Below, one piece after another: positions 1 through 64,000 of a stretch of DNA of 64,000 nt. Position 1 is the stretch's first letter; every line of letters begins with the position of its first letter. Source of the DNA: Oscillospiraceae bacterium (GTDB taxonomy: Bacteria; Bacillota; Clostridia; Oscillospirales; CAG-382); NCBI GenBank assembly GCA_015063785.1, contig SVTM01000008.1, positions 12,406 through 76,405 of the forward strand. The letters are read 5' to 3'. The notes beneath the pieces were generated by a model, which saw only the letters and a list, made by a program, of their open reading frames with translations, was not told where the DNA came from and made no database searches. A program made the position numbers and the translations under genes.

Positions 1-2
1 GT

Positions 3-869
3 CACGTTCGTTCGATGTGCGACGAAAACGGCAGAACCATGAAGGCAGCAGGCCCCTCTGTTCCCGTTGAGATCACAGGTCTTTCTGAAGTTCCCGAGGC
101 AGGCGACGAATTCCGCGCCGTTGAGGACGAAAGAATGGCTCGTGAGCTTGTTGAAAAGAGAAAGAACGACGCCAAGGAAGAAGAATTTAAGGCCAACGCC
201 AAGGTTTCTCTCGACACTCTCTTTGATCAGATCAACGAGGGAACAAAAGAGCTTGCCATCATCGTCAAGGCAGACGTTCAGGGCTCGGCAGAAGCAGTTA
301 AGGCTTCGCTCGAAAAGCTTTCGAACGAAGAAGTCAAGGTTCGCGTTATCCACTCTGCCGTCGGCGGCATCAAGGAAAGCGACGTTATGCTTGCAGATGC
401 TTCCAATGCCATCATCGTCGGCTTTAACGTCCGTCCCGACAAGGGCGCCACAGACTCTGCCGATCAGAAGAAGGTCGACATCCGCACCTACCGCATCATC
501 TACGAATGTATCGAAGAGATCACAGCCGCCATCAACGGTATGCTTGCCCCCGAATTCAGAGAAAACGTTATCGGTCATGCCGAAGTTCGTCAGACCATCC
601 ACGTTCCCAACATCGGATTTATCGCAGGTTCGTACGTTCAGGACGGTAAGATCACAAGAAATGCCCAGATCCGCGTTGTGCGCGACGGCATAGTTATCTA
701 TGAAGACAAGATCGCATCTCTCCGCCGTTTCAAGGACGACGTAAAGGAAGTTGCCCAGGGATATGAATGCGGTATCGCGCTCGAACGTTTCAACGACATC
801 AAGGAGCACGATATTCTCGAAGCTTTCATTATGGAAGAAATCAAGAGAGATATCAAAAACGAGCTCTGA
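3..869 (+). CDS. infB: translation initiation factor IF-2, C-terminal portion (5' end upstream of window)
   Basis: The frame of track ORF 15..869 stays open to the window edge. The translation contains conserved IF-2 C-terminal blocks ([46 protein letters not shown]). rbfA follows, as in nusA-infB-rbfA operons. Confidence 0.9.
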
Positions 870-1013
870 TATATTAAGATCGTTTCAGTTTCACCCCGCG
901 TCTTTTTGGTATAAATCGGCGTGGGGTGTGCCATCATAATTGATGATAAAACTTTAAAACAATAGTTGCAAAAACCCTGTATTGATTTTGCAACACCACG
1001 GAAGGACAACAAA

Positions 1014-1388
1014 ATGCCATCAAGAAACAGAGGCTCTGCCTCCTTCAAAACTGCACGCATAAACGAAGAGATCGCAAGAGAGCTCAACGAGATCCTGCGC
1101 TCGGTAAAAGACCCAAGAATCTCGGGTGCTTTTATCAGCATCGTAAACGTTGACACCACCCCCGATCTCAAATACTGCAAGGTGCGCTTCAGCGTTTACA
1201 ACGGCGATTCGGCACAGGCGGCAAAGGGACTGAAAAGTGCGTCGGGATTTATCCGCCGCGAGCTTGCCCAGCGCCTTGATCTGCGCCTCACCCCCGAGCT
1301 CACCTTCATTCCCGACAACAGCATCGAACACGGTGCTCATATATCCGCCATCATTGAAAGTCTGAAAAACGAAAAGGAAAATAACTGA
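1014..1388 (+). CDS. rbfA: ribosome-binding factor A
   Basis: The core ARINEEIARELNEILRSVKDPRI...ISIVNVDTTPDLKYCKVRFSV is typical RbfA. ATG 1014 has a GGAAGGA RBS 7 nt upstream. The track start at 966 is a TTG without an RBS. Confidence 0.85.
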   Translation: MPSRNRGSASFKTARINEEIARELNEILRSVKDPRISGAFISIVNVDTTPDLKYCKVRFSVYNGDSAQAAKGLKSASGFIRRELAQRLDLRLTPELTFIPDNSIEHGAHISAIIESLKNEKENN

Positions 1389-1391
1389 TTC

Positions 1392-2774
1392 ATGAAAAAC
1401 GACCGAAGAAAAAATGCGGCAACAGTCATCGAACTTTCGCTGATAATACTGCTGTGCACGGTTTTGGGCGTGCTTTTTGCGCAGTATTGTCTTTTGAAAA
1501 ACACGGCGTCTGTTTCCACCGCCATCCATCCGGATCACAGCTTTTTGCAGAATAACGACACTTCCTCCGAGGATGACCTTTCATCCCCGGGTATTGTTGT
1601 GCCGGAATTTATCGGCTTTGTATCCGATTCAAAACAGTTGACTCCGGTTTCTTCGGATGCAAGGCGCAGATTTATTTCTGAAACAAAACCATATATCCTC
1701 AGCGTTTTTTCGGACATCAGCACTGTCATGGAGTTTTCGTCCGAATCGGCAAAAAACGAATATATCGAAGATCTTATTCTTGAAAATGGCAGTTATCTTT
1801 ATTTCAGATTTGCCCATGATCTTCCTGCAGGCTGCTTTGTGCCGGCGATGGGCGGATATACTCTTGACAACATCTTCCACGCCTTCAACGTCAAGGATCT
1901 TTTCGTTTTCTGCAGTGAAACGGGTGAGATCTCGGGCATTGCCCTTGACAGCGATGGAAATCTTGCTTTCCTTTCGGTCAGAGACAGAAGCTCTCTTTCT
2001 TTCGGAAATTTCAGCACCACTGATCTGTCCGACGGCATGGCAAGATTTGAATTCGTTTCTTTTGCTGACAAAAAATATCCCGTTCTTACCTCAACTGTAG
2101 CTTTTCGGAATATTGCGGCATATACTGATACCGAGGACTTCACAGCCAACGACGACGTGATATCCTCTGTTCTCGACACCTTTGGCTTCAACCCCAACAG
2201 CACAAGCTTTTACCGCACCGAAGGCAATATAACCTACGTTGAGCAGGCAGGCGAGCTTTCGATCTCGTCCGAAGGAGATATTCTTTATTCCTCCTCGGGA
2301 GAGGGCATTCCTCTTTCCGAATTTTTGTCGGAGCAGAAAGATACGTTCTCTTTCGAAGACAAAATAATCGCTGCGCGCTCGATAATCGACCGTCTTGACA
2401 AGAACTTTTTCGGCGGTAATGCATCAATCTGCTTAAGCTCGGTCACCTACAACGACAGTCTTCTCACCCTTGTTTTTTCATACATGTCAGATGGAATACT
2501 GATTGAAGATGCAAAAAACTGCGCCACCCTTGTTTTTGACGATTCCACCCTTACTTTTGCCACTGCCGATGCAAAAAGCTTTGCAAGGCTGGACAGTACC
2601 CACGCCGATGTTCCGCAAAAGCTTCTTTTTGCCTTTGCTTCAACCCAATTTGATGAAAAGGCTCCTCCCAAGGGCTTTCCGATTATATATTCCGAAAGTG
2701 AAAACGCGGTGTATGTGGCACGCAGTGCCATGCTTTACATCGAAGAAAACACCGAAAAGGAGGGGGCAAGATGA
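1392..2774 (+). CDS. membrane-anchored hypothetical protein (possible YycH-like)
   Basis: The ATG lies 3 nt after the rbfA stop. There is one N-terminal TM helix (VIELSLIILLCTVLGVLFAQYCLL) followed by ~420 aa of non-hydrophobic sequence. Size, topology and pairing with the next gene recall YycH. There is no motif-level proof. Confidence 0.5.
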   Translation: MKNDRRKNAATVIELSLIILLCTVLGVLFAQYCLLKNTASVSTAIHPDHSFLQNNDTSSEDDLSSPGIVVPEFIGFVSDSKQLTPVSSDARRRFISETKPYILSVFSDISTVMEFSSESAKNEYIEDLILENGSYLYFRFAHDLPAGCFVPAMGGYTLDNIFHAFNVKDLFVFCSETGEISGIALDSDGNLAFLSVRDRSSLSFGNFSTTDLSDGMARFEFVSFADKKYPVLTSTVAFRNIAAYTDTEDFTANDDVISSVLDTFGFNPNSTSFYRTEGNITYVEQAGELSISSEGDILYSSSGEGIPLSEFLSEQKDTFSFEDKIIAARSIIDRLDKNFFGGNASICLSSVTYNDSLLTLVFSYMSDGILIEDAKNCATLVFDDSTLTFATADAKSFARLDSTHADVPQKLLFAFASTQFDEKAPPKGFPIIYSESENAVYVARSAMLYIEENTEKEGAR

Positions 2775-3736
2775 ACTGGCACAAAACGAATATTGCACTC
2801 ATAATCATCCTCATACTTATAGACACCTTTCTTGCCTTTACGGTTTTGGACACCTACAAGGACACAAAGATATTGCCCGACAGATTGCTTGTTGAAGCAA
2901 AGGAAAACCTTGCCGCATCGGGAATAACCTTTGAAGACAACATCATCGACAAGGAATACAGCACAAAAACCGTATACAAATATTCTTCGAGCATGATATT
3001 TGCCGAGGAAATGAAAGAAAACGCAAAATACACCCACCCTTGCCTGCTCTCTGCCATTTCTTTTCTCTCGTCTCAGAGCATGCAGAACATTGAAAATCGG
3101 ATCAAATACTTCGATGTTCCCGACGGAACCTCTATTTCTGTTTCGGGAGATGACGACACAGTGAAAGCCTCTGCCATCATTACGGGACAAACGGGTTTTG
3201 AATATTCAGATGCCCGTTTCAACAGCCTCGTCGTTTTGACCGAAATCAAAAACTCGCTTTCAAAACTGCCCGAGACTTCCGAAAAGCTTGATCTGCACAA
3301 GAAAATCAACGACTTTTTCAAGGAAGTGTACGGATCAAAGATAAAGGCGCGCTGTCTTGAAAAGCAAGAGCTTGACGGCGGCGAGCTTTTTACCTGTATA
3401 CTTACCATCGACGGAGATGATATAAACGGAATGCCCGTTTGTTTTTACATCAGAGACGAAAAAATACTTCACGTCAGCGGAAATCTGTTTTTTGTTTCCC
3501 CCGACGCCGAATACTCGGCAAAGCTTATTGATGGCATAAACATTCTTTACAGCATTCCGCGCTTTCACAGCGGGGACGTTTCGGTATTGTCGCAAAAGCA
3601 CGAGTATTCCACCGTCAGCCTTGAAAACGACGGAGTTTATATTTTCCCCGTGTGGAGGATCGAATGCGAGACCGAAAACGGTATTAAAAAGCCTCTTTTC
3701 AACGCCCTTACCGGAGAATACATCGAACACAAATGA
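2771..3736 (+). CDS. membrane-anchored hypothetical protein (possible YycI-like)
   Basis: ATGA start/stop overlap with the previous gene, and a GGAGGGGG RBS. The opening MNWHKTNIALIIILILIDTFLAF is a signal anchor resembling (from memory) the YycI family N-terminus. About 290 aa form an external domain. Confidence 0.5.
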   Translation: MNWHKTNIALIIILILIDTFLAFTVLDTYKDTKILPDRLLVEAKENLAASGITFEDNIIDKEYSTKTVYKYSSSMIFAEEMKENAKYTHPCLLSAISFLSSQSMQNIENRIKYFDVPDGTSISVSGDDDTVKASAIITGQTGFEYSDARFNSLVVLTEIKNSLSKLPETSEKLDLHKKINDFFKEVYGSKIKARCLEKQELDGGELFTCILTIDGDDINGMPVCFYIRDEKILHVSGNLFFVSPDAEYSAKLIDGINILYSIPRFHSGDVSVLSQKHEYSTVSLENDGVYIFPVWRIECETENGIKKPLFNALTGEYIEHK

Positions 3737-3925
3737 CGGAAATCAATTTTTTGTCTTATTTTTCACAAAAAATATTAAATATTTTTGATAAACCTATTCC
3801 ATTTTTGGAATAATAGTGTTATACTATATATGTATATCTGTGCAAGTGTAGTTTTGTACCGATATACTGTGTCACACACACTATCTGCCATCGGCAGATA
3901 ACAAGCAAGTCAGGAGATAATTTGG

Positions 3926-5230
3926 ATGGAAAAGGAAAAGTTAGTCATTAACGGCGGAAAGCCGCTAACCGGAGAGATCGAAGTCAGCGGAATGAAAAAC
4001 TCTGCAGTCGCGATCATTTTCGGCACGATTCTTACCGAAGACAAATGCGTCATCGAAAATCTCCCCAACATCAGTGATGTAACCCATTCGCTCGCTATTC
4101 TTCAAAGCATCGGAGCGAAGGTTAAGCGCATAAACAAGACTACCTACGAAATAGATACAAGAAAGATCAAGCCCGGCGCTTCCCCGTATGACCTTGTGCG
4201 CAAGATGCGCGCATCTTATTACATTCTGGGTGCTGAGCTTGGCAGATTTGGCAAGGCACACGCGGCATATCCCGGCGGTTGCGATTTTGGCACACGCCCC
4301 ATAGACCAGCACATCAAGGGTTTTGAAGCTTTGGGTGCAAAGATCGACGTGGAAAGCGCGTACATCGACGCAGACGCCACCGCAAACGGCGGACTTGTGG
4401 GTGCAAACATCTACATGGATTGCGTAACTGTCGGCGCCACCATCAACATTATGCTCGCCGCCTGCAAAGCAAACGGCACGACTGTTATTGACAATGCCGC
4501 ACGCGAGCCCCACGTTGTTGACCTTGCAAACTTTCTTAACGCTTCGGGCGCAAACATCACAGGTGCGGGAACAGACGTTATCAAGATAAAGGGCGTGCAG
4601 AAGCTCCACGGAGTAAACTACGCCGTAATCCCCGATATGATCGAGGCAGGCACTTTTATGGTTGCCGCTGCCGCCACAGGCGGAGATCTTCTTATCACCA
4701 ACCTCATCCCCAAGCACGTCGAATCTATATCGGCAAAGCTTATTGAGATGGGCGTTAATGTTGAAGAATTTGACGATTCGATCAGAATTTCAAGATCGGG
4801 TCCCCTTAACAAAATATCTGTTAAAACTCTGCCCTACCCGGGTTTCCCCACAGATATGAATCCGCAGATGTGCGTTCTCATGTGTCTTGCAGACGGCGTG
4901 AGTATGCTATCGGAAGGTGTCTGGGACAACCGTTTCCGCTATGTGGAAGAGCTGATACTTATGGGTGCAGACATAAAGGTGGACGGAAAGCTTGCCGTCA
5001 TTCAGGGACCGACGGAATTTTCCGCCGCCCCCGTCAAGGCAGTTGACCTGCGCGCCGGCGCCGCCATGATAATCGCAGGACTTGTGGCATCGGGCAAAAC
5101 CGAGATTGAAAACATCCATCACATCCAGCGCGGATACGAGGACATAGTCGGAAAGCTTTCGGGCGCAGGCGCAGACATAAAGCTTGTCACCGTCATCGAC
5201 AACACCGACGCAATGCCTATTGCAAACTGA
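3926..5230 (+). CDS. murA: UDP-N-acetylglucosamine 1-carboxyvinyltransferase
   Basis: Full-length MurA-like translation (LVINGGKPLTGEIEVSGMKNSAVAII..., active-site loop YPGGCDFGTRPIDQH with Cys). AGGAG RBS upstream. Confidence 0.95.
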   Translation: MEKEKLVINGGKPLTGEIEVSGMKNSAVAIIFGTILTEDKCVIENLPNISDVTHSLAILQSIGAKVKRINKTTYEIDTRKIKPGASPYDLVRKMRASYYILGAELGRFGKAHAAYPGGCDFGTRPIDQHIKGFEALGAKIDVESAYIDADATANGGLVGANIYMDCVTVGATINIMLAACKANGTTVIDNAAREPHVVDLANFLNASGANITGAGTDVIKIKGVQKLHGVNYAVIPDMIEAGTFMVAAAATGGDLLITNLIPKHVESISAKLIEMGVNVEEFDDSIRISRSGPLNKISVKTLPYPGFPTDMNPQMCVLMCLADGVSMLSEGVWDNRFRYVEELILMGADIKVDGKLAVIQGPTEFSAAPVKAVDLRAGAAMIIAGLVASGKTEIENIHHIQRGYEDIVGKLSGAGADIKLVTVIDNTDAMPIAN

Positions 5231-5235
5231 ACGAC

Positions 5236-5270
5236 AAAAAGCTGTTTTCACAAAGAAAACAGCTTTTTTT
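5236..5270. terminator. bidirectional rho-independent terminator (murA / AraC convergent)
   Basis: AAAAAGCTGTTTTC-acaaa-GAAAACAGCTTTTTTT. A-run on the left and T-run on the right. It overlaps the last codons of the AraC gene. Confidence 0.75.
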
Positions 5271-6036
5271 GTTTTATATATTCCTTTGGCGTCATTTTGA
5301 ATATTTCGCGGAATACGCGGTTGAAGCTTCGGATACTTCCAAATCCCACGGCAAGAGCGATTTCGGAAATGTTGAGCTCGGGATATCGGTGAACAAGCAT
5401 CTGTGCGGCATACGAGCATTTGAGCGAATTGAGCCAATAGGTGTAGTCGTGTCCGCTGTTTTGCTTGAAAACACGGCTGAGATATGCGCTATTTACACAA
5501 AGAGCCCTTGCAACATCGGAAATTCCCGATATTTCAGAAAAATGCTCGGCGGTGTAATCCGCCGCCTTAAGAAACGCATTGTCGCGGTGGTGCACTGTTG
5601 CAAAAAAACTGCATTTTTCATATATTTCTTTGCACAGCGGAATAAGTATCGACTGCGCGACAAGACGGTCGATATTCTCGTCCTCGGAAAAAATTTCGTT
5701 CACATAGCAAAGGGTGTTTTGCCCCAGCTCACAGACGGGTTTTTCGGGCACACTGTCCCCCACTTTATCACAAAAGCTTTCGGCAAAGTTTTCTGTGAAA
5801 ACACATACCATACATTCCGAATCGGCGCCCTCCTCGAACGAATGGGCCTGCAGTGGCAGTATTATCGTTGCCTGACCCTCTTGTATATTTCTCTCTTTTC
5901 CGTCAACAGTCATTTTTACGCAACCTTTTGTTACACAAACTATCTCGAACATCGGATGCAGATGAGAAATGCAACGCACGTTTTTGTGTCTGGCAAAAGA
6001 AACGTAATTGGCTCCATACTCTTTTAATATCGGCAT
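5248..6036 (-). CDS. AraC family transcriptional regulator (cupin + HTH)
   Basis: N-terminal cupin-like half (HPMFEIVCVTKGCVKMTVDG), then a C-terminal double HTH ending ...GFGSIRSFNRVFREIFKMTPKEY, the AraC/XylS signature region. Confidence 0.85.
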   Translation of the reverse strand: MPILKEYGANYVSFARHKNVRCISHLHPMFEIVCVTKGCVKMTVDGKERNIQEGQATIILPLQAHSFEEGADSECMVCVFTENFAESFCDKVGDSVPEKPVCELGQNTLCYVNEIFSEDENIDRLVAQSILIPLCKEIYEKCSFFATVHHRDNAFLKAADYTAEHFSEISGISDVARALCVNSAYLSRVFKQNSGHDYTYWLNSLKCSYAAQMLVHRYPELNISEIALAVGFGSIRSFNRVFREIFKMTPKEYIKQKKLFSL

Positions 6037-6128
6037 GGTATTCCTCCATGGTAAAAATATGGCTATAATTATATCATATTTGACTTGAATTTCAAGAGGT
6101 AATGTGTTAAAATTCAGCTATACCCTAC

Positions 6129-7022
6129 ATGGAGGCGGAACAGTTGTTTTATTACGGTCTTGTTTTTTTATTTGGCTTTTTCGGAAAATATTGCCAAGTA
6201 AAATTCGGAAGATCGGTCAAGAGCGTTTTTGATCTTCTTCTGTACGTTCTGATAACCGGAAGCATAGCATCGGTGTTTTTCTTTATAATGTCGGGCTTTA
6301 ATATCAAAACAAATATTCCAACCACGATCTATTCCGTAATATACGCCGCCATAGTGGTATTGGTTCACTTTTCATCGCTCCTGCTTTACCGCGAGCTTGA
6401 CGTTTCGTCGGCAACCGTGCTGTCAAGCACCCTGACGCTTGTTATGACCTTTGTCGCAGGGGTTCTGTTTTTGAAAGAGTCGGTGGGAACATTCGATATT
6501 CTGCGGTGCGCCATAATGATAATGGCATCGGTACTTTTGCATTTTCCCCAATCAAAAAACAACAAGACGGGTTTGCATATCAACATCAAAGGACTTTTTC
6601 TGGTTCTTGTCTATACAATGATCTCGGTTTCGGCATCTGTCGTCGCAAACCTGTATTCAAAGGACGAAAGAGTGTTTGATTCAAACTCTTTCTTCTTTCT
6701 GACAAACGTTTTTGTTGTCATATTTATGCTGGCGGCAATAGTTATCGTAACAAAAGGAAATTTTTCGTTGATTGCACACGAGCTTAAGGCTTTTTCTGCA
6801 AAAGGATACATCCTGACGTCGGTGTCAACAGTATCGTCAAACCTCGGATCGCTTGTGCAGATATTGATATTTGCAAGCGGAGACGGAATCACCCTTTACA
6901 CCCCCATAGCAGGTGCCCTGGGTCTTATTTCCACAGGCCTTGTTGCTGTGCTTTTGAAGGAAAGACCAAAGATAATTCCCCTGCTTCTTGCCTGCGCATC
7001 CCTTTTTATCGGACTTTTATGA
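6129..7022 (+). CDS. DMT/EamA-like polytopic membrane transporter
   Basis: 297 aa with about 10 hydrophobic segments arranged as two 5-TM halves. Divergent from the AraC gene and 27 nt upstream of the beta-helix gene. Confidence 0.55.
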   Translation: MEAEQLFYYGLVFLFGFFGKYCQVKFGRSVKSVFDLLLYVLITGSIASVFFFIMSGFNIKTNIPTTIYSVIYAAIVVLVHFSSLLLYRELDVSSATVLSSTLTLVMTFVAGVLFLKESVGTFDILRCAIMIMASVLLHFPQSKNNKTGLHINIKGLFLVLVYTMISVSASVVANLYSKDERVFDSNSFFFLTNVFVVIFMLAAIVIVTKGNFSLIAHELKAFSAKGYILTSVSTVSSNLGSLVQILIFASGDGITLYTPIAGALGLISTGLVAVLLKERPKIIPLLLACASLFIGLL

Positions 7023-7049
7023 TCGGATTATTTGAAAGGAGATCTCCTT

Positions 7050-9101
7050 ATGTACAACTACAACAACTGCTCTACAATTTTTGTTTCGCAAAAAAACGGT
7101 TGCGACGACCTTTCGGGTCTGACGCCTGCGGTCAATGGGCACGACGGCCCGTTAAAAACCGTTGAAAAAGCCATTGAAACCGCGGCAGAACTGCGCGTCG
7201 GAAACAATATGCGACCGCTTACCATCGCTTTTTGTGACGATTATTTTCTCTCGCAGGCCATAGAGATCGACCCGCTCAAAATCACCGGAAGATACGGCCC
7301 GTCATACGGGATTGACGGCATCACCTTCCGATCGTTTGGAAAGCGCAGAAAAATCGTAGGCGGAATAAAGCTTGAAGACTGGCAAAAGGATGTTTTCAAC
7401 GGCAAGGAATGCATCAGCTGCAGCCTTTCAAAGAATAAAAACGGGGAATATCCTACTTTCACAGACCTCATAATCAACGGCAAACGCGCTCAGTTCACAC
7501 GATATCCCAAAAACGGGACGCTTACGGGTGTTGCTGTCGAAAATCCTCATCCCGTGCTTTGGGAGATCCATCATCCGTCAAAATGGTTTGATGCTCACAC
7601 CGAAGATCTTGCCAACATCAAGGGCATCGAAGATGCCATCGTTTCGTTTTATCATTATTGGATAGACGAGCACTCGCCTGTTGAAAGCTACGACAAAAAA
7701 AGCGGCAGAATGGTGCTGAAATATCCCTCAAGATTCACTATTTCCACGCAATATGATCCGCCGATCACTTCTGACCTCCACTATTATCTTGAAAACCTGC
7801 CCGATTTCTTTGAAACCGAGAACGAATGGTATCTCGATAAAAGCAGCGGAAAGGTATATTATATGCCATCTCCCGATCTTGATATCGAAAGCATCGAAGC
7901 ATATGCTCCTACCTGCAAAAGTCTTTTTGAGATCGAAGGAACGCAAGACAAACCGATATCTGATATCAGAATTTCCGATCTCGACCTTTTGTGCACACGG
8001 GGAGATTATGCCAGCCGCGGCTTCACCTCGGTGTCAGATGAAGAATCGGAAGTGTTCGCCTCCGATGCCCAGTCGGTATGCCTTGCACACGGTGCTGTCA
8101 ATTTCAGATTCGCACAGCGCTGTGCAATATCAGACTGCCACCTCTACGGTCTTGGCGTTCATTCTGTCAACATAACCGAAGGATGCCGCAAAATACGCAT
8201 TGAAAACAACATCATCGAAGAATCGGCGGCAGGCGGCGTGCGAATTTTTGGCAAAGAGCACGGATGCGAACCGTCTTGCGAAACAAGTGATATCATCATC
8301 CGCAGAAACACCATCAAAAACATCGGTCTTCGATATGAAGCCGCCTGCGGAATACTGATCTGCCACGCCCACGACAACGAAATATCCGAAAACGAAATAT
8401 GCTACACCGGCTATTCGGGCATTTCCTGCGGTTGGGTTTGGGGATACAAAGACAGTATTACCTACGGAAACATTTTGCGCGACAACCACATTCATCACAT
8501 CGGACGTGGAAAAATGTCGGATCTCGGTGCTATCTATACCCTCGGAATACAGAAAGGGACTGTCATTTCAGGCAATCACATCCACGATATAACAAGCTTC
8601 CACTATGGTGCAAACGGCATATATCTCGACGAAGGCTCAAGCGGCATTCTTGTGGAAAACAACCTTGTTTATGATGCAAAGACGGCGTCTTTCCTTTTGC
8701 ACTACGGAAAAGACAACGTCATCAGAAACAACATCTTCGCCTTCGGCGAGCTGGGTGTTGAGGTGGGACGCCGCGAAATGCACGAAAACCTTATTTTCGA
8801 GCGCAACATCTTTGTAACCGAGGACAAGCCGCTGATTGCAAGATCTGATTTCAGCCCGTACATTGTTGACGGCAACAACAACATCGTTTTTGATACAAAG
8901 AACGAAAAGCCCACGATGCACGCTTCGAAGGAAACTTCTGTTTTCCACGCATCGCCCGAGTTTTGCGACGAGCTTGCAAAGACCTTTGGAGCTGTTTTCT
9001 GCGACCCGAAATTTGTCGACGTGAAGGCAAGAAACTTTGACCTTTCGGAAGATTCTCCTGTGTTTGAGCTGATCGGTTTTGAAAAGCTGAATATAAGATA
9101 G
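7050..9101 (+). CDS. right-handed parallel beta-helix repeat protein, cytoplasmic (carbohydrate-active enzyme candidate)
   Basis: AAGGAG RBS 8 nt before ATG 7050 (the track start 7032 is TTG). Successive beta-helix rungs are visible (IIIRRNTIKNIG, NEISENEICYTGYSGIS, NILRDNHIHHIGRGKMSDLGAIYTLG, ISGNHIHDI, ILVENNLVYD, NVIRNNIFAFG). No signal peptide. Confidence 0.7.
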   Translation: MYNYNNCSTIFVSQKNGCDDLSGLTPAVNGHDGPLKTVEKAIETAAELRVGNNMRPLTIAFCDDYFLSQAIEIDPLKITGRYGPSYGIDGITFRSFGKRRKIVGGIKLEDWQKDVFNGKECISCSLSKNKNGEYPTFTDLIINGKRAQFTRYPKNGTLTGVAVENPHPVLWEIHHPSKWFDAHTEDLANIKGIEDAIVSFYHYWIDEHSPVESYDKKSGRMVLKYPSRFTISTQYDPPITSDLHYYLENLPDFFETENEWYLDKSSGKVYYMPSPDLDIESIEAYAPTCKSLFEIEGTQDKPISDIRISDLDLLCTRGDYASRGFTSVSDEESEVFASDAQSVCLAHGAVNFRFAQRCAISDCHLYGLGVHSVNITEGCRKIRIENNIIEESAAGGVRIFGKEHGCEPSCETSDIIIRRNTIKNIGLRYEAACGILICHAHDNEISENEICYTGYSGISCGWVWGYKDSITYGNILRDNHIHHIGRGKMSDLGAIYTLGIQKGTVISGNHIHDITSFHYGANGIYLDEGSSGILVENNLVYDAKTASFLLHYGKDNVIRNNIFAFGELGVEVGRREMHENLIFERNIFVTEDKPLIARSDFSPYIVDGNNNIVFDTKNEKPTMHASKETSVFHASPEFCDELAKTFGAVFCDPKFVDVKARNFDLSEDSPVFELIGFEKLNIR

Positions 9102-9104
9102 CAA

Positions 9105-9136
9105 AAAAGCTTCCTGTTTTGGCAGGAAGCTTTTTT
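9105..9136 (+). terminator. rho-independent terminator, copy 1 of an exact 32-bp repeat
   Basis: AAAAGCTTCCTG-ttttgg-CAGGAAGCTTTTTT, directly after the beta-helix gene stop. Confidence 0.8.
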
Positions 9137-9223
9137 GTTATGTGCCAAACACTATGTATTGACAGTATATATTTTTCTGTTTATAATAAAAATATCATCA
9201 CTCAATCAAAGGAAGGTTTTGAA

Positions 9224-10405
9224 ATGAAAAAACTCTTTTCCGCCATACTCGCCGCGGCTATCCTTGTCGCCGCTTTAGCTTCGTGCTCGCATGATAAGTC
9301 AAAGGAAAACAATGGTGAGCAAGATATCGAGAGTGAAAACATTGAAAGCACAGGTGGGACCACAGACAACAAAGACATAATTCTTCCGAAAACTTACACA
9401 GAAGAAGAAACCCTTCATATCGACCTTTCAAAAGACATAAAAGAGCAGCTTGAACGCAAAGCCGATGTAAAATGCATCGTTATCTCAAGCGGTGCAGAGT
9501 CTATTCCCGACAACGCCTTTGCAGAATGTAAAGGCATCGAAAAGGTTGTTATTCCATCAGGAATAACGCAGATCGGTGTCAACGCATTTACGGGATGCTC
9601 GGCACTTTGCGAGGTGATTTTTCCCGACACTCTGACCTTCATCGGGGCAGGGGCTTTTTGCGGTTGTACGGCTCTTTCCGAGATCGCGCTTCCAGACAGC
9701 GTAACAACAATCAGGGACTACGCTTTTTCGGCATGCACCGCCCTTGAAAAAGCCGAAATTCCAGAAAGTGTCAAAGAGATTGAAACCAATGCTTTTTCGC
9801 ACTGCACAAATCTTTCGGACGTTTTGATCCACAAAGGAGTAGAAAGCATCGGTTCAAACGCGTTTTTCGGCTGCACTTCTCTTGAAAGCATCTCAATCCC
9901 CGACAGTGTAACGCAGATTGGTGCAGGAAGTTTTCGCGGATGCTCGGCACTTTCCGAAATCTTTATTCCGCACAGCGTAACAAAGATTTACACCGGTGCT
10001 TTTTCGGATTGCCGGTCGCTTGAAAAAATCGACGTGGATGAAAACAACGGCATTTACTCTGCAGAGGACGGCGTGCTTTTCAACAAATACAAAACCATGC
10101 TCGTCGCGTACCCGGCAGGCAAAAGCGATATGGCATATACAATCCCTGAGAGTGTGACTTTTATCGGCAATGAAGCGTTTTTTGCAAACACCCACGTTGC
10201 CGAGATAGTCATTCCCGAAAGCGTGACCGCCATAGACTGGTGGGCTTTTTCGGGATGCACATCCCTTGCAAAAATTGCCGTTCCCTCAAATGTTACAGCT
10301 ATTGGCACATACGCCTTTGAAAACTGTACGTCACTTTCGGAAGTGACGTGGGGCGACAAGATCTGTACGATCAACGAATATGGAACCCTCAAAGAAAAAC
10401 AATAA
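9224..10405 (+). CDS. BspA-type leucine-rich-repeat surface lipoprotein
   Basis: ATG 9224 gives the lipoprotein signal MKKLFSAILAAAILVAALASC. It is followed by ~12 repeats of the pattern IP(D/E)SVT.IG..AF..C.SL, typical of BspA/LRR_5 repeats. Confidence 0.8.
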   Translation: MKKLFSAILAAAILVAALASCSHDKSKENNGEQDIESENIESTGGTTDNKDIILPKTYTEEETLHIDLSKDIKEQLERKADVKCIVISSGAESIPDNAFAECKGIEKVVIPSGITQIGVNAFTGCSALCEVIFPDTLTFIGAGAFCGCTALSEIALPDSVTTIRDYAFSACTALEKAEIPESVKEIETNAFSHCTNLSDVLIHKGVESIGSNAFFGCTSLESISIPDSVTQIGAGSFRGCSALSEIFIPHSVTKIYTGAFSDCRSLEKIDVDENNGIYSAEDGVLFNKYKTMLVAYPAGKSDMAYTIPESVTFIGNEAFFANTHVAEIVIPESVTAIDWWAFSGCTSLAKIAVPSNVTAIGTYAFENCTSLSEVTWGDKICTINEYGTLKEKQ

Positions 10406-10408
10406 GAC

Positions 10409-10440
10409 AAAAGCTTCCTGTTTTGGCAGGAAGCTTTTTT
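10409..10440. terminator. rho-independent terminator, copy 2 of the exact 32-bp repeat (bidirectional position)
   Basis: Identical 32 nt, AAAAGCTTCCTGTTTTGGCAGGAAGCTTTTTT, after the LRR gene stop and facing the convergent DUF1893 gene. Confidence 0.8.
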
Positions 10441-10450
10441 TATGACGGAA

Positions 10451-10891
10451 TTATTTGTTACCCGAAAGCTCTTTCAGTTTTTCCTTTATCGCCTCAAGGG
10501 CGGCTTGGGGTTCATTTATATTCTCGACCGCCGTTTCCATCGGACAAAAGCCTGTGTTCGTGCGATTGCGGATGGCAGGAACGAGGGTGGAAAAGCTGAT
10601 TTCAACGCCGTATTTTCTGAAAACCTCCAGCGCTTTTTGGCTGATAACATCGGCGTAAACCCACTTTATTCCGAGAAGCACGTAAAGAAACGCCGCCGCC
10701 TTGCCGATGACCTTGTCTGCGGCACAAAGATCTTTCGTGTCTATCCCCTCGTCAAGATACGAAAGAAGGGGTTTCACTCCCCTCTCGCGGCTTTTATACA
10801 CACGGTTCCCATCGGTAAAACAGCAAGTAAGCTCCTCTGCTATGAGGAGCTCTTTTGCTTTTTCAAGATTCTTATTCATGCTTTGCAGCAA
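10451..10891 (-). CDS. DUF1893 (TM1506-like) domain protein
   Basis: 146 aa. The blocks RGVKPLL..L, DKVIGKAAAFL and FCPMET match my memory of the DUF1893 family. Its start overlaps the upstream S-component gene by 20 nt. Confidence 0.55.
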   Translation of the reverse strand: MLQSMNKNLEKAKELLIAEELTCCFTDGNRVYKSRERGVKPLLSYLDEGIDTKDLCAADKVIGKAAAFLYVLLGIKWVYADVISQKALEVFRKYGVEISFSTLVPAIRNRTNTGFCPMETAVENINEPQAALEAIKEKLKELSGNK

Positions 10892-11435
10892 TACTTTCGA
10901 CGAAAAAGAGGGTGAGGGGAATCATTGTCCACTGAAGAGCAAGGCCGAAAAGACCTGTCTTTACGCTGTATACGACAGACATGGGCGCAATCTTTGTGGC
11001 GTCGAAAAGGTAGAAAGCAACAGCAAGAGCGGCAAGTCTTACAACTCTGCCTGCAAGCTGAGCGACGAGAACTTTTGCAACAGAGGGCATTCTTACACCC
11101 GAAACAAGACCTGCAAAAAGACCGTAGGCGCAAAGCTCGAGCATCATAAAGGGAAGGTTTGCGATAAAAGGCATTCCCGTAAGAGCGAAGCTTGCAAGAG
11201 GCGAAAGCACGCCTGATACTGCGCCTGCCGCAGGACCTGCAAAAAGTCCGACAAGGATCACCGGCAGATGCATGGGAAGGAATATCTCACCAAGAGAAGT
11301 GCCGAGTCCCGATGCCGCACCGAGAATGTGGAATATCTGAGGAATAACCACCGCGCACACAACAGAAATAAGTGTGGCAATAGTTTTGGTTTTTAACGAA
11401 AGAGTTTTTTTGTTTTGTAAGACCTTTGTAGACAT
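10872..11435 (-). CDS. ECF-transporter S-component-like membrane protein
   Basis: 187 aa with 5-6 TM helices rich in small residues (LPMHLPVILVGLFAGPAAGAVSGVLSPL). The size and pattern are typical of ECF substrate-capture subunits. No EcfA/EcfT genes are nearby. Confidence 0.5.
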   Translation of the reverse strand: MSTKVLQNKKTLSLKTKTIATLISVVCAVVIPQIFHILGAASGLGTSLGEIFLPMHLPVILVGLFAGPAAGAVSGVLSPLASFALTGMPFIANLPFMMLELCAYGLFAGLVSGVRMPSVAKVLVAQLAGRVVRLAALAVAFYLFDATKIAPMSVVYSVKTGLFGLALQWTMIPLTLFFVESIAAKHE

Positions 11436-11524
11436 AAGATCTGCTCCTTTCGGAAATAGATTTTTATGATTTCATTTTAACACCAATGTGTGAATATTTC
11501 CACACATTTTAACGGTTATATGTA

Positions 11525-12517
11525 TTATTTTCTCGGAAAATTGTTTACCCTTGTTCTGTATTCTGTCGGAGTCTCGCCCGAAAGCTTGGTGAATATGCGC
11601 GAAAAATAGTGCTGATCGTCAAATCCCAGATCCGAGCTTACCGTTTTTATCGAAAGTTCGGGGGAATTGAGAAAGATTTCTTTGGCTCGGTTTATCTTGA
11701 ATTCTGTGATATATCTGTTGGGAGTGGTGGAAAACTCGCTTTTAAAATATCTTGTCAGCTGGGACTGGGACATATTGCAATAAGCACACAGATCCTCGAC
11801 GGTTATCTTTTTTGAATAGTTCTGTTTTATATACCACACGGCTTTTTTCAGATGGTGAGTGACCTCAACGATCTGGGTGTCGGCGTCGGCAGAACTAAGC
11901 TTTTCGCTGACCGATGTCGAAAGAAGTGCCAAAATCTCACAAAGATAGACGGCTATATAAAGATAGTTGTCTGCCTTATAATTCTTAAGCAGCTTTTCTA
12001 TCTTTGAACAAACCTCGAGCACCTTGTCCTTTTCAAAGTCGGAGTGTGCCATAAGATATATATCCGTCATTTCGGAAACAAAAAGATTGTTTGAATTGAG
12101 AAGCGATTCCTCAAGGCTTCTTTTTTTAAGAACTATCTGTTGGGCAGCATCCGCGAAGCTTTTTTCCTCCACCTTGTGCGCCGTGGAAAAGTGCACATAC
12201 AAAAGCTTGCACATGCTGTCGTCCACAGAGGTTCTCGTATAGCTCTGCTCGGCAGGTATAAAAATGCTGTCCCCTTTTGAAAGCACATACTCTTTGCCGT
12301 CGGTGGCAATATTGCAGCTACCTTCAAGGCTGACCATGAGGATATTGTAAGGATCCGCTGCCTTCCAGGTGTTGTTTCTGACGACGATATAGGAATTTTC
12401 TATTTTTGGCAAAGCGGAAATATCAAAGCAAAAAACCAACAAAATCCCCCTTTCTTTTATTCGCATGACGGTTTTGTCCACAAAAACGCATATTATGTCT
12501 ATGTACAAGTTTAACAC
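11525..12517 (-). CDS. AraC family transcriptional regulator
   Basis: The C-terminal HTH region VEDLCAYCNMSQSQLTRYFK...LGFDDQHYFSRIFTKLSGETPTEYR is AraC/XylS-like, with a cupin-like N-terminal half. The start is ambiguous (GTG 12517 or ATG 12466). Confidence 0.8.
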   Translation of the reverse strand: MLNLYIDIICVFVDKTVMRIKERGILLVFCFDISALPKIENSYIVVRNNTWKAADPYNILMVSLEGSCNIATDGKEYVLSKGDSIFIPAEQSYTRTSVDDSMCKLLYVHFSTAHKVEEKSFADAAQQIVLKKRSLEESLLNSNNLFVSEMTDIYLMAHSDFEKDKVLEVCSKIEKLLKNYKADNYLYIAVYLCEILALLSTSVSEKLSSADADTQIVEVTHHLKKAVWYIKQNYSKKITVEDLCAYCNMSQSQLTRYFKSEFSTTPNRYITEFKINRAKEIFLNSPELSIKTVSSDLGFDDQHYFSRIFTKLSGETPTEYRTRVNNFPRK

Positions 12518-12568
12518 ATTTTTTTATAATTGTAAATAACAACAATAAATTTTTCGGAGGATTTTTTT

Positions 12569-13660
12569 ATGCAGAAGAAATGGAAAGTAGCCGTTATCGG
12601 CAGTGGAACCTTTGCAAACTGGCAGTATTTTCCAAACGTAACAAAAGAAGCAAACGCAGAAATCGTTGCGGCTGTTGACATCATTCCCGAGCGCGCCATC
12701 GAGGCTTGCGAAAAATACGGCATTCCCAACTGGTACGAAAACGTGTATGATCTTATCGAAAAATGCGATTTTGACATTGCCATCGACGCCGCCTCCATCC
12801 AGGCACATCACGAGATCAACATGGCTGTTCTTTCGGCAGGCAAGCACCTCATCACCCAGAAGCCTGCGGCACCCACCGTTGAACAACTGACAGAACAGAT
12901 CGAGCTTGCAAAGAAAATGAACGTAAAATTCGTCTGCGTGCCCATCCACCCCATGCGCTATGACCTTAACTTTGCAAAGCAGATGATAAAAGACGGCACA
13001 ATAGGCGAGCCCTACTATGCAAAGTGCAACCTTTCCCACGGCGGCCCCGAATATTTCCAGTATCGTGATTCCGACCCCTCGTGGTTTTTTGATCCCGGAG
13101 CAGGAGCTCTTGTTGACATGGGCGTTCACGGTCTTCAGATCGTAACCTCCATTTTTGGTCCTGCCAAGGCTTTTGCCTGCATGGCAAAAGTAACCACCCC
13201 CGTAAGAGAAGTCCGCTCCGGCAGCTTTGACGGCAAAAAGATCAAGACCGACAAGATCCCCGACCACTATGTTATCACCCTTGACTATGGCGAAGGCAAG
13301 ATGGCTATGGTCGAAACAGGTTTTTCGGAAAAGGCATCCCGTTCGCCCCAGCTCGAGATTTTTGGTGAGCGCGGAACCATCTCTTTCACAAAACCCTATA
13401 TGACAAACCCCGCACCCGAAGTTTATATCGACTGTCCCGAAAAGGGCATCCGCGGTTGGATGAATCCCGACGAATGGGTTGCTCCTCCCAAAAAGCTTAT
13501 CAGTCAGTGCTGCTGTCTTGCTGACATCATTGATGCTATTGAAAACGACAAAACGCCTGTCCTCTGCCCCGAACACGCAAGACACGTGCTTGAGATCATG
13601 ACAAAGATCCCCCAGGCGATCGAAAGCGGATGCACCGTAAAGCTTGAAACAACTTTCTGA
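12569..13660 (+). CDS. Gfo/Idh/MocA family NAD(P)-dependent oxidoreductase (1 of 3)
   Basis: N-terminal Rossmann motif KVAVIGSGTFA and an EKP-type block (LITQKP), as in Gfo/Idh/MocA enzymes. GGAGG RBS. Confidence 0.85.
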   Translation: MQKKWKVAVIGSGTFANWQYFPNVTKEANAEIVAAVDIIPERAIEACEKYGIPNWYENVYDLIEKCDFDIAIDAASIQAHHEINMAVLSAGKHLITQKPAAPTVEQLTEQIELAKKMNVKFVCVPIHPMRYDLNFAKQMIKDGTIGEPYYAKCNLSHGGPEYFQYRDSDPSWFFDPGAGALVDMGVHGLQIVTSIFGPAKAFACMAKVTTPVREVRSGSFDGKKIKTDKIPDHYVITLDYGEGKMAMVETGFSEKASRSPQLEIFGERGTISFTKPYMTNPAPEVYIDCPEKGIRGWMNPDEWVAPPKKLISQCCCLADIIDAIENDKTPVLCPEHARHVLEIMTKIPQAIESGCTVKLETTF

Positions 13661-13665
13661 GGTAA

Positions 13666-14760
13666 ATGAAAATGAAAAAATACCGTGTTGCCTATATCGG
13701 CATGGGACACATACATCTCATAAACCTTTCGCACGATTTTTCCCGTCATCCCGACATGTACGAGCTGGTGGGCGTTGCCGAGATCCCATCGCAAATGCAC
13801 AACCGCGAAATGCACACAAAGCTGAATAAGCCCACAGACGTCGAGCTTGAAATTTGGGACGACTACAAAGAGCTTCTTGCAGCAGACATCGACATCGCCG
13901 TCATCTGCACCGACATCAAGGATCACGTTGAGATCGCCGAAGAAACCCTTGGCATGAACATCCACACCGTCATCGAAAAGCCGATGGCGTGCAATATGGC
14001 AGATGCAAAAAGAATCTACAAGGCATACAAGAACAGCACCGCAGAGCTTATTGTAAACTGGCCCATCGCCTGGTTTCCTGCCTACAACAAGGTTAAGGAG
14101 CTTGCAGATTCGGGCATCGTGGGAGACATTCTGCGCGTGCAGTACAGAAGCCCCTGCACCATCGGACCTTACAAGTTTTCCGAGCATCCCATCGAAGAGC
14201 TTGAAAAGCTTTGGTGGTACAAGCATGACCGCGGCGGCGGATCGATTTGTGACTATGCCGGCTACGGCTGTGTGCTGACCACATGGATCACGGGAAAGAC
14301 CGCAAAAAGAGTTTCCGGAATGAAGAAAAACTTCACCATGAAAGCTTTCCCCGACATCGAGGACTATTCGGTGTTCTCAATTGATTTCGGCGACAGTGTG
14401 GGACTTATCGAAGGCTCGTGGTCAACCATGAGCAACGGCGAGATCAAGACAGGCCCCATCGTTTACGGCTCGAAGGGTGTTATCGTTGCAGACAGATTTG
14501 ACCCCGAAGTAAAAGTCTACACCGACATCATCCCCTACGTTCCCTCTCCCCCTGCAAATCAGGTTTTCCCCACAGGCGGTCCTCTTGAAATAAAGGACGA
14601 CGCGGCGGCCAACCTTTACAACCACCTGGAAAACGGCACGCCTATAAACGAGATGATAAGCGCCGATTTCAACATGAAAGTCATGGCGGCGTTTGATGCA
14701 GGCATCCGCTCTTGTGAAAGCGGCATGATCGAAAACATAATCGAACCCTTTGAAGATTGA
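13666..14760 (+). CDS. Gfo/Idh/MocA family oxidoreductase (2 of 3)
   Basis: Contains RVAYIGMGHIH and VIEKPMA motifs. It starts 5 nt after the previous stop, with a GAGG RBS. Confidence 0.85.
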   Translation: MKMKKYRVAYIGMGHIHLINLSHDFSRHPDMYELVGVAEIPSQMHNREMHTKLNKPTDVELEIWDDYKELLAADIDIAVICTDIKDHVEIAEETLGMNIHTVIEKPMACNMADAKRIYKAYKNSTAELIVNWPIAWFPAYNKVKELADSGIVGDILRVQYRSPCTIGPYKFSEHPIEELEKLWWYKHDRGGGSICDYAGYGCVLTTWITGKTAKRVSGMKKNFTMKAFPDIEDYSVFSIDFGDSVGLIEGSWSTMSNGEIKTGPIVYGSKGVIVADRFDPEVKVYTDIIPYVPSPPANQVFPTGGPLEIKDDAAANLYNHLENGTPINEMISADFNMKVMAAFDAGIRSCESGMIENIIEPFED

Positions 14761-14774
14761 AAGGAGAAGAAAAA

Positions 14775-15887
14775 ATGAGTAAATTAAGAGTTGCGGTCAT
14801 CGGCACAGGCATGATCGCCAACAGCGCACATTTTCCTGCCCTCAACATTCTGAGAGAAGAAGGACTGGTAGACGTTGTTGCAGTTGCCGACATCCGCGAG
14901 GAAGTTGCGGCAGAAACAGCAAAAAGACACGCAGTTCCCAACTATTACAAAGATCCCCAAAAGATGCTTGACGAGCAGAAGCCCGATTTTGTTGCTGTCT
15001 GCACTCCCAACGTTCACCACAAGGAATGGACGATCAAAGCTTTGCAGGCAGGCGCACACGTTGCCTGTGAAAAACCGATGGGCCTTTCTGTTGCCGACGT
15101 CAAGGAAATGTGGCAGACCGCACGCGATTGCGGCAAAATGCTTTTCCCCTGTCAGTGCATGAGATGGAGAAACTATATGCAGCGCTCGAAGGAGCTTGTT
15201 GATTCGGGCGAGCTTGGCGACATATACTTCTCTGACATCGAATTTATCAGAAGAATCGGCATTCCCACCTGGGGCATGTTCCATATGAAAGAGCACAACT
15301 TTGGCGGTCCTTTCTGCGATCTCGGCGTTCATCTCATCGACTCTCTGCTTTGGATCGTTGGCGACAAAAAGGTCGAGACCGTTTCGGGCAGCACCTTCAC
15401 AAAGATTGCAAACCAAGGCGAAGACATTCTTCTGAGCCTTGCCGAAAGCGGCGCATACAGCGGAGCTTTCACTCCCCGTCCCTATGATTACCGCGAATTT
15501 AACGTTGAAGAATTCGCCACAGGCTTTATGCGTCTTGAAGGCGGCATGAGCGTAAACTTCAAATTCTCGTGGGCAATCAATCTTCCCACCACCAACCTTA
15601 ATATGGTTATCTGCGGCGACAAGGGCGGACTTTCTGTGAACAAAGAAAAGCTTTACAAAAACGTTGGCAGATTCCAGAGCGAAAGCGAGCTTAAATGGTT
15701 TGACAACGGCGCATACAAGGGCGTTCCCTTTGAGCAGCACAGATATATGTACCGCAACATCATCAACACTCTCGCAGGCAAGGAAGAATTCCTTATCAAA
15801 GAGCATCAGAACATCGAAGTTACAAAGGCGATCGAAGCTTTCTACAAATCTGCAGAGCTTCACCGCGAAGTAAGCCTTGTCGACTGA
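14775..15887 (+). CDS. Gfo/Idh/MocA family oxidoreductase (3 of 3)
   Basis: Contains RVAVIGTGMIANSAH and VACEKPMG motifs. AAGGAG RBS before ATG 14775 (the track start 14757 is TTG). Confidence 0.85.
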   Translation: MSKLRVAVIGTGMIANSAHFPALNILREEGLVDVVAVADIREEVAAETAKRHAVPNYYKDPQKMLDEQKPDFVAVCTPNVHHKEWTIKALQAGAHVACEKPMGLSVADVKEMWQTARDCGKMLFPCQCMRWRNYMQRSKELVDSGELGDIYFSDIEFIRRIGIPTWGMFHMKEHNFGGPFCDLGVHLIDSLLWIVGDKKVETVSGSTFTKIANQGEDILLSLAESGAYSGAFTPRPYDYREFNVEEFATGFMRLEGGMSVNFKFSWAINLPTTNLNMVICGDKGGLSVNKEKLYKNVGRFQSESELKWFDNGAYKGVPFEQHRYMYRNIINTLAGKEEFLIKEHQNIEVTKAIEAFYKSAELHREVSLVD

Positions 15888-15899
15888 CGGCATGATTTC

Positions 15900-15928
15900 G
15901 GCTCCCCTTTTTTGGGGAGCCTTTTTTC
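15900..15928 (+). terminator. rho-independent terminator after the Gfo/Idh/MocA triplet
   Basis: GGCTCCCC-tttttt-GGGGAGCC followed by TTTTTT. Confidence 0.85.
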
Positions 15929-16056
15929 TGCCGTTTCAAAGCGGAATATAAAAACACCAAGATTTCTAAAAAAATTCATAAGATATATATATAAATCAGT
16001 TCTGTTTTGTGATAGACTTTAGATAAAGACTTTTGCACGAAAAGGAGATTTTGAAA

Positions 16057-16734
16057 ATGAAAATCACATGGCTCGGACAGGCAGGTCTTATGTTTGAAAC
16101 CGACGGCAAGATCATTATGGTCGACCCGTATCTTTCTGACAGTGTGAAAAAGATCGAACCGCAAAATTATCGCAGAGTGCCTGTTGATGAAAGTTTTTTG
16201 AAAATCAAGCCCGATATAATAATACTGACCCACAATCATCTTGACCACACAGATCCCGAAACACTTAAGCACTATCTTGAAAACAAGAGCGGTGTTCTGG
16301 TGCTTGCCTCGGGCAATGCGTGGCAGAACGTAAGAAAGCTTTTTCCCTTTGGCCACAACTACGTACAGTTTAACGAGGGCACAAGCTGGACAGAAGGAAA
16401 TGTGAAATTTTCTGCCATCCACGCCGAGCATTCGGACGACCGCGCCATAGGCGTTGTCATTGAAGCCGAAGGCAAAAAATATTACGTCACAGGCGACACC
16501 CTTTACAACGCGAAGATCTTCGATCAGCTCCCCTGCGGCATAGATGCCGTTTTTGTCCCCGTAAACGGTGTGGGCAACAACATGAATTTTGCCGACGGAT
16601 GCGCTTTTTGCGAAAAAATCGGCGCCGTTGCCGTGCCCATGCACTGCGGACTTTTTGACAGCAAAAAGCTTTCAGATTTCCCTTACAAAAACAAAGTCGT
16701 TCCGCAGTTTTTTAAAGAGATCGTTCTTTCGTGA
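16057..16734 (+). CDS. MBL-fold metallo-hydrolase
   Basis: Metallo-beta-lactamase H-x-H-x-D-H motif (THNHLDHTD). AAGGAG RBS before ATG 16057. Confidence 0.75.
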   Translation: MKITWLGQAGLMFETDGKIIMVDPYLSDSVKKIEPQNYRRVPVDESFLKIKPDIIILTHNHLDHTDPETLKHYLENKSGVLVLASGNAWQNVRKLFPFGHNYVQFNEGTSWTEGNVKFSAIHAEHSDDRAIGVVIEAEGKKYYVTGDTLYNAKIFDQLPCGIDAVFVPVNGVGNNMNFADGCAFCEKIGAVAVPMHCGLFDSKKLSDFPYKNKVVPQFFKEIVLS

Positions 16735-16750
16735 CCGATAAGGCAAAAAA

Positions 16751-16780
16751 AGATCAGACCGCACGGTCTGATCTTTTTTG
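16751..16780. terminator. bidirectional terminator (MBL hydrolase / lipoprotein convergent)
   Basis: AGATCAGACCG..CGGTCTGATCT, flanked by A7 and T6 runs. Confidence 0.75.
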
Positions 16781-16790
16781 TTGCCATTTT

Positions 16791-17183
16791 TCAGCCGAGT
16801 CCCACAAGAAGCGCCTGATCGGGCGAAAAATAATCGTCAAGGTTCGAGCTAAATCCTGCCGCTTTCCATGCGCGGTCAAAGGGGATATCCTCGATATTGG
16901 AAAGAAAAACGAAGGTGCTGTCACGCACGGCGGCGTGCATTCTGCCGGTTATGACAAGGCGGTATTTATATATTTCTCCGCTTTCGGTCTTGTAGGTTCC
17001 GTCGCTCATTTCATAATACTTGGCGGTGTTGACGATCTCGCCATTGTCAAAGGCAGACTCTACCATAGAAGACTCGGTGATCTCGTAGGTTTTTACAATA
17101 CTTATTTCCTTTTTTGCACATCCGAAAAGAAGAAGCGACAAAAGGGCAAGCATCAAAGCAAGTTTTTTCATTCTTTTTTTCAT
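16791..17183 (-). CDS. small lipoprotein, function unknown
   Basis: Signal peptide with lipobox (LLSLLLFGC). ATGA overlap with the upstream membrane-protein gene. Last gene of the blaI-like operon. Confidence 0.6.
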   Translation of the reverse strand: MKKRMKKLALMLALLSLLLFGCAKKEISIVKTYEITESSMVESAFDNGEIVNTAKYYEMSDGTYKTESGEIYKYRLVITGRMHAAVRDSTFVFLSNIEDIPFDRAWKAAGFSSNLDDYFSPDQALLVGLG

Positions 17184-17192
17184 TCTTTTTTT
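17169..17192 (-). repeat. perfect tandem duplication of a 12-nt unit containing A7 tracts and an ATG
   Basis: The plus strand reads CATTCTTTTTTT twice. The minus strand reads GGAGG-AAAAAAAGAATG-AAAAAAAGAATG-AAAAAA, giving the MKKRMKK start of the lipoprotein gene. Confidence 0.9.
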
Positions 17193-18154
17193 CCTCCTTT
17201 TTTCCCAAAGCCTTCAACGGCGTTTATCAAAAGATAGCACAGAACACCCGAAACGGCGATTATCACAAGATCGCAGAGCGAAAAGGGAAACTTTCCCATA
17301 CTGTCAAAGAAAAATCCGCGGCCGTACCGATAAAGCTTTCCCGAAAGAAGTATCAATTCGCCCACGTACATCACGATAACTGTGATGACAGATGTCACGC
17401 AGGGCAAAATCAGCGAAAAGAGCTTGCGTTTTCCGACGGCAAACGAGGCGTGGAAAATACCTGCGGTAAGTCCGAAAACGACAAAGAACACTGACATCAG
17501 AATTGCAGACAAGGGAGACACCACAATCTCGCCGGTGCGCCAAAACGCCGTGAAGCAGGCAAGAATGCAAAGGGCAAGAAACAAAAACGTCGAAACCGAC
17601 TGGAGCACCAGAGTTTTTGTGCGGCGCTTGCCTTTTCCTGCGGCAAGATCCGAAAAACCGTAGATGCAATTTAGTATTGCCACCACAAGAAGCACCGAAA
17701 TTATGTAAAAATGAAGCTTGAAGGCAGGCGAATAGTCGCCGATAAGCATTTGTTCTGCGCTATACACCTTTGTGGTATAGCTGGACGGTGCGACCATGCA
17801 CATATACATCTGCCAGCTTTCAAGTGAGGTTTCCACCGTTTCGGTCACTATCACAAGCTTTTCGAGCAAAAGCTCTGTGGCAAAAAACACGCCGACCGAC
17901 ACAGCCGAAGAAAGAGCAAAAGCCGCTTTTTTAAGATATTTTTGCGATAACGGCATGATAAGGGTGCCAAAGATCACCGCAAGGCTTATGGGGGTGTAGG
18001 GGATGATATATTTCGGATAGTTTTCGGCAAGGACCGTGCCGTCGCATATCATATCCGAAAGGACGCACACACCCATGTACAAAGGATAAAAGGATGCCGC
18101 AAGAATTATTGCCAAAGCGATAAGATAAGAAAGTGTATGTTTTTTGTTTTTCAT
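17180..18154 (-). CDS. polytopic membrane protein, function unknown
   Basis: 324 aa with ~8 predicted TM helices. It lies 13 nt downstream of the BlaR1-like gene on the same strand. Confidence 0.6.
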   Translation of the reverse strand: MKNKKHTLSYLIALAIILAASFYPLYMGVCVLSDMICDGTVLAENYPKYIIPYTPISLAVIFGTLIMPLSQKYLKKAAFALSSAVSVGVFFATELLLEKLVIVTETVETSLESWQMYMCMVAPSSYTTKVYSAEQMLIGDYSPAFKLHFYIISVLLVVAILNCIYGFSDLAAGKGKRRTKTLVLQSVSTFLFLALCILACFTAFWRTGEIVVSPLSAILMSVFFVVFGLTAGIFHASFAVGKRKLFSLILPCVTSVITVIVMYVGELILLSGKLYRYGRGFFFDSMGKFPFSLCDLVIIAVSGVLCYLLINAVEGFGKKGGKKE

Positions 18155-18167
18155 GTTTTTTCTCCTT

Positions 18168-19091
18168 TCACATAGCGTTTGTTAAAAGAAAATAGAATAT
18201 TGCACACCACAAGATCACAAAACAGATAAGCGAAAAAACCGACATCTTTTTGTACGACAGAATGTTTTCTATCCTTGTTCTCACCTTTGCGCCGCCGAAG
18301 GCGGATGCAAACACCGTGGCGTTTTCTTTGAAATCAAGAAGCGCCGATGCGTAAAGCTTCTTTTCGTCTTTGCCGCAGGATTTCAAAACGCTTTCGTCGC
18401 AGGCAAGCTCGGTATCGGCAAGAAAAAGCTTTAAAAACACCCACGACAAGGGATTGAACCAATGCACAAACACAGCAAGAAATGCGAGGATGCGAAAAAA
18501 ATTGTCCCCCCGTCTGATATGCGCTTTTTCGTGCATAAGGACATATTTTGTATCCATATTTTTTGCGCAGATCGGAAGAATGATCTTTGGTTTTAAAATA
18601 CCGTAAACGGCAGGCACGTCTACCTTTTTTGAAAAATAAATATTGTCCCGAAAGTGCTCGCTTGCCGAAAGCTCGTGCAGGGTGGTAAAATATATGGCAA
18701 AAAACGCGATAACAAGTGCCACCACCCCACAAAGCCAGATGAGCGAAGCTGTGTCAAAAAGCTTTTCGAGTACGTTCGACTTGTACTCGATGGGAAAATA
18801 GCTTTTTGCCGACTGAAGAAAATTCATGTACGAAATAACAGGTACGTCGCGCAGCTCGTAAACCACCACCGTTTTGGTGGCAAACTTTGAAAAAAGCGAC
18901 ATCAGACTGTATTTACCCGAAATTCCAAAAGGCACTGCCGCTCTTAAAAACGGAATGATCCACAAAAAGTGCACCAACCTTTTGGGAAGCTTTTTTATTC
19001 TTCGCAGAACAAGAACAAATGCTCCTGCGATACTTGCGGCGATGCTCATGTTAAAGACCCAATAAAAAATGTTGCCAAGCATGGCGGTCAC
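18168..19091 (-). CDS. BlaR1/MecR1-type M56 peptidase, short form without penicillin-binding sensor domain
   Basis: N-terminal TM helices and the HExxH zinc motif in LMHEKAHIRRGDNF, characteristic of M56 signal-transducing peptidases. Only 307 aa. 4-nt overlap with the BlaI-like gene. Confidence 0.8.
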   Translation of the reverse strand: MTAMLGNIFYWVFNMSIAASIAGAFVLVLRRIKKLPKRLVHFLWIIPFLRAAVPFGISGKYSLMSLFSKFATKTVVVYELRDVPVISYMNFLQSAKSYFPIEYKSNVLEKLFDTASLIWLCGVVALVIAFFAIYFTTLHELSASEHFRDNIYFSKKVDVPAVYGILKPKIILPICAKNMDTKYVLMHEKAHIRRGDNFFRILAFLAVFVHWFNPLSWVFLKLFLADTELACDESVLKSCGKDEKKLYASALLDFKENATVFASAFGGAKVRTRIENILSYKKMSVFSLICFVILWCAIFYFLLTNAM

Positions 19092-19444
19092 CTTTTGTCT
19101 ATCATGCGGCGAAGCTCTTCGATGTCGTCACCCGTCAGCTCCTCGTCGTCAAGAAGGGCGGAAAAGAGAGCTTTTTTCGAGCCGCCAAAGAGCCTTTCCA
19201 CAAGACCTTTGGTTTCGTTTTTTCTGACGGCATCCCGCGTGACAAGAGAGGTACAGACAAAGCCGGGGTCCTCCCTTTTGATATACCCTTTTTCTTCAAG
19301 CTTTTTGATGACGGTGTAGGTGGTGTTTTTGTTCCAGCCGATCTTGTCTGCTGCAACCACACTTATATCCTTTGCCGACACGGGTTCGCTGTCCCATATT
19401 ATCTCCATCACTTTTATCTCGCTGTCAAAAATTTTTTCTTTCAT
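19088..19444 (-). CDS. BlaI/MecI/CopY family transcriptional repressor
   Basis: 118 aa winged-helix protein (EIKVMEIIWDSEPVSAKDI...WNKNTTYTVIKKLEEKGYI), typical of BlaI/MecI. GGAGG RBS. Confidence 0.85.
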   Translation of the reverse strand: MKEKIFDSEIKVMEIIWDSEPVSAKDISVVAADKIGWNKNTTYTVIKKLEEKGYIKREDPGFVCTSLVTRDAVRKNETKGLVERLFGGSKKALFSALLDDEELTGDDIEELRRMIDKR

Positions 19445-19459
19445 TTTGATCCTCCTTTG

Positions 19460-19510
19460 GACTATTTTGATAGTCTGGACTACTTCTGTAGTCTATACTA
19501 TCACAATAGT
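19460..19510 (-). promoter_or_regulatory. three phased operator-like palindromes upstream of the BlaI-like gene
   Basis: GACTAT-tttg-ATAGTC (19460..19475), GACTAC-ttct-GTAGTC (19478..19493) and ACTAT-caca-ATAGT (19497..19510). Centre-to-centre spacing is exactly 18 bp. Confidence 0.65.
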
Positions 19511-19523
19511 CTGCGTTTGTCAA
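19495..19523 (-). promoter_or_regulatory. putative sigma-A promoter of the blaI-like operon
   Basis: Minus strand: TTGACA (19523..19518), 17 nt, TAGTAT (19500..19495). It is overlapped by the palindromes. Confidence 0.5.
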
Positions 19524-19531
19524 GTATTTTT

Positions 19532-19573
19532 TGCAAAAAAATACCCGAAAAAGAAATTTTCTTTCTCGGGTAT
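19532..19573 (-). terminator. terminator of the 2-hydroxyacid dehydrogenase gene
   Basis: Minus strand: ATACCCGAGAAAGA-aaat-TTCTTTTTCGGGTAT (one mismatch), then T8. Confidence 0.7.
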
Positions 19574-19580
19574 CAGTTTT

Positions 19581-20531
19581 TTATTTATCAACTCTGTTTC
19601 TTTTGCCGCCGGCGTAAAAATCCCTGATATTAAGAATTATCTCATCAAGGCATCTGACACGGGCCTCGTACGCACCCCACGCCATGTGCGGAGTGAGCAG
19701 CAGACAGGGGTGGTCTATCACATCATAAAACGGATGGTCGCTCTGCATCGGCTCGACAGAATAAACGTCCGAGCCGAAAGCTCCGATTCTTCCTTCTTTC
19801 AGAGCCTTTGCCACCGCCGCCTCGTCTGTCACGGCGCCGCGGGCGGCGTTGACAAGAATAACGTCCGGTTTCATCATTGACAATCTTTCTTCGTTGATAA
19901 GATGGCGGGTGTTTTCGTTAAGGGGGGTGTGGACGGTGATGATATCGGAAATTCTGCACAGGGTGTCTATGTCCACACATTCGACTCCGTCAATCGGTTC
20001 GCGCTTGCACACCACAAGGCGACAACCGAGAGCTTTTGCAACAGCTCCCACCTCTTTTCCGATGTTGCCATAGCCGACAACTCCCCAGGTTTTGCCAAAA
20101 AGCTCGTGATATACAGGAGTGAGGCGGTTTTGTATTCCGCTTTTTGTATATTCGCCGCTCTTGACAAAACGATCGTATTCCACAAGGTTGGTCGAAAGGG
20201 CAAGGACAGTGGATGCCGTGACCTGCGCCACGCTGTGGGACGAATAGCCCACCACATTGCAAACGGCAATGCCGTTTTGCGCACAGTATGCCACATCAAC
20301 ATTGTCATATCCTGTGGCGGCAATGCAGATGAGCCGCAGCTTTTTTGCACCGCAAAGATTTGTGCCCGAAAGCTTAACCTTGTTGATAACCGTCACTTCG
20401 GCATCTACCAGCCGCTCTGCCACCTTTTCGGGAGGAGTAGAGGAATATATATCACATTCGCCGACTTCTTCAAGGGGGGAAAGCGAAAGATCGTCTCCCA
20501 ACGTTGCGGCGTCAAGAACTGCAATTTTCAT
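19581..20531 (-). CDS. D-isomer-specific 2-hydroxyacid dehydrogenase (glycerate/hydroxypyruvate reductase-like)
   Basis: MKIAVLD opening, NAD-binding GYGNIGKEVG, and a catalytic-domain layout typical of the D-2-HADH family. Start chosen at ATG 20531. Confidence 0.85.
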   Translation of the reverse strand: MKIAVLDAATLGDDLSLSPLEEVGECDIYSSTPPEKVAERLVDAEVTVINKVKLSGTNLCGAKKLRLICIAATGYDNVDVAYCAQNGIAVCNVVGYSSHSVAQVTASTVLALSTNLVEYDRFVKSGEYTKSGIQNRLTPVYHELFGKTWGVVGYGNIGKEVGAVAKALGCRLVVCKREPIDGVECVDIDTLCRISDIITVHTPLNENTRHLINEERLSMMKPDVILVNAARGAVTDEAAVAKALKEGRIGAFGSDVYSVEPMQSDHPFYDVIDHPCLLLTPHMAWGAYEARVRCLDEIILNIRDFYAGGKRNRVDK

Positions 20532-20665
20532 AAAAAAATACCTGCTTTCAATCGTCATACGAATATATTACACTTAAATTGATTGTTTGTCAATAGACTA
20601 CAGGGACTTGTAATATTCACATTTATATGCTATCATTTATTAAATCTTACTTTGGGAGAATAGAT

Positions 20666-23600
20666 ATGAAAACAAAAAAACAAATATTTAGCAAAGCTCT
20701 ATCGATGCTGATGCTGATATCTTTGATATCGGGAGTGTTTGTTTTTCACGGCGTAAAGGCAATAGCGTCAGACACAATTTATGTAAGCCCCACGGGATCC
20801 GACTCTGCCGTGGGTACAAGAGAAGCTCCCCTTGCCACCCTGGAATGTGCTTTCGAAAAGCTTGACGGCGGAGGAACGGTCGTTATTATGGGTGCGCTTT
20901 CTGCCGACAAAACGGTGATGAACGCCGCAGTTACCCAAAAATGCTCGGCGACAAAGCCGATAATCATAACAGGCCGTGATCCTTATGATGGCACTTTATT
21001 TGAAAACGCCACCCTGCCCTACAATTCGCCCCGACTTTACGGCGAAATGAAATTTGAGCATCTCGTCCTTGCCCCCACAAGGAACTACGCCTTTTTCAAC
21101 ACATACGGCAACCGTATAATCTTTGGTGATGGGCTGAAGAATGCGAATTTTGACGTTTATGTTCACGGCGGAAGCTTTGGAAACACAACGGCAAAAAGCT
21201 CGTATATCGAGCTTTGTTCGGGCAGGCTTACGACTGTGTACATGGGCGGCGCCTTTGCCACAAATACATCAAACGGCGTATACGGCGATACAAAATTTGT
21301 CATAAACGGCGGAAATGCCACAAACCTTTGTATCGGTTTTGACACAAGTTCGAGCAATCACACACAAGGAACGATAAACGGAAACGTTATCATCCGTCAC
21401 AACGGCGGACTTATCAACAAGATATATTCGAAAAATCTTGTTGATAACAAGGTGTGCGGATATATCGCCATTATTTCAAAGGGCGGACTTTCTGCCGACA
21501 TCACATCAATCCCAAATGCGCAGGACGGCACGTATATCGTAACCGTCTCGGGCAAAGGCGAAGTGAACGAAACAGAAACTGCAGGAGTTTTTGAAATAAT
21601 TCCAGAAAGCGGATATATGGCGTATGTTAACGGGAAACTCGTTACAGACACGCAAGCTACATTCGAAAAGGGCGAAAGTACTGTTAAATTTTTGAAAGAC
21701 ACGGTACCGGTATATTATGAAGGTGTGCTTGTGGATGCAAAGGAAGACGGGTTTGCACCAAACGTGCTTGCCACAAGGCTTGATATTGCAAATGCCGCGG
21801 CAAGATGCCTTGAAAACAAAAAAGTTTCATACGATTACGCCACCCTGTGCTCTATTCTCGCCTCAAACAGTGCGCTTCCCCACGGCTGGGAGAACGGAAA
21901 CGGACAAGAACCGATCACAAAGGCCGAAAGCGTTTTCATTCTGATAAATCTTTTTGATGCCCACACCGACAGCACAAAGCTTTTTGACTTTGCCGACGTG
22001 ACGGACGATCACATATACGCCGATGCAATAAGAATTGCTGCAGGCAAAGGCAAGCTTTGCGGCTCGTCGGGCGATGTGTTTTTCCCCGACAAGCAGATAT
22101 CGAGATACGAGCTTTGCGAAATGCTTGCATTTTACCTTGACCGTGCGGCAAAAGATGATGCGGTTTGTCCTTTTTCTGACGTTCTGCAGGAAATGAGATC
22201 CGCCGTATGTGCCGCGGCAAGCGACAGAATACAAGGTCTTTGGGACTTTGAAGAAAGAAGGTACATCCTGCCCGACTCGGCCGAAACCCGAGATTATATA
22301 GAATCACTTCATTCGCAGTCGGCACATCTTTCGCCGGACGGCATCAAAGAAGCCTCCGACATCATTGCCGAAAAGATGCGTGAAAACATTCTGTTGACCC
22401 CCAACACAAGGGAGATTTACGATTTTGACGCACTCGGAATAAAAACCATATACTATGTTTCCGAAAAAAACGGCAACGATTCAAACAACGGATTGTCGCA
22501 AAACTCCCCCTTCAAAACTCCTGCCGCCCTTGTGGGCAAGGTGCAGGGAAACAGAAACGTCGCAGTTCTTTTTGAACGCGGTGGAATATACCGCGTCGGA
22601 ACAACCGGGGCTCTGAACCTTTCGGGATCGAAAAACATTCTGCTCGGAAGCTACGGTACAGGTCAAAAGCCGCTTGTCGTCCAGTCGCGATGGAACTATG
22701 CAAAAGACAACTGGACCCAAGTAAACCCCAATGTTTACAGGCTGGAAACTCCACTGCGCAACGTGGGCGTTATGGCGTTTGACCACGAAGTCACAGATTA
22801 TTCCGACGGCACCTACGACGAGCTTTTCGGCGAGATAGAAAACATAGGAACACAAGGTTTTAACGGCATACATGATCTTAAGAAAGATCTGCAATTCTAT
22901 TGCGAGCTTCAGCCGACATATACCGAAACCACCACCGAAGAAACTGTGAACGGGCAAAAAATCGTGACAAAAGTCACCACCGAAAGCTACGACAGATTTT
23001 CGGAAGGGTATCTGTATTTATATTCGGAACACGGCAACCCCTCAGAACGCTTTTCGTCAATCGAGATCGGCGAAAACTACGATCTTGTGGACGGCGGAGC
23101 ACACGGATGTATTATTGACAATATCTCGTTCAAATACACAGGTTCCCACGGAATAGGCCTTGGCGTGGGCGAAGATCTCACCGTTTCAAACTGCATCTTC
23201 TCGTGGCTTGGCGGCTCGGTGCTGTGGGAGACAGAAAAGGTGACCACCACCGTCACAAACGAAACGACAGGCGAAAGCCAAACTACCGAGACTTTCGAAG
23301 AGGCCACCTGCTATGGCAACGCTGTTGAAGTTTACGGTCCGTGCGACGGATATTATGTCAAAAACAACTGGATCTATCAGATATTTGACGACGGCATAAC
23401 AAATCAGTTCCACGGAGAAACAGACTGTATACAAAAAGATATCGTGTACACCGAGAATCTTCTTGAATATGTGTATCATATGTTCTCGAACAGCAAGTCC
23501 AACAAGGAGTATTACGAAAGTACCGATTTTCCCACCGAGGGCAACGGCGCCCCATCATCATACACGGCAAATCTTGAGCTTTCGTACAATGTCTGCCGTA

Positions 23601-24472
23601 TGGCAGGTTACGGCTGGGGCGGTCCGATGAAAAACCGTGTGCACACGGGCATGATGTACCGCACATACGTTGCCGACTACAACAAGGACGAAAATGTACT
23701 CTACAACATTTTCGATTCCAACGGCGGATACACCGTTTTTTCGGCATCCAACGCCCATGACAGTTATGACGGCAACATATATATTCAAAGTGCAGGGACA
23801 AAACTTCGCTCTAAATTGAAAACAGGCATCACCACATACGATGACAAAGCCCACCGCAACATAAAAACGCTTTTGGGCGATGAAAATGCTATTGTCGTTC
23901 TTGACGATCCCAACGAGATATCCGATTGCCGCAAGATAAAAGACAAGCTTACCTTTGTCGGCGCACAGATAAGGGCAGACAGTACCCACGCTCTGCGTTT
24001 TCTGTTTTCGATAAGCAGAGATTCTTTCGATAAAATGTCTCCCGATGAGCTTCCGAAAAGCTCGGCAGACACAGGCGCAGGCTTTGGCGCCGTGATCATC
24101 CCCGAAAGCTTCTTTGACGGGACAAAGCTTTACAAAAACACAATGTCGATATATAACGGCACACCCATAAGAGCAGGCGTTGTCCCTGCCGTAAGGATAT
24201 ATGCACAAAGCGAGGAGGAAATAATCTTCACCCTGTGCGTAACAGATATCCTGCCGCAAAATTACACGAGGAAATTCATCGCCGTGCCCTATCTTTCATA
24301 CGAAGACGAAGGGGCGCTGAAGACGGTATACGGCGAGCAGACGTCGGGCATTTCAATGTACGACATTGCACAGTTTGCCTGGCGCGATCCTGCAAACTCA
24401 CAAAGCATCCGCGATTCGATATACGACAGTATTCTTTCTGTGGTAGATCCACAAAAATATCCGCCAAGATAA
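20666..24472 (+). CDS. giant secreted protein A1: B-type repeat unit + SLH-like repeats + parallel beta-helix + shared C-terminal module
   Basis: GGGAG RBS and signal peptide (MKTKKQIFSKALSMLMLISLISGVFVFHGVKAIA). SLH-like segments (FADVTDDHIYADAIRIAAGKG..., FSDVLQEM...). Beta-helix region homologous to A2 (YYVSEKNGNDSNNG..., NNWIYQIFDDGITNQ). Confidence 0.8.
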   Translation: MKTKKQIFSKALSMLMLISLISGVFVFHGVKAIASDTIYVSPTGSDSAVGTREAPLATLECAFEKLDGGGTVVIMGALSADKTVMNAAVTQKCSATKPIIITGRDPYDGTLFENATLPYNSPRLYGEMKFEHLVLAPTRNYAFFNTYGNRIIFGDGLKNANFDVYVHGGSFGNTTAKSSYIELCSGRLTTVYMGGAFATNTSNGVYGDTKFVINGGNATNLCIGFDTSSSNHTQGTINGNVIIRHNGGLINKIYSKNLVDNKVCGYIAIISKGGLSADITSIPNAQDGTYIVTVSGKGEVNETETAGVFEIIPESGYMAYVNGKLVTDTQATFEKGESTVKFLKDTVPVYYEGVLVDAKEDGFAPNVLATRLDIANAAARCLENKKVSYDYATLCSILASNSALPHGWENGNGQEPITKAESVFILINLFDAHTDSTKLFDFADVTDDHIYADAIRIAAGKGKLCGSSGDVFFPDKQISRYELCEMLAFYLDRAAKDDAVCPFSDVLQEMRSAVCAAASDRIQGLWDFEERRYILPDSAETRDYIESLHSQSAHLSPDGIKEASDIIAEKMRENILLTPNTREIYDFDALGIKTIYYVSEKNGNDSNNGLSQNSPFKTPAALVGKVQGNRNVAVLFERGGIYRVGTTGALNLSGSKNILLGSYGTGQKPLVVQSRWNYAKDNWTQVNPNVYRLETPLRNVGVMAFDHEVTDYSDGTYDELFGEIENIGTQGFNGIHDLKKDLQFYCELQPTYTETTTEETVNGQKIVTKVTTESYDRFSEGYLYLYSEHGNPSERFSSIEIGENYDLVDGGAHGCIIDNISFKYTGSHGIGLGVGEDLTVSNCIFSWLGGSVLWETEKVTTTVTNETTGESQTTETFEEATCYGNAVEVYGPCDGYYVKNNWIYQIFDDGITNQFHGETDCIQKDIVYTENLLEYVYHMFSNSKSNKEYYESTDFPTEGNGAPSSYTANLELSYNVCRMAGYGWGGPMKNRVHTGMMYRTYVADYNKDENVLYNIFDSNGGYTVFSASNAHDSYDGNIYIQSAGTKLRSKLKTGITTYDDKAHRNIKTLLGDENAIVVLDDPNEISDCRKIKDKLTFVGAQIRADSTHALRFLFSISRDSFDKMSPDELPKSSADTGAGFGAVIIPESFFDGTKLYKNTMSIYNGTPIRAGVVPAVRIYAQSEEEIIFTLCVTDILPQNYTRKFIAVPYLSYEDEGALKTVYGEQTSGISMYDIAQFAWRDPANSQSIRDSIYDSILSVVDPQKYPPR
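23948..24361 (+). other. shared ~130-140 aa module (copy in A1, C-terminal)
   Basis: LTFVGAQIRADSTHALRFLFSI...GFGAVIIPESF...RIYAQSEEEIIFTLCVTDILPQNYTRKFIAVPYLSYEDEG aligns block by block with the copies in B1 and B2. Confidence 0.6.
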
Positions 24473-24473
24473 A

Positions 24474-24520
24474 ATTCACCCCGAAAACACGTTTTGATGT
24501 TTTCGGGGTGAATATTTTTT
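24474..24520. terminator. bidirectional terminator between convergent A1 and B1
   Basis: 16-bp stem ATTCACCCCGAAAACA / TGTTTTCGGGGTGAAT with an 8-nt loop. T-run on the plus side and A-run on the other. Confidence 0.85.
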
Positions 24521-24525
24521 GCCTT

Positions 24526-27500
24526 TTAATGAACTATGATCTTTGTGACGTTGCCCTTTGAATATGCAGAGGATGTCATGGTGTACTGAGGAATGAAATC
24601 GGTGACGTTGTTAGTTCCCTCCTCGACAGATACGGCAAATTCGGAATAGTAAGGCGAATGGGTGTGACCTGTGAAGAAGCCGTAGATGACATCGCTGTAT
24701 TCCTTGAAGAGCGAGAAGATTGCCTTGTTTGCTTCATTCGAGCTCATGGCGATACCTTCTTTTGTGAAATCGCGCAGACCTGAGCTGTCGCTGCGTCCCG
24801 GAATATAATCTGTCTGATCGACCGCAGTTTCGTTGGGATTATAGGTTCTGATGGGAATGTGGAAGAAAACGAGAACCGCATATCCCTTTTCGCGGGCAAG
24901 GGCAAGGTCTGCCTTAAAGGGCTCTACCTGCGAATCCCAGAAGCGCGATGCCGTGCCGTCGTCCATCTGAACAAGAAGCACTCTGTCGCCCACAAGGCTG
25001 GACGAATACAAAACATCGTGACCTGTCCAGTTTTCCTGAAGTATGGCGTGGCGCGATTCGATGGTTGTGGGATCGGGAGCTTTTTGTCCCTCGGGCTGCT
25101 GGCAGACACGTGTTCCCTCGTGGTTGCCGAGAGCTGCAAGGGCGTAAGGATAAACGTCGAAGATGTGCTTGTTTGCAAGCTCCATGGCGCCACGCGAGAG
25201 GAAATCAAGAGTGTCGCCCGTGATCACCATGGCGTCGCCCATGTAGGCGTATCTGAGAACCTTTTGACCGATGGGAACAGTGTTTTTGAAGCCCTGTCTG
25301 CCGATATAGGTGGACATGATGGAAGGATTTGCTTCTTCAAAGTCCTGTGCGTTGGTGTAATTGAAATGGATATCCGAAGCCTGCATGATCACAAGGGGTT
25401 CTCTGTCGGTCTGTCCCTCCACATAATCATCGGGGTATACGTGCACGTCTCTGACCTGAAGGCCCGTGTCGCCGATCTCGTAGACGTGCTTGAAGCTGTT
25501 GGGATCGTCGGGAGATCCTGCAACCGTCGTGATCTTGCCGCTGTATTCGTTTGCAATTGCAGCTTTTACGGTATCTACAACACTTCTGTAATACAAATCC
25601 TGCTCTGCCGGAATCTTGATCTTTCCGGCATCGGCAAGGCGGATGATGGTTTCTGCAATGTTGACGTGTCTTGTGGCATAATAATCAGAGTAAAGGACGC
25701 GGTCAACGCCGTTATAGTCCTTGAATCTGACATATCCGCGCACTGTGTACATGCGGTCGTAGTATTCTTCTGCCATGTTGGCGATAACTACGGTGTAACG
25801 CACGGCATCGCTTGTCTTTTCGTAAATCTTTACCGCCTCCACCTCGGCAGACGAGAACTTTGCGCCGTTGTAATCGTATACTGTGTCAAGCTCAAGCTGA
25901 TGTTCGGTGAGGTCGGGATAGTCATAAAGCACAGACGAAGGAATGACGGCAGAGCCAAAGCTTTCTACTGTAGGAAGCTTTGTATCTACCGAATCGCTCT
26001 TTCTGATCATAAAGCGCAGACCCACAGAACCTCCGGTTCTGATCTGGGCGCCTTCGATATAAAATTCGGTGTCAAGATCTATTTCGGCATAGTTTGCCAC
26101 AAGGACGTCGCCGTTTTTAAATTCGCCCTTTTCGGGGATGCTTCCGTCCTCGAAAGTCCAGCCGATAAACGTCTTTCCCGCAACCTTTGCGTGGGAAACG
26201 GTTGAGAGATCAAGCGGCATGTCGGCATAGAAATCTATTCTTGTGCCGCTGTTGGTGTAATACACCTTGTCGACAAATTCGATGGTGTATTCGCCGGATT
26301 CGGGAAGATGCAGGGTTCCGTCTGCCGAAACATACTGGTATCCTGCCTTTTCTGTGGCAAGGGCAGTTTTTCCGCCGACAACCTTGAAGATGCCTGCTGT
26401 GGTGTTTGCCGTGAGATAATCGGTGTCGGTAAAGTTTTCGGTGTTTATCTTCCATACGTAGGGAAGCACAAATTCAGTGTAGGCAGAAACCTTTCCGCCG
26501 TTCATAAACAGGTTGATGCCTGTGTTTTCGTTATATGTGGCGCGCACTTCTGCTCCGCCGAGCGTTTTGATAAGTCCGCCTTCGTTGAGATAGATATTGA
26601 CAACTCCGTCATATACCGACGGGAGATTATAATACTGATTGTTTGCCACATTTGACCAGCCATCGGCAGAAACGCTGAACAGCGTAACTTCGGCGTTGAT
26701 CTCGTAATCTCCGCCGGGGAAAGATCTGGGCACGGTGTTATAATAAGTTCCTGCGTAAATCGTTCCGACGTCGGAATTTATAACCACTTTTTCCCTTCCG
26801 CCCTTGGACGAGTTCATTGCACCCGAATGCAGACCAAACTTTGCTTCAAAGCTGCCTTCACGTTCAAAAAGAACGTTTTCGCCGATAACAAGCTTAAAGC
26901 CTACCGTGTCGATATGTTTTGAATTTACGGCGTTTACAAATCTGATATTGCTGAACTCTGTGGGGCCGTTTGTGGTGATGGTGTCGAGCTTGCGGATGAT
27001 GCTGTTATTCGAGCCGTCACCGACAATAGTGACAAGATTTTCATGCTTTGCAAGGTTTCTGATTTCAACGTTGCCCTTGGGGATTTCATAAGTTCCGATG
27101 ATAACAACAAGCTTGTTTGTTTCCTCGCGCGCATCGGCCTTTGTGATGGCGGCGTTAAGAGTAGCAAGAGCTTTGTCGGCAGAAGTTCCGTCGTTTTCGT
27201 CGCTTCCCCCGGCGCTGTCAACATAATAAATAAAGGTGTCGGGGTTGGTGTCGTACTGCGAGGTGAGCGAAACTGTGAGCTGACCTTTTGGGGTCTGATA
27301 AACTCCGCTGTAAAGATCCCCCTCGTATCCCCAGCCCACAAAAGTTTTGCCGGGGATCTTGGGAAGCACGGGAAGTGCCACGGCACTGCCTGCGATATAT
27401 TCGCAATATTTTTCGCCGTCAAGGTACATGGTGCCAACCTGTGGCTCGTCGGCCGAATATGTTACGGCATATCTGCCTGCGGGAACAGAGAGAGTGCCGT

Positions 27501-28665
27501 CGATCGAAGCATAGGTGGTTCCCTCTTGGTTTTTCGCCCATGCGGTTTTTGCGCCGACAACTGCGAAGGTGCCTGCCGTATCGGTAACGTCAAGTCCGCT
27601 TCCTGTTGTATCTTTGGAATCCATATACCAAATACCGTCGGCAGAAACAAGCTCTTCGGGGATGGCGGTATAATTTGCGCCGTTGTTGGAAACTATCTGA
27701 AGACCGCCCTTGATCTTTGCAATTTCAGAGCCCTTTATCTTATTGACGTAGCTGCCGTTGTTCACGACAAGCGAAAGTCCGTCTTCAAAGGTAGACGCCG
27801 CCTGACCCCAGCTGAGAGAGCCGTTTTCCGACGCGCCGTTCAGATAATACTTTACGTGTCCCGTAAAGCTTGCAGCCTTTGAGGAGGTAACCACAAGGCC
27901 GTATCTGGGATCGGAATCGGCAGGAATGGCAGTATTGAAGATCGCGGTAAGTCCGCTCTTTGCCTTGGTGTCGGCGGCAGAGGGACTGAAACGGAAATGT
28001 CCTGCTGCAATGCCGTTGTAGCTGCTGTTACCCACAGAGTTGTCGGCAACCTGGTACATAAACGAAACATTGTTGAAGGTGACATCGTGACCGTTGGCAT
28101 AGATCTCTCGGTCAACGTGTCTTGTGACAACAAGGGTGATGTCCTCGAAAACAGTGGGGCCTCCGAGAGTTATGGTGGTGTTGAGTCCGACTATTTCAGA
28201 CTGAAAGAGCTTTGCATCGTCGGTATAGCCCTTTACAACAATGGTTGCGGCGTGTTCGCCTGCAGATGCACCCCTTTGTGCCCAGGCAGTCTGTCTGCCC
28301 ACAATATTTGCGCCCTTTACAACAGGCTTTCCGCCGAGATAATTGCCGTCGGCGTCATACCACCAGGGCTCTGTGTGAGCTTTTCCCGAGGTCATGTCTG
28401 CGCTAAGGGTGTCGTCGTTCATCACATAGATCTCGACGGTGTCCCCTTCGCCATAGCCTTTATCGTTGATAAGCGCGATGGCATCGGCAACTGTTGAAAC
28501 GGGAGAATCGGGAGAGGTGCCTGTGCCGCTGCAATGCCACTTTACATAGTATTTGGGGATAGTATTGTCGGCATTGTCTATTGCAAAAACGTTGAATGCG
28601 CACACCGAAAGGATCATGCACAGACAAAGCAAAAGGCTTGTAAGCCTTGAAAAGCTTTTTTTCAT
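24526..28665 (-). CDS. giant secreted protein B1: two tandem repeat units + shared module + C-terminal metallophosphoesterase
   Basis: GAGGAG RBS 7 nt before ATG 28665, and a signal peptide (MKKSFSRLTSLLLCLCMILSVCAFNVFA). Listeria-Bacteroides-type B-repeats (GKTFVGWGYEG, GKTFIGWTFEDG). Calcineurin-like motifs ASDIHFN, ITGDTLD, LGNHEG, FFHIP, TGHTHSP. Confidence 0.8.
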   Translation of the reverse strand: MKKSFSRLTSLLLCLCMILSVCAFNVFAIDNADNTIPKYYVKWHCSGTGTSPDSPVSTVADAIALINDKGYGEGDTVEIYVMNDDTLSADMTSGKAHTEPWWYDADGNYLGGKPVVKGANIVGRQTAWAQRGASAGEHAATIVVKGYTDDAKLFQSEIVGLNTTITLGGPTVFEDITLVVTRHVDREIYANGHDVTFNNVSFMYQVADNSVGNSSYNGIAAGHFRFSPSAADTKAKSGLTAIFNTAIPADSDPRYGLVVTSSKAASFTGHVKYYLNGASENGSLSWGQAASTFEDGLSLVVNNGSYVNKIKGSEIAKIKGGLQIVSNNGANYTAIPEELVSADGIWYMDSKDTTGSGLDVTDTAGTFAVVGAKTAWAKNQEGTTYASIDGTLSVPAGRYAVTYSADEPQVGTMYLDGEKYCEYIAGSAVALPVLPKIPGKTFVGWGYEGDLYSGVYQTPKGQLTVSLTSQYDTNPDTFIYYVDSAGGSDENDGTSADKALATLNAAITKADAREETNKLVVIIGTYEIPKGNVEIRNLAKHENLVTIVGDGSNNSIIRKLDTITTNGPTEFSNIRFVNAVNSKHIDTVGFKLVIGENVLFEREGSFEAKFGLHSGAMNSSKGGREKVVINSDVGTIYAGTYYNTVPRSFPGGDYEINAEVTLFSVSADGWSNVANNQYYNLPSVYDGVVNIYLNEGGLIKTLGGAEVRATYNENTGINLFMNGGKVSAYTEFVLPYVWKINTENFTDTDYLTANTTAGIFKVVGGKTALATEKAGYQYVSADGTLHLPESGEYTIEFVDKVYYTNSGTRIDFYADMPLDLSTVSHAKVAGKTFIGWTFEDGSIPEKGEFKNGDVLVANYAEIDLDTEFYIEGAQIRTGGSVGLRFMIRKSDSVDTKLPTVESFGSAVIPSSVLYDYPDLTEHQLELDTVYDYNGAKFSSAEVEAVKIYEKTSDAVRYTVVIANMAEEYYDRMYTVRGYVRFKDYNGVDRVLYSDYYATRHVNIAETIIRLADAGKIKIPAEQDLYYRSVVDTVKAAIANEYSGKITTVAGSPDDPNSFKHVYEIGDTGLQVRDVHVYPDDYVEGQTDREPLVIMQASDIHFNYTNAQDFEEANPSIMSTYIGRQGFKNTVPIGQKVLRYAYMGDAMVITGDTLDFLSRGAMELANKHIFDVYPYALAALGNHEGTRVCQQPEGQKAPDPTTIESRHAILQENWTGHDVLYSSSLVGDRVLLVQMDDGTASRFWDSQVEPFKADLALAREKGYAVLVFFHIPIRTYNPNETAVDQTDYIPGRSDSSGLRDFTKEGIAMSSNEANKAIFSLFKEYSDVIYGFFTGHTHSPYYSEFAVSVEEGTNNVTDFIPQYTMTSSAYSKGNVTKIIVH
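25663..26067 (-). other. shared ~130-140 aa module (copy in B1)
   Basis: EFYIEGAQIRTGGSVGLRFMIRKSD...FGSAVIPSSVL...KIYEKTSDAVRYTVVIANMAEEYYDRMYTVRGYVRFKDYNG. Confidence 0.6.
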
Positions 28666-28685
28666 TATATTGCTCCTCATTTTTC

Positions 28686-28720
28686 AAAACAAGGCACATA
28701 AGTAAAAACCATGTGCCTTG
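28686..28720 (-). terminator. weak intercistronic hairpin/terminator between A2 and B1
   Basis: Minus strand: CAAGGCACAT-ggtttttactt-ATGTGCCTTG followed by only TTTT. It ends ~20 nt before the B1 RBS. Confidence 0.5.
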
Positions 28721-28732
28721 CCTTTTAATAAT

Positions 28733-31660
28733 TTATTTTGTAATAAGTACAAATACGGGGCTTGTATCCTTAAGATTCTTTTGGATGATCTCTGCCGCAT
28801 CTTCGGCAGCGTTGGCAGATTTACCCTTGAGCGTACCGAGATGTCCGTTTTTGCGCTGGATGTAGATGTTCGAGTCGAATTCTTCCTTCGAACGCTTGTC
28901 AATATCGATCAGATAGCCTGCAGAGCGGTCGAGGATATTGTTCTGAGCTTTGAGGTTGCTGTTTTTGGCATCAACGGTTGTGAAAGAGTAAAGACGAGCC
29001 GAGCTGGTACGGTTGGCAACGATAGTACCCCAGCCATATCCGCAATTGCGAAGCACATTGTCTTTTGCAAGATAGTTGTGGGTTTCGGGGGACTTTGTGC
29101 TCTTTGAGATCCAGCATTCGATTCCCCAGTGGGTATATTCCATAAGGTTGCCTGCATATTCGATGTTTTTCATCGTGTAGTCAACACCCTGGTGGGTAAC
29201 GGCGGTATCATAGATCTGATACATCCAGTTGTTTCTGACATAATATCCGTCGCAGCTGCCATAAAGCTGAACAGCATTTCCGTATGCGCCGCTGCCGCTG
29301 TCATACGAGCCCATCTGCGAGCCGCCGATCCATGCAAATTCACTGTTTGTTACGGTGAAGTTGCCTGCATAGTTTACATTGATACCGTGAGCGCCTGTGA
29401 ATCTTACGTTGAGGTTATCGACCACAACGTCTGTGCCGGAACCGGACAGAATATGGACCTTGGGACCGATCTCGATAGACTTGAATCTTTCGCCGGGGTT
29501 GCCGCCTTCGCAGTAGAGATAAAGGGTATCATTGGTGGGATAGAATTCGAGGTCTTTTGCAAGGTTTGCATAACCCGAAACGTGCTTGCCGTAGTATCTG
29601 GGGATACCGTAAAGAGCGTCATAGTTTCCGTGGTCTGCAAAATCGTGGTCAAACGCCATTACACCGACGTTTGCAATCTTATCGACAAGCTCGTATACGT
29701 TGGGAGCGTCTGTTGCCTTCCAAAGAGCGGGATCTGCAAAGTTTTTGGGAGACGCTGTGATAATCGGCTTTTCGCCTTCGCCGTACGAGCCGTAGATACA
29801 GCTCTGAAGCATATTAACCGTGCCGCGATATACGCCGCCGCGCTCGAAGAGAATGGCTGTGCCCTTCTTGGGGAATCTGAGCTTCTTTTCGAGAGCTGCA
29901 AGGGTCTTCAGAGGCTTGTCGGGGGACTTGCCGTTGTTTTCATCGTTTCCGTTCTTTTCGGAAATGTAATAGGTATTGCCGCTCATAAGATGACCGTAGA
30001 TGTCTGCAGTGTTCTTTGTGCCGAGGATATCCTTTTTCATCTGTTCGGCAATAACGTCAACGCCTTCGCGGATGGCATCACCCGTGAGTCCCTTTGCCTG
30101 GGTGTGAAGGGCTTTAATGTATTCGCCTGCGTTTGTTCCTTCGAGAACATATTTCTTTTCGGCATTATCAACAGTCCATGCACCCTCTGCCTTTGCGGAG
30201 GAGGAAGCGATGATCTGTCCCTTTGCCCAGTGGCCTTCGATGTCCGAGAACTTGCTTGTGCCCGATCCGTTGGAAACTCTGCCGATGAGGCGGTTGATAA
30301 CAGTTACCGTTTCGGCACGGGTGATATTGTTTGCGGCAAGGAAGGTGCCGTCTTCGTATCCTGTGATGATTCCGTTGGACACAGCATACATAACGGCGTC
30401 AAAGCATCTGTCCTTTGTGGTAACGTCGGTGATGAGAGAAAGCCTTAAGCTGCCGTAGTTTTTGTCGGCAATGGCATAGATGATCTCAACAAATTCGCCA
30501 CGGGTAATCTTGGTGTTGGGCTCGAAATTGCCACTCCAGATCGAAAGAGCGCCGAGGTTTTCAAGGGTTGTTACTGCATTGTAGTACCATGCGTCTGCCG
30601 TAACATCGGCAAAGGCTGTTGTACCCATGTCCTTGCCTGTGGGGTTGACGAGAGAAGCGATGATCTTGCAGGCTTCGGCACGGGTTACGTTGTTCTGAGG
30701 AAGGAATGTGCCGTCGGGATAACCGTTGATGTAGGCTGTCTCAAGAGAAGCAAAATCAAAGACATAGTTGAAGACGGGGATGTAGTTGACATCCTTGCCC
30801 GCACGCATCTGAACGGTGGTGCCGGGGGTGTAAGTCTTGTTGTCGAAAGTGCACTTCCAGGTAAGAAACTCCATGTTTTCGGGAGCAGTTCCTGTAAATT
30901 CGGGGATTGTATAATAATCGAGGTCCTTTGTGTTCACAACTGTAAGAGCGGCAGAACCTTCGTCACCCGAGAGGAAGTTTGCCTTTCTGTCAAGGATGAT
31001 ATTGCCGACTGCAGGGTCCCAGCTCTGTACAGAAACGTCAGAGATGTAAAGCACGTCGGATTTGCCCATATTGGCTTCGCCGAGCAAAGGATAAAGCTTG
31101 ATCTGGCGGAGGTAGTAAATATCATCGGTAAGCTTTGCTCTCTTTTCTGCAGAAGCTTCACCCAAGGGAAATACCATCTGATCCCACTTGTTTGCAACCA
31201 TGCCGTTGCGGGACTTTACCGATACACCAAAGCTTACGCCTTCTGTTATGTCCTTGTCGCCGCAGATATTCACCTGGGTCCAGGTCATCTGATGACCGTT
31301 GAGGGCAGGCTCGGCATCGGGAGACTGATAGTAGTAGTCAACTACAATATATTTTGCGCCCGAAAGAGGAATGGGCTCGCCGATATCGTCAAGCAAAGTG
31401 CCCCAACGATAGTAGCAAAACCCGTTTTTGGTGGCGTCTGCACCTGTGCGCTTGAGCACGTGGGAGTTTCTGCCATCAAAAACATCCATAGACTTGACGT
31501 AGCCGTCATAGTCACCTTCAAACGCCGAAATGTTGGATGCAGGAACCTTCTGCTCGCCGAAGGTGTCAAGGGGGTGGATGACCTTGTCCACCGCAAGAAC
31601 TGCGGGAACGCAGGAAGCTCCAAGACAAAGAGCAAGAAGGATGGAAAGTAATTTTTTCAT
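28733..31660 (-). CDS. giant secreted protein A2: N-terminal domain + SLH repeats + parallel beta-helix
   Basis: ATG 31660 gives the signal peptide MKKLLSILLALCLGASCVPAVLA. SLH repeats lie at about 30200..30765 (FADVTADAWYYNAV, ITDVTTKDRCFDAV...ITRAETVTVINRL, FSDIEGHWAKGQ). Beta-helix region: YYISEKNGNDENNGKSPDKPLKTL, NNWMYQIYDTAVTHQ. Confidence 0.8.
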   Translation of the reverse strand: MKKLLSILLALCLGASCVPAVLAVDKVIHPLDTFGEQKVPASNISAFEGDYDGYVKSMDVFDGRNSHVLKRTGADATKNGFCYYRWGTLLDDIGEPIPLSGAKYIVVDYYYQSPDAEPALNGHQMTWTQVNICGDKDITEGVSFGVSVKSRNGMVANKWDQMVFPLGEASAEKRAKLTDDIYYLRQIKLYPLLGEANMGKSDVLYISDVSVQSWDPAVGNIILDRKANFLSGDEGSAALTVVNTKDLDYYTIPEFTGTAPENMEFLTWKCTFDNKTYTPGTTVQMRAGKDVNYIPVFNYVFDFASLETAYINGYPDGTFLPQNNVTRAEACKIIASLVNPTGKDMGTTAFADVTADAWYYNAVTTLENLGALSIWSGNFEPNTKITRGEFVEIIYAIADKNYGSLRLSLITDVTTKDRCFDAVMYAVSNGIITGYEDGTFLAANNITRAETVTVINRLIGRVSNGSGTSKFSDIEGHWAKGQIIASSSAKAEGAWTVDNAEKKYVLEGTNAGEYIKALHTQAKGLTGDAIREGVDVIAEQMKKDILGTKNTADIYGHLMSGNTYYISEKNGNDENNGKSPDKPLKTLAALEKKLRFPKKGTAILFERGGVYRGTVNMLQSCIYGSYGEGEKPIITASPKNFADPALWKATDAPNVYELVDKIANVGVMAFDHDFADHGNYDALYGIPRYYGKHVSGYANLAKDLEFYPTNDTLYLYCEGGNPGERFKSIEIGPKVHILSGSGTDVVVDNLNVRFTGAHGINVNYAGNFTVTNSEFAWIGGSQMGSYDSGSGAYGNAVQLYGSCDGYYVRNNWMYQIYDTAVTHQGVDYTMKNIEYAGNLMEYTHWGIECWISKSTKSPETHNYLAKDNVLRNCGYGWGTIVANRTSSARLYSFTTVDAKNSNLKAQNNILDRSAGYLIDIDKRSKEEFDSNIYIQRKNGHLGTLKGKSANAAEDAAEIIQKNLKDTSPVFVLITK

Positions 31661-31723
31661 CTTTGTTTTCCTTTCTTTCTGTTCTTTTTTAAGGCACAGT
31701 ATGCCTTGTACAGATACCTTTTC

Positions 31724-31732
31724 ATTATACCA
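31724..31732 (-). promoter_or_regulatory. extended -10 element upstream of A2
   Basis: Minus strand: TGgTATAAT, ~60 nt upstream of ATG 31660. The -35 is poor. Confidence 0.4.
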
Positions 31733-31811
31733 TAACAATATAGAAAATGGAACAGTTTTTTTGATATTTATATAAAATTTTAAAGATTTTCTCCACTTTA
31801 TTTATATAATC

Positions 31812-31857
31812 AAAACAAAAAGAATCCCTGCTTCCGCGTTTTTTGCGGAGGCAGGGA
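31812..31857 (-). terminator. terminator of the lipoprotein gene 31870..32487
   Basis: Minus strand: TCCCTGCCTCCGC-aaaaaac-GCGGAAGCAGGGA (one G-U pair), then TTCTTTTTGTTTTG. Confidence 0.75.
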
Positions 31858-31869
31858 AAAACATTTCTG

Positions 31870-32487
31870 TTATGCTTTTATTTCGGCAAAGCCTATGCCA
31901 AAAGGTGCAAAAGTCTGCTCAAGCTCGTCGGTGGCAAAAAGATCCTTTTCAAAGAGGAAAGTACCCTGTGCCAAGCCGTCTGTGAAGGTAACGGCAACAC
32001 CGATGCCTGCATTGAAAACGTAAAGGTAGGTCACAGGCTCTTTTGCCGAAATAGCTTCGTTTTTAACCACTGCGCTGTACAGCGAGCAAAAAGCGATGTA
32101 TTCCTGTCCCATTGTCGAGTTTATCATATTGGCAACGGTTGAAAAGCCAACACGGTTTTCGATCTGTGTTTTTAAGGTATCGGGAATATTGTCCCAGCCG
32201 TATGTGTCGGCAATGCCCATGTTTTTCACAAGCTCTTCCGACGTGGGAAGCGAAAGCTTGTACACGCTTTCGGGCTTTGAAAAATCAAGCTCCTTTACCC
32301 TTTCGGTCACGTCTTCAAGCAGATTGGGAACTCCCATCATATCGGCATATTCTTCGCTGTTTACCATTTCGTGCATTATTGATGCCACAGAAAGGCCTTC
32401 TTTGTAAAGATCCACATTTTTTGCCGAACAGCCTGCAAAAGGCAGAGCAAGCATAATAATTGCGAGAAAAAGACATATTTTTTTCAT
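31870..32487 (-). CDS. lipoprotein, function unknown
   Basis: AGGAG RBS and ATG 32487, giving MKKICLFLAIIMLALPFAGC (lipobox). It lies 79 nt downstream of the ABC exporter genes on the same strand. Confidence 0.55.
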   Translation of the reverse strand: MKKICLFLAIIMLALPFAGCSAKNVDLYKEGLSVASIMHEMVNSEEYADMMGVPNLLEDVTERVKELDFSKPESVYKLSLPTSEELVKNMGIADTYGWDNIPDTLKTQIENRVGFSTVANMINSTMGQEYIAFCSLYSAVVKNEAISAKEPVTYLYVFNAGIGVAVTFTDGLAQGTFLFEKDLFATDELEQTFAPFGIGFAEIKA

Positions 32488-32566
32488 CGTTATATCTCCT
32501 TTTGTTTTTTGTTTCAGTATATCACAATCAGTTTTGAAAGTCAACCGATATTTGAGATATGCGGTT

Positions 32567-34369
32567 TTATTCATACTGCGAATTATAAAGCGAGCTGTAA
32601 AATCCGCCTTTTTTCAAAAGTTCTTCGTGATTGCCCGATTCGGTGATGACACCGTCGCGGATAACAAGAATGGTGTCGGCGTTCTTTATGGTGGAAAGTC
32701 TGTGGGCAATGACAAAGCAGGTGCGACCTTCCATCAGCCTGTTCATCGCCTGCTGAATCTTCATTTCGGTTCTCGAGTCAACGTTTGACGTTGCCTCGTC
32801 AAGAATAAGCATGGAAGAGCCCGAAATCATGGCGCGGGCAATGGTGATGAGCTGGCGCTGACCTTTGGAGATGTTTACGCCGTCGTCGGTAAGCACCGTG
32901 TCGTATCCGTCGGGCAGAGATTCGATGAATCCGTCGATCTTTGCCGTCTTTGCCGCCTCTTTCACTTCTTCAAGAGTGGCGTTTTCTCTGCCATAGGCGA
33001 TGTTTTCAAAGATTGTACCTTTGAAAAGCCAGGTATCCTGAAGCACCATGGTGTATGCCTTGCGAAGAGATGCACGGGTTATATCAAGGCAGTCTTTTCC
33101 ATCCACCGTAATACTGCCGTCATTTATGTCATAAAAGCGCATGAGAAGATTGATGACGGTGGTTTTTCCCGCCCCCGTGGGGCCGACGATGGCAACTGTT
33201 TTGCCCGGTTCTGCCACGAAGGATATATTTTTGAGTATGGTCTTTTCGGGAGTATAGCCAAATGTTACGTCTGAAAGCTCCACCCTTCCGATGACATCCG
33301 AAAGCTCAAAGGCCTCTGTCTTATCAATCGGTTCGGGCTGCTCATCAATGACGGCAAAAACTCGCTCTGCCGCAGAAAAAGCAGATTGCAGCTCGGTTAT
33401 GATATTGGCAAACTCGTTTATCGGTCCTGCAAATTTTCGCGAATACTGAACAAACTTTGCAATTCCGCCAAGCGTTATAAAAAATATCGCCCCCTCCTGC
33501 ACCGTGCCGTTCTGCGAGAACATATATAGTATTCCGCCGACGATCATGATGAGGGATATAGAAAGATTATTGATGAAATTGACCGAAGGGCCTGTGATCG
33601 CGCCGTGATAATCCGCCTTGTAATAGGCGTCCATAGCGTCTGTGTTGCGCAGGTTAAAACGGCCGCTTACAGTGTCTTCTCTGTTGTACGCCTGTATCGT
33701 GCGGCAGCCTGTCAGCATTTCTTCTGCATATCCGTTCAGCTCGCCGAGTTTGCGCGATCGGGTGGAAAAAAGCGGACGGACAAGCCTTGAACGGTAACGG
33801 GTGAAAATTATCGCCGCAGGAACGGTTATGGCAAAAACAAGTATCAGCGGTTTTGATATGTTCCACATAAAAACAAGCGAGCCTATGACTGTATAAATGC
33901 TTGTCATTATCTGCACAAGATCGTGGGAAAGAGTGCTGTTTATTGTGTCGATATCGTAGGATATGTGGCTGATTATCTCGCCGGTCTGGTGAGTGTCGAA
34001 ATAGCCGACGGGAAGACTTGTGAGTTTTTCAAACACCTGCTTTCGCATGGTGTACACTATTCTTTGGCTCATGTTTATCATAATAACCGAAAGAATGTAC
34101 GAAAGCAATGCCGAAACAAGATAACAGACGAGCATTTTCAAAACGTTTTCTTTTACAATGGCAAAGTTAACGCTTTCGCCTGCCAAAGCATCTATGGCGT
34201 CGCCCGAATATTTCGGTCCCATCAGCGACAGCTGGTTTGAAAACAGCGTGAAGATTATGGCAGGAACAAAAAGGTACCAATATTTAAGAACGTAACCACA
34301 AAGACGGAAAAAAACTCCTTTTTTTGATCTTTTTTCTTCGGTCGTTCCTTTTTTTCGCTTGTCAGTCAA
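32567..34369 (-). CDS. ABC exporter permease/ATPase fusion, subunit with non-canonical signature motif
   Basis: 6-TM domain plus NBD. Walker A GPTGAGKTT and Walker B ILILDEAT, but the signature reads NISKGQRQL instead of LSGGQ. Confidence 0.9.
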   Translation of the reverse strand: MTDKRKKGTTEEKRSKKGVFFRLCGYVLKYWYLFVPAIIFTLFSNQLSLMGPKYSGDAIDALAGESVNFAIVKENVLKMLVCYLVSALLSYILSVIMINMSQRIVYTMRKQVFEKLTSLPVGYFDTHQTGEIISHISYDIDTINSTLSHDLVQIMTSIYTVIGSLVFMWNISKPLILVFAITVPAAIIFTRYRSRLVRPLFSTRSRKLGELNGYAEEMLTGCRTIQAYNREDTVSGRFNLRNTDAMDAYYKADYHGAITGPSVNFINNLSISLIMIVGGILYMFSQNGTVQEGAIFFITLGGIAKFVQYSRKFAGPINEFANIITELQSAFSAAERVFAVIDEQPEPIDKTEAFELSDVIGRVELSDVTFGYTPEKTILKNISFVAEPGKTVAIVGPTGAGKTTVINLLMRFYDINDGSITVDGKDCLDITRASLRKAYTMVLQDTWLFKGTIFENIAYGRENATLEEVKEAAKTAKIDGFIESLPDGYDTVLTDDGVNISKGQRQLITIARAMISGSSMLILDEATSNVDSRTEMKIQQAMNRLMEGRTCFVIAHRLSTIKNADTILVIRDGVITESGNHEELLKKGGFYSSLYNSQYE

Positions 34370-36083
34370 CTATGGCACCTCCCATCTGCGATTCGCTTAT
34401 CTCGCGGTATTCGGGGCATTTTTCGAGAAGCTCCTCGTGCTTGCCGATGCCGATTATTCTGCCCTCGTCAAGCACCATTATAATGCTGCAATCCTTGACA
34501 GAGCTTACCCTTTGCGCCACCGTGACAAGAGTGGTGTCCCCCATATTTTCGGCAAGGGCGCGGCGAAGCGCCGCATCGGTCTTATAGTCAAGAGCAGACG
34601 AGCTGTCATCGAGTATCAGAATTTCGGGTTTTGCAGCAAGCGCACGGGAAATGAGAAGTCTTTGCTTCTGACCGCCCGAAATGTTGGCTCCGTGCTGGGT
34701 AAGCTTATGTTCAAATCTGTCGGGCAGATCCGAAACAAAACCTTCTGCCTGCGCGATCTTTGCGGCGCGCTCGATATCCTCGATAGGAAGATCGCGACCA
34801 AAGCTGATGTTTTCGCGGATGCTATCGGCAAAGAGAAAATCGTGCTGATGCGCCGAGCCAAAGAGCTTATAAAACCTTTCCTTCGAAATGGTACGTATGT
34901 TTTCGCCGTTTATGTAGATGCTGCCGCTGTCGGTATCATAAAAGCGCAAAAGAAGCTTGACAAGGGTGGATTTTCCTGAGCCTGTAGCACCGATGATACC
35001 CAGCGACTCGCCCTTTTTCAGCGAAAAGCTGATATCCGAAAGGTTATTTCTTTTGCCGTTGTACGAAAAACTGACCTTATCAAAAACGATGTGTGCATTT
35101 GTTTTTATATCGGGATACTCCTCTTTGGTGCAAATCTCGATATCTTCGGGTGCCTCCAGCACCTCGGCGATTCTGCCTGCAGATGCGGCACACTTTGTAT
35201 ACATAACAAAAATTCTCGTCACCGCCATAAGCGACATGGATATGAGGGTGAAATACTGCATAAATGCAATCACGTTTTCGGGGTCGGAGGTACCTTTTGA
35301 AACAAAATATGCACCGAGTGCAATGACAGCCACACTTCCCACGTTCATAAACATGGTCATCAAGGGATTTACGCTGCCCATAACAACGCCTGCTTTCAAC
35401 TCCTTGCCCACAAGCTCTTTATTGACCGTGTCATAACGGCGATGCTCGTAATCGACCTTTGAAAGAGCCTTGATGACGCGGATGCCTTGTGAATCCTCAC
35501 GCACCACACGAACCATGTTGTCAACAGAGCCCTGAACTTTTTGGTAGAGCGGTATGCCCTTCATTCGCACAAAATACACCGTGACAAAAATGATTGGAAG
35601 CAGCGCGATCATGACAAGGGCAAGCTTTGCATCCATAAAAAGTGTAACCGCGATGCCGCCAAAAAGGAGAATCGGGGCGCGCACGCCCATGCGCTGGATC
35701 ATATTGATAAAGCTATGGACGTTGTAGGTGTCGGTGGTTATGCGCGATTCAAGCGACGGAATGGTGAATTTGTCTGTCTGCCGCGCAGAGAGAGCAAGAG
35801 TTTTTGCAAAAAGATCCTTGCGCATATTCTCGGCAAAATCGCGCGACACGTGCGCCGCCATGCGGTTTGCCGTTATGTTGCACACAAGCGCTGTGGCAGA
35901 AAAAAGCACCATAAGACCGCCCCAAAGAATAATATCCGAAACATGGCTTCCGATAACGTTCTTTAGAATATGACTGAGAATATACGGCAGCATCAGTTCA
36001 GAAAGAGTTGCCACCGTTTTTATCGAAAAGCCTACCGCCATGCGGCGATAAAACATTTTCAGATAGGCAAAAACAGTTTTCAT
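34362..36083 (-). CDS. ABC exporter permease/ATPase fusion, subunit with degenerate Walker B
   Basis: Walker A GATGSGKST and canonical signature ISGGQKQR. Walker B is ILILDDSSS (Asp in place of the catalytic Glu). 8-nt overlap with the partner gene. Confidence 0.9.
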   Translation of the reverse strand: MKTVFAYLKMFYRRMAVGFSIKTVATLSELMLPYILSHILKNVIGSHVSDIILWGGLMVLFSATALVCNITANRMAAHVSRDFAENMRKDLFAKTLALSARQTDKFTIPSLESRITTDTYNVHSFINMIQRMGVRAPILLFGGIAVTLFMDAKLALVMIALLPIIFVTVYFVRMKGIPLYQKVQGSVDNMVRVVREDSQGIRVIKALSKVDYEHRRYDTVNKELVGKELKAGVVMGSVNPLMTMFMNVGSVAVIALGAYFVSKGTSDPENVIAFMQYFTLISMSLMAVTRIFVMYTKCAASAGRIAEVLEAPEDIEICTKEEYPDIKTNAHIVFDKVSFSYNGKRNNLSDISFSLKKGESLGIIGATGSGKSTLVKLLLRFYDTDSGSIYINGENIRTISKERFYKLFGSAHQHDFLFADSIRENISFGRDLPIEDIERAAKIAQAEGFVSDLPDRFEHKLTQHGANISGGQKQRLLISRALAAKPEILILDDSSSALDYKTDAALRRALAENMGDTTLVTVAQRVSSVKDCSIIMVLDEGRIIGIGKHEELLEKCPEYREISESQMGGAIVD

Positions 36084-36514
36084 TCTTCATCCTCCGCGCC
36101 AAAAATGACCTCGCGTGCGGTGAAAGCCATTTTTTCGAGTACCCTTGCAGCAAGCTCTTTTTCTTCATCAGAAAGATCTGCCGTTATTCTTTCGCGCCAT
36201 TCTTTGCTTATTGCATAGGTCTCGGTATAGGCTTTTTCGAGCTTTTCTGTCGGAAAGACCAGCATTTCACGCTTATCCTCCCCCTGACGGCGTTCGATAT
36301 AGCCGTGTTCTTCAAGAAAAGCAAGATGCCGCGTGACACTGCTTTTGCTGACGCAGATGTGCCGCGAAAGCTTATCCTGAGAAAAGCCGGGATGGTGGAA
36401 GATAGCAATGATGTAGCTGTGGTAAATACCGTCAAGTCCTTCTTTTGAATTTTGTTTTCTGTTTATCGCGCTGCAACGGTAGATGACATTTATATTGCGC
36501 ATGACGCCTGCCAT
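36080..36514 (-). CDS. MarR family transcriptional regulator
   Basis: 144 aa winged-helix protein (QDKLSRHICVSKSSVTRHLAFLEEHGYIERRQGEDKRE). 4-nt overlap with the first ABC gene. Confidence 0.85.
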   Translation of the reverse strand: MAGVMRNINVIYRCSAINRKQNSKEGLDGIYHSYIIAIFHHPGFSQDKLSRHICVSKSSVTRHLAFLEEHGYIERRQGEDKREMLVFPTEKLEKAYTETYAISKEWRERITADLSDEEKELAARVLEKMAFTAREVIFGAEDEE

Positions 36515-36534
36515 GACAACACCTCCGAAAAATT

Positions 36535-36565
36535 AGTTTCAGATGAAACTGTTTCATTTGGAACT
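36535..36565 (-). promoter_or_regulatory. MarR-type operator palindromes upstream of the marR-ABC operon
   Basis: AGTTTCA-ga-TGAAACT (perfect 7-bp arms, 36535..36550), immediately followed by the imperfect GTTTCA-tt-TGGAAC. It begins 21 nt upstream of the marR ATG. Confidence 0.55.
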
Positions 36566-36605
36566 ATTTTAACACAAGTACGGAAATATGTCAATAACAC
36601 GCGTC

Positions 36606-36645
36606 GAAAAACAACAAAATCCCGACAGGTTTTCTGTCGGGATTT
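36606..36645 (-). terminator. terminator of the GH29-like gene
   Basis: Minus strand: AAATCCCGACAG-aaaac-CTGTCGGGATTT, then TGTTGTTTTT. Confidence 0.75.
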
Positions 36646-36668
36646 TGTGACCGTTAGCGATATTTATA

Positions 36669-37628
36669 TCAAAGATTGTTTCCCACCCATTCAAGAAACT
36701 CTTGTTGTTCGGGGTCGAACGAGCCGTCGATGTTTACGTATATGTCTACAGACACGATGCCACCGTGTCCTGTGAAATTACGGATATAGTCGCGCATATA
36801 TTCCTTTGTGTGCTTGAGTCCGCGACATCCCCAACCGCACCAGTCATACCAATACTCGCCGTGGGGGTTATAGCCAAGGGGCGCAAGGGTGTGAGCAAGA
36901 GCACCGTCGATATATTTTTCGGGAGTGGCGTAAATAAAAGAGTTTGACTCGCCTGCCGTGAATTCCTCCAGCGGCCAATATTTTTCAAGGTAGGCAAAAA
37001 CTCCCTGATTGAAGGTGACAAGCGCATCGGGATTTCCCTTTTTAACGGCATCGCGGTAAAGGCCAAGATACTCTTCGTTGTAGCCAAGATTTTCTCTGTA
37101 ACAGCCGTCTATCCACCATGCCTTGACTTTATCGCCGTAGCGCACAGCATATTCCTCGAGCACCGCTGTCCAGTTTTTGCAAAAATGCTCGTCAACACTC
37201 GAACCGTCGCCTGCATCGCCGGAATAGCCGAATTTTGCACCAATCTCTCTGTCGACGTGGGGTCCGTCGCCCGTATAGTAAAGGCAGAGGTCGATGTTAT
37301 ACTTTGCCAAAGCGTCGGCAAGCTCCATGGGAAGATCGCGGATGGCACACGCCTCTCCCGGTTTTGTGCCGGCGATCGCGTCGTACGTCGCGTTCGGGGC
37401 AAGCAGATGCTTTGTGCCCTGCATCAGGGTGATGAAATAATAACCTGCGTTCATCCTGTGCAGGTTATATGCAAGCTTTTCGACGTCAAAATGATTTACT
37501 GCAGTGTCCCAGTCTGTTATATTCTTTCCCAAATTTTTGGGGCTTTCGGGATTGCAAACGTCGTTGAACAAATAATGGTTGAAAACTCCCCATTTTTTTT
37601 GCGAAAACTTATCGGCAAAAATATTCAT
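36669..37628 (-). CDS. cytoplasmic TIM-barrel glycosidase-like protein (GH29 alpha-L-fucosidase-like?)
   Basis: GGAGG RBS before ATG 37628. The blocks KKWGVFNHYL and FDVEKLAYNLHRMNAGYYFITLMQGTKH resemble the FG.F.HWG / AGAKY.V.T.KHHDGF blocks of GH29. The product call is tentative. Confidence 0.4.
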   Translation of the reverse strand: MNIFADKFSQKKWGVFNHYLFNDVCNPESPKNLGKNITDWDTAVNHFDVEKLAYNLHRMNAGYYFITLMQGTKHLLAPNATYDAIAGTKPGEACAIRDLPMELADALAKYNIDLCLYYTGDGPHVDREIGAKFGYSGDAGDGSSVDEHFCKNWTAVLEEYAVRYGDKVKAWWIDGCYRENLGYNEEYLGLYRDAVKKGNPDALVTFNQGVFAYLEKYWPLEEFTAGESNSFIYATPEKYIDGALAHTLAPLGYNPHGEYWYDWCGWGCRGLKHTKEYMRDYIRNFTGHGGIVSVDIYVNIDGSFDPEQQEFLEWVGNNL

Positions 37629-37704
37629 ATCGCACCTCCGATTATTTTGAACAATTTTAACACAAAAAACACACCGTGTCAATATCAAAATATTTCGTTT
37701 TTCT

Positions 37705-37747
37705 GACACAAAAACACGATCCCTGCGGCGTACTCCGCAGGGATCGT
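37705..37747 (-). terminator. terminator of the TRAP operon
   Basis: 13-bp stem ACGATCCCTGCGG / CCGCAGGGATCGT with a 6-nt loop, followed on the minus strand by GTTTTTG. Confidence 0.75.
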
Positions 37748-37753
37748 ATACAA

Positions 37754-39856
37754 TCATTTAAGATGATGCTTTTCTTTCTTGGACATAATAACCTGGAGAA
37801 CCGTGATCACCGCAACAACCACAAGACCGATGACGCTTGTGAGATTGTCGGGGTAGATCATGAGAAGACCGCCGATGATGAGGGGAATGATCTCGTAGAA
37901 CTTCAGTTTTCTGAACATGTAACCCTCAAGAGCCGCAGAAAGAGCGAAAATACCGATAATGGCAGTGAGAATTATTACAACAATCTCAATGCCTGTGGCT
38001 TCTATAAAGAGCATCTTGGGATTGAAGGCAAAGATGTATGGAATAATAAAGGCGGTGATGGCAAGTCGCGTTGCCATAACGCCGGTTTTAAGCGGATTGG
38101 AATGTGCAATAGCACTGCCTGCGTATGCCGCAAGGGCGACAGGAGGAGTGATATCGGCAACAATACCGAAATAGAATACGAACATATGCGCCGCAAGCAC
38201 GGGAAGGCCCATTTCTGTAAGAATCGGTGCTGTGATGGTCGCCATGATAAGGTAGTTTGCAGTGGTGGGAACACCCATGCCGAGAATGATGCAGGCGATC
38301 ATTGTCATAAACAGAGCAAGCAACATATTCTTTTCTGCAATAGGAACAATGATACTGATAAGTGTCGAGCCGAGGCTTGTCATGGTGACAACGCCTGCGA
38401 CTATACCTGCAAGAGCGCAGGCCAGCGAAACACCCATGGTGTTGCGCATACCTGTTTCGAGTGCTTCAAGGGAGATCTTGCCCGATTCTCTTGTGTTCTT
38501 GGTAAGGAAGCTGAGAAGGATATACACAAAACCTGTGAGCAGGCAAGCATTTTCGAGCTTGAAGCCAAAAACAAACATGAAAACTGCAAGAGCGGCCACG
38601 GGAACGAGCAGAACCACAAGCTCTTTTGCGCTTTCGGAAGCCGACTGAGTCTTCTTTACAAATCTGACGATGGTTTTGACAAGATCCTCGATAAGCATGA
38701 TACCAAGGGTGGTGACAATACCCATACAAGCCGACATGGCAGGGGTTTTACCTGCCGACATCATCGAAACAAGAACGATGATGGGAAGGAAGAGATAGCC
38801 TTTTCTTATGAAGAGCTTGAAGAAATTGGGTATGCTGTCCTTGGGAAGACCCTTAAGTCCAAGCTTCTTTGCTTCGAAGTGGATCATCATGAAGATACCT
38901 GCAAAATAAAGGACTGCAGGAAGAATTGCAGAAACTGCGATGGTGGTATAGGGAAGACCGGTAATCTCGGACATAAGGAAAGCCGCAGCACCCATGATGG
39001 GAGGCATGATCTGTCCGCCTGTGGAAGCAGCAGCTTCAACAGCCGCCGCAAATTCGCTCTTATATCCGATGCTTTTCATAACGGGGATGGTAACGCTGCC
39101 GCTGCCGACTGTGTTGGCAACGGAACTTCCCGAATACATACCTTCGAGAGCCGAAGAGATAACCGCAACCTTTGCAGGTCCGCCCGATGCATAGCCTGCA
39201 ATCGAGTTTGCAAGGTCAACAAAGAACGAGCCGATGCCCGTCTTTTCAAGGAAAGCACCGAGAATGATGAAAAATACGATAAAGGTAGAACAAACATTAA
39301 GAGGTGTGCCGGGGATACCGTTTGTCGTATAGAAAAGGTTGTAAAGGATAGACTGCAAAGATTTTCCGTAGATAAAAGCGTATACGATAAAACCGCCTGC
39401 GACGAAGAGGATGGGAAGACCCACGGCTCTGCGGCAAAGCTCGAAAAGACAGAGTATGCCGACGATCGCCATGATCTTGTCCACGTCGTTGATCATAACC
39501 GCGCGGTTTGTGATAGCATAAAAATTTGTGGCGTAGTACATGAAGGGAGTCGCCGCCACGATTGCGAGGATGAAATCATACCACGGGATATAATTCTTTT
39601 TCTTGGTCTGCTTCTTGTAAAGTGGGAAGATGAGAAAACCAAGGAACATGATAACTCCGAGGAATGCTACCATTCTTGCCTGTTCGGGAAGTGTTATAAA
39701 TCTTGTGGCAAAAGTCGCAAGGGCAAAAAGAAGAAACGCCGCCGTCACGATCTTTGATGCAAGACCGGTAAACTGTCTTGTGTTCGATTCGCGGTCGAAT
39801 TCCGCCATAAGTTCGTCGGCAGATTTGACCGGTTTGTTTTTTACGTTTTCGGACAC
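37754..39856 (-). CDS. TRAP transporter fused permease (TAXI-type, DctQ/DctM fusion)
   Basis: 700 aa and highly hydrophobic. The N-terminal cytoplasmic tail MSENVKNKPVKSADELMAEFDRESNTRQFTG is typical of TAXI-associated fused permeases. It follows the TAXI and DUF1850 genes. Confidence 0.85.
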   Translation of the reverse strand: MSENVKNKPVKSADELMAEFDRESNTRQFTGLASKIVTAAFLLFALATFATRFITLPEQARMVAFLGVIMFLGFLIFPLYKKQTKKKNYIPWYDFILAIVAATPFMYYATNFYAITNRAVMINDVDKIMAIVGILCLFELCRRAVGLPILFVAGGFIVYAFIYGKSLQSILYNLFYTTNGIPGTPLNVCSTFIVFFIILGAFLEKTGIGSFFVDLANSIAGYASGGPAKVAVISSALEGMYSGSSVANTVGSGSVTIPVMKSIGYKSEFAAAVEAAASTGGQIMPPIMGAAAFLMSEITGLPYTTIAVSAILPAVLYFAGIFMMIHFEAKKLGLKGLPKDSIPNFFKLFIRKGYLFLPIIVLVSMMSAGKTPAMSACMGIVTTLGIMLIEDLVKTIVRFVKKTQSASESAKELVVLLVPVAALAVFMFVFGFKLENACLLTGFVYILLSFLTKNTRESGKISLEALETGMRNTMGVSLACALAGIVAGVVTMTSLGSTLISIIVPIAEKNMLLALFMTMIACIILGMGVPTTANYLIMATITAPILTEMGLPVLAAHMFVFYFGIVADITPPVALAAYAGSAIAHSNPLKTGVMATRLAITAFIIPYIFAFNPKMLFIEATGIEIVVIILTAIIGIFALSAALEGYMFRKLKFYEIIPLIIGGLLMIYPDNLTSVIGLVVVAVITVLQVIMSKKEKHHLK

Positions 39857-39912
39857 TTTTGTACCTCCTTAAATATGATAAATAATACAAACAAAGAAAA
39901 GAACCGCAGGGG

Positions 39913-40383
39913 TCATCTGAGCTTGAAAGCAATGTGGGCGTTTTTGCCGCACAGCTCTGTTAAACTTATATATTCCCCTTCAATACGCAGAATGTGGTCG
40001 GAAACTGTGCCGACGATGTATTTTACTTCGGGAAAAATAATGTTAAATCCCGAAACAACCATGTTTCCATCCTCGTCGTATTCAAGAGTCTGCCCTTCTT
40101 CTATCTCGGTCTGCACACCTGCTCCAAAGGCGGAGTATATGGTGCGGTCGACAACGATGTTGCCGTCTCTTATACAATAGACGTCAATGACGGGGCTTTT
40201 GTTTACGGAATGTATAAATTCAACAGAAAACTCTGTCCCTTCGGAAACTTCGAAAGTTCTGTATGTCTTGTTGGTCTGTGTATCGTACACCGCAAGGCGC
40301 ATTGCGGAGCTGCACGAAGCCAAAAAAATGGTCACAGCCGTAACCGCAAAAGCAATTACGGCTGTGATAAAACGTTTATTCAC
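39913..40383 (-). CDS. DUF1850 domain protein (TAXI-TRAP associated)
   Basis: 156 aa with an N-terminal anchor. Contains the FIHSVNKSPV block. It sits between the TAXI binding protein and the permease, as DUF1850 genes usually do. Confidence 0.7.
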   Translation of the reverse strand: MNKRFITAVIAFAVTAVTIFLASCSSAMRLAVYDTQTNKTYRTFEVSEGTEFSVEFIHSVNKSPVIDVYCIRDGNIVVDRTIYSAFGAGVQTEIEEGQTLEYDEDGNMVVSGFNIIFPEVKYIVGTVSDHILRIEGEYISLTELCGKNAHIAFKLR

Positions 40384-40386
40384 TGA

Positions 40387-41376
40387 TTATTCAGCTGCGG
40401 GAGCTTCTGCTTCCAATACGCCGATTTCTGTGAAGTACTTAGCTGCGCCTGCATGGAAAGGAACTGCTGCGATACCCTCAACAGCCTTTGCGCTGTCAAG
40501 TTCTGCGCCCTTAACGTGAGCAGCTGTGATAGCTTCCTTGTTTTCAAAGATTGCCTTTGTGATGTTGTAAACAACGTCTTCGGGAAGATCCTTGTCAACG
40601 ATGTATGTAGCCATAACCGCAACAGTCTGAACGTCTTCTTCAACGCCTTCGTATGTGCCTGCGGGGATGATCTGCTTTGTGTAGAAGTCGTACTTTTCTG
40701 TAAGCTTGTCAAATTCCTTGTCATCAACAGAAAGAACAACGATGTCTGTACCCATAGCAAGGTCTGTGATAGCTGTTGTGGGGATACCTGCTACACAGAA
40801 GAAAGCGTCGATCTTTTCATCTCTGAGAGCGTCTGCAGAAGGGCCGAAGCCGAGGTTCTGCTTTTCGATGTCAGCGTTCATGTCGATGCCGTAAGCTTCG
40901 AGGATCTGCTTTGCGTTGAATTCAACGCCCGAGCCTGCGTCGCCAACAGAAACTCTCTTGCCCTTAAGGTCAGCGATCGATTCGATGCCGGAATCCTTGG
41001 AAGCGATGATCTGGCAGAGTTCGGGGTAAAGAGTACCGATTGCCGCAAAATCCTGAGTCTGAGCGCCCTCGAAGAGGTCTGTACCTGTGTAAGCGTAGTA
41101 CATAACGTCGTTCTGAACGACAGCCATGTCAACTTCGCCCGACTGGATGAGCTGGATGTTTGCCTTGGAAGCGCCTGTCGACTGAACGTCGAAGGTGAGG
41201 CCTGTCTTTTCCTGAAGAACAGGACCCATAGCCATACCGTATGCGTAGTATGTACCTGTTGCGCCGCCTGTAGCGACAGTGATCTTTGTTATAGCTGCGT
41301 CCTTGGTGCCTGCGCAGGAAGCGAAAGCAAACATTGCAACCATAACGAGTGCGAGTAAAAGTGCAATTTTCTTCAT
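40387..41376 (-). CDS. TAXI-family TRAP solute-binding lipoprotein
   Basis: GGAGG RBS before ATG 41376 and a lipoprotein signal (LLLALVMVAMFAFASC). The blocks TVATGGATGTYYAYG and RVSVGDAGSGVEFNA are typical of TAXI (immunogenic-protein) binding proteins. Confidence 0.85.
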   Translation of the reverse strand: MKKIALLLALVMVAMFAFASCAGTKDAAITKITVATGGATGTYYAYGMAMGPVLQEKTGLTFDVQSTGASKANIQLIQSGEVDMAVVQNDVMYYAYTGTDLFEGAQTQDFAAIGTLYPELCQIIASKDSGIESIADLKGKRVSVGDAGSGVEFNAKQILEAYGIDMNADIEKQNLGFGPSADALRDEKIDAFFCVAGIPTTAITDLAMGTDIVVLSVDDKEFDKLTEKYDFYTKQIIPAGTYEGVEEDVQTVAVMATYIVDKDLPEDVVYNITKAIFENKEAITAAHVKGAELDSAKAVEGIAAVPFHAGAAKYFTEIGVLEAEAPAAE

Positions 41377-41436
41377 GATTTTTTCCTCCGAAAAAATTTT
41401 CTTATGAATTTTCAAAATACATAAAAATTCAGGTAC

Positions 41437-41465
41437 ATTATACCTCAAACTGCATAAAAAGTCAA
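41437..41465 (-). promoter_or_regulatory. putative strong sigma-A promoter of the TAXI-TRAP operon
   Basis: Minus strand: TTGACT (41465..41460), 17 nt, TATAAT (41442..41437). Confidence 0.55.
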
Positions 41466-41567
41466 TAGCTACTGCAAAAAAAGGCGCAATATCGTCGATT
41501 TTACAAAATATTCAATTTTATAACAGTCAAAAAATGAATAATCGCGGTTCAAATTATTTATTTTCGC

Positions 41568-41605
41568 ACAAAAAAGCACCTCTGAAAGTTGATTTTCAGA
41601 GGTGC
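41568..41605 (-). terminator. terminator of the pyrP-upp operon
   Basis: Minus strand: GCACCTCTGAAA-atcaac-TTTCAGAGGTGC, then TTTTTT. Confidence 0.8.
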
Positions 41606-41613
41606 ATCTTTTT

Positions 41614-42255
41614 TTACTTTGTTCCGAAGAGTCTGTCGCCGGCATCGCCGAGACCGGGAAGAATATATCCGTTTTCGTTCAGGCATCTGTCGAGAGTAGA
41701 AACGAAAATGTGAACATCGGGGTGGGTTTCTGCAACGCGGCTTACGCCCTCCGGAGCACCGATGACTGCCATGAACTTGATATTCTTGCAGCCGTGGCTC
41801 TTCAGCATCTTAATGGCGTCGCAGGCACTTCCGCCTGTGGCGAGCATCGGGTCGACGAGAAGAACAAGCTTGTCCTCGATGTGCGATGGAAGCTTGCAGT
41901 AATATTCCTGGGGTTCAAGAGTTTCTTCATCGCGGTAAAGACCGATATGGCCGACTCTTGCCGACGGGAAAAGCACGTGAATACCATTTACCATACCGAG
42001 TCCTGCGCGAAGAATAGGCACGATAACTATGGCGTTGTCTTTAACCACCTGCTGTGTACATACCTCAAGGGGAGTTTTGACTTCCTTTTCGACGGTGGGC
42101 ACTCCCTCTCGCAGACATTCGAAGGTCATGAGAGTGGTTATTTCCTCAACCAGCTCGCGAAATTCCTTCATGCTGGTGTTTTCGTCACGCAAAATCGCGA
42201 TCTTGTGACGGATGAGTGGGTGGTCAAATATAGTTACGTTCTTGTAATCTTTCAT
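41614..42255 (-). CDS. upp: uracil phosphoribosyltransferase
   Basis: FDHPLIRHKIAILRDENT, ILRAGLGM and the PRPP loop LVDPMLATGGSA are typical Upp. The start ATG overlaps the permease stop (TAATG). Confidence 0.93.
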   Translation of the reverse strand: MKDYKNVTIFDHPLIRHKIAILRDENTSMKEFRELVEEITTLMTFECLREGVPTVEKEVKTPLEVCTQQVVKDNAIVIVPILRAGLGMVNGIHVLFPSARVGHIGLYRDEETLEPQEYYCKLPSHIEDKLVLLVDPMLATGGSACDAIKMLKSHGCKNIKFMAVIGAPEGVSRVAETHPDVHIFVSTLDRCLNENGYILPGLGDAGDRLFGTK

Positions 42256-43745
42256 TATTTATCTTCCTCCGAAGAATTGCCTTTTTCCTGTCCGAGCTTA
42301 CTCTTTTCAACCTTGGAAAGAATTGTGTTTGTGATGATACCGATGATAAGTGCGGTTGCGATGGGGGTGATCTGAATGAACTTTGCCACTGTGCCTGTTG
42401 CATCGAGTGCATAAGGAATCTGGATGGCAAGGCCGCCGATACCCGAGATGAGGATGGATGCAACAACAAAGAGATTCTTGTTGTCATTGAGGTCGAGATC
42501 CTTGAACATCTTAAGACCGGATACTGCGATAAAGCCGTAAAGTGTGAGGCACACGCCGCCCATTACGCAGGAAGGAATTGTCTGAAGAATTACCATAACG
42601 GGGCTGATGAACGAAAGGATCATGCACATAAATGCTGTAACTGTGATGGTAACAACAGAAGCGTTTCTTGTGATGGCAACACAACCGACAGACTCGCCGT
42701 AGGTAGTGTTGGGGCAAACGCCAAATGCAGTACCCATGATAGAGCCGACACCGTCACCGAGAAGTGTTCTCTTAAGACCGGGTTCTTTGATAAGATCTTT
42801 GTCGATGATCGAAGAGAGGTTCTTGTGGTCAGCGATATGTTCTGCAAAAACAACGAGGGCAACAGGAAGGAATGCGATAACCACTTCTGCAATACTGCCA
42901 AGTCCAAGAAGAGCTGCTTCTCTGCCGTTTGCAGCGTTTGCGGCAACAATCTCTTTCGAGAATACGCCTGTGGTCATTTCCTTAACAGCTTCAACAACCG
43001 TGAAATGAGGATAAGCAAAGAATGCTTCGATTCCCTTGAAAGCACCGTTTGCATCAACAAAATTGTCGATAACAGGCTGGAAATTGATGATCATGAGATA
43101 GTCAAGATCGCAGAGAGTGCCGATAACCGTAAAAATTGCAGCAACAACATAGCCTGCAACGATGCCGAGAATGAAGGGAACAAGGCGAGCCATCTTGTAC
43201 TTTTTCTGTGTCGAGCAAATAACGATGACAAGGAAAGCAACAAAACCACAAAGAAGACCGACAAGGTTGTTTGTGGGATAGATAGCCGAAGCGTTTGCCT
43301 TGGTGATATCACCCATGGCAGCGCCTGCAAGCGAAAGACCGATGAGCGCAACCGTGGGGCCGATGATGACGGGAGGCATAAGCTTGTCTACCCAGTTTGT
43401 ACCTGTAAAGTGGATAATGATGGCTATAATGACATAAACGAGACCTGCAACGATAGAGCCGAGAAGGATACCGCAATAGCCGTATGCCACAGCAACTCCC
43501 AGCGAGCTGAGGAATGCGAACGAGCTACCGAGGAAAACGGGGCTCTTAAACTTTGTGAAAAGCTGATAAACCAGTGTGCCGACACCTGCGCCGAAGATCG
43601 CCGCGGGGATCTGAGTGGGAATACCGATGATCGTCGGGACGGCGATGGTTGCGGCAAGAATTGCCAACAGCTGCTGAAAAGCGAAAATCAAAAGACTTCC
43701 GAACTTCGGCTTGTCACCGATGTCATAAATCAGTTTCTTGTTCAT
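42255..43745 (-). CDS. NCS2-family uracil/xanthine permease
   Basis: GGAGG RBS before ATG 43745. Polytopic protein with NCS2-like blocks (QQLLAILAATIAVP, IPSCVMGGVCLTLYG). Translationally coupled to upp. Confidence 0.8.
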   Translation of the reverse strand: MNKKLIYDIGDKPKFGSLLIFAFQQLLAILAATIAVPTIIGIPTQIPAAIFGAGVGTLVYQLFTKFKSPVFLGSSFAFLSSLGVAVAYGYCGILLGSIVAGLVYVIIAIIIHFTGTNWVDKLMPPVIIGPTVALIGLSLAGAAMGDITKANASAIYPTNNLVGLLCGFVAFLVIVICSTQKKYKMARLVPFILGIVAGYVVAAIFTVIGTLCDLDYLMIINFQPVIDNFVDANGAFKGIEAFFAYPHFTVVEAVKEMTTGVFSKEIVAANAANGREAALLGLGSIAEVVIAFLPVALVVFAEHIADHKNLSSIIDKDLIKEPGLKRTLLGDGVGSIMGTAFGVCPNTTYGESVGCVAITRNASVVTITVTAFMCMILSFISPVMVILQTIPSCVMGGVCLTLYGFIAVSGLKMFKDLDLNDNKNLFVVASILISGIGGLAIQIPYALDATGTVAKFIQITPIATALIIGIITNTILSKVEKSKLGQEKGNSSEEDK

Positions 43746-43804
43746 GATTAAACATCCTCCAAAATATGTTTCTTTTATGCGAAGATCTGTCTCCGCCACC
43801 TTTT

Positions 43805-43833
43805 ATTGTACCACACGTTTCGTGATTTTTCAA
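43805..43833 (-). promoter_or_regulatory. putative promoter of pyrP-upp
   Basis: Minus strand: TTGAAA, 17 nt, TACAAT preceded by TG (extended -10). It lies ~55 nt upstream of ATG 43745. Confidence 0.45.
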
Positions 43834-43981
43834 ACAAATTCTTTCCTATTTTATAAAATTCGGCATAATGCAGAAAATTTCGCCATATAATAGGCATTTT
43901 GAACAAAAGAAAAAAGGTGTTCGTTCTTTTCGAGTTTTTTGTCAATGAGTATGTCCGAACAATTCGTCGATCAAATCAAAC

Positions 43982-44018
43982 GGGCGCAAAAAAGCTGCAG
44001 CATTAGCTGCAGCTTTTT
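43982..44018 (-). terminator. terminator of B2
   Basis: Minus strand: AAAAAGCTGCAGC-taat-GCTGCAGCTTTTTT, directly after the B2 stop. Confidence 0.8.
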
Positions 44019-44046
44019 AAACTTTTTAAAATTGCGGTTTTGTATA

Positions 44047-47000
44047 TCACTTAACCGTGATTCTCAAAGCGTGGCCCTTGTCATACGACGAACCGGTGAG
44101 GATATACTGAGGAATAACAACGTCCTTGTTGTCTGTTCCGTCGGCGTTCTTCGACCAGATCTCGGTATAGAAATCACAGTGCCAGTGGCCGCAGAAGTGA
44201 GCCTTGACAACATCGGGGTTCATAGCGATAAGATCATAGATCTGCTTGGTTGCACCTGTGCCGGTGTCTGAGATAAAGTTGCCGTCGTTATAGAAGTTTG
44301 CGGGGCTACTTGTTGTATCGTTGATACGGATAGCATCCATAGACGCATCGGCAGGGTTTCTTGTGATAAACGGAATGTGAGTGAAGAGAAGGATGGGAAG
44401 TCCCTTTGCCTTCGCCTTTTCGATACTTGCTTCCAAGAGAGGAACCTGATGATCCCAGAACTTTCTCTGGCTGTTATCCATCTGGATGATCATTACCTTT
44501 TCGGTGCCCTCGTCGTTCTTAAGAATCTTTTCTGTGTAGTAAACGTCGTGCTTCCAGACCTTCTTGAGTTGTTCGTATCTTTCGGCAACTGTTGTTGTTT
44601 CGGCAACTGTGCCCTGCATCTTCTTTACGGGCTCGTGGTTTCCGAGAGGAATGAGTGTGTCAGGATAAGGATTCCATACATAGGTATAAAGAAGATCAAC
44701 ACAACCCTGCGAGAGATAGTCGATGGCGTCGCCTGTTACAACTATCTGATCGGAGTAGCTTGCGTATTCGATACTGTTGAGAAGAGCCGTCTGTGTGCCG
44801 GGATATCTGAAGGCTCTTCTGTTTGCCCATGTGCTTGCAAGTACGGGGTCCTTGAGGTCTTCTTCGGTACAGTAATTGAAGTGGGTATCAGAAAGCTGAA
44901 CGATCTCAACGTCAGAACCGGGAATGCCCGAATCAATCTCAACTTCGCGCACCATTACGCCGTCGCCAAGCTGATAGATCCATGTCTTGGGATCTGCACT
45001 TGAGCCCTTGATATCTGTTCGTGTCTGATTCATATATTCCTGCTTGAGTGTTTCGTCAACGTAATTTTTGATGGTTGCAAGGTATGCTCTGTCGGAATCG
45101 CTGATCGTGGTGTCCTTAAGAGCTTCCTTTGCGACGGTGTAAAGGCTTGTGGCGTAGCTGTTGGTGTAAATAACCTTCTGCGCGCCGTTGGCATCGGTGT
45201 ACTTGATGTAACCGCGGACTGTGTAGTTTCTTCTGTAGTAATCTTCTGTGATGTCGATAACACAAACTGTGTACTGAATGCCGTCGTCTGTGTCTGCAAA
45301 GGTTCTGATGCCCTCGACAGCCTTGGACGAATAGTTCTTACCGTTGAATGTATAGGTTGTGTCGAGCTCGAGCTTTTTGGTTCCGAGAACTTCAGAGGGT
45401 ATAATAACAGAACCGTATTCGGTAACGTCAAGTGCGTCCTGCAAAGCATCGGTCTTTTCTACGATAAAACGGAGACCTGCAGGCTCGATGGTCCTGATCT
45501 GAACGCCCTTGATAAAGAAGTCACCTTCGTCCGAAAAATCGCAGTCAACGTATTTTGCAAAGAGCTTGTCGCCCTTCTTGAAATCTGTGCTTGTAACGCC
45601 GTTGCCGTTTTCGTCCACCCAACCGATAAAGAGCTTGCCGTCCTTTTCGAGATGGCGCAGATTGTTAAATGCAATAGAATAATCCTCGAGGAATTCAACC
45701 TCTGTACCCGTGTTGGTGTAATATACGACATCGGTATATGTAACGGTATATTTACCGGCTGTGGGAACTGCAAGGATTCCGCTGGCAGAAATATATATTT
45801 CGCCGTTATCAGAAGTTGCAACAGCCGTAAGATCGCCGCTTACTTTAAATTCGCCGGCCTTGTCTGTGGTAGAAAGGCTGCTTCCGTCGCGGGCTTCACC
45901 CTTCATAAGCCAGAAACCGTCAGCTGCGGAAAATTCGGGGATCGAAACGTCGATACCGTTGTTGAGAATAACCTGAACAGCTCCTCCGAAGGTGGGAGCA
46001 TAAGTTCCGGAGTGTTCCATAACAGTTTTCACTGTTCCGCCGTTAATGGTAAGATTTACGTCATCGGTAAAGTCAACGCCGTAGGTGGGGCCGCCTGTCC
46101 AGCCGTCTGCACCAAAGCGAAGAATGTCAATATCTCCGCCGTTGATAACGATGTCTGCGCCTGCTGTCTTGTGTCTTGAAGCGGTGTTGTAGTATGCGCC
46201 GACGTACACTATTCTTGTTTTGCCCGAATTGTGAACAAAGTTTTCTCTGCCGCCGTCTGTGTTATAGGTTCCGATGTGGAAGGATGCGCCGAGGATGTTT
46301 GACGCAGTCGTTGTGAAATTAATACCATCACCCATCACAAGCTCGTGACCTGCGGATTCGATAAACTTACTTGCCTTTGTTATATTGAGAGTTATTTTTT
46401 CAAAGGTTGTGGGACCGTTCACAGCAACACTTTCATTGTAAATGTTAACTGAGCCACCGGTAATGATGATCATGTTTTCATGCATAGCAAGCGATCCCGT
46501 GATCTTTTGTTCGCCGATGATGATAACATATCTTTTGGATGCCTGAGCCGCATCAACTGCTTTTATTGCGGCATCAAGTGTCGCAAAAGGAGCAAGCTCG
46601 CTTGCACCGTTGTTGAAATCGGAACCCTTTTCGGCATCAACATACACAATGGCAACATCATCGATTTTGTTCCAAACGGAAACAATATTTACCTCGTCCT
46701 CGTCTTCGGGGAGAACAAAAAGGTCACCGCCGTTGTAAGAAACTCCGTTGATTGTCCAGCCAACAAACTCACCCGCGGGGTTGTCGGAAAGTGTGGGGAG
46801 AGTGATAGTTGAACCTTTTACGTAATATCCCGTGTCAATAACACCGTCGTATTTCACAAGAATCTGATCGCCCGAAAGTTCCTTGGTCCATGTAACGGTA
46901 TATTCACCTGCGGGAACTGTAAGAATTCCTTCAGCGGACGTATATGTAACACCCGAAGAAGACAGTGCGACGGCGATTTTTTCGCCAATGACCTCAAAGC

Positions 47001-48339
47001 TTCCGATGGTGTCGGTAAGTGCAAGCTTCGCACCCGAATCATCTGCAGCTGCCTTGAGCACCCATGCGCCGTCGGTAAGTGTCATGCCTGTTGCGGTGTA
47101 AGGAACGGAAAGCCCGTTGTTCATTATGATCTGAAGAGATTTTGCCGTGCAGTTGCCTGCTCCGACATCGGCAATTTTGCCTACGCTTCCGCTGTCTATG
47201 ACAACAGAAAGATCCTGCATAGACCACGAGCCCGAACCGTTGCGCAGCTTGATGGTCTGTATTGTTGCGCCGTCAACATAAATGCCCTGGTCTCCCGCAA
47301 GAGTAACGGTGCCATCCCAACCGCCAAAAGCAACTTCGTTGTAATTTCCGGAAAGAAGCGAAATGGTGCCGGAATTGGACGAGCTGTAACGTCCCGATAC
47401 ATCAATATCAAGATTTCCCGCAGCAGCAATACCTGCATTTGCCGCAGTTCCCGCTCCGGTCTTTCTTGTTCTCAGATATGTGATATTTCCTTCGAACTTT
47501 GCGCTATGTCCATATGTAACAAAGTTTTTGCCGGTATTATATCCCTCGATAAGGGTAATATTCTTGAAAACAGACGGGCCCTTAAGCTCGAGATGATTTA
47601 TACCGAAGCAGAGTACCGAATCGGAAGCATCTCCGACGTAAGTGATAGTTCCCGTATGAGCAGGAACGTTGACATACTGAAGAACGTCCTGTTCGCCGCC
47701 GTATGTGTAAGGCGAGCTTGAACTTCTTGTGTAAACGGCATATTCGGCATTGCCGTCCTTGTCCTTACCGTCAAGAACGACGATCGTTCCGTCCTTGGTC
47801 GTGCCAATGATTTCGATGGCGCGTGCGATTGTCTTGACAGATGTTTCTTCTGTCAAGCCGTCGTTGGTGTCAGAACCATATTTATTCGAAACATATACCG
47901 ATCCGATCACAGGAGCTTTCTTTACGGTAAGCACCTCTTGATCGAGAATCTCGGTGTAAGTATCGTTGTCAAAAAGAACGATAGTCCATTCGCCCTCCTG
48001 CAGAGGCCATCCGCCGGGGGTATTCTTGGTTCTTGCCAGATAATGATCTTCACTGTTGAAAAATTCGGTGCTGAAAGTAACTGTTCCGCCGCCGACGGGA
48101 GCCAACTGCCAGCCGGAATGCTTATTTTCACCGACCGTCTGAGACGAATGATAAACGCAGATCCAGTCCTTGGCGTCTGTGTTTTCGCAAATTACATCGA
48201 AAACGGTGTTGCCGGGTTCGATGGTGGTGGGGTTGAGAGTGATCGAAGGTGCTGCGGCAGAGGTCGTGATGATCATCGGGAAAAGTCCCACGAGCATCGC
48301 GATGCACAAAAGCACCGACAAAAGCTTTGATCTTCTCAT
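44047..48339 (-). CDS. giant secreted protein B2: paralog of B1 with C-terminal metallophosphoesterase
   Basis: AAGGAG RBS and a signal peptide (MRRSKLLSVLLCIAMLVGLFPMIITTSAAA). Two repeat units (VYVSNKYGSDTNDG..., IVYVDAEKGSDFNNG...), B-repeats (GEFVGWTINGVSY, GKLFIGWVDENG) and phosphoesterase motifs LSDTHFN, VTGDAIDY, LGNHEP, FTHIP, CGHWHCD. Confidence 0.8.
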   Translation of the reverse strand: MRRSKLLSVLLCIAMLVGLFPMIITTSAAAPSITLNPTTIEPGNTVFDVICENTDAKDWICVYHSSQTVGENKHSGWQLAPVGGGTVTFSTEFFNSEDHYLARTKNTPGGWPLQEGEWTIVLFDNDTYTEILDQEVLTVKKAPVIGSVYVSNKYGSDTNDGLTEETSVKTIARAIEIIGTTKDGTIVVLDGKDKDGNAEYAVYTRSSSSPYTYGGEQDVLQYVNVPAHTGTITYVGDASDSVLCFGINHLELKGPSVFKNITLIEGYNTGKNFVTYGHSAKFEGNITYLRTRKTGAGTAANAGIAAAGNLDIDVSGRYSSSNSGTISLLSGNYNEVAFGGWDGTVTLAGDQGIYVDGATIQTIKLRNGSGSWSMQDLSVVIDSGSVGKIADVGAGNCTAKSLQIIMNNGLSVPYTATGMTLTDGAWVLKAAADDSGAKLALTDTIGSFEVIGEKIAVALSSSGVTYTSAEGILTVPAGEYTVTWTKELSGDQILVKYDGVIDTGYYVKGSTITLPTLSDNPAGEFVGWTINGVSYNGGDLFVLPEDEDEVNIVSVWNKIDDVAIVYVDAEKGSDFNNGASELAPFATLDAAIKAVDAAQASKRYVIIIGEQKITGSLAMHENMIIITGGSVNIYNESVAVNGPTTFEKITLNITKASKFIESAGHELVMGDGINFTTTASNILGASFHIGTYNTDGGRENFVHNSGKTRIVYVGAYYNTASRHKTAGADIVINGGDIDILRFGADGWTGGPTYGVDFTDDVNLTINGGTVKTVMEHSGTYAPTFGGAVQVILNNGIDVSIPEFSAADGFWLMKGEARDGSSLSTTDKAGEFKVSGDLTAVATSDNGEIYISASGILAVPTAGKYTVTYTDVVYYTNTGTEVEFLEDYSIAFNNLRHLEKDGKLFIGWVDENGNGVTSTDFKKGDKLFAKYVDCDFSDEGDFFIKGVQIRTIEPAGLRFIVEKTDALQDALDVTEYGSVIIPSEVLGTKKLELDTTYTFNGKNYSSKAVEGIRTFADTDDGIQYTVCVIDITEDYYRRNYTVRGYIKYTDANGAQKVIYTNSYATSLYTVAKEALKDTTISDSDRAYLATIKNYVDETLKQEYMNQTRTDIKGSSADPKTWIYQLGDGVMVREVEIDSGIPGSDVEIVQLSDTHFNYCTEEDLKDPVLASTWANRRAFRYPGTQTALLNSIEYASYSDQIVVTGDAIDYLSQGCVDLLYTYVWNPYPDTLIPLGNHEPVKKMQGTVAETTTVAERYEQLKKVWKHDVYYTEKILKNDEGTEKVMIIQMDNSQRKFWDHQVPLLEASIEKAKAKGLPILLFTHIPFITRNPADASMDAIRINDTTSSPANFYNDGNFISDTGTGATKQIYDLIAMNPDVVKAHFCGHWHCDFYTEIWSKNADGTDNKDVVIPQYILTGSSYDKGHALRITVK
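45139..45519 (-). other. shared ~130-140 aa module (copy in B2)
   Basis: FFIKGVQIRTIEPAGLRFIVEKTD...YGSVIIPSEVL...RTFADTDDGIQYTVCVIDITEDYYRRNYTVRGYIKYTDANG. Confidence 0.6.
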
Positions 48340-48472
48340 ATTTTTCTCCTTTCAATGGTGCAACATTTATAAAAAACGTTGCAAAAATACATTTTTATTA
48401 TATAACTTCTACTATGTGTATTCATTGTTTAGTTGTGAAATAAATGTTAACAAACTTTTTGAGAACAAAATA

Positions 48473-49336
48473 TTACGGCAGATCTTTCTTTTCTTTCAAT
48501 ACCCTCTCCATGTGCGAAAGATCATAAAAACCGCAGGCATGGGCGATTTCGGTTTTTGAAAAGCCCCCTTGCTCTATCATTTCAAGAGCTTTTTTTGCCC
48601 GATACGAGTTAAGATAATTTATGGGCGTACAGCCACAGATGGAAGAAAAATTGCGCAGGAAGGTGGATCGCGAAAGAAAGACCGTTTTACACAGCGAATC
48701 GACGGTTATTTTTTCGCCGTAGTGCTGATGGATATATTCAAGCGCCTTGATTATATTGCTTTCGTATTTTTCCGCACAGCCGCCCTTGGTTTCGAGCTGT
48801 TTGAAAAGCTGATACGACAGCTGGTAGATTATCTTCCACGCCGTGTGGTTTTTTAAGGGTTCAAGCTCGTCGCGATCAAACTCTCCCCCGTCCCGTATCA
48901 GCGAAAGCTCGTCCCGAAGATTGGAAAGCTTTGGTGCCGAAAGGTGCAGAAAGAAGGGGCTTGAAAAGCTTTTTCGCAAGAAAGGCTCGATCTCCACAAG
49001 CTGTAAAAAACCCGGCACACCCACCGCTTCTTCCCGGTTTTCCGCCACAAAGGAATTTCTAAAAAGCACGTGAAAAACGTCGAGATCATGGGTGTCGTAA
49101 TAGGCGTGAACCGTGTTTGGCGGAATAACGAAAACGTCACCCGTACGCACCAAAAAGCGCGAGCCTTCGATGACGTGGGTGCCCTCACCGCGAAACACCA
49201 CATTCATCTCGTAAAAATCGTGGTCGTGGGGCTCGATCGAATAGTCAGTGTAAACAAACGCGCGTACCGATTGGGCAGAGTTTTTGAAGCATCGATCGGC
49301 GTAGCTTCGGAATTTGCCGTCAGATTTCATAAGCAC
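48473..49336 (-). CDS. AraC family transcriptional regulator (cupin + HTH)
   Basis: Cupin half (HDHDFYEMNVVFRGEGTHVIEG...GDVFVIPPNTVHAY) and an AraC HTH half (VDSLCKTVFLSRSTFLRNFSSICGCTPINYL). Divergent from GRE1. Confidence 0.85.
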   Translation of the reverse strand: MLMKSDGKFRSYADRCFKNSAQSVRAFVYTDYSIEPHDHDFYEMNVVFRGEGTHVIEGSRFLVRTGDVFVIPPNTVHAYYDTHDLDVFHVLFRNSFVAENREEAVGVPGFLQLVEIEPFLRKSFSSPFFLHLSAPKLSNLRDELSLIRDGGEFDRDELEPLKNHTAWKIIYQLSYQLFKQLETKGGCAEKYESNIIKALEYIHQHYGEKITVDSLCKTVFLSRSTFLRNFSSICGCTPINYLNSYRAKKALEMIEQGGFSKTEIAHACGFYDLSHMERVLKEKKDLP

Positions 49337-49440
49337 CTCGGTTTTTGAAATTATTATACATGATTTTTGAACTTTTGTACTATTATTGTATCACAATATG
49401 TGTCATAATGCAAGTATAAAAGCAAAAAAGGAGAACAGGC

Positions 49441-51531
49441 ATGGAAAGAATCGAAAAACTCCGTCTTGTCGCTCTCGATCACTATCCGAGAAACGACGAG
49501 TTTTATTATAATTTTTACAAAAAATACTCGGCCGACACCCGAGAATCGGAATATGAAAAATACGCCGATGCATACTATTATGCGCTTACAAATTTCACCC
49601 CCCACATTACCGACGGTGAGCTTATTGTGGGCGAAAGCGAACTTCTGATGAACGAGCGCGACTATGACGAATGGGAAAAGATATATCACCCCATCGCCGA
49701 CGAAAGAAACGGATTGGCAGGCCCCGGTCAGGATTCGCACATGGCAATAGACTACGAGCTTGTCTTAAAGAGCGGCCTGCGCGGTATAATAGAAAAGATC
49801 GACGGCCTTTTGCCCGACAGCTGCGGCGAAAAGAAAGAGTTTTACAACACCTGCAAAAAGTGCCTTGAAGCGGTGATCGTATATTCGGAAAACTATGCAA
49901 AAAAAGCACTCGAGCTTGCAGAAAAAGAAGAAAACGAAGAAAGAAAAGCCGAGCTTTACGACATTGCCCGTATATGCAAAAAAGTTCCTGCAGAACCTGC
50001 AGAATCTTTCCACGAAGCGGTGCAGGCAGTGCATTTTGTTTCGCATTGCCTTTCGATAAACCCATACCGCCTTGGATTGCAACAATTTCAGCTGGGTCAT
50101 CCCGACAGGTACCTTTTGCCATATTATCTCGAAGATACAAAAAACGGCATTCTTTCCAAAGAGCGCGCACAGCTTCTGCTTGACCTTTTGGGCATACAAA
50201 TAAATATGCGTGTTCCCAACGGACTTTCGTCGGGATATATGGTGGGCGGCCGCGACGAAAACGGCAAAGCCGTTGCCAACGACCTTACAGAAATGGGTAT
50301 GCAGGTAATTGACGACATCCGCCTTGTTTACCCCTCTGTCGGCCTTTGCTACACCACAGACACCGACGACAAATATCTTGAAAAAGCCTGCGAAATTCTT
50401 TCGCACGGAAGAAGTCATCCTGCAATTTTCGGCGACGAAACGATTACAAAAGGTCTTCTTTCTTATGGCGTTCCCAAAGAGCAGGCGTGCAATTATATCC
50501 ACAGCACCTGTGTCGAGATAACCCCCGTTGCGGCATCAAACGTGTGGGTGGCAAGCCCATATACCAATATGCCCCAGCTTCTGCTTGATGTGATGGACAA
50601 GGAATACGAAAGCTTTGACAGTCTTATCGATGCCCTATTTGCTCATCTCGATGCAAGGATAAAGGACAATTTTGAATGGCAGGACAGAGCAAGAAGAATA
50701 CGCAACAAAAATTCGATGAATCCCCTTCTCTCATGCTTTGTCAACGATTGTCTTGAAAGAGGGCTTGACATCGAAAAGGGCGGTGCCGTATACAACTGGA
50801 TAACCCCGAGTTTTGTGGGGGTTGCAAATCTTGTCGACTCGCTTTATGCGGTGAAAACGGTGGTTTTTGAAAAGAAGCTTTTAAGTATTTGCGAGTTCAA
50901 GAAAATAGTCGATGCGGATTTTGAAGGCAACGAAGTTCTTCGCCAGATGATACAAAACACCATTCCAAAATACGGCAACGACGATGACGATATCGACGGA
51001 TATTTCAGCCTTATCACAGATCACCTCGTATCGGAATGTAAAAAATACCAATCCATCCACTCGAACGCCAACATTATCCCCAGCGTTTTCTGCTGGATAA
51101 TGCACGAATGGTTCGGAAGAGAAACGGGTGCTACCCCCGACGGCAGATGTGCAGGTTTCCCCCTTGGCGACGGCTCGGGTCCCTGCCAGGGAAGAGAAAT
51201 GAAAGGTCCGACGGCATCTGTTCTTTCGTCGACAAAGTGGGATCACCACGAGCTTATCGGCGGTGTGGCCGTGAATATGAAATTCTCAAAAAAATCACTG
51301 GGCAAGGGTTCGATCGAAACCATGAAAAACATCGTGAAAACATATATTTCCCGTGGCGGATTTGAGATGCAGATAAACGTTATCGACAAAGAAACACTGG
51401 AAAAAGCCGTTGAAAATCCCGAGCAGTACAAGGATCTTGTGGTGCGCATCGGCGGCTACAGCGATTATTTCACCCGAATCTCGCCACAGATGCAAAAGGA
51501 AGTTATTCTTCGAACGGAGCACGAGATATAA
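49441..51531 (+). CDS. glycyl radical enzyme, short form (GRE1; Cys-x-Glu eliminase-type loop)
   Basis: AAGGAG RBS. C-terminal glycyl-radical motif VVRIGGYSDYF (Gly codon 51454..51456). Thiyl loop HSTCVEITP (Cys codon 50509..50511). Only 696 aa. Confidence 0.85.
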   Translation: MERIEKLRLVALDHYPRNDEFYYNFYKKYSADTRESEYEKYADAYYYALTNFTPHITDGELIVGESELLMNERDYDEWEKIYHPIADERNGLAGPGQDSHMAIDYELVLKSGLRGIIEKIDGLLPDSCGEKKEFYNTCKKCLEAVIVYSENYAKKALELAEKEENEERKAELYDIARICKKVPAEPAESFHEAVQAVHFVSHCLSINPYRLGLQQFQLGHPDRYLLPYYLEDTKNGILSKERAQLLLDLLGIQINMRVPNGLSSGYMVGGRDENGKAVANDLTEMGMQVIDDIRLVYPSVGLCYTTDTDDKYLEKACEILSHGRSHPAIFGDETITKGLLSYGVPKEQACNYIHSTCVEITPVAASNVWVASPYTNMPQLLLDVMDKEYESFDSLIDALFAHLDARIKDNFEWQDRARRIRNKNSMNPLLSCFVNDCLERGLDIEKGGAVYNWITPSFVGVANLVDSLYAVKTVVFEKKLLSICEFKKIVDADFEGNEVLRQMIQNTIPKYGNDDDDIDGYFSLITDHLVSECKKYQSIHSNANIIPSVFCWIMHEWFGRETGATPDGRCAGFPLGDGSGPCQGREMKGPTASVLSSTKWDHHELIGGVAVNMKFSKKSLGKGSIETMKNIVKTYISRGGFEMQINVIDKETLEKAVENPEQYKDLVVRIGGYSDYFTRISPQMQKEVILRTEHEI

Positions 51532-52430
51532 TGACAGGCAAGATATTCAATATTCAGCGGTTCAGCACCTCGGACGGGCCGGGCATACGTACCACCGTTT
51601 TCTTCAAGGGGTGTCCCCTTTCGTGCGTGTGGTGTCACAATCCCGAATCGCACGCGGCAAAAAGCGAGATTTTTTACGATGCAAAAAAGTGCATCGGCTG
51701 TCGCCTTTGTGAAAAGGTCTGCCCGAACATATGCCACAAGTTCGGTGAAAGCGGTCATGTTTTTGTGCGCGAAAACTGCGAAAAATGCGGCGAATGTGCC
51801 AAGGTATGCCCTGCGAAATCGCTTGAAATATGCGGCGAGGAAATGAGCGCCGACAAAGTGATGGAAACGGTGATGCGCGATCTGCCCTTTTACGAGCAGT
51901 CGGGCGGCGGACTTACCCTTTCGGGAGGCGAGCCTCTGGCACAGTTTGATTTTGCCCTTGAGCTCCTTAAAAAAGCAAAAGAAAACGGGATTTCCACCGC
52001 CGTTGAGACCTCGGGCTTTTGCAGACGCGATCTTGCGGACATGGCAAAATACGTTGATCTCTGGCTTTTTGACATAAAGCTTTTTGACAAGGACGAACAC
52101 GAAAAATACACAGGTGTTTCAAACGAGTTGATTTTTGAGAATCTGCGGTGTCTTGACGGTTTTGGCGCAAAGATCATTCTGCGTTGCCCGATAATTCCCG
52201 ACATAAACCTCGAAAGAGCGCATTTTGAAAAAATAGCCGAGCTTGCAAACAGCCTTGAAAACGTGATTGCCGTAAATCTTGAGCCATACCATCCTTTGGG
52301 AATTTCAAAATCAAATCTTCTCGGCAAAAATCCAAAGTTTGAAAACGAAGATTTTTTGCCCAAAGAAGAGCTTTTGCGTTTTGCAGACATAATATCTGCC
52401 ACTTCGGATGTGAAAGTGGAAATAGAATAG
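51531..52430 (+). CDS. glycyl-radical enzyme activating protein (radical SAM)
   Basis: Radical-SAM cluster motif CPLSCVWCHNPES plus two ferredoxin-like CxxCxxCxxxC motifs (CIGCRLCEKVCP, CEKCGECAKVCP). TAATG overlap with the GRE1 stop. Confidence 0.9.
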   Translation: MTGKIFNIQRFSTSDGPGIRTTVFFKGCPLSCVWCHNPESHAAKSEIFYDAKKCIGCRLCEKVCPNICHKFGESGHVFVRENCEKCGECAKVCPAKSLEICGEEMSADKVMETVMRDLPFYEQSGGGLTLSGGEPLAQFDFALELLKKAKENGISTAVETSGFCRRDLADMAKYVDLWLFDIKLFDKDEHEKYTGVSNELIFENLRCLDGFGAKIILRCPIIPDINLERAHFEKIAELANSLENVIAVNLEPYHPLGISKSNLLGKNPKFENEDFLPKEELLRFADIISATSDVKVEIE

Positions 52431-52436
52431 AAAATG

Positions 52437-52468
52437 AAAAACTGCGCGATCCGCAGTTTTTTCTTTTC
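52437..52468 (+). terminator. terminator after the GRE activase
   Basis: AAAACTGCG-cgatc-CGCAGTTTT followed by TTCTTTTC. Short stem. Confidence 0.55.
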
Positions 52469-52570
52469 GAAAATTTTTCGTAATCAAAGCTATTGAAAAT
52501 TTTCAAAGTATATGTACAATATCAGATAAAGCATCCGACAAAACAGATCACGCAAAAGGAGATGTAATAA

Positions 52571-53830
52571 ATGATAAACGTCAACGATCATATCGGCAAA
52601 ACCGACAGCGAAACTTTTGAAAACGCCATGAAAAACAAAGGGGCAGACGGAATCGTGATCGTTCCTCCCAGAGTGTCCGACATTGAACCCGACCGAAAAT
52701 TCTGGCTGATCGACCGTGCCATTCTTCTTGAAGAAAACACCACGATCATCATGCAGAACAGCACGATAAAGCTTTCGGACAACTGCCGCGACAACTTTTT
52801 CAGAAGCGCAAACTGCGGACTTGGAATCCCCTTTCCCGAAAGAATACACAACATACATATAAAAGGCGAAGGTCTTTGCACTCTTGTCGGCGCAGACCAC
52901 CCGAGAGCCGTGGGCGACAGCTCGAAAATACTTGCCAACCCCTGTCCTTACGAGGTTGACGACCTGATAGCCCTTGCGGACTGGATCCCCCCTGAAAGAA
53001 AAACCCACGAAACCATGGATTTTTGGGACAGACACAACCATTCCTACGGCACCGATGCGGGAAAAGAAGGCGAGTCGCAATATGGCGACTGGCGCGGAAT
53101 AGGCGTTCTTTTTGCAAACGTCGAGGATTTTTCGATCTCAAACATCCGCATCGTGGAGTCGCACGGTTGGGGAATTTCGCTGGAAGAATGCGCAAAGGGC
53201 AGAATAGAAAAGATCGATTTTGATGCCTGCATGTCAAAGGTTATTGACGGGCTTCGCAACAATATGGAAAACCAGGACGGCATCGACCTGCGAAACGGAT
53301 GCCACGATATCATAATTTCAGATATCACGGGAAAAACAGGTGACGACGTGGTTGCTCTTACCGCCATTGCAGATCCCGATTATCTCCCCGGCGGAAGCCT
53401 GCGCACCACCCACGTAATGCACAACGACTGGACAAAGCGCGACAGAAACATACACAACATTATCATCAAAAACGTTATGGCAACGTCTGATCTTTGCTTT
53501 ATCGTAAGACTTTTGCCCGCAAACGCAAAGATCTGGAACGTGGTCATCGACGGCATTGTCGATACCACCCCCGATGATCGCACCCACGGCGCCACGATAC
53601 TTTTCGGCGACGACGGATACGGAAAAAATCCCGAGGACGGTCTGCGCTATATCACCCTTTCAAACGTTGTCTGCAAGGCAGAATGCGGCATCGACATCTC
53701 CGGTTATCTGAAAGATTCGATCATAACAAACATAATCAACAAAAACCCCAACGCCCCCACCGTCATTGTCCGCAAGGAAAACGGACTTTGCAACGTGAAG
53801 TTTGGCGAGGAAATAAAGGTTTTGAACTGA
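52571..53830 (+). CDS. pectate-lyase-fold / GH28-like glycosidase, cytoplasmic
   Basis: AAGGAG RBS. The N-terminus resembles the Pectate_lyase_3 type. NQDGIDL and TGDDVVALTA resemble the GH28 N-T-D-G-x-D and G-D-D-x-x-A catalytic blocks. No signal peptide. Confidence 0.5.
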   Translation: MINVNDHIGKTDSETFENAMKNKGADGIVIVPPRVSDIEPDRKFWLIDRAILLEENTTIIMQNSTIKLSDNCRDNFFRSANCGLGIPFPERIHNIHIKGEGLCTLVGADHPRAVGDSSKILANPCPYEVDDLIALADWIPPERKTHETMDFWDRHNHSYGTDAGKEGESQYGDWRGIGVLFANVEDFSISNIRIVESHGWGISLEECAKGRIEKIDFDACMSKVIDGLRNNMENQDGIDLRNGCHDIIISDITGKTGDDVVALTAIADPDYLPGGSLRTTHVMHNDWTKRDRNIHNIIIKNVMATSDLCFIVRLLPANAKIWNVVIDGIVDTTPDDRTHGATILFGDDGYGKNPEDGLRYITLSNVVCKAECGIDISGYLKDSIITNIINKNPNAPTVIVRKENGLCNVKFGEEIKVLN

Positions 53831-53843
53831 GCTTTATTAAAAC

Positions 53844-53870
53844 AAAAATCCACCTTCCGGTGGATTTTTT
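53844..53870. terminator. bidirectional terminator (GH28-like / ADH convergent)
   Basis: AAAAATCCACC-ttcc-GGTGGATTTTT. Confidence 0.8.
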
Positions 53871-53887
53871 GTTATATTTCCGTTTTT

Positions 53888-54982
53888 TCAGCGCACAAGC
53901 AACGTCTTGATGTTTTTGCCGCTTTTGGCATCTGCCACCGCTTCATTTATCTTTTCAATGGGATAATAGCTTGATATCTCGCGTACCATGGGAAAAACAT
54001 CCTCGTTTTTGCTCATAAATTCCACGTATTTTTCAACGTCACACACGGAATACTGGGAAGAACCGATGATATGAAGCGCCTTGAAGGTAATAAGTTGGGG
54101 CGAAAGTTCCACTGTTCCCGAAGCGCTGTATTGACCCGGAACAAGATACACTCCGCGGTTGCGCAGAATATCGATGCCCTGAATAAACGCCTGCGGTGCG
54201 CCCGAAGCTTCAAAGCAAAGGTCAACTCCGATACCGCCGTTTTCTGACTGCAAAGCTTTTATAACGTTTTCGGCGCCATCCTTTGAAAGGCTAAAGACCT
54301 TGTCTGCACCAATTTTTTTTGCCATTTCATCACGCTTTTCGTTTGCACCGGCAATGATGACATAAACCTTCTTGACACCAAGCTTTTTAAGGTACATGGT
54401 GGCAAATGCACCCACGGGGCCAAATCCTTGAACCACGGCACAATCGATCTTTGAAAGGTCAACGCCCGCTTTTGCCGCCAGCGAAAAGGCGTGTATCGCC
54501 GTGGGACCGGGGCAGGCAAAAACTGCCGCCGCCGAAGGATCAACGTTTTTCGGCAATTTTATAAGATTTGTAAGCGGAGTAAAATTCACCTGCGTGTATC
54601 CGCCGTAAAGATATGGAGGCTCGTCGATGCTTCCGCCGTTTGTTACCGCCATATTCACACAGTTGGCATCATCGCCGTTTTCGCACAGCTTGCATTTTCC
54701 GCAAGGAACAGCAATGTCGGCAATAACGGCATCGCCTTTGGAAAGGCCGTATTTTTCCGCCTCTTTTTCGTCAACGTCAATTATACGTCCCACAAATTCA
54801 TGACCTATTATCGAAGGATATGAAACGCCGAGCTTTCCGTTGTGCATGTGGATATCGGTTCCGCAGATGCCGCTGGCAATGATCTCCATTGCGGCATAGC
54901 CCGACGGTGCTTTCACCACGTCAAATTCGCGTATATCAAAATCCTTGTGTGCTCCCATAAATACTGCAGCCTTTGCTTTCAT
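53888..54982 (-). CDS. zinc-dependent medium-chain alcohol/polyol dehydrogenase
   Basis: GICGTDIHMHNG and GHEFVGRI zinc-ligand motifs, a structural-zinc Cys cluster (CGKCKLCENGDDANC) and Rossmann VVQGFGPVG. It starts 28 nt after the GRE2 stop. Confidence 0.85.
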   Translation of the reverse strand: MKAKAAVFMGAHKDFDIREFDVVKAPSGYAAMEIIASGICGTDIHMHNGKLGVSYPSIIGHEFVGRIIDVDEKEAEKYGLSKGDAVIADIAVPCGKCKLCENGDDANCVNMAVTNGGSIDEPPYLYGGYTQVNFTPLTNLIKLPKNVDPSAAAVFACPGPTAIHAFSLAAKAGVDLSKIDCAVVQGFGPVGAFATMYLKKLGVKKVYVIIAGANEKRDEMAKKIGADKVFSLSKDGAENVIKALQSENGGIGVDLCFEASGAPQAFIQGIDILRNRGVYLVPGQYSASGTVELSPQLITFKALHIIGSSQYSVCDVEKYVEFMSKNEDVFPMVREISSYYPIEKINEAVADAKSGKNIKTLLVR

Positions 54983-55010
54983 GATATATACTCCTTTTTG
55001 TTTTCGATTT

Positions 55011-57116
55011 TTATTCGTGCTGGGTACGGTTGAGGATATCTTTTTGCACTTCCTTTGAAAGATTCACGTATATTGCCGAGAATCCCGACACTCTCACCAC
55101 AAGATTTTTGTAATTTTCCGGATGCACCATCGCTTTTTCCAGGGTATCTCTCGATGTGGCATTTATCTGTATCTCCTGACCGCCAAGCTTAAAATACGTC
55201 CTCACCATAGCCCGCAGCTTTGCAAGGTTGTTATCCGAAAAGCTCGAGGGGGAATATTTTTGATTGACCACGCTTCCGCAGGCAACCTTGGTATAATCGG
55301 GCTTGGAAACACTTTTTATCGCGGCGGTGGCGCCGTTTGAATCCCTTCCGTAGGTGGGAGAAGCGGCATCTGACAAAGGTTCGCCGCGATGTCTTCCGTC
55401 GGGGGTCGCGTTTATCGTCTGACCGGCATATATATTACTCACATTTGCCGCCGCGGCTATATATATACCTCCGCCGTCGCGGGTCTTGTATTTTTCAAAA
55501 ACTCCGGCGAGAAAATCTATGAACCAAACGGCATATTTGTCAACAAAATCATCGTCATTTCCGTATTTGGGTGCCAAAACAAGCTTTCTGCGCAATTCCT
55601 CATATCCATCAAAATCCGCATTCAGCGCAGCTTTCAGTTCGGAAAGAGATGCGCTTTTGTCTTCAAACACCACTTTTTCTATGGCGGCAAGAGAGTCAGC
55701 GGTGGTTCCGATACCCATGAGTGCCACTCCATGCACCGAAGGATAGACAGAGCCGCCGTCGTTTATATCAAGACCTCTGCCGATGCAGTCATGGCAGAAA
55801 CAGGACAAAAAGGGCTCGGGGAAATATTTTTGGTTGATCTTGTTGTTGCAATTATTGAAGGACGCCATATATGCCGACGCTGAATATTCAAGCTGTTTTT
55901 CAAAAGCAGCCATAAATTCTTCCATCGACTTTATATCTTCCACATTTCCCATATCAAGTCCCATTGATCCGTCGATCTTGCAAACTCCGTTGTTGAAGAT
56001 ATAATCAAAGCAGCGCGGCGGATCAAAACGTCCGTCAGACCACGGCGGCTGCATACCCGTGATGAAATTTTCAATACAACCTACCATTGAGTAATTGTAT
56101 ATATCCTTTTCGGCATAACCGTATTTTTTCAAGGCGGCAATGTTTATATCATCATTCATCATAGCGGGATATCCAAGGCCTGTGCCAATGGTTTTTAAGC
56201 ATTCGTCAAGAAAATCGTCCGGCAAATTTTCAGTATAGCGCAACGAAAGATTGGGGCCGGGAACATTACAGTTTTTAACAGCTTTCAGAATACAGCAAGA
56301 CAGCCTGTTTATATCACAGCTTCCGTCGGGACTTTTACCGCCGATACAGATATTCACCACGTCGTTCTGAAGTTTTATAAATACGTTTTCAAGAAGTCCT
56401 GTTGCCTGATCTTCTGTTAAAATCCCTTTTTCAATATCGGCGGCAAAAAAAGGATACAAATATTGATCAAGCCTTCCCAGCGCCATGGCATAGCGCTCTT
56501 CCATCAAAAAGGCGGTGTGACAGAACCACACGAGTTGGAGCGCCTGAGCAAAGCTTTGTGGGCGTTCCGAAGCAACTGCACGGCAATTACCGATCATATA
56601 ATCAAGATATTCATCGTTGTATCCGTCTTTGTCCTTACACCTTTCTGCCTCGTCGGCATAACGGGAAATAAGGTGTGAAAAAGCACACATTGTTTTTCGC
56701 ATTCCCGAAAGGGTTTCGAGCTTTTCAGGATCGTGGGAATACTCCTTCAGCGATGAATCTATCTTTTCAATGATCCCATTTATACCCAGCGTAAGTATTT
56801 GATCGTAATTGGGAGCATAATGATCTTTGTTGGTAATAAAATCACGACTGCCAAAGCCATCAACAACCTTTTTTGCCGCGGCAAGTGTTTGATCATCCTT
56901 GTCGGTGTAAAGCAGTTTTGTATTTCCTGCGATGATCTCGTTTTTCAAAACCACAGGTGCAGTCTTTTCAAAAAGCGCACATATCCCGTTTGCCCGAAGC
57001 TTTGCGGGACACGCCGCAAGATCCTGTGCATAGCCGATGTATCGGAAATAATACGGGGCAAATATGCCACAGGATTCTTCACATAATTCGTTGTTAAGTT
57101 TTTCAAAAAGCTTCAT
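55011..57116 (-). CDS. glycyl radical enzyme, short form (GRE2), no adjacent activase
   Basis: GAGGGA RBS before ATG 57116. Glycyl motif VVRVSGFSAIY (Gly codon 55083..55085). Thiyl loop MVGCIENF (Cys codon 56076..56078). About 701 aa. Confidence 0.85.
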   Translation of the reverse strand: MKLFEKLNNELCEESCGIFAPYYFRYIGYAQDLAACPAKLRANGICALFEKTAPVVLKNEIIAGNTKLLYTDKDDQTLAAAKKVVDGFGSRDFITNKDHYAPNYDQILTLGINGIIEKIDSSLKEYSHDPEKLETLSGMRKTMCAFSHLISRYADEAERCKDKDGYNDEYLDYMIGNCRAVASERPQSFAQALQLVWFCHTAFLMEERYAMALGRLDQYLYPFFAADIEKGILTEDQATGLLENVFIKLQNDVVNICIGGKSPDGSCDINRLSCCILKAVKNCNVPGPNLSLRYTENLPDDFLDECLKTIGTGLGYPAMMNDDINIAALKKYGYAEKDIYNYSMVGCIENFITGMQPPWSDGRFDPPRCFDYIFNNGVCKIDGSMGLDMGNVEDIKSMEEFMAAFEKQLEYSASAYMASFNNCNNKINQKYFPEPFLSCFCHDCIGRGLDINDGGSVYPSVHGVALMGIGTTADSLAAIEKVVFEDKSASLSELKAALNADFDGYEELRRKLVLAPKYGNDDDFVDKYAVWFIDFLAGVFEKYKTRDGGGIYIAAAANVSNIYAGQTINATPDGRHRGEPLSDAASPTYGRDSNGATAAIKSVSKPDYTKVACGSVVNQKYSPSSFSDNNLAKLRAMVRTYFKLGGQEIQINATSRDTLEKAMVHPENYKNLVVRVSGFSAIYVNLSKEVQKDILNRTQHE

Positions 57117-57241
57117 GAGAGATCCCTCGTTTCTCATATATTCTTTATTTTCATTTTACCATTTCAAAAAAACTTGTAAATAGACGCAATTAACATTCTT
57201 GACAAAATTAATATTATTTGTTAAACTTGATATGAGGTGGT

Positions 57242-58041
57242 ATGATGAAAAAGATCGAGGCTTTAACAATGCCAGAATTACACTTTGCCCATAGATTTGA
57301 GGCAGAATCCTACAAGCATTCTTTTGTCAACACAGGTGAGCTTCTTGAAATAACATATATTGCAGAAGGCTCGTTGAACATAAATATCGGCAACGAAACC
57401 TTTAAAGCAAACAAGGGCGATATCATCTGCTTTTTTCACGACGAAGGAGCAACAGTCACCTCCGATTCCTTTCATCGGCCCACACGGTCGGAGCATCATT
57501 TGACTACTGCTGTTCCGAAAGCCCCGACAGCATACATCTGCCGCTGATAGTTTGCGAAAAAAACGGCACAGACAAGATCTGCCGCATGATCGACGAGATA
57601 ATAGGTGACAGCGCCGCTATGAAAGCATCTTGCACAAAATTCGCCGCAAGATTTTTCGGTCTGCTTCTGAACATCGATGCGGTTTACAAAAGATGTGTTC
57701 TTCTTGTTCCCGGAGAAGAGCTTTACGTCAGAAAAATAAAGGAGTACGTAAACAGCAATATCCATCTGCCCATATCCCAAAAAAACGCCGCAGAGCATCT
57801 TGGAATATCCCCCGGATATCTTTGTAATATATTCAAAAAAAATACGGGCATACCATTTATGAAATACGTCAACAGAATAAAGCTTGAAAATATCAAATCA
57901 ATAATGGACAGAGAAAATATTCCTCTTTACAAAGCCGCCTCACTGTACGGGTATTCCGACGCCAACTATGTCAGCAGGCTTTATTCGCAGATGTTTGGGT
58001 ATAGTATAACAAAAAAGCTCAATTCTGCAAAGGAGATATGA
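57242..58041 (+). pseudogene. AraC family regulator interrupted by a frameshift (or sequencing error)
   Basis: The cupin half is in frame 2 (57242..57547, sensible up to ...GATVTSDSFH). The HTH half is in frame 1 (open from 57406; ...HTVGASFDYCCSESPDSIHLPLIVCEKNG...MIDEIIG to 58041). The frames switch around 57470..57482, consistent with a 1-nt deletion. Confidence 0.6.
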
Positions 58042-58067
58042 AACAACCATACACAAGAGCATATGAT

Positions 58068-58098
58068 AAAAAGGAGCTGCAAACTGCAGCTCCTTTTT
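58068..58098. terminator. bidirectional terminator (AraC pseudogene / bcp convergent)
   Basis: AAAAAGGAGCTGCA-aac-TGCAGCTCCTTTTT. Confidence 0.8.
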
Positions 58099-58104
58099 AT
58101 TTTT

Positions 58105-58569
58105 TTATTTATCCAGTTCGGCAAGTATCTCGGCGGCGTTGGTGTCGGGTTTTACCTTGGGCATGATCTTTTCGATATTGCCCTTTTCGTCAATGATAAA
58201 TGTGGTGCGGACAACGCCAAAGCCCAACTTTCCGCAAAGCTTCTTTTCCTGCCACACATCATATGCCTTGATCGCCAAAAGGTCGGGGTCAGAAAGAAGC
58301 ACAAAGGGAAGATCGTATTTCTGTGCAAATTTTACGTGGGAGGCAACGCTGTCCTTGCTGATGCCGATGACCTCGACGTTCAAAGTTTTGAATCTCGCAT
58401 ATGCACCTGCAAACGCGCACGCCTGACGGGTGCAACCTGGGGTGTTGTCTTTGGGATAAAAATATAAAACAACCTTTTTGCCAAGAAAGTCCGAAAGCGA
58501 AACGCTCTTTCCGTCCTTGTCAAAAAGTGTGAAATCGGGTGCCTTTGCACCAACTGTAAGATTGCTCAT
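58105..58569 (-). CDS. bcp: thiol peroxidase / peroxiredoxin Bcp
   Basis: FYPKDNTPGCTRQACAF is the Bcp-type peroxidatic Cys motif. 154 aa. Confidence 0.9.
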   Translation of the reverse strand: MSNLTVGAKAPDFTLFDKDGKSVSLSDFLGKKVVLYFYPKDNTPGCTRQACAFAGAYARFKTLNVEVIGISKDSVASHVKFAQKYDLPFVLLSDPDLLAIKAYDVWQEKKLCGKLGFGVVRTTFIIDEKGNIEKIMPKVKPDTNAAEILAELDK

Positions 58570-58677
58570 GGTTTTTCTCCTTTTCGGGTTTCTTTTATAT
58601 GTTTATGATATCATAATCGCGGCAGTGTGTCAAGGGGATCCCGCGGTGCGGTCTTTTCGGTTGGGTACCCTTGCCTT

Positions 58678-59517
58678 TTACCTTTCGGGCAAATAAAGCC
58701 TTTTGTATTCAGCGGGCGTTTTGTTAAAACACGCTTTGAAGCATTTTGAAAAATAAGCGGGGTCAGAAAATCCGCACGCTTTTCCTATTTCATTGATAGA
58801 AAGATTGGATTGCAACAACATATTCTTGGCATAAAACAATCTTGTTTCGTTAAGGTAGTGATTTGGAGTGGTGGAAAGCTCTTTTTTGAAAAGACGTATC
58901 AAATAGCTTTTGTTCAGATGCACTTCTCCCGATATGTCATCAAGGGATATGTTTTTTTGATAATTTTCGTTTATAAAACGGCACGCTCTTTCGATATGGC
59001 TTTTTTGCGAGGCTTCTACCACCTTTCTTTTATATCTGTGCACGTCGCTCAAAACCAGAAGCAAAAACTCTGTGATATACTTTTTTTGTTCTTCGGGATT
59101 GATTATGCTCGGATATGAACAGCTTATCATTCTTTTATAAATTTCAAGCAATTCTTCCTGATGGTACGGGTAAAAAGTATCGGGGATCTCGTCGAGCAAA
59201 GGCATTTCCACCGTCGGCTGCTGCGGAGTATCTCTGTGTCTCAGATATACGTCGGGCGGAATGTTGACGGTGTGGCTGAAATCAAGAGAAAGTGTATAAC
59301 AGTCGTAATCTCCGTATCCGACAACTATCTGACCCGGCTTTCTGAATACCAGAATACCTTTTGATATTTTATGATATCGGTCATCTATGTACATATCTCT
59401 TTCGCCGCTTAAATAAAAATCAAATTCGTAATCTTTAACACGGCGCATGTTTTTTATCGTGCTTTTCAGCTTGAAGTGATTGCATTGCAAAATGGTTGGA
59501 ATTATGAATTCTGACAT
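58678..59517 (-). CDS. AraC family transcriptional regulator
   Basis: GGGGGAGG RBS before ATG 59517. C-terminal HTH (LDDISGEVHLNKSYLIRLFKKELSTTPNHYL...GFSDPAYFSKCFKACFNKTPAEYK). Confidence 0.85.
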   Translation of the reverse strand: MSEFIIPTILQCNHFKLKSTIKNMRRVKDYEFDFYLSGERDMYIDDRYHKISKGILVFRKPGQIVVGYGDYDCYTLSLDFSHTVNIPPDVYLRHRDTPQQPTVEMPLLDEIPDTFYPYHQEELLEIYKRMISCSYPSIINPEEQKKYITEFLLLVLSDVHRYKRKVVEASQKSHIERACRFINENYQKNISLDDISGEVHLNKSYLIRLFKKELSTTPNHYLNETRLFYAKNMLLQSNLSINEIGKACGFSDPAYFSKCFKACFNKTPAEYKRLYLPER

Positions 59518-59647
59518 TTTCCTCCCCCTTTTTCTCAAGTATAATCCCGCGAAAACCAAATGTCAATATTTTTATATAAAAAGCACATTTTGTTGATTGA
59601 CTTTTTGCAAATAAAGGTATAAATTTATAGAAAAGAGATCGTGAAAG

Positions 59648-60610
59648 GTGGACAAAACAAGCTTGGGCAATATATATCTTGCCGCAGATTCCGGCGGCAG
59701 CAAAACCGTTTTTTTACTTGTGGACGAAAAAGGAACCGTATTAACCGAAGTAAAAACCGAAGGTATGGGGGCGGTCAGGGCAGGCGTGTTACCCATACGC
59801 GATATTATAAAAACAGCAAAAGAAAAAATTGATATTTTCGGCAAGCCGAAGGCGATCTTTTTATCCCTGGGCGGACCAAACACAAAAGAAGTTTATGATG
59901 AATTATCGACCGCATGGGAAAATATCCCCGTAGAAGTGGAACGTGAAGCCTGCGGCAACTCCATATTGAGAGCGGCAAAATATCTGGGGTGTTCCTCTTT
60001 TGTCATGTGCGGTACGGGAAGTACCGCGGTGGGGTTCAAGAACAACAAAAAAGTTTTTGCAGGAGGCTGGGGCCCCACATACGGCGACGGAGGCTCGGGC
60101 GGCGGAATCGGAAGCGAAGCTTTGAAAAAATTTTTGAGGCATCTGGACGGGTTTGATGATATAGGCGAGCTTTCGCAAATCTTTTCGGACGTAACCGACG
60201 GGCTTGATATTGAAAAATTTGAAGACCGAATGGAAGCAAAACAAAGAGCCCTTGACATAAGCAGAAGAGAGCTTGCGGCTCTGGCTCCGCAGATCTATCT
60301 TTTGGCGTTAAAGGGCAACAAATGCGCAAAAGAGCTGTATGCAAACGCCGCGCAAGAGATTGCCCTTATGGCAGATGCGGTTTGTGACAACGACAAGAAA
60401 AGTGCTGTGCTTATTTGCGGCGGTTTTTTTAAAAACAAGCCCGAATTTGTTTCGCAATGTGTAAAAGAATTTTCGCAAAAAAACGCGGCAACCCTTATCT
60501 ATAACGAATTTTTCAGTCCCATTGCGGCGGCTACGATATCTGTGCTTGTAAACAACACAGACGCGGATGAAAAAGTGATAAGAAAAATTATAAACGGAGG
60601 TACTGTATAA
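59648..60610 (+). CDS. BadF/BadG/BcrA/BcrD-type ATPase (N-acetylhexosamine kinase-like)
   Basis: ASKHA phosphate-1 motif YLAADSGGSKTVFLLVD, then GTGSTAVG and GGWGPTYGDGGSG blocks, as in GlcNAc-kinase-like proteins. GTG start. Confidence 0.7.
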   Translation: MDKTSLGNIYLAADSGGSKTVFLLVDEKGTVLTEVKTEGMGAVRAGVLPIRDIIKTAKEKIDIFGKPKAIFLSLGGPNTKEVYDELSTAWENIPVEVEREACGNSILRAAKYLGCSSFVMCGTGSTAVGFKNNKKVFAGGWGPTYGDGGSGGGIGSEALKKFLRHLDGFDDIGELSQIFSDVTDGLDIEKFEDRMEAKQRALDISRRELAALAPQIYLLALKGNKCAKELYANAAQEIALMADAVCDNDKKSAVLICGGFFKNKPEFVSQCVKEFSQKNAATLIYNEFFSPIAAATISVLVNNTDADEKVIRKIINGGTV

Positions 60611-60611
60611 A

Positions 60612-61307
60612 ATGGACAATGTAATTGAAAAACTCAAAGGCGGACTTATAGTTTCGTGTCAGGCTCGCCCCGGAAACCCATTAAGAGGGGCATCTCACAT
60701 GGCGGCAATGGCAAAAGCCGCCGCTCTCGGAGGAGCAAAAGCCATTCGTGCAGACGGCCCTGATGATATTGCCGCAATAAAAAGCGTGGTGGATCTTCCG
60801 ATCATCGGAATATACAAAACACAGCCGTCTCCCGAAATTCCATATATCACGCCTGATTTTGAACACGCAAAAGCGATTGCCGACCTCGGGGTTGAAATTG
60901 TTGCCGTTGATGCAACAAAAAGACCTCGCCCTGACGGCACAAATCCATGGGATCTTATCGCAAGAATAAAAAAAGAGCTCGGAGTGTTGGTTATGGCAGA
61001 CATTGCGACCTACGAGGAAGGAGTTCTTGCAGAAAAAGCAGGTGCCGATATAGTGGCAACTACCCTCAGCGGCTACACCACCTACACAACTCAAACAAAG
61101 GGACCCGATCTTGAGCTTGTTAAAAAACTCTCGGACACTCTTCGCGTTCCCGTGATTGCCGAAGGAAGATACGTTTCGCCGCAGGATCTTGCAGACGGGT
61201 TTGAAGCGGGAGCGCACGCTGTCGTTATAGGAAAGGCCATCACAAACGTCACCTTCATCACAGAGACATTGATAAAGGAGGCGCGTGAATGCTTACAGAA
61301 GAAATAA
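60612..61307 (+). CDS. nanE: N-acetylmannosamine-6-phosphate 2-epimerase
   Basis: GGLIVSCQARPGNPL, RADGPDDIAAIK and DLPIIGI blocks are typical NanE. GGAGG RBS. Confidence 0.85.
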   Translation: MDNVIEKLKGGLIVSCQARPGNPLRGASHMAAMAKAAALGGAKAIRADGPDDIAAIKSVVDLPIIGIYKTQPSPEIPYITPDFEHAKAIADLGVEIVAVDATKRPRPDGTNPWDLIARIKKELGVLVMADIATYEEGVLAEKAGADIVATTLSGYTTYTTQTKGPDLELVKKLSDTLRVPVIAEGRYVSPQDLADGFEAGAHAVVIGKAITNVTFITETLIKEARECLQKK

Positions 61308-62101
61308 ACGAAAAAAGCGTTGATATTGACAAAAAAAGCACCCTTGAAATGTTGCGCATCATAAACGAAGAAGACAAAACCGTTGCGTATGCGGTTGAAA
61401 AAGCCATTCCCCAAATCGAGGTGGCAATTGATGCCGTTTCGGAAAACATGAAAAACGGCGGTCGTCTGATCTATGTTGGCGCCGGAACCAGCGGCAGATT
61501 GGCGGTTCAGGATGCCGCAGAATGTACGGTTACTTACGGCGTTGAAAAAGGTACGGTAACGGCGATAATCGCCGGCGGAAAAAACGCCGTCTTCACTTCT
61601 TACGAAAACGTGGAGGATGATTTTGAAGCAGGCGCAAACGCCGTAAAAGAGCTTGATGTAACCGACAAGGACAGCATTGTCGGCATAAGCGCATCGGGCA
61701 CTGCGGCTTTTGTTTGCGGCGCATTGTCAGAAGGAAAAAGAGTCGGTTGTGTCACGATTGCTTTTTTGTGCAACGAGTCGGGCAGAATAACAGAATACGC
61801 CGATCATGCTATAAACGTAATAACAGGCCCCGAGGTGATCGGCGGTTCGACAAGAATGAAGGCGGGAACAGCGCAAAAACTGGTCTTGAATATGTTTAGC
61901 ACGATTGCCATGATAAAACTCGGCAGGGTAACGGGAAATCAGATGACCTACATGAAGCCGAGCAACAAAAAGCTTGTGAAAAGAGCAAGAAGCATTGTCG
62001 CTGAGGTTTGCAAAATTTCTTACGAGCAAGCAGACAGGCTTCTTTTGAAGTATGACAACGATATGCAAAAGGCCATCGAAGCTTTTGAAAAAGGAGAATA
62101 A
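61289..62101 (+). CDS. murQ: N-acetylmuramic acid 6-phosphate etherase-like SIS protein
   Basis: TEEINEKSVDIDKKSTLEMLRIINEED opening and the SIS block GGRLIYVGAGTSGRLAVQDAAEC are typical MurQ. It overlaps the nanE 3' end by 19 nt. Confidence 0.8.
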   Translation: MLTEEINEKSVDIDKKSTLEMLRIINEEDKTVAYAVEKAIPQIEVAIDAVSENMKNGGRLIYVGAGTSGRLAVQDAAECTVTYGVEKGTVTAIIAGGKNAVFTSYENVEDDFEAGANAVKELDVTDKDSIVGISASGTAAFVCGALSEGKRVGCVTIAFLCNESGRITEYADHAINVITGPEVIGGSTRMKAGTAQKLVLNMFSTIAMIKLGRVTGNQMTYMKPSNKKLVKRARSIVAEVCKISYEQADRLLLKYDNDMQKAIEAFEKGE

Positions 62102-62105
62102 AAAA

Positions 62106-64000
62106 ATGCCACTTGATTTTACAAAATTTAACACCGGCACACTTTTTTTGGTCCGCACGCCCGAGGTTTTTCCCGTGGGATATGCCGACAAAAGCTTTGA
62201 GGATATGAAACACAATCTTCATTTTGACTATGCGGCTTTGCTGGAAACCTGGAACTGCACAGACGGCGTTTTATGGAAAAGCGATAAGTTTCCGAGAAGC
62301 AGCTACTGGAAAGACGAACCGCGCGATCCCATTGAAGAATGTTTTCTTGCCGCTGACAAATACGATATGGCGTTTTTGCCCGAAGCAGGTATGATGGACG
62401 AAGCTTTTATGCTTGAACACAAGGACGGAATGGGTACTTTTTTTAACGGAACCACATACCGCTACGGAAGAGTAGGCCTTGCCCCTGCCTGCCCATATAC
62501 TCTTGACTATCTTGTGGAAAAATACGACGCTTTGTACGAAAAATTCGGTCATCACAAAAGCTTCAAGGGATTTTGTATGCCTGCCGAAAACGGTGCTTCG
62601 ATATCTTACGACAAATACACAAAAGAGGCGTGGAAAAAGTCTTTTGGATACGAAATGCCCTCTCCCGAGCAGATGTATGCCGACAAGGCGCTTGAAAGAA
62701 AGACCTTTGACTTTATTGCAGAGCTTTTTTTGACAATGTACAAAAAGCTTGCAAGACATCTGAAACAAAAATACGGGCTTCCGCTCATGCACTATCCCCT
62801 TGCAAAGCTCAGCTCTGACAGCTATTTCCAACCGTCGAGCGTTTACCCTCAGGGAAACATATCCCTTATGGATAAGGTGGAAGACCTTGACATGCTGAAT
62901 CTGCAGTTGCATCCCCCGCTAAATCCCAACCCCTATTGCTTTAAATTCGAAACCGAATTTCTTATGGGCAACACAAACAATATGCCCTGCATGGCAGACA
63001 CACATTTTTATCACGAATACGGTGCGGGAAGGCTTCCCGATGCAACGCCAAAGCGTATAGCCGACACCATTTTGTCAACCCTTACCCCGTGGGGAATATC
63101 GTTTTTCTGCTATGGATTTATGGCAGAAGAGCTTCCCTTGTGGAAAAAAGAGCTGAATATCGGCGCGCCCGTATACAGCGTATACAGGGAGTCTCACACG
63201 GTTGATGCAAGACGCGAATTTGCCATAAAGGCGATGGACTACGTTGAAATATTAAGACCTCTTATGCAGGGAACAAAGCACAGTGCGGACTGTGCTATAT
63301 ATTATCCCGAGCATATGAACAACGAGTATATGTACGGAAGCTATCCCGTCGAGCATATTTTCGGATTGCACGAGGTTTTCAACGCGGCAACAATACCCGT
63401 CAAGATCATAAGCAGAATGCCTACTTGCGCATCCGAAGAAAAACTTATAGTGCTTGATTCGGTAAAAAAGATCTCGCACGAGGAAGAAAAAGCTCTTGTA
63501 AGCTATATCAAGGACGGAGGAAAGGTTGTTGTCATAGGAAAATGCTGCAAAGAGATCGAAGATGCGGCAGGTGTTGCCACAGTTCTGTCTGATGCGGAAT
63601 TCATTTCCTCCCCCGATTCGGACGATTACAATCATTGTTACATAAGAATTCCCTCTGCGGGAAGACATTATACCGAAGCAAACGGCACGCCCGTTTTGCT
63701 GTATAACGACGGCACCCCCGCAATCACAAGAAGAAACAACATTCTTTATATCGGAGTATCGGATGCGATAGGACGTTTTGGACAATATCGCGACTATTAT
63801 CTTGCATCATGGTGGAAAAACTATTTTACAAAAGAAAAATTGAACAGTGGTGTTGAGTTCCATAACGTATATGTAAACACACAGGACCGCCATCAGTTTG
63901 TCAGCTGTGATATTTTTGAAAACACTGATAAAAAGTTGCTTTTTATCAGAAATTTCGGTGTTGATCAGGATGTTTCAAGCGTAAATTGGGACGTTGGCGA
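62106..64000 (+). CDS. large hypothetical protein, 3' end beyond window (glycosidase-like?)
   Basis: Not in the supplied track because there is no stop in the window. I read frame 62106.. codon by codon to 63998 without a stop (631 codons). AAGGAG RBS 8-9 nt before ATG 62106. The minus-strand track ORFs 62271..62912 and 63252..63785 are its shadows. The segment KLIVLDSVKKISHEEEKALVSYIKDGGKVVVIG resembles the GH42 trimerisation/GATase-like domain. Confidence 0.7.
   Translation, partial: MPLDFTKFNTGTLFLVRTPEVFPVGYADKSFEDMKHNLHFDYAALLETWNCTDGVLWKSDKFPRSSYWKDEPRDPIEECFLAADKYDMAFLPEAGMMDEAFMLEHKDGMGTFFNGTTYRYGRVGLAPACPYTLDYLVEKYDALYEKFGHHKSFKGFCMPAENGASISYDKYTKEAWKKSFGYEMPSPEQMYADKALERKTFDFIAELFLTMYKKLARHLKQKYGLPLMHYPLAKLSSDSYFQPSSVYPQGNISLMDKVEDLDMLNLQLHPPLNPNPYCFKFETEFLMGNTNNMPCMADTHFYHEYGAGRLPDATPKRIADTILSTLTPWGISFFCYGFMAEELPLWKKELNIGAPVYSVYRESHTVDARREFAIKAMDYVEILRPLMQGTKHSADCAIYYPEHMNNEYMYGSYPVEHIFGLHEVFNAATIPVKIISRMPTCASEEKLIVLDSVKKISHEEEKALVSYIKDGGKVVVIGKCCKEIEDAAGVATVLSDAEFISSPDSDDYNHCYIRIPSAGRHYTEANGTPVLLYNDGTPAITRRNNILYIGVSDAIGRFGQYRDYYLASWWKNYFTKEKLNSGVEFHNVYVNTQDRHQFVSCDIFENTDKKLLFIRNFGVDQDVSSVNWDVG

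Follow-up and report, generated by a model that had tools for sequence, protein, structure and literature searches.

Organisation of the locus

The interval 20666..31660 of the window (the whole stretch of DNA that was analysed, 64,000 nucleotides) was filled by three long open reading frames of the window's ORF list, referred to as A1, B1 and A2. The A1 gene (20666..24472, + strand) was assigned within ORF 20627..24472 (1281 aa), with M14 (position 20666) as the probable start. The B1 gene (24526..28680, - strand) encodes 1384 aa, and the A2 gene (28733..31660, - strand) lies within ORF 28733..31738 (1001 aa) and probably starts at M27 (position 31660). Inspection by eye revealed a typical N-terminal signal peptide on all three proteins, in which a segment rich in Lys/Arg is followed by a hydrophobic stretch and an A-x-A-like site. 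The ORFs and the inspected N-termini were in agreement with the initial annotation, which had described three exoproteins with signal peptides filling approximately 11 kb. A second B-family gene, B2 (44047..48339, - strand), was located beyond the three-gene interval, within the window. The profile matches of the unit, C-module and core described below were confined, within the window, to the four ORFs of A1, A2, B1 and B2.

A1 and B1 are convergent, and between them lies a perfect hairpin with a stem of 16-17 bp and T-runs on both strands (24474..24513), a putative bidirectional terminator. A2 and B1 share a strand and are separated by 52 nt, with A2 upstream, and the two genes are probably co-transcribed. 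With regard to a possible phage or plasmid origin, the flanks of the locus consisted of ordinary chromosomal genes, the base composition was uniform, and no phage genes were found around the locus.

Modules of A1 and A2 and their relation to the B proteins

The A2 protein, encoded on the - strand, was divided into an N-terminal domain (30764..31591, aa 50-325), three SLH repeats serving as a predicted cell-wall anchor (30179..30763, aa 326-520) and a short helical segment followed by a GH136-like beta-helix core (28736..30079, aa 554-1001). The N-terminal domain was kept in A2 orthologues and paralogues, and no family was assigned to it in Pfam/NCBIfam scans of the separate modules. The SLH region scored 104 bits in Pfam in three stretches, giving three tandem repeats above the threshold of PF00395, and matched the Sap SLH domain in the PDB (E 9e-8). 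Its position was close to the previously proposed one (about 30200..30765).

In A1, encoded on the + strand, the signal peptide is followed by an N-terminal beta-solenoid unit (20771..21631, aa 49-335; HMM match of 388 bits), a degenerate SLH-like region (21830..22411, aa 402-595), a right-handed, GH136-like beta-helix core (22412..23911, aa 596-1095) and a C-terminal module (C-module; 23942..24469, aa 1106-1281), for which the AF2 secondary structure was a beta-sandwich followed by two helices. All-against-all BLASTP aligned A1 430-1092 with A2 411-998 at 34% identity (E 1e-97), confirming that the two proteins have the SLH-plus-beta-helix core in common. The wall anchor attributed to the whole A family was clear in A2 and weak in A1, where the Pfam SLH score was 20.4 bits, under the cut-off of 20.8. 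The TRAE-like SLH motifs of A1 have decayed to TKAE, SRYE and TRLD. The SLH-like region was nevertheless similar to the A2 SLH triplet (BLASTP E 4e-6), and the A1-family profile matched the Sap SLH domain in the PDB (E 5e-13).

The relationship of A1 to the B proteins was detected at both of its ends. By BLASTP, A1 51-324 matched B2 565-833 (27% identity, E 1e-8), and A1 1112-1262 matched B2 945-1084 (E 2e-13) and B1 877-988 (E 3e-9). Profiles built from independent orthologue sets were then compared in hhalign. The N-terminal unit of the A1 family aligned with the last unit of the B proteins over 266 columns (probability 98%, E 1.6e-13), and the A1-family C-module aligned with the B C-module (probability 99.6%, E 7e-24). 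The homology of the A1 unit to the B units, as noted earlier, was therefore upheld, and all four of the originally paired A1/B1 motifs shared HMM columns (Y50/Y486, G205/G644, N257-G259/N699-G702 and G318/G763).

The B proteins end in a predicted metallophosphoesterase

B1 and B2 are 33% identical across approximately 1276 aa (BLASTP), and the unit is duplicated internally in both of them. The parts of B1, all on the - strand, are ordered as follows: signal peptide, unit 1 (27451..28581, aa 34-410), a small beta domain, unit 2 (26269..27240, aa 481-804; a beta-solenoid in the AF2 model with a pLDDT of about 91), a second small beta domain, C-module (25546..26070, aa 871-1045), a helical linker and a calcineurin-like metallophosphoesterase domain (24529..25545, aa 1046-1384). 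B2 consists of a signal peptide, an extra N-terminal domain, two units, the C-module and the metallophosphoesterase. For the small beta domains, Pfam/NCBIfam yielded no more than weak hints of Flg_new and PA14.

Unlike in A1, the C-module is not the end of B1 and B2. Its presence in A1, B1 and B2 was confirmed by hhalign, but in the B proteins it is followed by a domain of 340 aa that had been overlooked, and B1 and B2 are thus predicted to end in an intact calcineurin-like metallophosphoesterase. The PF00149 scores were above the cut-off of 21.5 for B1 (27.6 bits for the whole protein and 31.2 bits for the domain alone) and for B2 (27.7 bits). All five metal-binding/catalytic motifs of PF00149 (DxH, GDxxD, GNH[ED], H and GHxH) were present, in B1 as SDIHF, TGDTLD, LGNHE, FHIP and GHTH. 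The motifs SDxHFNY, TGDxxD, LGNH[ED], FxHIP and GHxH were invariant in seven B-family members, and D231, H233, D277, G283, D284, G313, N314, H315, H402, G466 and H469 were invariant in 22 diverse members. The catalytic part of B1 and B2 is probably a binuclear metallophosphoesterase. Neither protein contained SLH or LPXTG sequences, which is consistent with the earlier view of the B proteins as non-anchored. The earlier statement that no function had been described for either architecture was too strong, as the B proteins carry a calcineurin-like phosphoesterase and the only solved relatives of the A core are GH136 glycosidases.

Distribution and character of the unit and the C-module

The unit and C-module profile retrieved at least 877 protein clusters at 50% identity. 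Among the best 150 representatives of the 877, about 100 carried a C-module and a phosphoesterase, with 0-5 units ahead of the two. At least seven proteins were ordered unit(s)-C-module-GH136-like core, an order different from that of A1, and the C-module was also identified within giant GDSL esterases. The modules are therefore not private to the two families but occur on phosphoesterases, GH136-like cores or GDSL esterases.

In related genomes, A-type genes were found within about 10 kb of B-type or other C-module-bearing genes at L001, L003, L009, L010, L013 and L015, the co-localisation resting on these six loci of related MAGs. Frequent neighbours were glycoside hydrolase genes of the GH97, GH63-like, GH127, GH116 and GH38 types. 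No conserved operon with a transporter or regulator was found around the A and B orthologues; only giant exoproteins and assorted glycoside hydrolases recurred. A role in glycan degradation is suggested by the fusions to GDSL and other esterases and by the glycoside hydrolase genes nearby.

An alternative explanation is that the A and B proteins are non-enzymatic surface or adhesin fibres, in which the phosphoesterase is vestigial or regulatory. It would fit the SLH anchors and the repeated beta-solenoid units, which lack a conserved polar cluster. The best PDB fold matches of the unit region, none of them significant, included the SiiE adhesin, and in a viral structure library the unit was best matched by predicted phage baseplate/fibre beta-helix proteins (E 2e-7, TM about 0.2), a similarity of a generic kind only. 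We nevertheless consider this explanation unlikely. All five metal-binding motifs of the phosphoesterase are invariant in diverse members, and the A core keeps invariant Arg, Glu, Asp, Gln and Asn residues in 69 members, the majority being stand-alone proteins of 470 aa that lack anchors and repeats. The esterase fusions and glycoside hydrolase neighbours also argue against it and for an enzymatic role.

The unit itself might be a catalytic beta-helix, e.g., a PL9-like polysaccharide lyase, which would make the B proteins poly-catalytic. Its N-cap matched NCBIfam PelN with 26 bits, and faint precomputed matches to the Pel9A-like beta-helix family (PF22842) were noted. However, the PelN match was far below the cut-off of 740 and covered residues 36-100 only, so that no family-level PL9/Pel9A-like match extended beyond the N-cap. 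Separate-module Pfam/NCBIfam scans assigned no Pfam family to the unit or the C-module, and Foldseek of a high-confidence unit and C-module model against the PDB returned nothing under E 4e-3. Of the 27 columns that were strongly conserved across 211 unit copies, 26 held Gly, Ala, Asn, Thr, Val, Tyr, Pro or Leu, and the sole conserved charged residue was the N-cap Asp; a conserved charged or catalytic cluster was thus lacking. A catalytic role of the unit itself is considered unlikely. As the conserved positions are mostly glycines, the conservation pattern and the domain promiscuity suggest that the unit and the C-module are non-catalytic scaffold or binding modules. The fold matches of the C-module were weak and Ig/CBM21-like.

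The A core is distantly related to GH136

The A core is a right-handed beta-helix of approximately 420-500 aa. Its invariant residues are R651, R656, E813, D921, Q927, E947, E961 and N988 in A1 and R633, R638, E756, D844, Q850, E867, E874 and N894 in A2. In the A-core family, R633, R638, E756, D844, Q850, E874 and N894 were kept in all 69 members and E867 in 68 of them. The gap between E867 and E874 was seven residues in 65 of the 69 members and 14 in A1 (E947/E961). In the GH136 enzyme ErLnb136, D568 is the acid/base and D575 the nucleophile (PMC7335108). The spacing of E867 and E874 equals that of this catalytic pair, with no alignment extending to the catalytic coil.

A-family profiles matched only 7v6m, 6kqs, 7v6i and 5gqc in the PDB, all of them GH136 (E 1e-16 to 7e-13), with the similarity limited to the N-cap and the first coils, i.e., the initial 80-100 residues. 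When A1, B1 and A2 were each compared with the PDB as single sequences, only SLH matches, one N-cap match and noise were obtained. The top three Foldseek matches of the AF2 model of the A core were GH136 (probability 1.0, 1.0 and 0.98), with TM-scores of just 0.18-0.29. A Pfam scan of the 69 members yielded the generic Beta_helix family only, and PF22905, which appeared in A1 at E 0.07 only, was not confirmed in that scan. A total of 433 A-core relatives were found, described as 'hypothetical' wherever they were named. By its profile and fold matches, the A core is placed in a large uncharacterised beta-helix family, whose sole solved relatives are the distant GH136 lacto-N-biosidases. The beta-helix of A1 and A2 most likely acts as a glycosidase.

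It is very unlikely that A1 and A2 are genuine lacto-N-biosidases of GH136, freeing lacto-N-biose from host or milk glycans, even though only GH136 was matched by sequence in the PDB, the three best fold matches belonged to it and the acidic pair has its spacing. The similarity is confined to the N-cap, with TM-scores of 0.2-0.3, and the conserved acids are Glu instead of Asp. The helical GH136-I/LnbY partner is needed for GH136 activity (PMC7335108). Pfam scans did not find this domain in the A proteins, where the beta-helix is preceded by a helical stretch of no more than about 50 residues, and no LnbY-like chaperone gene was found beside the locus, the adjacent 234-aa ORF being an unrelated-looking lipoprotein without a match. 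Of the 433 relatives, 120 were listed, and the name lacto-N-biosidase was given to none of these; the closest genome came from water-buffalo colon.

The modular architecture of A1 is old

The unit-SLH-core-C-module architecture of A1 was kept end to end in 10 orthologues, with identities of 53-90%, and the identities of its three modules across these orthologues followed broadly the same order. The A1 modules were only 24-30% identical to their B1/B2 counterparts. The C-modules of the A1 family formed one monophyletic clade of 11, whose nearest relatives were the C-terminal modules of other proteins and not those of B1 or B2. The conservation in orthologues down to 53%, the low module identity and the separate C-module clade indicate that the A1 fusion is ancient. 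A1 is most likely a long-fixed combination from a common toolkit, rather than a recombinant of its present neighbours. The proposal that the locus records domain shuffling was not supported. Judged by the test first set for it, in which congruence of module trees with whole-protein trees would speak against mosaicism, the co-ordered module identities and the position of the C-module clade apart from B1/B2 gave no sign of recent mosaicism. An origin of A1 in this very locus by recombination of A2-type and B1-type genes, for which the adjacency of the three genes and the modules of both neighbours in A1 could be cited, is highly improbable in light of the same three observations and of an A1 orthologue at L009 without an adjoining B gene. 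Mosaics of this kind are what the evolution of modular enzymes normally produces, and that of A1 carries little weight by itself.

Proposed role of the locus and comparison with known systems

The three proteins are probably two wall-anchored sugar-cleaving enzymes and one enzyme cleaving phosphate esters. A2, with three good SLH repeats, and A1, with a degenerate set, would be held at the cell surface, where their beta-helix core would cleave glycosidic bonds. B1 and B2 would be secreted without a recognisable anchor, and their C-terminal phosphoesterase would cleave phosphate esters. The unit, a beta-solenoid of approximately 300 aa, and the C-module would provide scaffold or substrate-targeting parts, which related bacteria appear to pair freely with phosphoesterases, GH136-like beta-helices and GDSL/SGNH esterases. 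The enzymes probably act jointly on one complex extracellular polymer, in which glycosidic bonds would occur together with phosphodiester and perhaps acyl-ester bonds, and this would account for the clustering of the genes. The homologies, architectures, conservation and intact motifs are observations, whereas it is inferred that the proteins are active enzymes, that the unit and the C-module have an accessory role and that the enzymes cooperate on one substrate. Taken as a whole, the explanation by multi-modular exo-enzymes of an uncultured gut Clostridia bacterium, with shared accessory modules and joint action, is held with moderate confidence. In these terms, the locus is an interesting but rather ordinary example of how modular enzymes evolve.

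A more specific proposal is offered tentatively. The A core might constitute a glycoside hydrolase family of its own, new and most closely allied to GH136 as its sister, in which Glu residues are the catalysts, no chaperone partner is required and the substrate is a different one; the C-module with its phosphoesterase might represent new secreted phosphodiesterases, and the unit a glycan-targeting module. Together they would form one toolkit with which gut Clostridia dismantle acylated glycans linked by phosphodiesters, for example the teichoic-acid-like or capsular polymers that other microbes carry. If the interpretation of the locus holds, three sizeable and so far unannotated parts of the exo-enzyme repertoire of gut Clostridia would be recognised, namely the GH136-related beta-helix family, the C-module-phosphoesterase family and the beta-solenoid unit, which have no specific Pfam/CAZy-type assignment. 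Characterisation of one member of each would then help to annotate many proteins from rumen and colon metagenomes and might show how these bacteria degrade phosphorylated glycans.

Like the GH136 enzymes LnbX (5GQC), ErLnb136 (6KQS), TnX (7V6M) and BsaX (7V6I), the A core is a right-handed beta-helix domain with the same N-cap (YYVSxxGxDxNxGxSxxxPxKTL ... ERG ... YGxGxKP) and, in most family members, an acidic pair seven residues apart, and both groups are extracellular proteins of gut Firmicutes or bifidobacteria. The A core differs in its Glu residues in place of the conserved Asp, in the absence of the LnbY/GH136-I helical partner domain and in being fused to SLH repeats, with the unit and the C-module as further fusion partners in A1.

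PhoD and the purple acid phosphatases carry a beta-sandwich domain directly ahead of the catalytic domain. The B proteins resemble this layout, as their beta-sandwich C-module precedes the phosphoesterase; they share all five metal-binding motifs with the PF00149 superfamily and, like B. subtilis PhoD, would be secreted. Unlike in those enzymes, no PhoD_N or Pur_ac_phosph_N domain was recognised in the C-module, and no solved phosphoesterase gave a significant match to the B family in the PDB (best SMPDL3A, E 0.07). The B family also differs from known phosphoesterases in the very large size of its members, which carry 2-5 beta-solenoid units ahead of the catalytic domain. A beta-solenoid fold is common to the unit and to phage tailspike, tail-fibre and baseplate proteins, whereas the A and B proteins are distinguished from phage fibres by low TM-scores, Sec signal peptides, the SLH anchors of the A proteins and the lack of nearby phage genes.

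A parallel in overall design is provided by modular CAZymes in general and by the SLH-anchored, multi-modular glycoside hydrolases known from Clostridia and Paenibacillus. In contrast to the modules of those enzymes, the unit, the C-module and the A2 N-terminal domain belong to no Pfam family and the core only to the generic Beta_helix family, and the phosphoesterase is an unusual catalytic partner for a toolkit of this type. The signal peptide, the SLH triplet and the combination of catalytic and beta-sandwich modules are the same, and in both cases accessory modules are reused with various catalytic domains and paralogues are arranged in clusters and tandem arrays.

Organization of the exoprotein locus

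Three long ORFs with a typical Sec signal peptide at their start fill the interval, as the initial annotation had proposed: A1 on the + strand (20627..24472, probable start M14 at 20666; 1281 aa), followed on the - strand by B1 (24526..28680; 1384 aa) and A2 (28733..31738, probable start M27 at 31660; 1001 aa). A fourth relative, B2 (44047..48339, -; 1430 aa), begins with a similar signal peptide; all four were judged by eye, and the three giant ORFs were confirmed by ORF calling and inspection. The convergent A1 and B1 are separated by a perfect hairpin (24474..24513; stem of 16-17 bp). Both strands carry T-runs here and, judging by its sequence, the hairpin is probably an intrinsic terminator that works in both directions. 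Because the end of A2 is separated from the start of B1 by 52 nt on the same strand, these two genes are probably co-transcribed. The base composition is uniform, and the flanks are ordinary chromosomal genes (BlaR1-like M56 peptidase, 2-hydroxyacid dehydrogenase, an ABC exporter pair, TRAP-type transporter and glycyl-radical enzyme).

A small lipoprotein ORF of 234 aa (31870..32574, -; signal MKKICLFLAIIMLALPFAGC) immediately precedes A2 on its strand; the Pfam search gave no match for it. Upstream of A1, a block at 17180..19444 comprises a BlaI/BlaR1-like pair, a protein of approximately 320 aa of unknown family and the 2-hydroxyacid dehydrogenase; it is syntenic in the window and in two loci from related genomes, L001 and L009 (3114..5345). 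The L009 pair consists of M56 peptidase and Penicillinase_R repressor, and the window counterpart of this repressor is a putative ORF at 19088..19444. Adjacent to B2 (48473..52430) are genes for an AraC-family regulator and for a glycyl-radical enzyme (PFL-like and Gly_radical) with its radical-SAM activase, a set that fits a strictly anaerobic host.

Modules shared by the four proteins

A1 was initially described as combining the A2 core with two B-family modules, namely the unit (a beta-solenoid of about 300 aa) and the C-module (a beta-sandwich plus two helices), and the comparisons agreed with this description. All-against-all BLASTP aligned A1 430-1092 with A2 411-998 (34% identity, E 1e-97), A1 1112-1262 with B2 945-1084 (E 2e-13), A1 1112-1227 with B1 877-988 (E 3e-9) and A1 51-324 with B2 565-833 (27% identity, E 1e-8). 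B1 and B2 were 33% identical end to end, each containing two unit copies; B2 additionally carries an N-terminal domain before its first unit (aa 29-145; 47905..48255, -; APSITLNPTTIEPGNTVFDVICENTDAKDW...), which B1 lacks. Profiles were built from two independent protein sets, 10 A1 orthologues on one side and 8 B-family proteins on the other. With these, hhalign matched the A1 N-terminal unit to the last unit of the B proteins with a probability of 98% (E 1.6e-13) and the C-modules to each other with 99.6% (E 7e-24); the motif pairs originally named share HMM columns. No other ORF of the window contained unit, C-module or core. These homologies and architectures are assigned with high confidence.

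The SLH assignment held firmly for A2, with three strong repeats (104 bits), and in weaker form for A1, whose SLH-like repeats are degenerate and score below the cut-off (20.4 versus 20.8 bits). They are recognisable at the family level (A1-family profile against the Sap SLH domain, E 5e-13). The SLH repeats would anchor A2 to the wall and may do the same for A1.

Predicted catalytic domains

The initial annotation overlooked a calcineurin-like metallophosphoesterase at the C-terminus of B1 and B2, whose Pfam score exceeds the cut-off. Its five metal-binding motifs are all invariant, both among close family members and among diverse ones, and a search for solved relatives gave none of significance.

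The AF2 model of A1 560-1281 (pLDDT 80) consists of short helices, a right-handed beta-helix and a beta-sandwich. Searching with the A2 core identified 433 relatives; among the matches listed, most are stand-alone proteins (approximately 470 aa) of uncultured Clostridia, esterase fusions also occur, and the names, where given, are all 'hypothetical' or 'SLH protein'. The Pfam scan of A-core members returned only the generic Beta_helix family. Of the 69 members compared, all keep R633, R638, E756, D844, Q850, E874 and N894 (A2 numbering), and 68 keep E867. It is possible that the A and B proteins are purely structural or adhesins, but this fits poorly with the polar residues kept invariant in the A core and the intact phosphoesterase motifs.

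The sole PDB matches of the A-core family profiles were the GH136 lacto-N-biosidases 7V6M, 6KQS, 7V6I and 5GQC (E 1e-16 to 7e-13). E867 and E874 are spaced by 7 residues in 65 of the 69 members, which equals the spacing of the catalytic D568/D575 of ErLnb136 (PMC7335108); A1 has a 7-residue insertion at this point. The glutamate pair is a lead from sequence to the GH136 catalytic pair and not a demonstrated equivalence. That A1 and A2 are true GH136 lacto-N-biosidases is nevertheless unlikely, as the sequence match is limited to the first 80-100 residues of the core, and the top three Foldseek hits of the A1 model, all GH136 (probability 0.98-1.0), yet had TM-scores of 0.2-0.3. Moreover, GH136 enzymes require a GH136-I/LnbY partner domain (PMC7335108), and this was not found in the A proteins, the neighbouring ORF or the A-core members. 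In a further locus (L011, 9472..11343), the gene for P0039, a stand-alone A-core homologue, immediately precedes a heparinase II/III-like (Hepar_II_III_C) gene, an arrangement that hints at acidic polysaccharides as substrates of some A-core proteins.

Unit and C-module

In the AF2 model of B1 480-1050 (pLDDT 91), the beta-solenoid is followed by a small beta domain and, after this, by the C-module beta-sandwich and two helices. The unit had no significant match among PDB folds, and its resemblance to models of phage fibres and baseplates was generic. Support for a catalytic, PL9-like role of the unit is lacking, since the unit scanned alone matched no Pfam family and no conserved charged cluster was present in 211 copies; conservation in these falls on Gly, Ala, Asn, Thr and similar residues and on the N-cap. 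We read the unit as a predicted scaffold or binding module. The C-module matched no Pfam family and, weakly, Ig-like and CBM21 folds.

An exhaustive HMMER search with the unit and C-module profile yielded 877 clusters (50% identity) at E <= 1e-3 and 167 at E <= 1e-30. Among the best 150 of the 877, a C-module followed by phosphoesterase dominated (about 100 proteins, with 0-5 units ahead), and at least 7 proteins were ordered unit(s)-C-module-GH136-like core, the module set of A1 in another order and without SLH. Further proteins join the C-module to GDSL/SGNH esterases. These varied pairings indicate that the unit and C-module serve as promiscuous accessory modules in a broad toolkit of exoproteins.

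Related loci and age of the A1 architecture

The closest genome, a Clostridia MAG from water-buffalo colon, encodes a protein 88% identical to A1 and keeps the A1-B1-A2 order. Across related loci, A-type genes recur within approximately 10 kb of B-type or C-module-bearing genes: L001 holds the trio as in the window; L003, an A-core gene adjoining a B-type gene; L009, a GDSL giant with C-module and orthologues of A2 and A1; and L010, a GH97+GDSL giant with unit and C-module, an A1 orthologue, a 2029-aa C-module-phosphoesterase protein and a GDPD phosphodiesterase. In both L013 and L015, a B orthologue is accompanied by a nearby SLH protein gene, that of L013 encoding the A2-type N-terminal domain; as both SLH genes extend past the locus end, no A core is visible in them. 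Glycoside hydrolase genes (GH63-like, GH127, GH116, GH38) are common neighbours, and no transporter or regulator was consistently linked at these loci. The CN_hydrolase and GDPD (glycerophosphodiester phosphodiesterase) gene of L010 (20651..22249), directly after the B-like phosphoesterase gene, fits phosphodiester catabolism in this one case. Tandem duplication expands the A-core family: three A2-type paralogues (N-terminal domain, SLH, core) in the closest MAG (L002, 8951..17788), five A-core genes on a Ruminococcus sp. contig (L007, 2185..9073) and two on an Acutalibacteraceae contig (L005, 10067..12404).

All four A1 modules are kept in 10 orthologues (53-90% identity), across which the identities of the three modules follow a broadly parallel order. 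In the NJ tree, the A1-family C-modules form one clade of 11, nearest to the C-terminal modules of phosphoesterase-less proteins and not to B1/B2, and A1 modules share just 24-30% identity with their counterparts in the neighbouring proteins. These observations contradict the birth of A1 by recent local recombination. The initial reading thus stands for the shared modules and fails for the shuffling event that the locus was said to record; by sequence comparison, the A1 architecture appears old, and the locus comprises three members of a modular family that have long been established.

Discussion

At the cell surface, A1 and A2 would display a GH136-like beta-helix glycosidase, and B1 and B2 would be released phosphoesterases, with the unit and C-module positioning or targeting the catalytic domains onto a polymeric substrate. 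We predict these enzymatic functions with moderate confidence. Together, glycosidase, phosphoesterase and, among relatives, acyl-esterase suggest, by inference, a decorated, phosphodiester-containing glycan as the target; teichoic-acid-like or capsular polymers or phosphoglycans would be candidates, an assignment made with low confidence. Several modules of the locus belong to sizeable, unannotated families. The locus is of moderate use to annotation and enzyme discovery. Mosaicism as such is unsurprising. A1, B1 and A2 are probably multi-modular extracellular enzymes, an already known kind.

Follow-up and report, generated by a model that had tools for sequence, protein, structure and literature searches.

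Genes and features of the locus

The window analyzed here, a 64,000-nucleotide stretch from an uncultured gut Oscillospiraceae bacterium, contains two glycyl radical enzyme (GRE) cassettes arranged tail to tail. All six genes described in an earlier note on this DNA were recovered, with the order, strands, and motifs it had given. AraC1 (48473-49336, minus strand) is an AraC/RhaS-like regulator with a sugar-binding AraC_binding cupin domain and an HTH (PF02311, 58.8 bits; PF12833, 50.4 bits). The public annotation begins this gene at 49330, giving 285 aa, and the best NCBIfam match of AraC1 is RhaS, at 78 bits, under the cut-off of that family. Transcribed divergently from it is GRE1 (49441-51531, plus strand; 696 aa; PF02901, 364 bits; PF01228, 90 bits), followed by a 299-aa radical-SAM activase (51531-52430, plus strand; TIGR02494, 339.6 bits versus a cut-off of 174) with Fer4 domains and a ferredoxin-like two-cluster insert.

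The next plus-strand gene (52571-53830), preceded by a promoter-like pattern at 52493-52520, encodes a 419-aa protein for whose predicted fold the label "GH28-like" is fair. Its AF2 model (pLDDT 83) is a right-handed beta-helix with best fold matches to GH28 polygalacturonases (E 1e-8, TM 0.45-0.53, 11%-15% identity), although the matches to GH110, GH87, and lyase folds are nearly as good. No Pfam domain was found in it (PF00295 gave no match at E<=0.001), and the polygalacturonase PglB matched at 21.9 bits only; about a third of its homologs have a precomputed PF00295 match. The GH28 signature is NTD/DD/GHG/RIK. Invariant in the family of the 419-aa protein are N234-x-D236-G-x-D239, G257-D258-D259, H281, and R313, and this NxDGxD, GDD, H, R spacing is GH28-like. 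No signal peptide was detected in the protein, which is read as cytoplasmic.

In the convergent gap that follows, a bidirectional terminator-like hairpin (53844-53869; 11-bp stem, with T tracts on each strand) divides the GRE1-side from the GRE2-side transcription unit. Beyond it lie a Zn-dependent alcohol dehydrogenase (Zn-ADH; 53888-54982, minus strand; 364 aa; PF08240 and PF00107) and, after a gap of 28 bp, GRE2 (55011-57116, minus strand; PF02901, 440 bits; PF01228, 96 bits). The GRE2 open reading frame extends to 57137. Its start is most likely the second ATG, at 57116, because a GAGGGA ribosome-binding site precedes it and the resulting 701 aa match the rest of the family. Upstream of GRE2, a consensus scan located a promoter-like site on the same strand (57153-57180; TTTACA, a 16-nt spacer, TAAAAT, and a TG extension), a pattern match only, at 10 of 12 consensus positions. 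The last gene, AraC2 (57242-58041, plus strand), which encodes the AraC-family regulator of the GRE2 cassette, had been called a pseudogene. Its reading frame is indeed disrupted (57242-57547 and 57586-58041), but by a single-base frameshift near 57470-57482, and the ortholog in L091, the corresponding locus of a species about 80% identical, is intact at 268 aa. This intact protein aligns to the window in two frames (tblastn; 58% and 76% identity), and the frameshift may be an assembly error.

As the earlier note held, there are no microcompartment shell, aldehyde dehydrogenase, phosphotransacylase, or transporter genes inside 48.4-58.1 kb, and this is not a microcompartment locus. The nearest transporters, a uracil permease and a TRAP system, are both >4.5 kb upstream, and no kinase, PTS, or aldolase was found at the locus.

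Two families of short glycyl radical enzymes

GRE1 and GRE2 are true GREs, each with one Cys in a Cys-x-Glu loop of the eliminase/isomerase type, unlike the Cys-Cys of pyruvate formate-lyase (PFL), which bears out what had been read from their motifs. GRE1 has a TCVE loop (Cys357, Glu359), a RIGGY motif with the radical Gly672, and His100, which aligns with His164 of glycerol dehydratase (GD); GRE2 has a GCIE loop (Cys-Ile-Glu) and an RVSGF motif with the radical Gly. The resemblance between them is as limited as had been supposed: they are 29% identical and represent two distinct families, each sharing about 30% identity with all GREs of solved structure. In bootstrap trees, the GRE1 core was monophyletic in 100/100 replicates, the GRE2 family clade had 100% support (100/100), and the two were never sister groups; deep GRE phylogeny is weakly supported (23% for the full-length clade, 36% for the all-short clade). 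The GRE1 family comprises >120 clusters at 64%-94% identity, with members all about 696 aa long. Each enzyme belongs to its own widespread family of unusually short GREs with no assigned substrate, and their public records read "hypothetical protein" (GRE1, NCBI MBE6571274.1) and "DUF3029 family protein" (GRE2, NCBI MBE6571278.1).

Neither GRE matched a curated GRE family, the equivalog HMM scores being 190-380 bits versus cut-offs of 1000-1150. The top NCBIfam equivalog for both is trans-4-hydroxy-L-proline dehydratase (HypD; 359 and 380 bits, cut-off 1100), and a true HypD scores 1436 for comparison. Even in the general PFL2/glycerol-dehydratase subfamily (TIGR01774), GRE1 (397) and GRE2 (419) fall below the cut-off of 678, whereas full-length PFL2 enzymes of the ordinary, unassigned kind reach 660-970. 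By both sequence and fold, the two GREs best match DhaB1, the B12-independent GD of Clostridium butyricum (1R8W/1R9D), with 34%-35% identity over the aligned core; among PDB entries, 1r8w is also the best match of GRE1, at 317 bits. Compared with GD, both are about 85 residues shorter, each lacking the same N-terminal segment of ~55 aa and the loop at GD 320-336. The AF2 model of GRE1 (pLDDT 80.8) superposes on all PFL2-type structures with TM 0.84-0.90, but is poor at 551-588 (pLDDT below 50), a segment lining the active site.

At the GD active-site positions, GRE1 reads HQQSCEAFW and GRE2 reads HYA-CEDAN, the loop before GD Tyr339 being deleted. The comparators are HHSYCEDYS in GD, HHSYCEDYV in 1,2-propanediol dehydratase (PD), HDAFCELLT in HypD, HHSYCEGSI in YbiW, and HSSGCEDYV in PflD. 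The alignment recovered H160, D278, F340, and T645 of HypD. Both GREs share the CXE and His core of HypD but lack equivalents of its Asp278, Phe340, and Thr645, and no P5C reductase lies nearby. Position 164 is His in GD, HypD, YbiW, PflD, GRE1, and GRE2 and Arg in PflB in the alignment; a pairwise alignment gives His for the GRM3 PD (9rco) as well. The pocket of GRE1 is lined by Gln, Ser, Phe, and Trp, with Ala at the position of GD Asp447. GRE2 keeps all residues aligning with GD His164, Cys433, Glu435, and Asp447, while its substrate-shaping positions are remodelled. The earlier note had assigned the substrate to no characterized GRE pathway, and this judgment stands because neither enzyme clusters with a characterized GRE and their fingerprints match none.

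According to a 2026 review, CXE is kept by all characterized 1,2-eliminases and isomerases; in GD, Glu435 deprotonates the C1-OH and His164 protonates the leaving OH. Since the radical Gly, the Cys-x-Glu loop, and the His aligned with His164 are kept in both GREs, as in DhaB1 (which shares Asp447 with GRE2 as well), their sequences point to C-O-cleaving eliminase or isomerase chemistry. Both are a sound lead for enzyme discovery, though the kind of system is itself not new.

Gene neighborhoods in other genomes

Across genomes, the two GREs have different company. The only recurrent neighbors of GRE1 are a homologous AraC upstream (25 of 51 core loci with enough flank) and an activase homolog directly downstream (17 of 44 core loci); its other 118 nearest neighbors fall into 157 Pfam families, each seen at most four times. 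The many carbohydrate-active neighbors of GRE1 may simply reflect the CAZyme-rich genomes of these taxa. GRE2, for its part, adjoins the ADH at 14 of the 17 informative loci, with identities as low as 47%, and an activase is present at 11 of them; the usual cassette order is AraC / GRE2-activase-ADH. An AraC homolog is divergent from GRE2 in L007-L010, L091-L094, L096, L098, and others.

The ADH is a Zn-dependent medium-chain dehydrogenase of the polyol/threonine-dehydrogenase branch. It scores below all NCBIfam equivalog cut-offs, the best being HpnZ-like (139 bits), followed by threonine, idonate, and inosose dehydrogenases, and its best PDB match, 1vj0, is of unknown function.

The beta-helix gene adjoins a GRE only in the window and in L091, of about 80 GRE1 loci; its homologs elsewhere stand alone in unrelated contexts. 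The gene, which has a promoter-like site of its own, is probably a passenger. The block as a whole is present in L091 with 70%-83% amino-acid identity, and dN/dS is 0.08-0.14 for GRE1, the activase, the beta-helix protein, the ADH, and GRE2. The block is maintained, with no decay.

Candidate reactions and alternative explanations

The region comprises two independent AraC-controlled GRE cassettes lying tail to tail, a composite locus with no single six-gene pathway. Our best explanation of the whole, held with moderate confidence, combines these two cassettes as a GRE2-ADH diol/polyol dehydratase module and a GRE1 C-O lyase, with the GH28-like gene as a neighbor. GRE2 is best read as a diol- or polyol-type dehydratase whose carbonyl product is reduced by the ADH. 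Its thiyl radical would abstract H from a carbinol carbon, the Glu would deprotonate the OH of that carbon, and the His would protonate the neighboring oxygen leaving group, with loss of water (or of an ether oxygen); the Zn-ADH would then use NAD(P)H to reduce the aldehyde or ketone so formed. The substrate is predicted to be a vicinal diol or polyol, neither glycerol nor 1,2-propanediol, and the cassette may form a compact module, comparable to dhaB1-dhaB2-dhaT, that serves as an electron sink or in detoxification. The ADH could instead act before GRE2. The other cassette, AraC1 with GRE1 and its activase, holds a second short GRE, unrelated to GRE2 but with the same His and Cys-x-Glu core. 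We infer that GRE1 cleaves a C-O bond, either as an eliminase or by isomerization with ring opening, in a sugar-like substrate sensed by the RhaS-like AraC1; it is best read as an orphan C-O lyase for such a substrate. The sugar- or polyol-derived substrate proposed in the earlier note is plausible, on soft support.

GRE2 could also be a microcompartment-free isozyme that dehydrates glycerol or 1,2-propanediol (e.g., rhamnose- or fucose-derived), the ADH then yielding 1,3-propanediol or 1-propanol. Its best PDB matches are GD (1r8w, 343 bits) and the GRM3 PD (9rco, 329 bits), and its catalytic tetrad is that of the GRM3/GRM5 PDs (9RCO, 5I2G). The GRE-activase-ADH order of its cassette elsewhere is that of the dhaB1-dhaB2-dhaT operon of C. 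butyricum, in which DhaB2 is the activase and DhaT a 1,3-propanediol dehydrogenase, and 3 of about 17 GRE2 loci have GH78 rhamnosidases nearby. We nevertheless regard this as unlikely. All five substrate-contacting positions common to GD and PD are altered in GRE2 (His281->Tyr, Ser282->Ala, the Tyr339 loop deleted, Tyr640->Ala, Ser/Val642->Asn), and the GD residues at these positions are all replaced in GRE1 too. Moreover, identity is only about 35%, and the partner is a Zn MDR dehydrogenase of polyol type whereas DhaT is an Fe-ADH of the diol dehydrogenase type. The shell, aldehyde dehydrogenase, and phosphotransacylase genes of GRM3/GRM5 PD loci are absent here.

It is quite unlikely, in our view, that one or both GREs catalyze ring-opening isomerization in the manner of YbiW and PflD, acting on anhydro- or deoxy-sugars (or their phosphates) with no net dehydration. 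These 1,5-anhydro-hexitol-6-phosphate isomerases of "anhydroglycolysis" are the only characterized sugar-acting GREs, and their C-O cleavage relies on the CXE and His core that GRE1 and GRE2 also have. PflD, an isomerase, also has the His/Glu/Asp set of GRE2, including the Asp447 equivalent, in the alignment; residues alone therefore cannot separate dehydration from ether or ring cleavage. Distant GRE1 relatives in Lentisphaerota (L068, L076) lie beside an FGGY sugar kinase, a DeoC/LacD-type aldolase, and an IclR regulator, which resembles the kinase-GRE-aldolase logic of anhydroglycolysis. However, those homologs are 40%-44% identical with different pocket residues, and our locus has no such kinase or aldolase. 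Both GREs are 29%-31% identical to YbiW and PflD, score 300 and 322 with PRK09983 (PflD; cut-off 1109), and differ from them in fingerprint.

A single integrated pathway, as the earlier note implied, in which the cytoplasmic GH28-like protein acts as a glycosidase releasing a sugar or uronate-derived unit, one or both GREs transform it, the ADH finishes, and one activase serves both GREs by design, seems improbable. The block is kept as a unit in L091 with all genes under purifying selection, only one activase is present in the window, and GH78, GH106, and other glycosidases occur near some GRE1 or GRE2 homologs. The idea of one functional unit nevertheless fails: the GH28-like gene is specific to this lineage, GRE1 and GRE2 are apart in nearly all other loci, the terminator and separate regulators split the block, no transporter accompanies it, and GRE2-ADH is the sole conserved partnership.

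It is highly improbable that the GRE2 half is a remnant in decay with no present function, its activase missing from the GRE2-ADH gap unlike in most relatives and its regulator frameshifted, given that GRE2 and the ADH are intact with dN/dS of 0.08-0.09 against their L091 orthologs and all catalytic residues conserved, that the L091 cassette likewise has no activase yet an intact AraC2, and that GRE2-ADH pairs without one also occur in L096 and L106.

The earlier note counted one activase, and tblastn found no second in the 64-kb window; this, however, is a derived state, GRE2 relatives usually carrying their own between GRE and ADH. The GRE2 cassette has lost its activase in this lineage, and GRE2 must therefore be activated in trans. 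Most GRE1 loci have no adjacent activase, and trans activation is thus common in these organisms. Candidate activators of GRE2 would be the neighboring 299-aa protein or an activase from another part of the genome; at L091, an additional orphan activase lies 2.7 kb away.

Gene content of the locus

The gene map and motifs of the earlier note were reproduced by the ORF listing and domain scans, which gave the same genes in the same order, with RIGGY and TCVE in GRE1 and RVSGF and GCIE in GRE2. The locus opens with the regulator AraC1 (48473-49336, minus strand), followed on the plus strand by the glycyl-radical enzyme (GRE) GRE1 (49441-51531; 696 aa; PF02901, 364 bits; PF01228, 90 bits), a radical-SAM activase (51531-52430; 299 aa; TIGR02494, 339.6 bits versus a cut-off of 174) and a 419-aa protein (52571-53830) with no Pfam match. 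A strong bidirectional terminator hairpin (53844-53869) occupies the convergent gap, and beyond it lie, on the minus strand, a Zn-dependent dehydrogenase (ADH, 53888-54982; PF08240, 68.7 bits; PF00107, 70.7 bits) and GRE2 (55011-57137 as an ORF; PF02901, 440 bits; PF01228, 96 bits). The second ATG of this ORF, at 57116, is almost certainly the true start of GRE2; it has GAGGGA in front of it and would yield the family-typical 701 aa. The second regulator, AraC2 (57242-57547 and 57586-58041, plus strand), had been described as a pseudogene. In the window it reads as one gene cut by an apparent single-base frameshift near 57470-57482, and its orthologue in the related-species contig L091, which carries the same block, is intact (268 aa).

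The ADH is a medium-chain dehydrogenase in which the ADH_N and ADH_zinc_N domains are both present, as are the zinc-ligand motifs GICGTD, GHE and the four-Cys cluster PCGKCKLCENGDDANC; it reaches no NCBIfam equivalog cut-off. Among the genes called within 10 kb on either side of GRE1, none encodes a BMC shell protein, an aldehyde dehydrogenase or a phosphotransacylase. A JGI metagenome contig is identical to the window across the GRE region, and the exact proteins have been deposited from a Ruminococcaceae/Oscillospiraceae MAG (GRE1 as MBE6571274.1; the 419-aa protein, ADH and GRE2 as MBE6571276.1 to MBE6571278.1), the window proteins being annotated as "hypothetical protein" or "DUF3029 family protein".

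Family membership and active sites of the two enzymes

The central claim of the earlier note, that the locus encodes two eliminase-type GREs fitting no characterised pathway, holds. GRE1 and GRE2 each have the PFL-like barrel and the C-terminal glycine-radical domain with an RVxG[FWY]-type motif that define the superfamily. The catalytic Cys, aligned with Cys433 of the B12-independent glycerol dehydratase (GD), is present in both, and with one TIGR02494 activase at the locus radical formation is predicted. TCVE in GRE1 and GCIE in GRE2 are invariant across the respective families and match the CXE motif of the 1,2-eliminase and isomerase classes, as defined in a 2026 review. A formate-lyase function of the PFL type is rejected, given a single Cys followed by x-Glu and no adjacent Cys-Cys pair; the PFL model TIGR01255 gives 106 and 128 bits for GRE1 and GRE2, versus a cut-off of 994.

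On the PFL2/glycerol dehydratase subfamily model TIGR01774, GRE1 (397 bits) and GRE2 (419 bits) fall below the cut-off of 678.2, with alignments that cover only profile positions from about 152 on. For calibration, ten unassigned full-length GREs score 512-971 on this model (nine of about 790-820 aa at 663-971, and a 758-aa outlier at 512), and a true HypD among the ten reaches 1436 bits on its own equivalog model. GRE1 and GRE2 obtain 359 and 380 bits on that HypD model (NF043068, cut-off 1100), and where HypD has Asp278, Phe340 and Thr645, GRE1 has Q/S/W and GRE2 has Y/V/N. Scores are likewise 294 and 363 bits for the choline TMA-lyase CutC (TIGR04394, cut-off 1050), 300 and 322 for PflD (PRK09983, cut-off 1109) and 298-333 for the sulfonate GREs HpsG/HpfG (cut-off 1000; IslA had no model in the list). 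As all scores are far under the cut-offs, membership of any NCBIfam equivalog is rejected for both proteins. Of the Arg/Gln/Arg sulfonate anchor, position 164 was compared: it is His in GRE1 and GRE2, versus Arg in an uncharacterised full-length GRE (L155) that we guess to be of the sulfonate type.

The best PDB match of both is the glycerol dehydratase 1R8W (317 bits for GRE1, 343 for GRE2), with further matches to HypD, CutC and propanediol dehydratases, all at about 30% identity and aligned only from about residue 100. The second-best match of GRE2, 9RCO, was rejected as a lead to a new function, being a GRM3 1,2-propanediol dehydratase. GRE1 and GRE2 are only 29% identical to each other. 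The AlphaFold model of GRE1 (pLDDT 80.8) aligns with every PFL2-type structure at TM 0.84-0.90, showing no preference; short as the protein is, nothing of the predicted fold is missing. Our literature search found no paper on a short or carbohydrate-locus GRE.

In a 39-sequence alignment, both enzymes are without the same segment of about 55 residues after the N-terminal "ELIVG" motif (HypD 88-142) and without the loop at GD 320-336, while GRE1 also misses the GD 463-478 segment. Lengths are tight, nearly all members having 696 (GRE1) or 700-701 aa (GRE2), and each family comprises more than 120 clusters at the 90% identity level, whose identity to the query is 64-97%. When 1.84 billion representatives, clustered at 50% identity, were scanned exhaustively by HMMER with GRE2 as query, about 2000 GRE-like representatives passed E≤1e-30; only some 5-8 of these belong to the GRE2 family proper, with a fringe of about 10 short relatives at 38-43% identity. 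Neighbour-joining trees give 100% bootstrap both to the GRE1 core and to the GRE2 family, and never make them sister groups. With the root on PflB, the short GREs fall outside the full-length PFL2 group, with a bootstrap of only 23-36% at these deep nodes, and we therefore make no claim of a single "short" clade.

We compared active sites at GD positions 164/281/282/339/433/435/447/640/642. The HypD residues H160, D278, F340 and T645 were found at the expected alignment columns, and the alignment was therefore trusted for these fingerprints. They read HHSYCEDYS in GD, HHSYCEDYV in the GRE 1,2-propanediol dehydratase (PD), HDAFCELLT in HypD, HHSYCEGSI in YbiW, HSSGCEDYV in PflD and RAAWCSGLI in PflB (the PD row from pairwise alignments, all others from the multiple alignment). 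GRE1 reads HQQSCEAFW, and GRE2 reads HYA, a deleted loop, then CEDAN; neither matches the YbiW or PflD fingerprint. Homologues as distant as about 49% identity essentially keep the GRE1 fingerprint, a single position changing from Q to L below about 50%; that of GRE2 is kept down to 48%, the exceptions being single-residue changes in two loci.

All four catalytic residues of GD (His164, Cys433, Glu435, Asp447) are present in GRE2, and GRE1 has Ala at 447. None of the substrate-lining residues of GD/PD (His281, Ser282, Tyr339, Tyr640, Ser/Val642) is kept in either: the corresponding residues are Q, Q, S, F and W in GRE1, and Y, A, the deleted loop, A and N in GRE2. According to the 2026 review, CXE is retained in all 1,2-eliminases and isomerases, and in GD, Glu435 deprotonates the carbinol hydroxyl while His164 protonates the leaving hydroxyl. 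From the retention of His, Cys and Glu in both enzymes, and of Asp447 in GRE2, read with this chemistry, we infer that they act as C-O-cleaving eliminases or isomerases. The catalytic apparatus of GRE2 appears nearest to that of the diol dehydratases, with a pocket that is remodelled and probably larger, and the Gln/Ser/Phe/Trp lining of GRE1 looks, softly put, carbohydrate-like.

Genome contexts and activation in trans

The reading of the locus as a single mirror-image unit, implied in the earlier note, fails. Three parts lie side by side here: an AraC-GRE1-activase cassette, a GH28-like passenger gene and an AraC-GRE2-ADH cassette that has lost its own activase.

The GRE2 cassette is the more regular. 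An ADH orthologue adjoins GRE2 relatives, down to 47% identity, in 14 of the 17 loci with a readable flank; the usual order is AraC on the minus strand, then GRE2, activase and ADH, with a SASA-type esterase added in some loci. In the window, the cassette has no activase, and 28 bp separate GRE2 from ADH. Once ADH, activase and AraC are set aside, the remaining 60 neighbours fall into a heterogeneous 76 Pfam families; the recurrence of GH78 rhamnosidase (three times) and of the SASA esterase (in L094 and, separately, in the L008-L010 element at least) is a suggestive hint at context only. With moderate confidence, we regard GRE2 as a diol/polyol-type dehydratase whose carbonyl product is reduced by the ADH. 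In one case the GRE2-activase-ADH cassette resides on a mobile element (L008-L010, about 7700-21000) that many gut metagenomes share in identical form. There the cassette, with a 254-aa activase and the SASA esterase, does not vary in protein sequence among the many gut metagenome contigs that carry it; it lies between TnpV, PhdYeFM/ParE, NikA-like and relaxase genes, and its neighbour is a protein of 914-1023 aa containing an RdRP (PF05183) domain.

For GRE1, we took 80 loci out of a collection with one genome per species. Gut Clostridia MAGs (46-68% identity) account for about 60 of them, and the others, at 37-44% identity, come from Lentisphaerota/Victivallales, Anaerolineae, Planctomycetota, Latescibacterota and Armatimonadota. 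Among these distant carriers is the only isolate, Oligosphaera ethanolica DSM 24202, whose GRE1-like gene (L079) is 41% identical. Only two neighbours recur, a RhaS-like AraC (25 of 51 core loci) and an activase (17 of 44). A Pfam scan of the nearest protein on each side that was not a GRE, activase or AraC (118 proteins in the 80 loci) revealed no conserved pathway partner: 157 families were matched, none in more than four proteins (URO-D-like). Many neighbours are carbohydrate-active (GH20, GH38, GH42, GH78, GH106, GH123, GH127, sulfatase, FGGY kinase), a signal that cannot be separated from the CAZyme-rich background of these genomes. We consider GRE1, again with moderate confidence, an orphan C-O lyase or isomerase acting on a sugar-like inducer of AraC1.

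The 419-aa protein is the probable passenger. Its AlphaFold model is a confident beta-helix (pLDDT 83), and its best fold matches are GH28 polygalacturonases (E 1e-8, 11-15% identity); a sequence search against the PDB gave only noise. The GH28 family PF00295 is not matched by the protein itself in the Pfam scan, and weak precomputed matches to it exist for about a third of the homologues. Segments containing NQDGID, GDD, His281 and Arg313 are invariant among homologues, with a spacing that resembles the GH28 signature NTD / DD / GHG / RIK. The gene lies beside a GRE only in the window lineage; homologues elsewhere stand alone, two long contigs showing unrelated housekeeping neighbours.

Conservation of the block bears on how GRE2 is activated. 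In the L091 species, with 70-83% protein identity, the arrangement is the same: a big Metallophos protein, AraC1, then GRE1, activase and beta-helix protein, convergent with ADH and GRE2, followed by AraC2 and a peroxiredoxin. Pairwise dN/dS between the window and L091 is 0.08-0.14 for all five enzymes (dS being saturated), which argues that the activase-less GRE2-ADH pair is kept under selection and that GRE2 must be activated in trans. The 64-kb window has one activase only. L091 has in addition an orphan GRE-activase-like gene (L091 6421-7311, minus strand; 296 aa), 2.7 kb from AraC2 and absent from the window; a PfkB kinase/KDPG-type aldolase pair lies on one side of it and an epimerase on the other. 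With about 40-44% identity to every activase compared, it is equidistant from all and therefore not assignable to either GRE. Most GRE1 loci have no adjacent activase, and activation in trans therefore seems common in these bacteria. The 2026 review notes that activase specificity is little studied and that the documented cases of cross-activation all involve near-identical GREs; since the Gly loops here differ (RIGGYSD in GRE1 versus RVSGFSA in GRE2), cross-activation of both by one activase is an interesting but tentative proposition.

Several other loci carry related enzymes. A second mirror arrangement is found in Oscillospiraceae SIG526 (L018, 10001-16044), where AraC, a GRE1-like gene and an activase converge with another activase and a 704-aa GRE; the latter has Cys-Met-Gly where Cys-x-Glu is expected and for this reason probably belongs to a different reaction class. 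A Victivallales MAG (L068, CAXXVV010000017.1, about 4329-14784) has four consecutive short GRE paralogues of 696, 726, 696 and 653 aa, about 25-30% identical to GRE1/GRE2 in sampled comparisons, in a row broken by one 347-aa ORF. With a single 306-aa activase, and PHP, DeoC-like aldolase, FGGY kinase and IclR genes preceding, it looks like a multi-GRE sugar locus in which one activase serves all. URO-D-like (PF01208) genes lie near GRE1-like genes in nine loci (including L073, L082, L002, L039, L065, L074, L077 and L087), in Anaerolineae (L073, L082) together with a sulfatase and a GHL6 glycosidase-like gene, and in L002 with B12-binding proteins, a set that suggests a corrinoid methyltransferase system. 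Finally, among full-length environmental GREs of about 790-810 aa (L110-L172), there are two abundant groups, one with the YbiW-type HHSYCEGSI (34 loci) and one with the PflD-type HSSGCEDYV (17 loci); anhydro-sugar isomerase-like enzymes may, from these fingerprints, be widespread beyond enterobacteria.

Significance of the two families and other genes of the window

GRE reactions in the gut bear on health through the formation of TMA, p-cresol, skatole and H2S precursors and through hydroxyproline use. Clostridia of the animal and human gut commonly carry the GRE1 and GRE2 families, which annotation pipelines label "hypothetical" or "DUF3029". Whole GRE clades are still without validated function (2026 review), and the present analysis delimits two such clades, each with a concrete experimental handle. 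Both sit in small, tractable cassettes. Through the conserved ADH partner of GRE2, substrate screens can be coupled to NAD(P)H; the RhaS-like AraC1 offers a route to the inducer of GRE1, and divergent GREs with a shared or absent adjacent activase a natural test bed for activase specificity. The system is a good, well-delimited enzyme-discovery target inside a well-known superfamily, and not categorically new. A wider reading strikes us as unlikely: that GREs of about 700 aa, including GRE1, GRE2 and the further paralogues of L068 and L018, form an unrecognised radiation of sugar-processing radical C-O lyases/isomerases in glycan-degrading anaerobes (Oscillospiraceae, Lentisphaerota, Anaerolineae, Planctomycetota, Latescibacterota), alongside glycoside hydrolases and sulfatases. 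It would have a single promiscuous activase serving several GREs that are only 25-30% identical and differ in their Gly loops (two in this locus, four in Victivallales L068); if true, this would go against the prevailing view that each GRE has one cognate activase.

The window also has three paralogous ORFs of very large size, 1430, 1384 and 1281 aa (44047-48339, minus; 24526-28680, minus; 20627-24472, plus). The first two are 33% identical, with a weak C-terminal calcineurin-like phosphoesterase as sole domain match. The 1430-aa gene adjoins AraC1 both in the window and in L091, and a 1740-aa homologue lies directly upstream of a GRE1 homologue in locus L006. At the other end, an AhpC/TSA peroxiredoxin (58105-58569, minus; 154 aa) immediately adjoins AraC2, likewise in L091. 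Beyond it (58678-62101), a third AraC is transcribed away from genes for a BadF-type sugar kinase, a NanE ManNAc-6-P epimerase and a MurQ/GKRP-like SIS protein. The set resembles a catabolic cluster for amino sugars (sialic acid or MurNAc) and is not kept beside the GRE block in L091.

What the first reader, a model, noticed from the sequence alone, without database searches (positions are those of the whole stretch)
53888..57116. Orphan GRE2 co-transcribed with a Zn-dependent dehydrogenase and lacking its own activase
GRE2 has its thiyl Cys at ORF residue 354 and its radical Gly at residue 685. The MDR-type dehydrogenase follows after 28 nt with an AGGAG RBS and no intervening terminator. This is a dehydratase-then-reductase arrangement: GRE eliminases yield aldehydes or ketones that an ADH can reduce. 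The unit has no activase gene. The only one in the window is coupled to GRE1 on the opposite strand, 2.6 kb away. Either one activase serves two divergent GREs, or GRE2 depends on a distant gene.
Basis: partly seen in the sequence, partly recalled or inferred. Interest (0 to 1): 0.6.

Follow-up and report, generated by a model that had tools for sequence, protein, structure and literature searches.

The report
Radical enzyme that lost its activator
This two-gene operon, a compact oxygen-sensitive radical enzyme plus a zinc dehydrogenase, has cleanly lost the small activating enzyme its relatives carry between the two genes, so it must borrow one, probably from the unrelated radical-enzyme operon next door.

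Summary
GRE2 (55011-57116, minus strand) is an intact glycyl radical enzyme of 701 aa from the likely start (Cys347/Gly678). That equals residues 354/685 of the longer ORF. An MDR zinc dehydrogenase follows after 28 nt with an AAGGAG ribosome site and no terminator. The 64-kb window holds only one activase.

- **Activase lost:** Relatives show the ancestral operon was GRE2 - minimal 254-256-aa activase - ADH. Every sampled member of the surrounding clade keeps it, including the sister lineage. It is missing only in the window lineage and its 78%-identical relative, exactly where a GRE1-activase module lies alongside.
- **Still functional:** GRE2 stayed under strong purifying selection afterwards (dN/dS 0.08), so it is still used and must be activated in trans.
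- **Favours the neighbour:** the timing of the loss, and an independent relative (L018) that pairs this activase type with a GRE2-family enzyme.
- **Against the neighbour:** the glycine loops differ (RVSGFSA vs RIGGYSD), the two units have unrelated AraC regulators, and earlier unchecked notes report a spare activase elsewhere in this genome.

Unlinked activases are common in this uncharacterised family (15-17 of 37-39 informative loci). Interest is moderate.

The parts
55011..57116 (-). GRE2: compact (701 aa) glycyl radical enzyme of the CXE type. Cys347, Glu349, His99, Asp361 and Gly678 are invariant in the family.
   Evidence: Pfam PFL-like 439.8 bits and Gly_radical 96.3 bits. TIGR01774 scores 418.8, below its 678.2 cut-off. 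Best solved structure is 1R8W glycerol dehydratase, E 2e-101. The five residues are invariant in 161 family sequences. dN/dS against L081 is 0.084.
54983..55010 (-). 28-nt spacer with the AAGGAG ribosome site of the ADH. It sits where relatives carry a 254-256-aa activase gene.
   Evidence: Sequence read directly. Junctions compared with L167, L083, L086, L169 and L170, which read GRE2 stop, 4-8 nt, activase, 9-12 nt, ADH.
53888..54982 (-). MDR zinc-dependent dehydrogenase or reductase, the conserved operon partner of the GRE2 family. Probably NADPH-dependent.
   Evidence: ADH_N and ADH_zinc_N domains. No NCBIfam equivalog cut-off is reached. Zn ligands (GICGTD, GHE, CxxCxxCx7C) are intact, and Gly/Ala replaces the NAD-specifying Asp. 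It is adjacent to GRE2 homologues in most loci. dN/dS is 0.09.
57153..57180 (-). Promoter-like site (TTTACA-16-TAAAAT with a TG extension), 37 nt upstream of the GRE2 start.
   Evidence: Consensus scan. This is a pattern match only.
53844..53869 (.). Bidirectional intrinsic terminator that closes the GRE2-ADH operon and the convergent 419-aa gene.
   Evidence: 11-bp stem with T-runs on both strands.
57242..58041 (+). AraC-family regulator divergent from GRE2. In this strain it is frameshifted by a 1-nt deletion near 57479 and so split into 101-aa and 151-aa ORFs.
   Evidence: Alignment with the intact genes of L001 and L081. Run X4, a variant strain, has the extra base, while an X2 contig agrees with the window. 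Pfam finds HTH_18 on the C-terminal piece only.
51531..52430 (+). The only GRE activase in the window. It has a ferredoxin-insert, is 299 aa long and is translationally coupled to GRE1. It is the candidate trans-activator of GRE2.
   Evidence: TIGR02494 scores 339.6 against a cut-off of 174.35. It is the sole tblastn hit in the window for 14 activase queries. It belongs to the GRE1-type activase clade, which also contains the activase linked to a GRE2-family gene in L018.
49441..51531 (+). GRE1: a second compact GRE (696 aa, Cys357 in TCVE, Gly672 in RIGGYS). It is 29% identical to GRE2 and is the cognate partner of the activase.
   Evidence: The family is rare, with 7 loci among GTDB species representatives.

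Best explanation
**What it is.** GRE2-ADH is a functional two-gene catabolic operon. It has a sigma-70-like promoter, a divergent AraC regulator and a strong terminator.

**Its family.** GRE2 belongs to a large, uncharacterised family of compact (about 700 aa) glycyl radical enzymes from rumen and hindgut Clostridia.

**Likely chemistry (inferred).**
- The invariant Cys347-x-Glu349 loop, His99 and Asp361 match the catalytic set of B12-independent glycerol dehydratase.
- The enzyme most likely abstracts a hydrogen from a hydroxylated substrate and eliminates water or another C-O leaving group.
- That gives a carbonyl product, which the co-transcribed, probably NADPH-dependent zinc dehydrogenase reduces.

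**Loss of the activase (shown).**
- The ancestral operon was GRE2, a dedicated minimal activase of 254-256 aa without a ferredoxin insert, then ADH.
- In the common ancestor of this organism and its 78%-identical relative, the activase gene was cleanly deleted, leaving 28-30 nt.
- This happened in the one lineage where the operon lies tail-to-tail with a GRE1-activase module.
- GRE2 has been kept under strong purifying selection since.

**Who activates it now (inferred).**
- GRE2 must be activated in trans by a non-cognate activase.
- The most likely donor is the neighbouring ferredoxin-type activase at 51531-52430, which would then serve two enzymes that are only 29% identical.
For: **Ancestral state and loss**
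- The sister lineage P0031 (L167/L168) and P0011, P0012, P0117, P0096 and basal P0080 all read GRE2-activase(254-256 aa)-(ADH). Only the window, L001 and L081/L082 lack the activase.
- A further 9 loci, found by querying with the activase, all read GRE2-activase, with the ADH following in eight of them.

**GRE2 is still functional**
- dN/dS for GRE2, window against L081, is 0.084 at dS 1.7. For the ADH it is 0.093.
- The catalytic residues are invariant in 161 sequences.

**Points favouring the neighbouring activase**
- It is the only activase in the 64-kb window.
- Both activase-less lineages share the layout AraC | GRE2-ADH | 419-aa gene | activase-GRE1 | AraC | 1430-aa gene, despite saturated synonymous divergence.
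- The sister lineage, which keeps its activase, has a different downstream neighbour.
- In the activase tree the window's activase groups with the GRE1-family activases and also with the activase of L018. L018 is an activase-ROK-GRE2-family gene cluster that lacks the dedicated type. This is an independent pairing of this activase type with a GRE2-family enzyme carrying the same RVSGFSA loop.
- Within the family, the invariant loop is natively paired with three different activase forms.

**Operon structure**.
Against: **Against the neighbouring activase as donor**
- The Gly loops differ at 4 of 7 positions (RVSGFSA vs RIGGYSD).
- The 2026 GRE review reports cross-activation only between GREs with conserved Gly loops (PMC13450708 sec. 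2.5).
- The activase is translationally coupled to GRE1 and sits under a different AraC regulator, which is unrelated to the one beside GRE2 (BLASTP E=14). Co-induction is therefore not built in.

**Other possible donors**
- The relative L081 carries an extra, intact, partner-less activase 2.7 kb upstream of GRE2. It comes from a third clade that normally follows another GRE family.
- Earlier unchecked notes say this genome also has a monocistronic spare activase on another contig.
- 15-17 other family loci have no activase within reach at all, so distal activation is common.

**Gaps**
- The substrate and the direction of the ADH reaction are inferred only.
- CXE-type GREs also include isomerases.
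- The whole genome could not be searched.
Confidence: 0.5

Rival explanations
1. GRE2 is activated by a distant, partner-less activase encoded elsewhere in the genome, not by the GRE1-coupled one. The genome would then keep a one-to-one count of radical enzymes and activases. The missing operon gene would in effect be replaced by an unlinked, separately regulated activase.
For: - The 78%-identical relative L081 has an intact monocistronic 296-aa activase with no GRE partner, 2.7 kb upstream of GRE2. Its clade normally sits directly after a third GRE family, so in L081 it is itself orphaned yet retained.
- Earlier first-reader notes on this same genome describe 'one GRE but two activases within 4 kb' on another contig. 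The second activase is monocistronic with its own terminator. I did not verify this.
- Many family members have no linked activase at all.
- The GRE1 and GRE2 Gly loops and their regulators differ.
Against: - No such activase is at the equivalent position in the window or in L001.
- Scans of species-representative genomes with the L081 extra activase and with a profile of the family's own activase did not return the conspecific MAG RGIG7446.
- This rival does not explain why the dedicated activase disappeared only in the lineage that has the GRE1-activase module alongside.
Confidence: 0.33
2. In this particular strain the GRE2-ADH unit is on its way out. Having lost its activase and now its regulator, it is silent or non-functional even though the reading frames are still intact.
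For: - The AraC gene divergent from GRE2 carries a 1-nt deletion in the window strain. That gene is intact in L001, L081 and a variant strain in run X4.
- No RNA-seq run holding the locus could be found.
Against: - GRE2 and the ADH are intact, with all catalytic residues.
- dN/dS is 0.17 (GRE2) and 0.09 (ADH) even against the 96%-identical L001, and 0.08-0.09 against L081. Selection therefore persisted long after the activase was lost.
- The frameshift is strain-level and recent.
- The C-terminal HTH fragment retains an ATG-initiated ORF.
Confidence: 0.1
3. The missing activase is an assembly or binning artefact, and the real genome has GRE2-activase-ADH.
For: The window probably comes from a metagenome-derived assembly. 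Its closest relatives are MAGs.
Against: The same 28-30-nt junction is seen in:
- contigs of four runs, including a variant strain;
- an independent buffalo-colon MAG (L001);
- two independent assemblies of the 78% relative.
Confidence: 0.01

Closest known systems
B12-independent glycerol dehydratase system of Clostridium butyricum (DhaB1, activase DhaB2, reductase DhaT; PDB 1R8W/1R9D)
   Same: - It is the best solved-structure match (E 2e-101).
- GRE2 has the CXE loop, with Cys347/Glu349 matching Cys433/Glu435.
- His99 matches His164 and Asp361 matches Asp447 in the alignment.
- The gene logic is the same: radical dehydratase, then activase, then alcohol dehydrogenase.
   Different: - GRE2 is about 85 residues shorter, mostly at the N-terminus.
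- It scores far below the PFL2/GD subfamily cut-off (418.8 against 678.2).
- The residues aligned with GD His281/Ser282 are Tyr/Ala.
- The reductase is an MDR zinc enzyme, not an iron ADH.
- The family's own activase lacks the ferredoxin insert, and in this locus it is absent altogether.
E. coli PflA serving PflB, TdcE and GrcA (one activase, several glycyl radical proteins)
   Same: A GRE without its own activase gene is activated by an activase encoded with another GRE (PMC13450708 sec. 2.5).
   Different: - PflB and TdcE are close paralogues with identical Gly loops (RVSGYAV).
- Here the two enzymes are 29% identical, with loops RVSGFSA and RIGGYSD.
- Sharing here would have replaced a previously dedicated activase.
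GRE isomerases YbiW and PflD of anhydroglycolysis (PDB 8ID7, 8ID0, 8YJO)
   Same: - They are CXE-type GREs acting on sugar derivatives.
- They match at E about 1e-78 to 1e-84.
- GRE2-family loci likewise often sit among carbohydrate genes, including SASA and GDSL esterases, a rhamnosidase, ROK and an EamA transporter.
   Different: - Their products are isomers that go on to an aldolase, not to a dedicated reductase.
- They are about 800 aa long, each with its own activase.
- There is no specific sequence relationship beyond the superfamily.
Compact GRE - minimal activase - Zn-ADH (- SASA esterase) operons of rumen and gut Clostridia
   Same: - It is the same protein family: 45-78% identity, about 700 aa, a VGCIEN loop and an RVSGFSA loop.
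- It has the same ADH partner and the same divergent AraC regulator.
   Different: This locus and its 78% relative lack the minimal activase and instead lie beside a GRE1-activase module.

Membership tests
Glycyl radical enzyme superfamily (PFL-like) | PFL-like barrel domain plus a C-terminal glycine-radical domain with an RVxG[FYW] motif | tested here: met
   PF02901 scores 439.8 bits and PF01228 scores 96.3 bits. The RVSGFS motif with Gly678 is invariant in 161 relatives.
Glycyl radical enzyme superfamily (PFL-like) | Catalytic thiyl cysteine on the Cys loop | tested here: met
   Cys347 in VGCIEN aligns with Cys433 of glycerol dehydratase. It is invariant.
Glycyl radical enzyme superfamily (PFL-like) | Post-translational installation of a glycyl radical by a radical-SAM activase | not testable with these tools
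   This needs anaerobic co-expression and EPR. No linked activase is present.
GRE 1,2-eliminases (CXE class: GD, PD, HypD, CutC, IslA, HpsG/HpfG) | CXE motif, with Glu two residues after the catalytic Cys | tested here: met
   C347-I-E349 is invariant. The motif is shared with GRE isomerases, so it does not separate the two classes.
GRE 1,2-eliminases (CXE class: GD, PD, HypD, CutC, IslA, HpsG/HpfG) | Reaches the curated score of the PFL2/glycerol-dehydratase subfamily or of a characterised equivalog | tested here: not met
   TIGR01774 scores 418.8 against 678.2. HypD scores 380 against 1100, CutC 363 against 1050 and HpsG 333 against 1000. This is a separate, uncurated subfamily.
B12-independent glycerol dehydratase | Proton donor His164, plus the substrate-contact residues I recall for GD (His281, Ser282, Asp447) | tested here: inconclusive
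   The His164 and Asp447 equivalents (His99, Asp361) are invariant. The positions aligned with His281/Ser282 are Tyr/Ala. The role of His164 is taken from the review. The roles of the other residues are recalled from memory.
Medium-chain (MDR) zinc alcohol dehydrogenases | GroES-like and Rossmann domains, catalytic Zn ligands (Cys, His-Glu) and a structural Zn Cys4 motif | tested here: met
   PF08240 and PF00107 are both found. GICGTD, GHE, CGKCKLCENGDDANC and GFGPVG are present. No equivalog cut-off is reached; the best is TIGR03366 at 138.8 against 328.1.
GRE-activating enzymes (for the neighbouring gene 51531-52430) | Radical-SAM CX3CX2C motif and the TIGR02494 family score | tested here: met
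   TIGR02494 scores 339.6 against 174.35. CPLSCVWC is present, together with two ferredoxin-like Cys motifs.
Dedicated activase clade of the GRE2 family (254-256 aa, no ferredoxin insert) | A member of this clade encoded next to GRE2 | tested here: not met
   It is absent from the window, which has only one activase, of another clade. It is present in 29 relatives' loci.

The most novel reading that the evidence does not exclude
A ferredoxin-type activase naturally serves two glycyl radical enzymes that are only 29% identical and have different glycine loops (RVSGFSA and RIGGYSD). It would have displaced the dedicated minimal activase of one of them. That would be a natural case of non-orthologous activase replacement and of broad activase specificity, something the field currently documents only for near-identical loops.
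Probability: 0.4. Interest if true: 0.6.

Novelty: new variant of a known kind. Interest (0 to 1): 0.42.

Why it matters
How activases recognise their partner enzymes is described as little studied in the 2026 review of the superfamily. Obtaining a working activase is also a main obstacle to characterising new glycyl radical enzymes.

This locus offers a defined, testable trio:
- the family's own minimal activase, taken from close relatives;
- a neighbouring non-cognate activase;
- possibly a spare third activase.

All three can be tested on one enzyme with an invariant glycine loop. If the neighbour works, it is a candidate broad-range activase for the abundant, uncharacterised compact GRE-ADH family of rumen and hindgut Clostridia. 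If it does not, the locus shows that unlinked activases are the rule in these genomes, and that counting linked activases is a poor guide to function.

Tried and rejected
The decisive inventory of activases in the window's own genome could not be made.
- No RNA run holds the locus, so co-transcription and co-induction are untested.
- The metagenome-contig scan returned no relative closer than 55%. Close relatives had to be fetched one at a time.
- Scans of species-representative genomes with L081's extra activase and with a profile of the family's activase did not return the conspecific MAG.
- Looking up the L081 extra activase among earlier findings did not hit this genome.
- A protein search with the L081 extra activase showed an abundant clade. 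It could not identify this genome's spare activase.

**Ideas tested and rejected**
- Adaptation of the GRE2 glycine loop towards GRE1's after the loss: rejected, because the loop is invariant family-wide.
- The 419-aa gene between the units as part of the pathway: rejected as a conserved partner. Homologues at about 70% identity sit elsewhere with AraC genes and no GRE. It has no significant Pfam or PDB sequence hit itself, although many homologues carry a weak GH28 hit.
- The 57137 ATG as the start codon: rejected. It has no ribosome site and gives the wrong length.
- Assembly artefact: rejected.

**Literature**
- Literature searches found no paper on this compact GRE family or on orphan GREs of this kind.
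Full report
**1. What is in the sequence**

The minus strand between 57180 and 53844 carries a compact unit.
- A promoter-like site, TTTACA-16-TAAAAT with a TG extension, lies at 57180-57153.
- GRE2 follows, then a 28-nt spacer containing AAGGAG, then a 364-aa MDR zinc dehydrogenase at 54982-53888.
- An 11-bp-stem bidirectional terminator at 53869-53844 closes the unit.
- No hairpin lies between the two genes.

GRE2 has the PFL-like barrel domain (439.8 bits) and the glycine-radical domain (96.3 bits). Its thiyl loop is VGCIEN and its radical loop is RVSGFS.

It has a GAGGGA ribosome site and gives 701 aa, the length of virtually all 120 listed homologues. The residues are therefore better numbered Cys347 and Gly678.

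A tblastn search of the whole window with 14 diverse activases finds only the gene at 51531-52430. That gene overlaps the stop codon of GRE1 (49441-51531).

**2. The absence is real**

Contigs from four public metagenome runs span the GRE2-ADH junction without an insert. Three are identical to the window and one is a variant strain. A buffalo-colon MAG (L001, 96% identity) has the identical junction. Two assemblies of a 78%-identical relative (L081, L082) have a 30-nt junction.

**3. What the family normally looks like**

GRE2 belongs to a large family from ruminant and other gut Clostridia. More than 1,200 database clusters match, and the members are about 700 aa long. Sources annotate them only as 'DUF3029 family protein' or 'formate C-acetyltransferase'. 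The family scores well below the curated cut-offs of the PFL2/glycerol-dehydratase subfamily and of every characterised equivalog.

I examined 57 non-redundant loci. The recurring core is a divergent AraC gene, the GRE, an activase and the zinc dehydrogenase. The usual activase is 254-256 aa and lacks the ferredoxin-like insert.

Recurrent but non-universal neighbours are:
- SASA and GDSL esterases;
- an EamA transporter;
- a rhamnosidase;
- ROK and GFO/IDH-type oxidoreductases.

The family's activases form one clade on an activase tree (SH-aLRT 98). Every member of that clade recovered by a profile scan again lay directly after a family GRE, with the ADH following in all but one of these loci.

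**4. The activase was deleted in this lineage**

On a tree of 170 sequences, the window, L001 and P0003 group with L081/L082/P0004 (support 100). P0031 is their sister (support 96).

Every sampled lineage around this group reads GRE2 stop, 4-8 nt, activase, 9-12 nt, next gene:
- the sister lineage P0031;
- P0011, P0012, P0117 and P0096;
- the basal P0080.

The next gene is the ADH in all of these except P0080 (L171), which has no ADH. Parsimony therefore places one clean deletion in the common ancestor of the window and L081.

That ancestor is also the only place in the sample where a GRE1-activase module lies alongside. Both descendants share the layout AraC | GRE2-ADH | 419-aa gene | activase-GRE1 | AraC | 1430-aa protein. 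The region beyond the GRE2-side AraC differs between them. The sister lineage has a different downstream neighbour.

**5. GRE2 is still in use**

| Gene | dN/dS, window vs L081 |
|---|---|
| GRE2 | 0.084 (dS 1.7) |
| ADH | 0.093 |
| GRE1 | 0.10 |
| activase | 0.13 |

His99, Cys347, Glu349, Asp361 and the RVSGFS loop are invariant in 161 family sequences. An enzyme that could no longer receive its radical would not be conserved like this. GRE2 must therefore be activated in trans.

**6. Who activates it**

Evidence for the neighbouring activase:
- It is the only activase within reach in the window.
- The dedicated gene vanished exactly where this one became a neighbour.
- The arrangement has survived saturated synonymous divergence.
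- On the activase tree the window's activase groups with all GRE1-family activases and with the activase of locus L018 (8 rows, support 91). L018 reads activase-ROK-GRE2-family gene and has no dedicated-type activase. This is an independent association of this activase type with a GRE2-family enzyme.
- The GRE2 glycine loop is invariant, yet within the family it is paired with three activase forms: minimal, insert-bearing (L007/L008) and GRE1-type (L018).

Evidence against it:
- The loops of GRE2 and GRE1 differ at four of seven positions. The 2026 review documents cross-activation only between enzymes with conserved loops (PMC13450708).
- The activase is coupled to GRE1 under an AraC regulator unrelated to the one beside GRE2.
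- L081 carries an additional intact, partner-less activase 2.7 kb upstream of GRE2. It belongs to a clade that normally follows a third GRE family.
- Earlier first-reader notes report a spare monocistronic activase on another contig of this genome.
- Loss of the linked activase is recurrent in the family. Among loci sampled through GRE2, 20 have an adjacent activase and 15 have none within the available flanks. Two more have none between GRE and ADH. These losses represent at least six independent events on the tree.

My odds are about 0.45-0.5 for the neighbour, 0.33 for a distant activase and 0.1 for a unit that is silent in this strain.

**7. Likely chemistry**

The best solved-structure match is B12-independent glycerol dehydratase (1R8W, E 2e-101). 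The catalytic Cys, Glu and proton-donor His that the review names for that enzyme are all conserved in GRE2. Two other residues that I recall as substrate contacts are replaced, by Tyr and Ala. The substrate is therefore something other than glycerol.

The dehydrogenase has intact catalytic and structural zinc sites. At the position of the NAD-specifying Asp of horse-liver ADH it has Gly or Ala, followed by a conserved Arg. By the established MDR rule this suggests NADPH and a reductive role. Its nearest solved relative is the uncharacterised TM0436 (1VJ0).

Dehydration or another C-O elimination followed by reduction is thus the best-supported reading. An isomerase reaction cannot be excluded, because isomerases keep the CXE motif.

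**8. Comparison with what is known, and verdict**

The operon logic is that of the Clostridium butyricum glycerol dehydratase system. The activase situation resembles E. coli TdcE borrowing PflA, but here the two enzymes are only 29% identical.

The family itself is uncharacterised and was seen repeatedly elsewhere in this scan. The new element here is the documented, lineage-specific loss of its dedicated activase next to a foreign GRE-activase pair. That makes this a variant of a known kind. It is of moderate interest, chiefly as a ready-made test of activase specificity.

Noticed in passing
window 57242-58041 (+): The AraC regulator divergent from GRE2 is split by a 1-nt deletion near 57479. 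The gene is intact in L001, in L081 and in the variant strain of run X4. A contig from run X2 agrees with the window. The GRE2-ADH unit may therefore be mis-regulated in this strain.
   Followed up: yes
L081 6421-7311 (-): In the 78%-identical relative, an intact monocistronic 296-aa activase with no GRE partner lies 2.7 kb upstream of the orphan GRE2. It sits between kdgK-eda and an epimerase-redoxin pair. Its clade normally sits directly after a third GRE family (27-30% identical to GRE2).
   Followed up: partly
L083 12112-12879; L167 2623-3387; L010, L017 and L027 likewise: The dedicated activases of this CXE-type GRE family are PflA-sized (254-256 aa) and lack the ferredoxin-like auxiliary-cluster insert that I recall as usual for eliminase activases. 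One sub-clade (L007/L008) has the insert.
   Followed up: partly
window 52571-53830 (+): This 419-aa protein lies between the two GRE units, with its own promoter-like site and terminators on both sides. It has no significant Pfam or PDB sequence hit itself, but many of its ~65-72%-identical homologues carry a weak Glyco_hydro_28 hit. Homologues elsewhere sit next to AraC genes without any GRE, so it looks like an independent cassette.
   Followed up: partly
L173, L174, L175 (GRE1 homologues, 61-64% identity): GRE1-family genes with the same divergent AraC have no activase beside them; L173 has none within 10 kb on either side, while L174 and L175 lie on short contigs. L176-L178 do have one. 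Unlinked activases therefore recur in this second compact GRE family as well.
   Followed up: partly
L015 10084-10977; L016 12224-13120: In one sub-clade a roughly 298-aa gene occupies the position between GRE and ADH where the activase usually sits. It was scanned in L016, where it is a GDSL-like esterase.
   Followed up: no
window 59648-62101 (+): Downstream of a third AraC gene (58678-59559) lies a small amino-sugar cassette: a BadF/BadG-type kinase-like ATPase, a NanE epimerase and a SIS-domain (MurQ/GKRP-like) protein. It is unrelated to the GRE units.
   Followed up: no
window 44047-48339 (-): A 1430-aa protein with only a weak C-terminal calcineurin-like phosphoesterase hit lies next to the GRE1-side AraC. 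A 1431-aa counterpart occupies the same position in L081.
   Followed up: no
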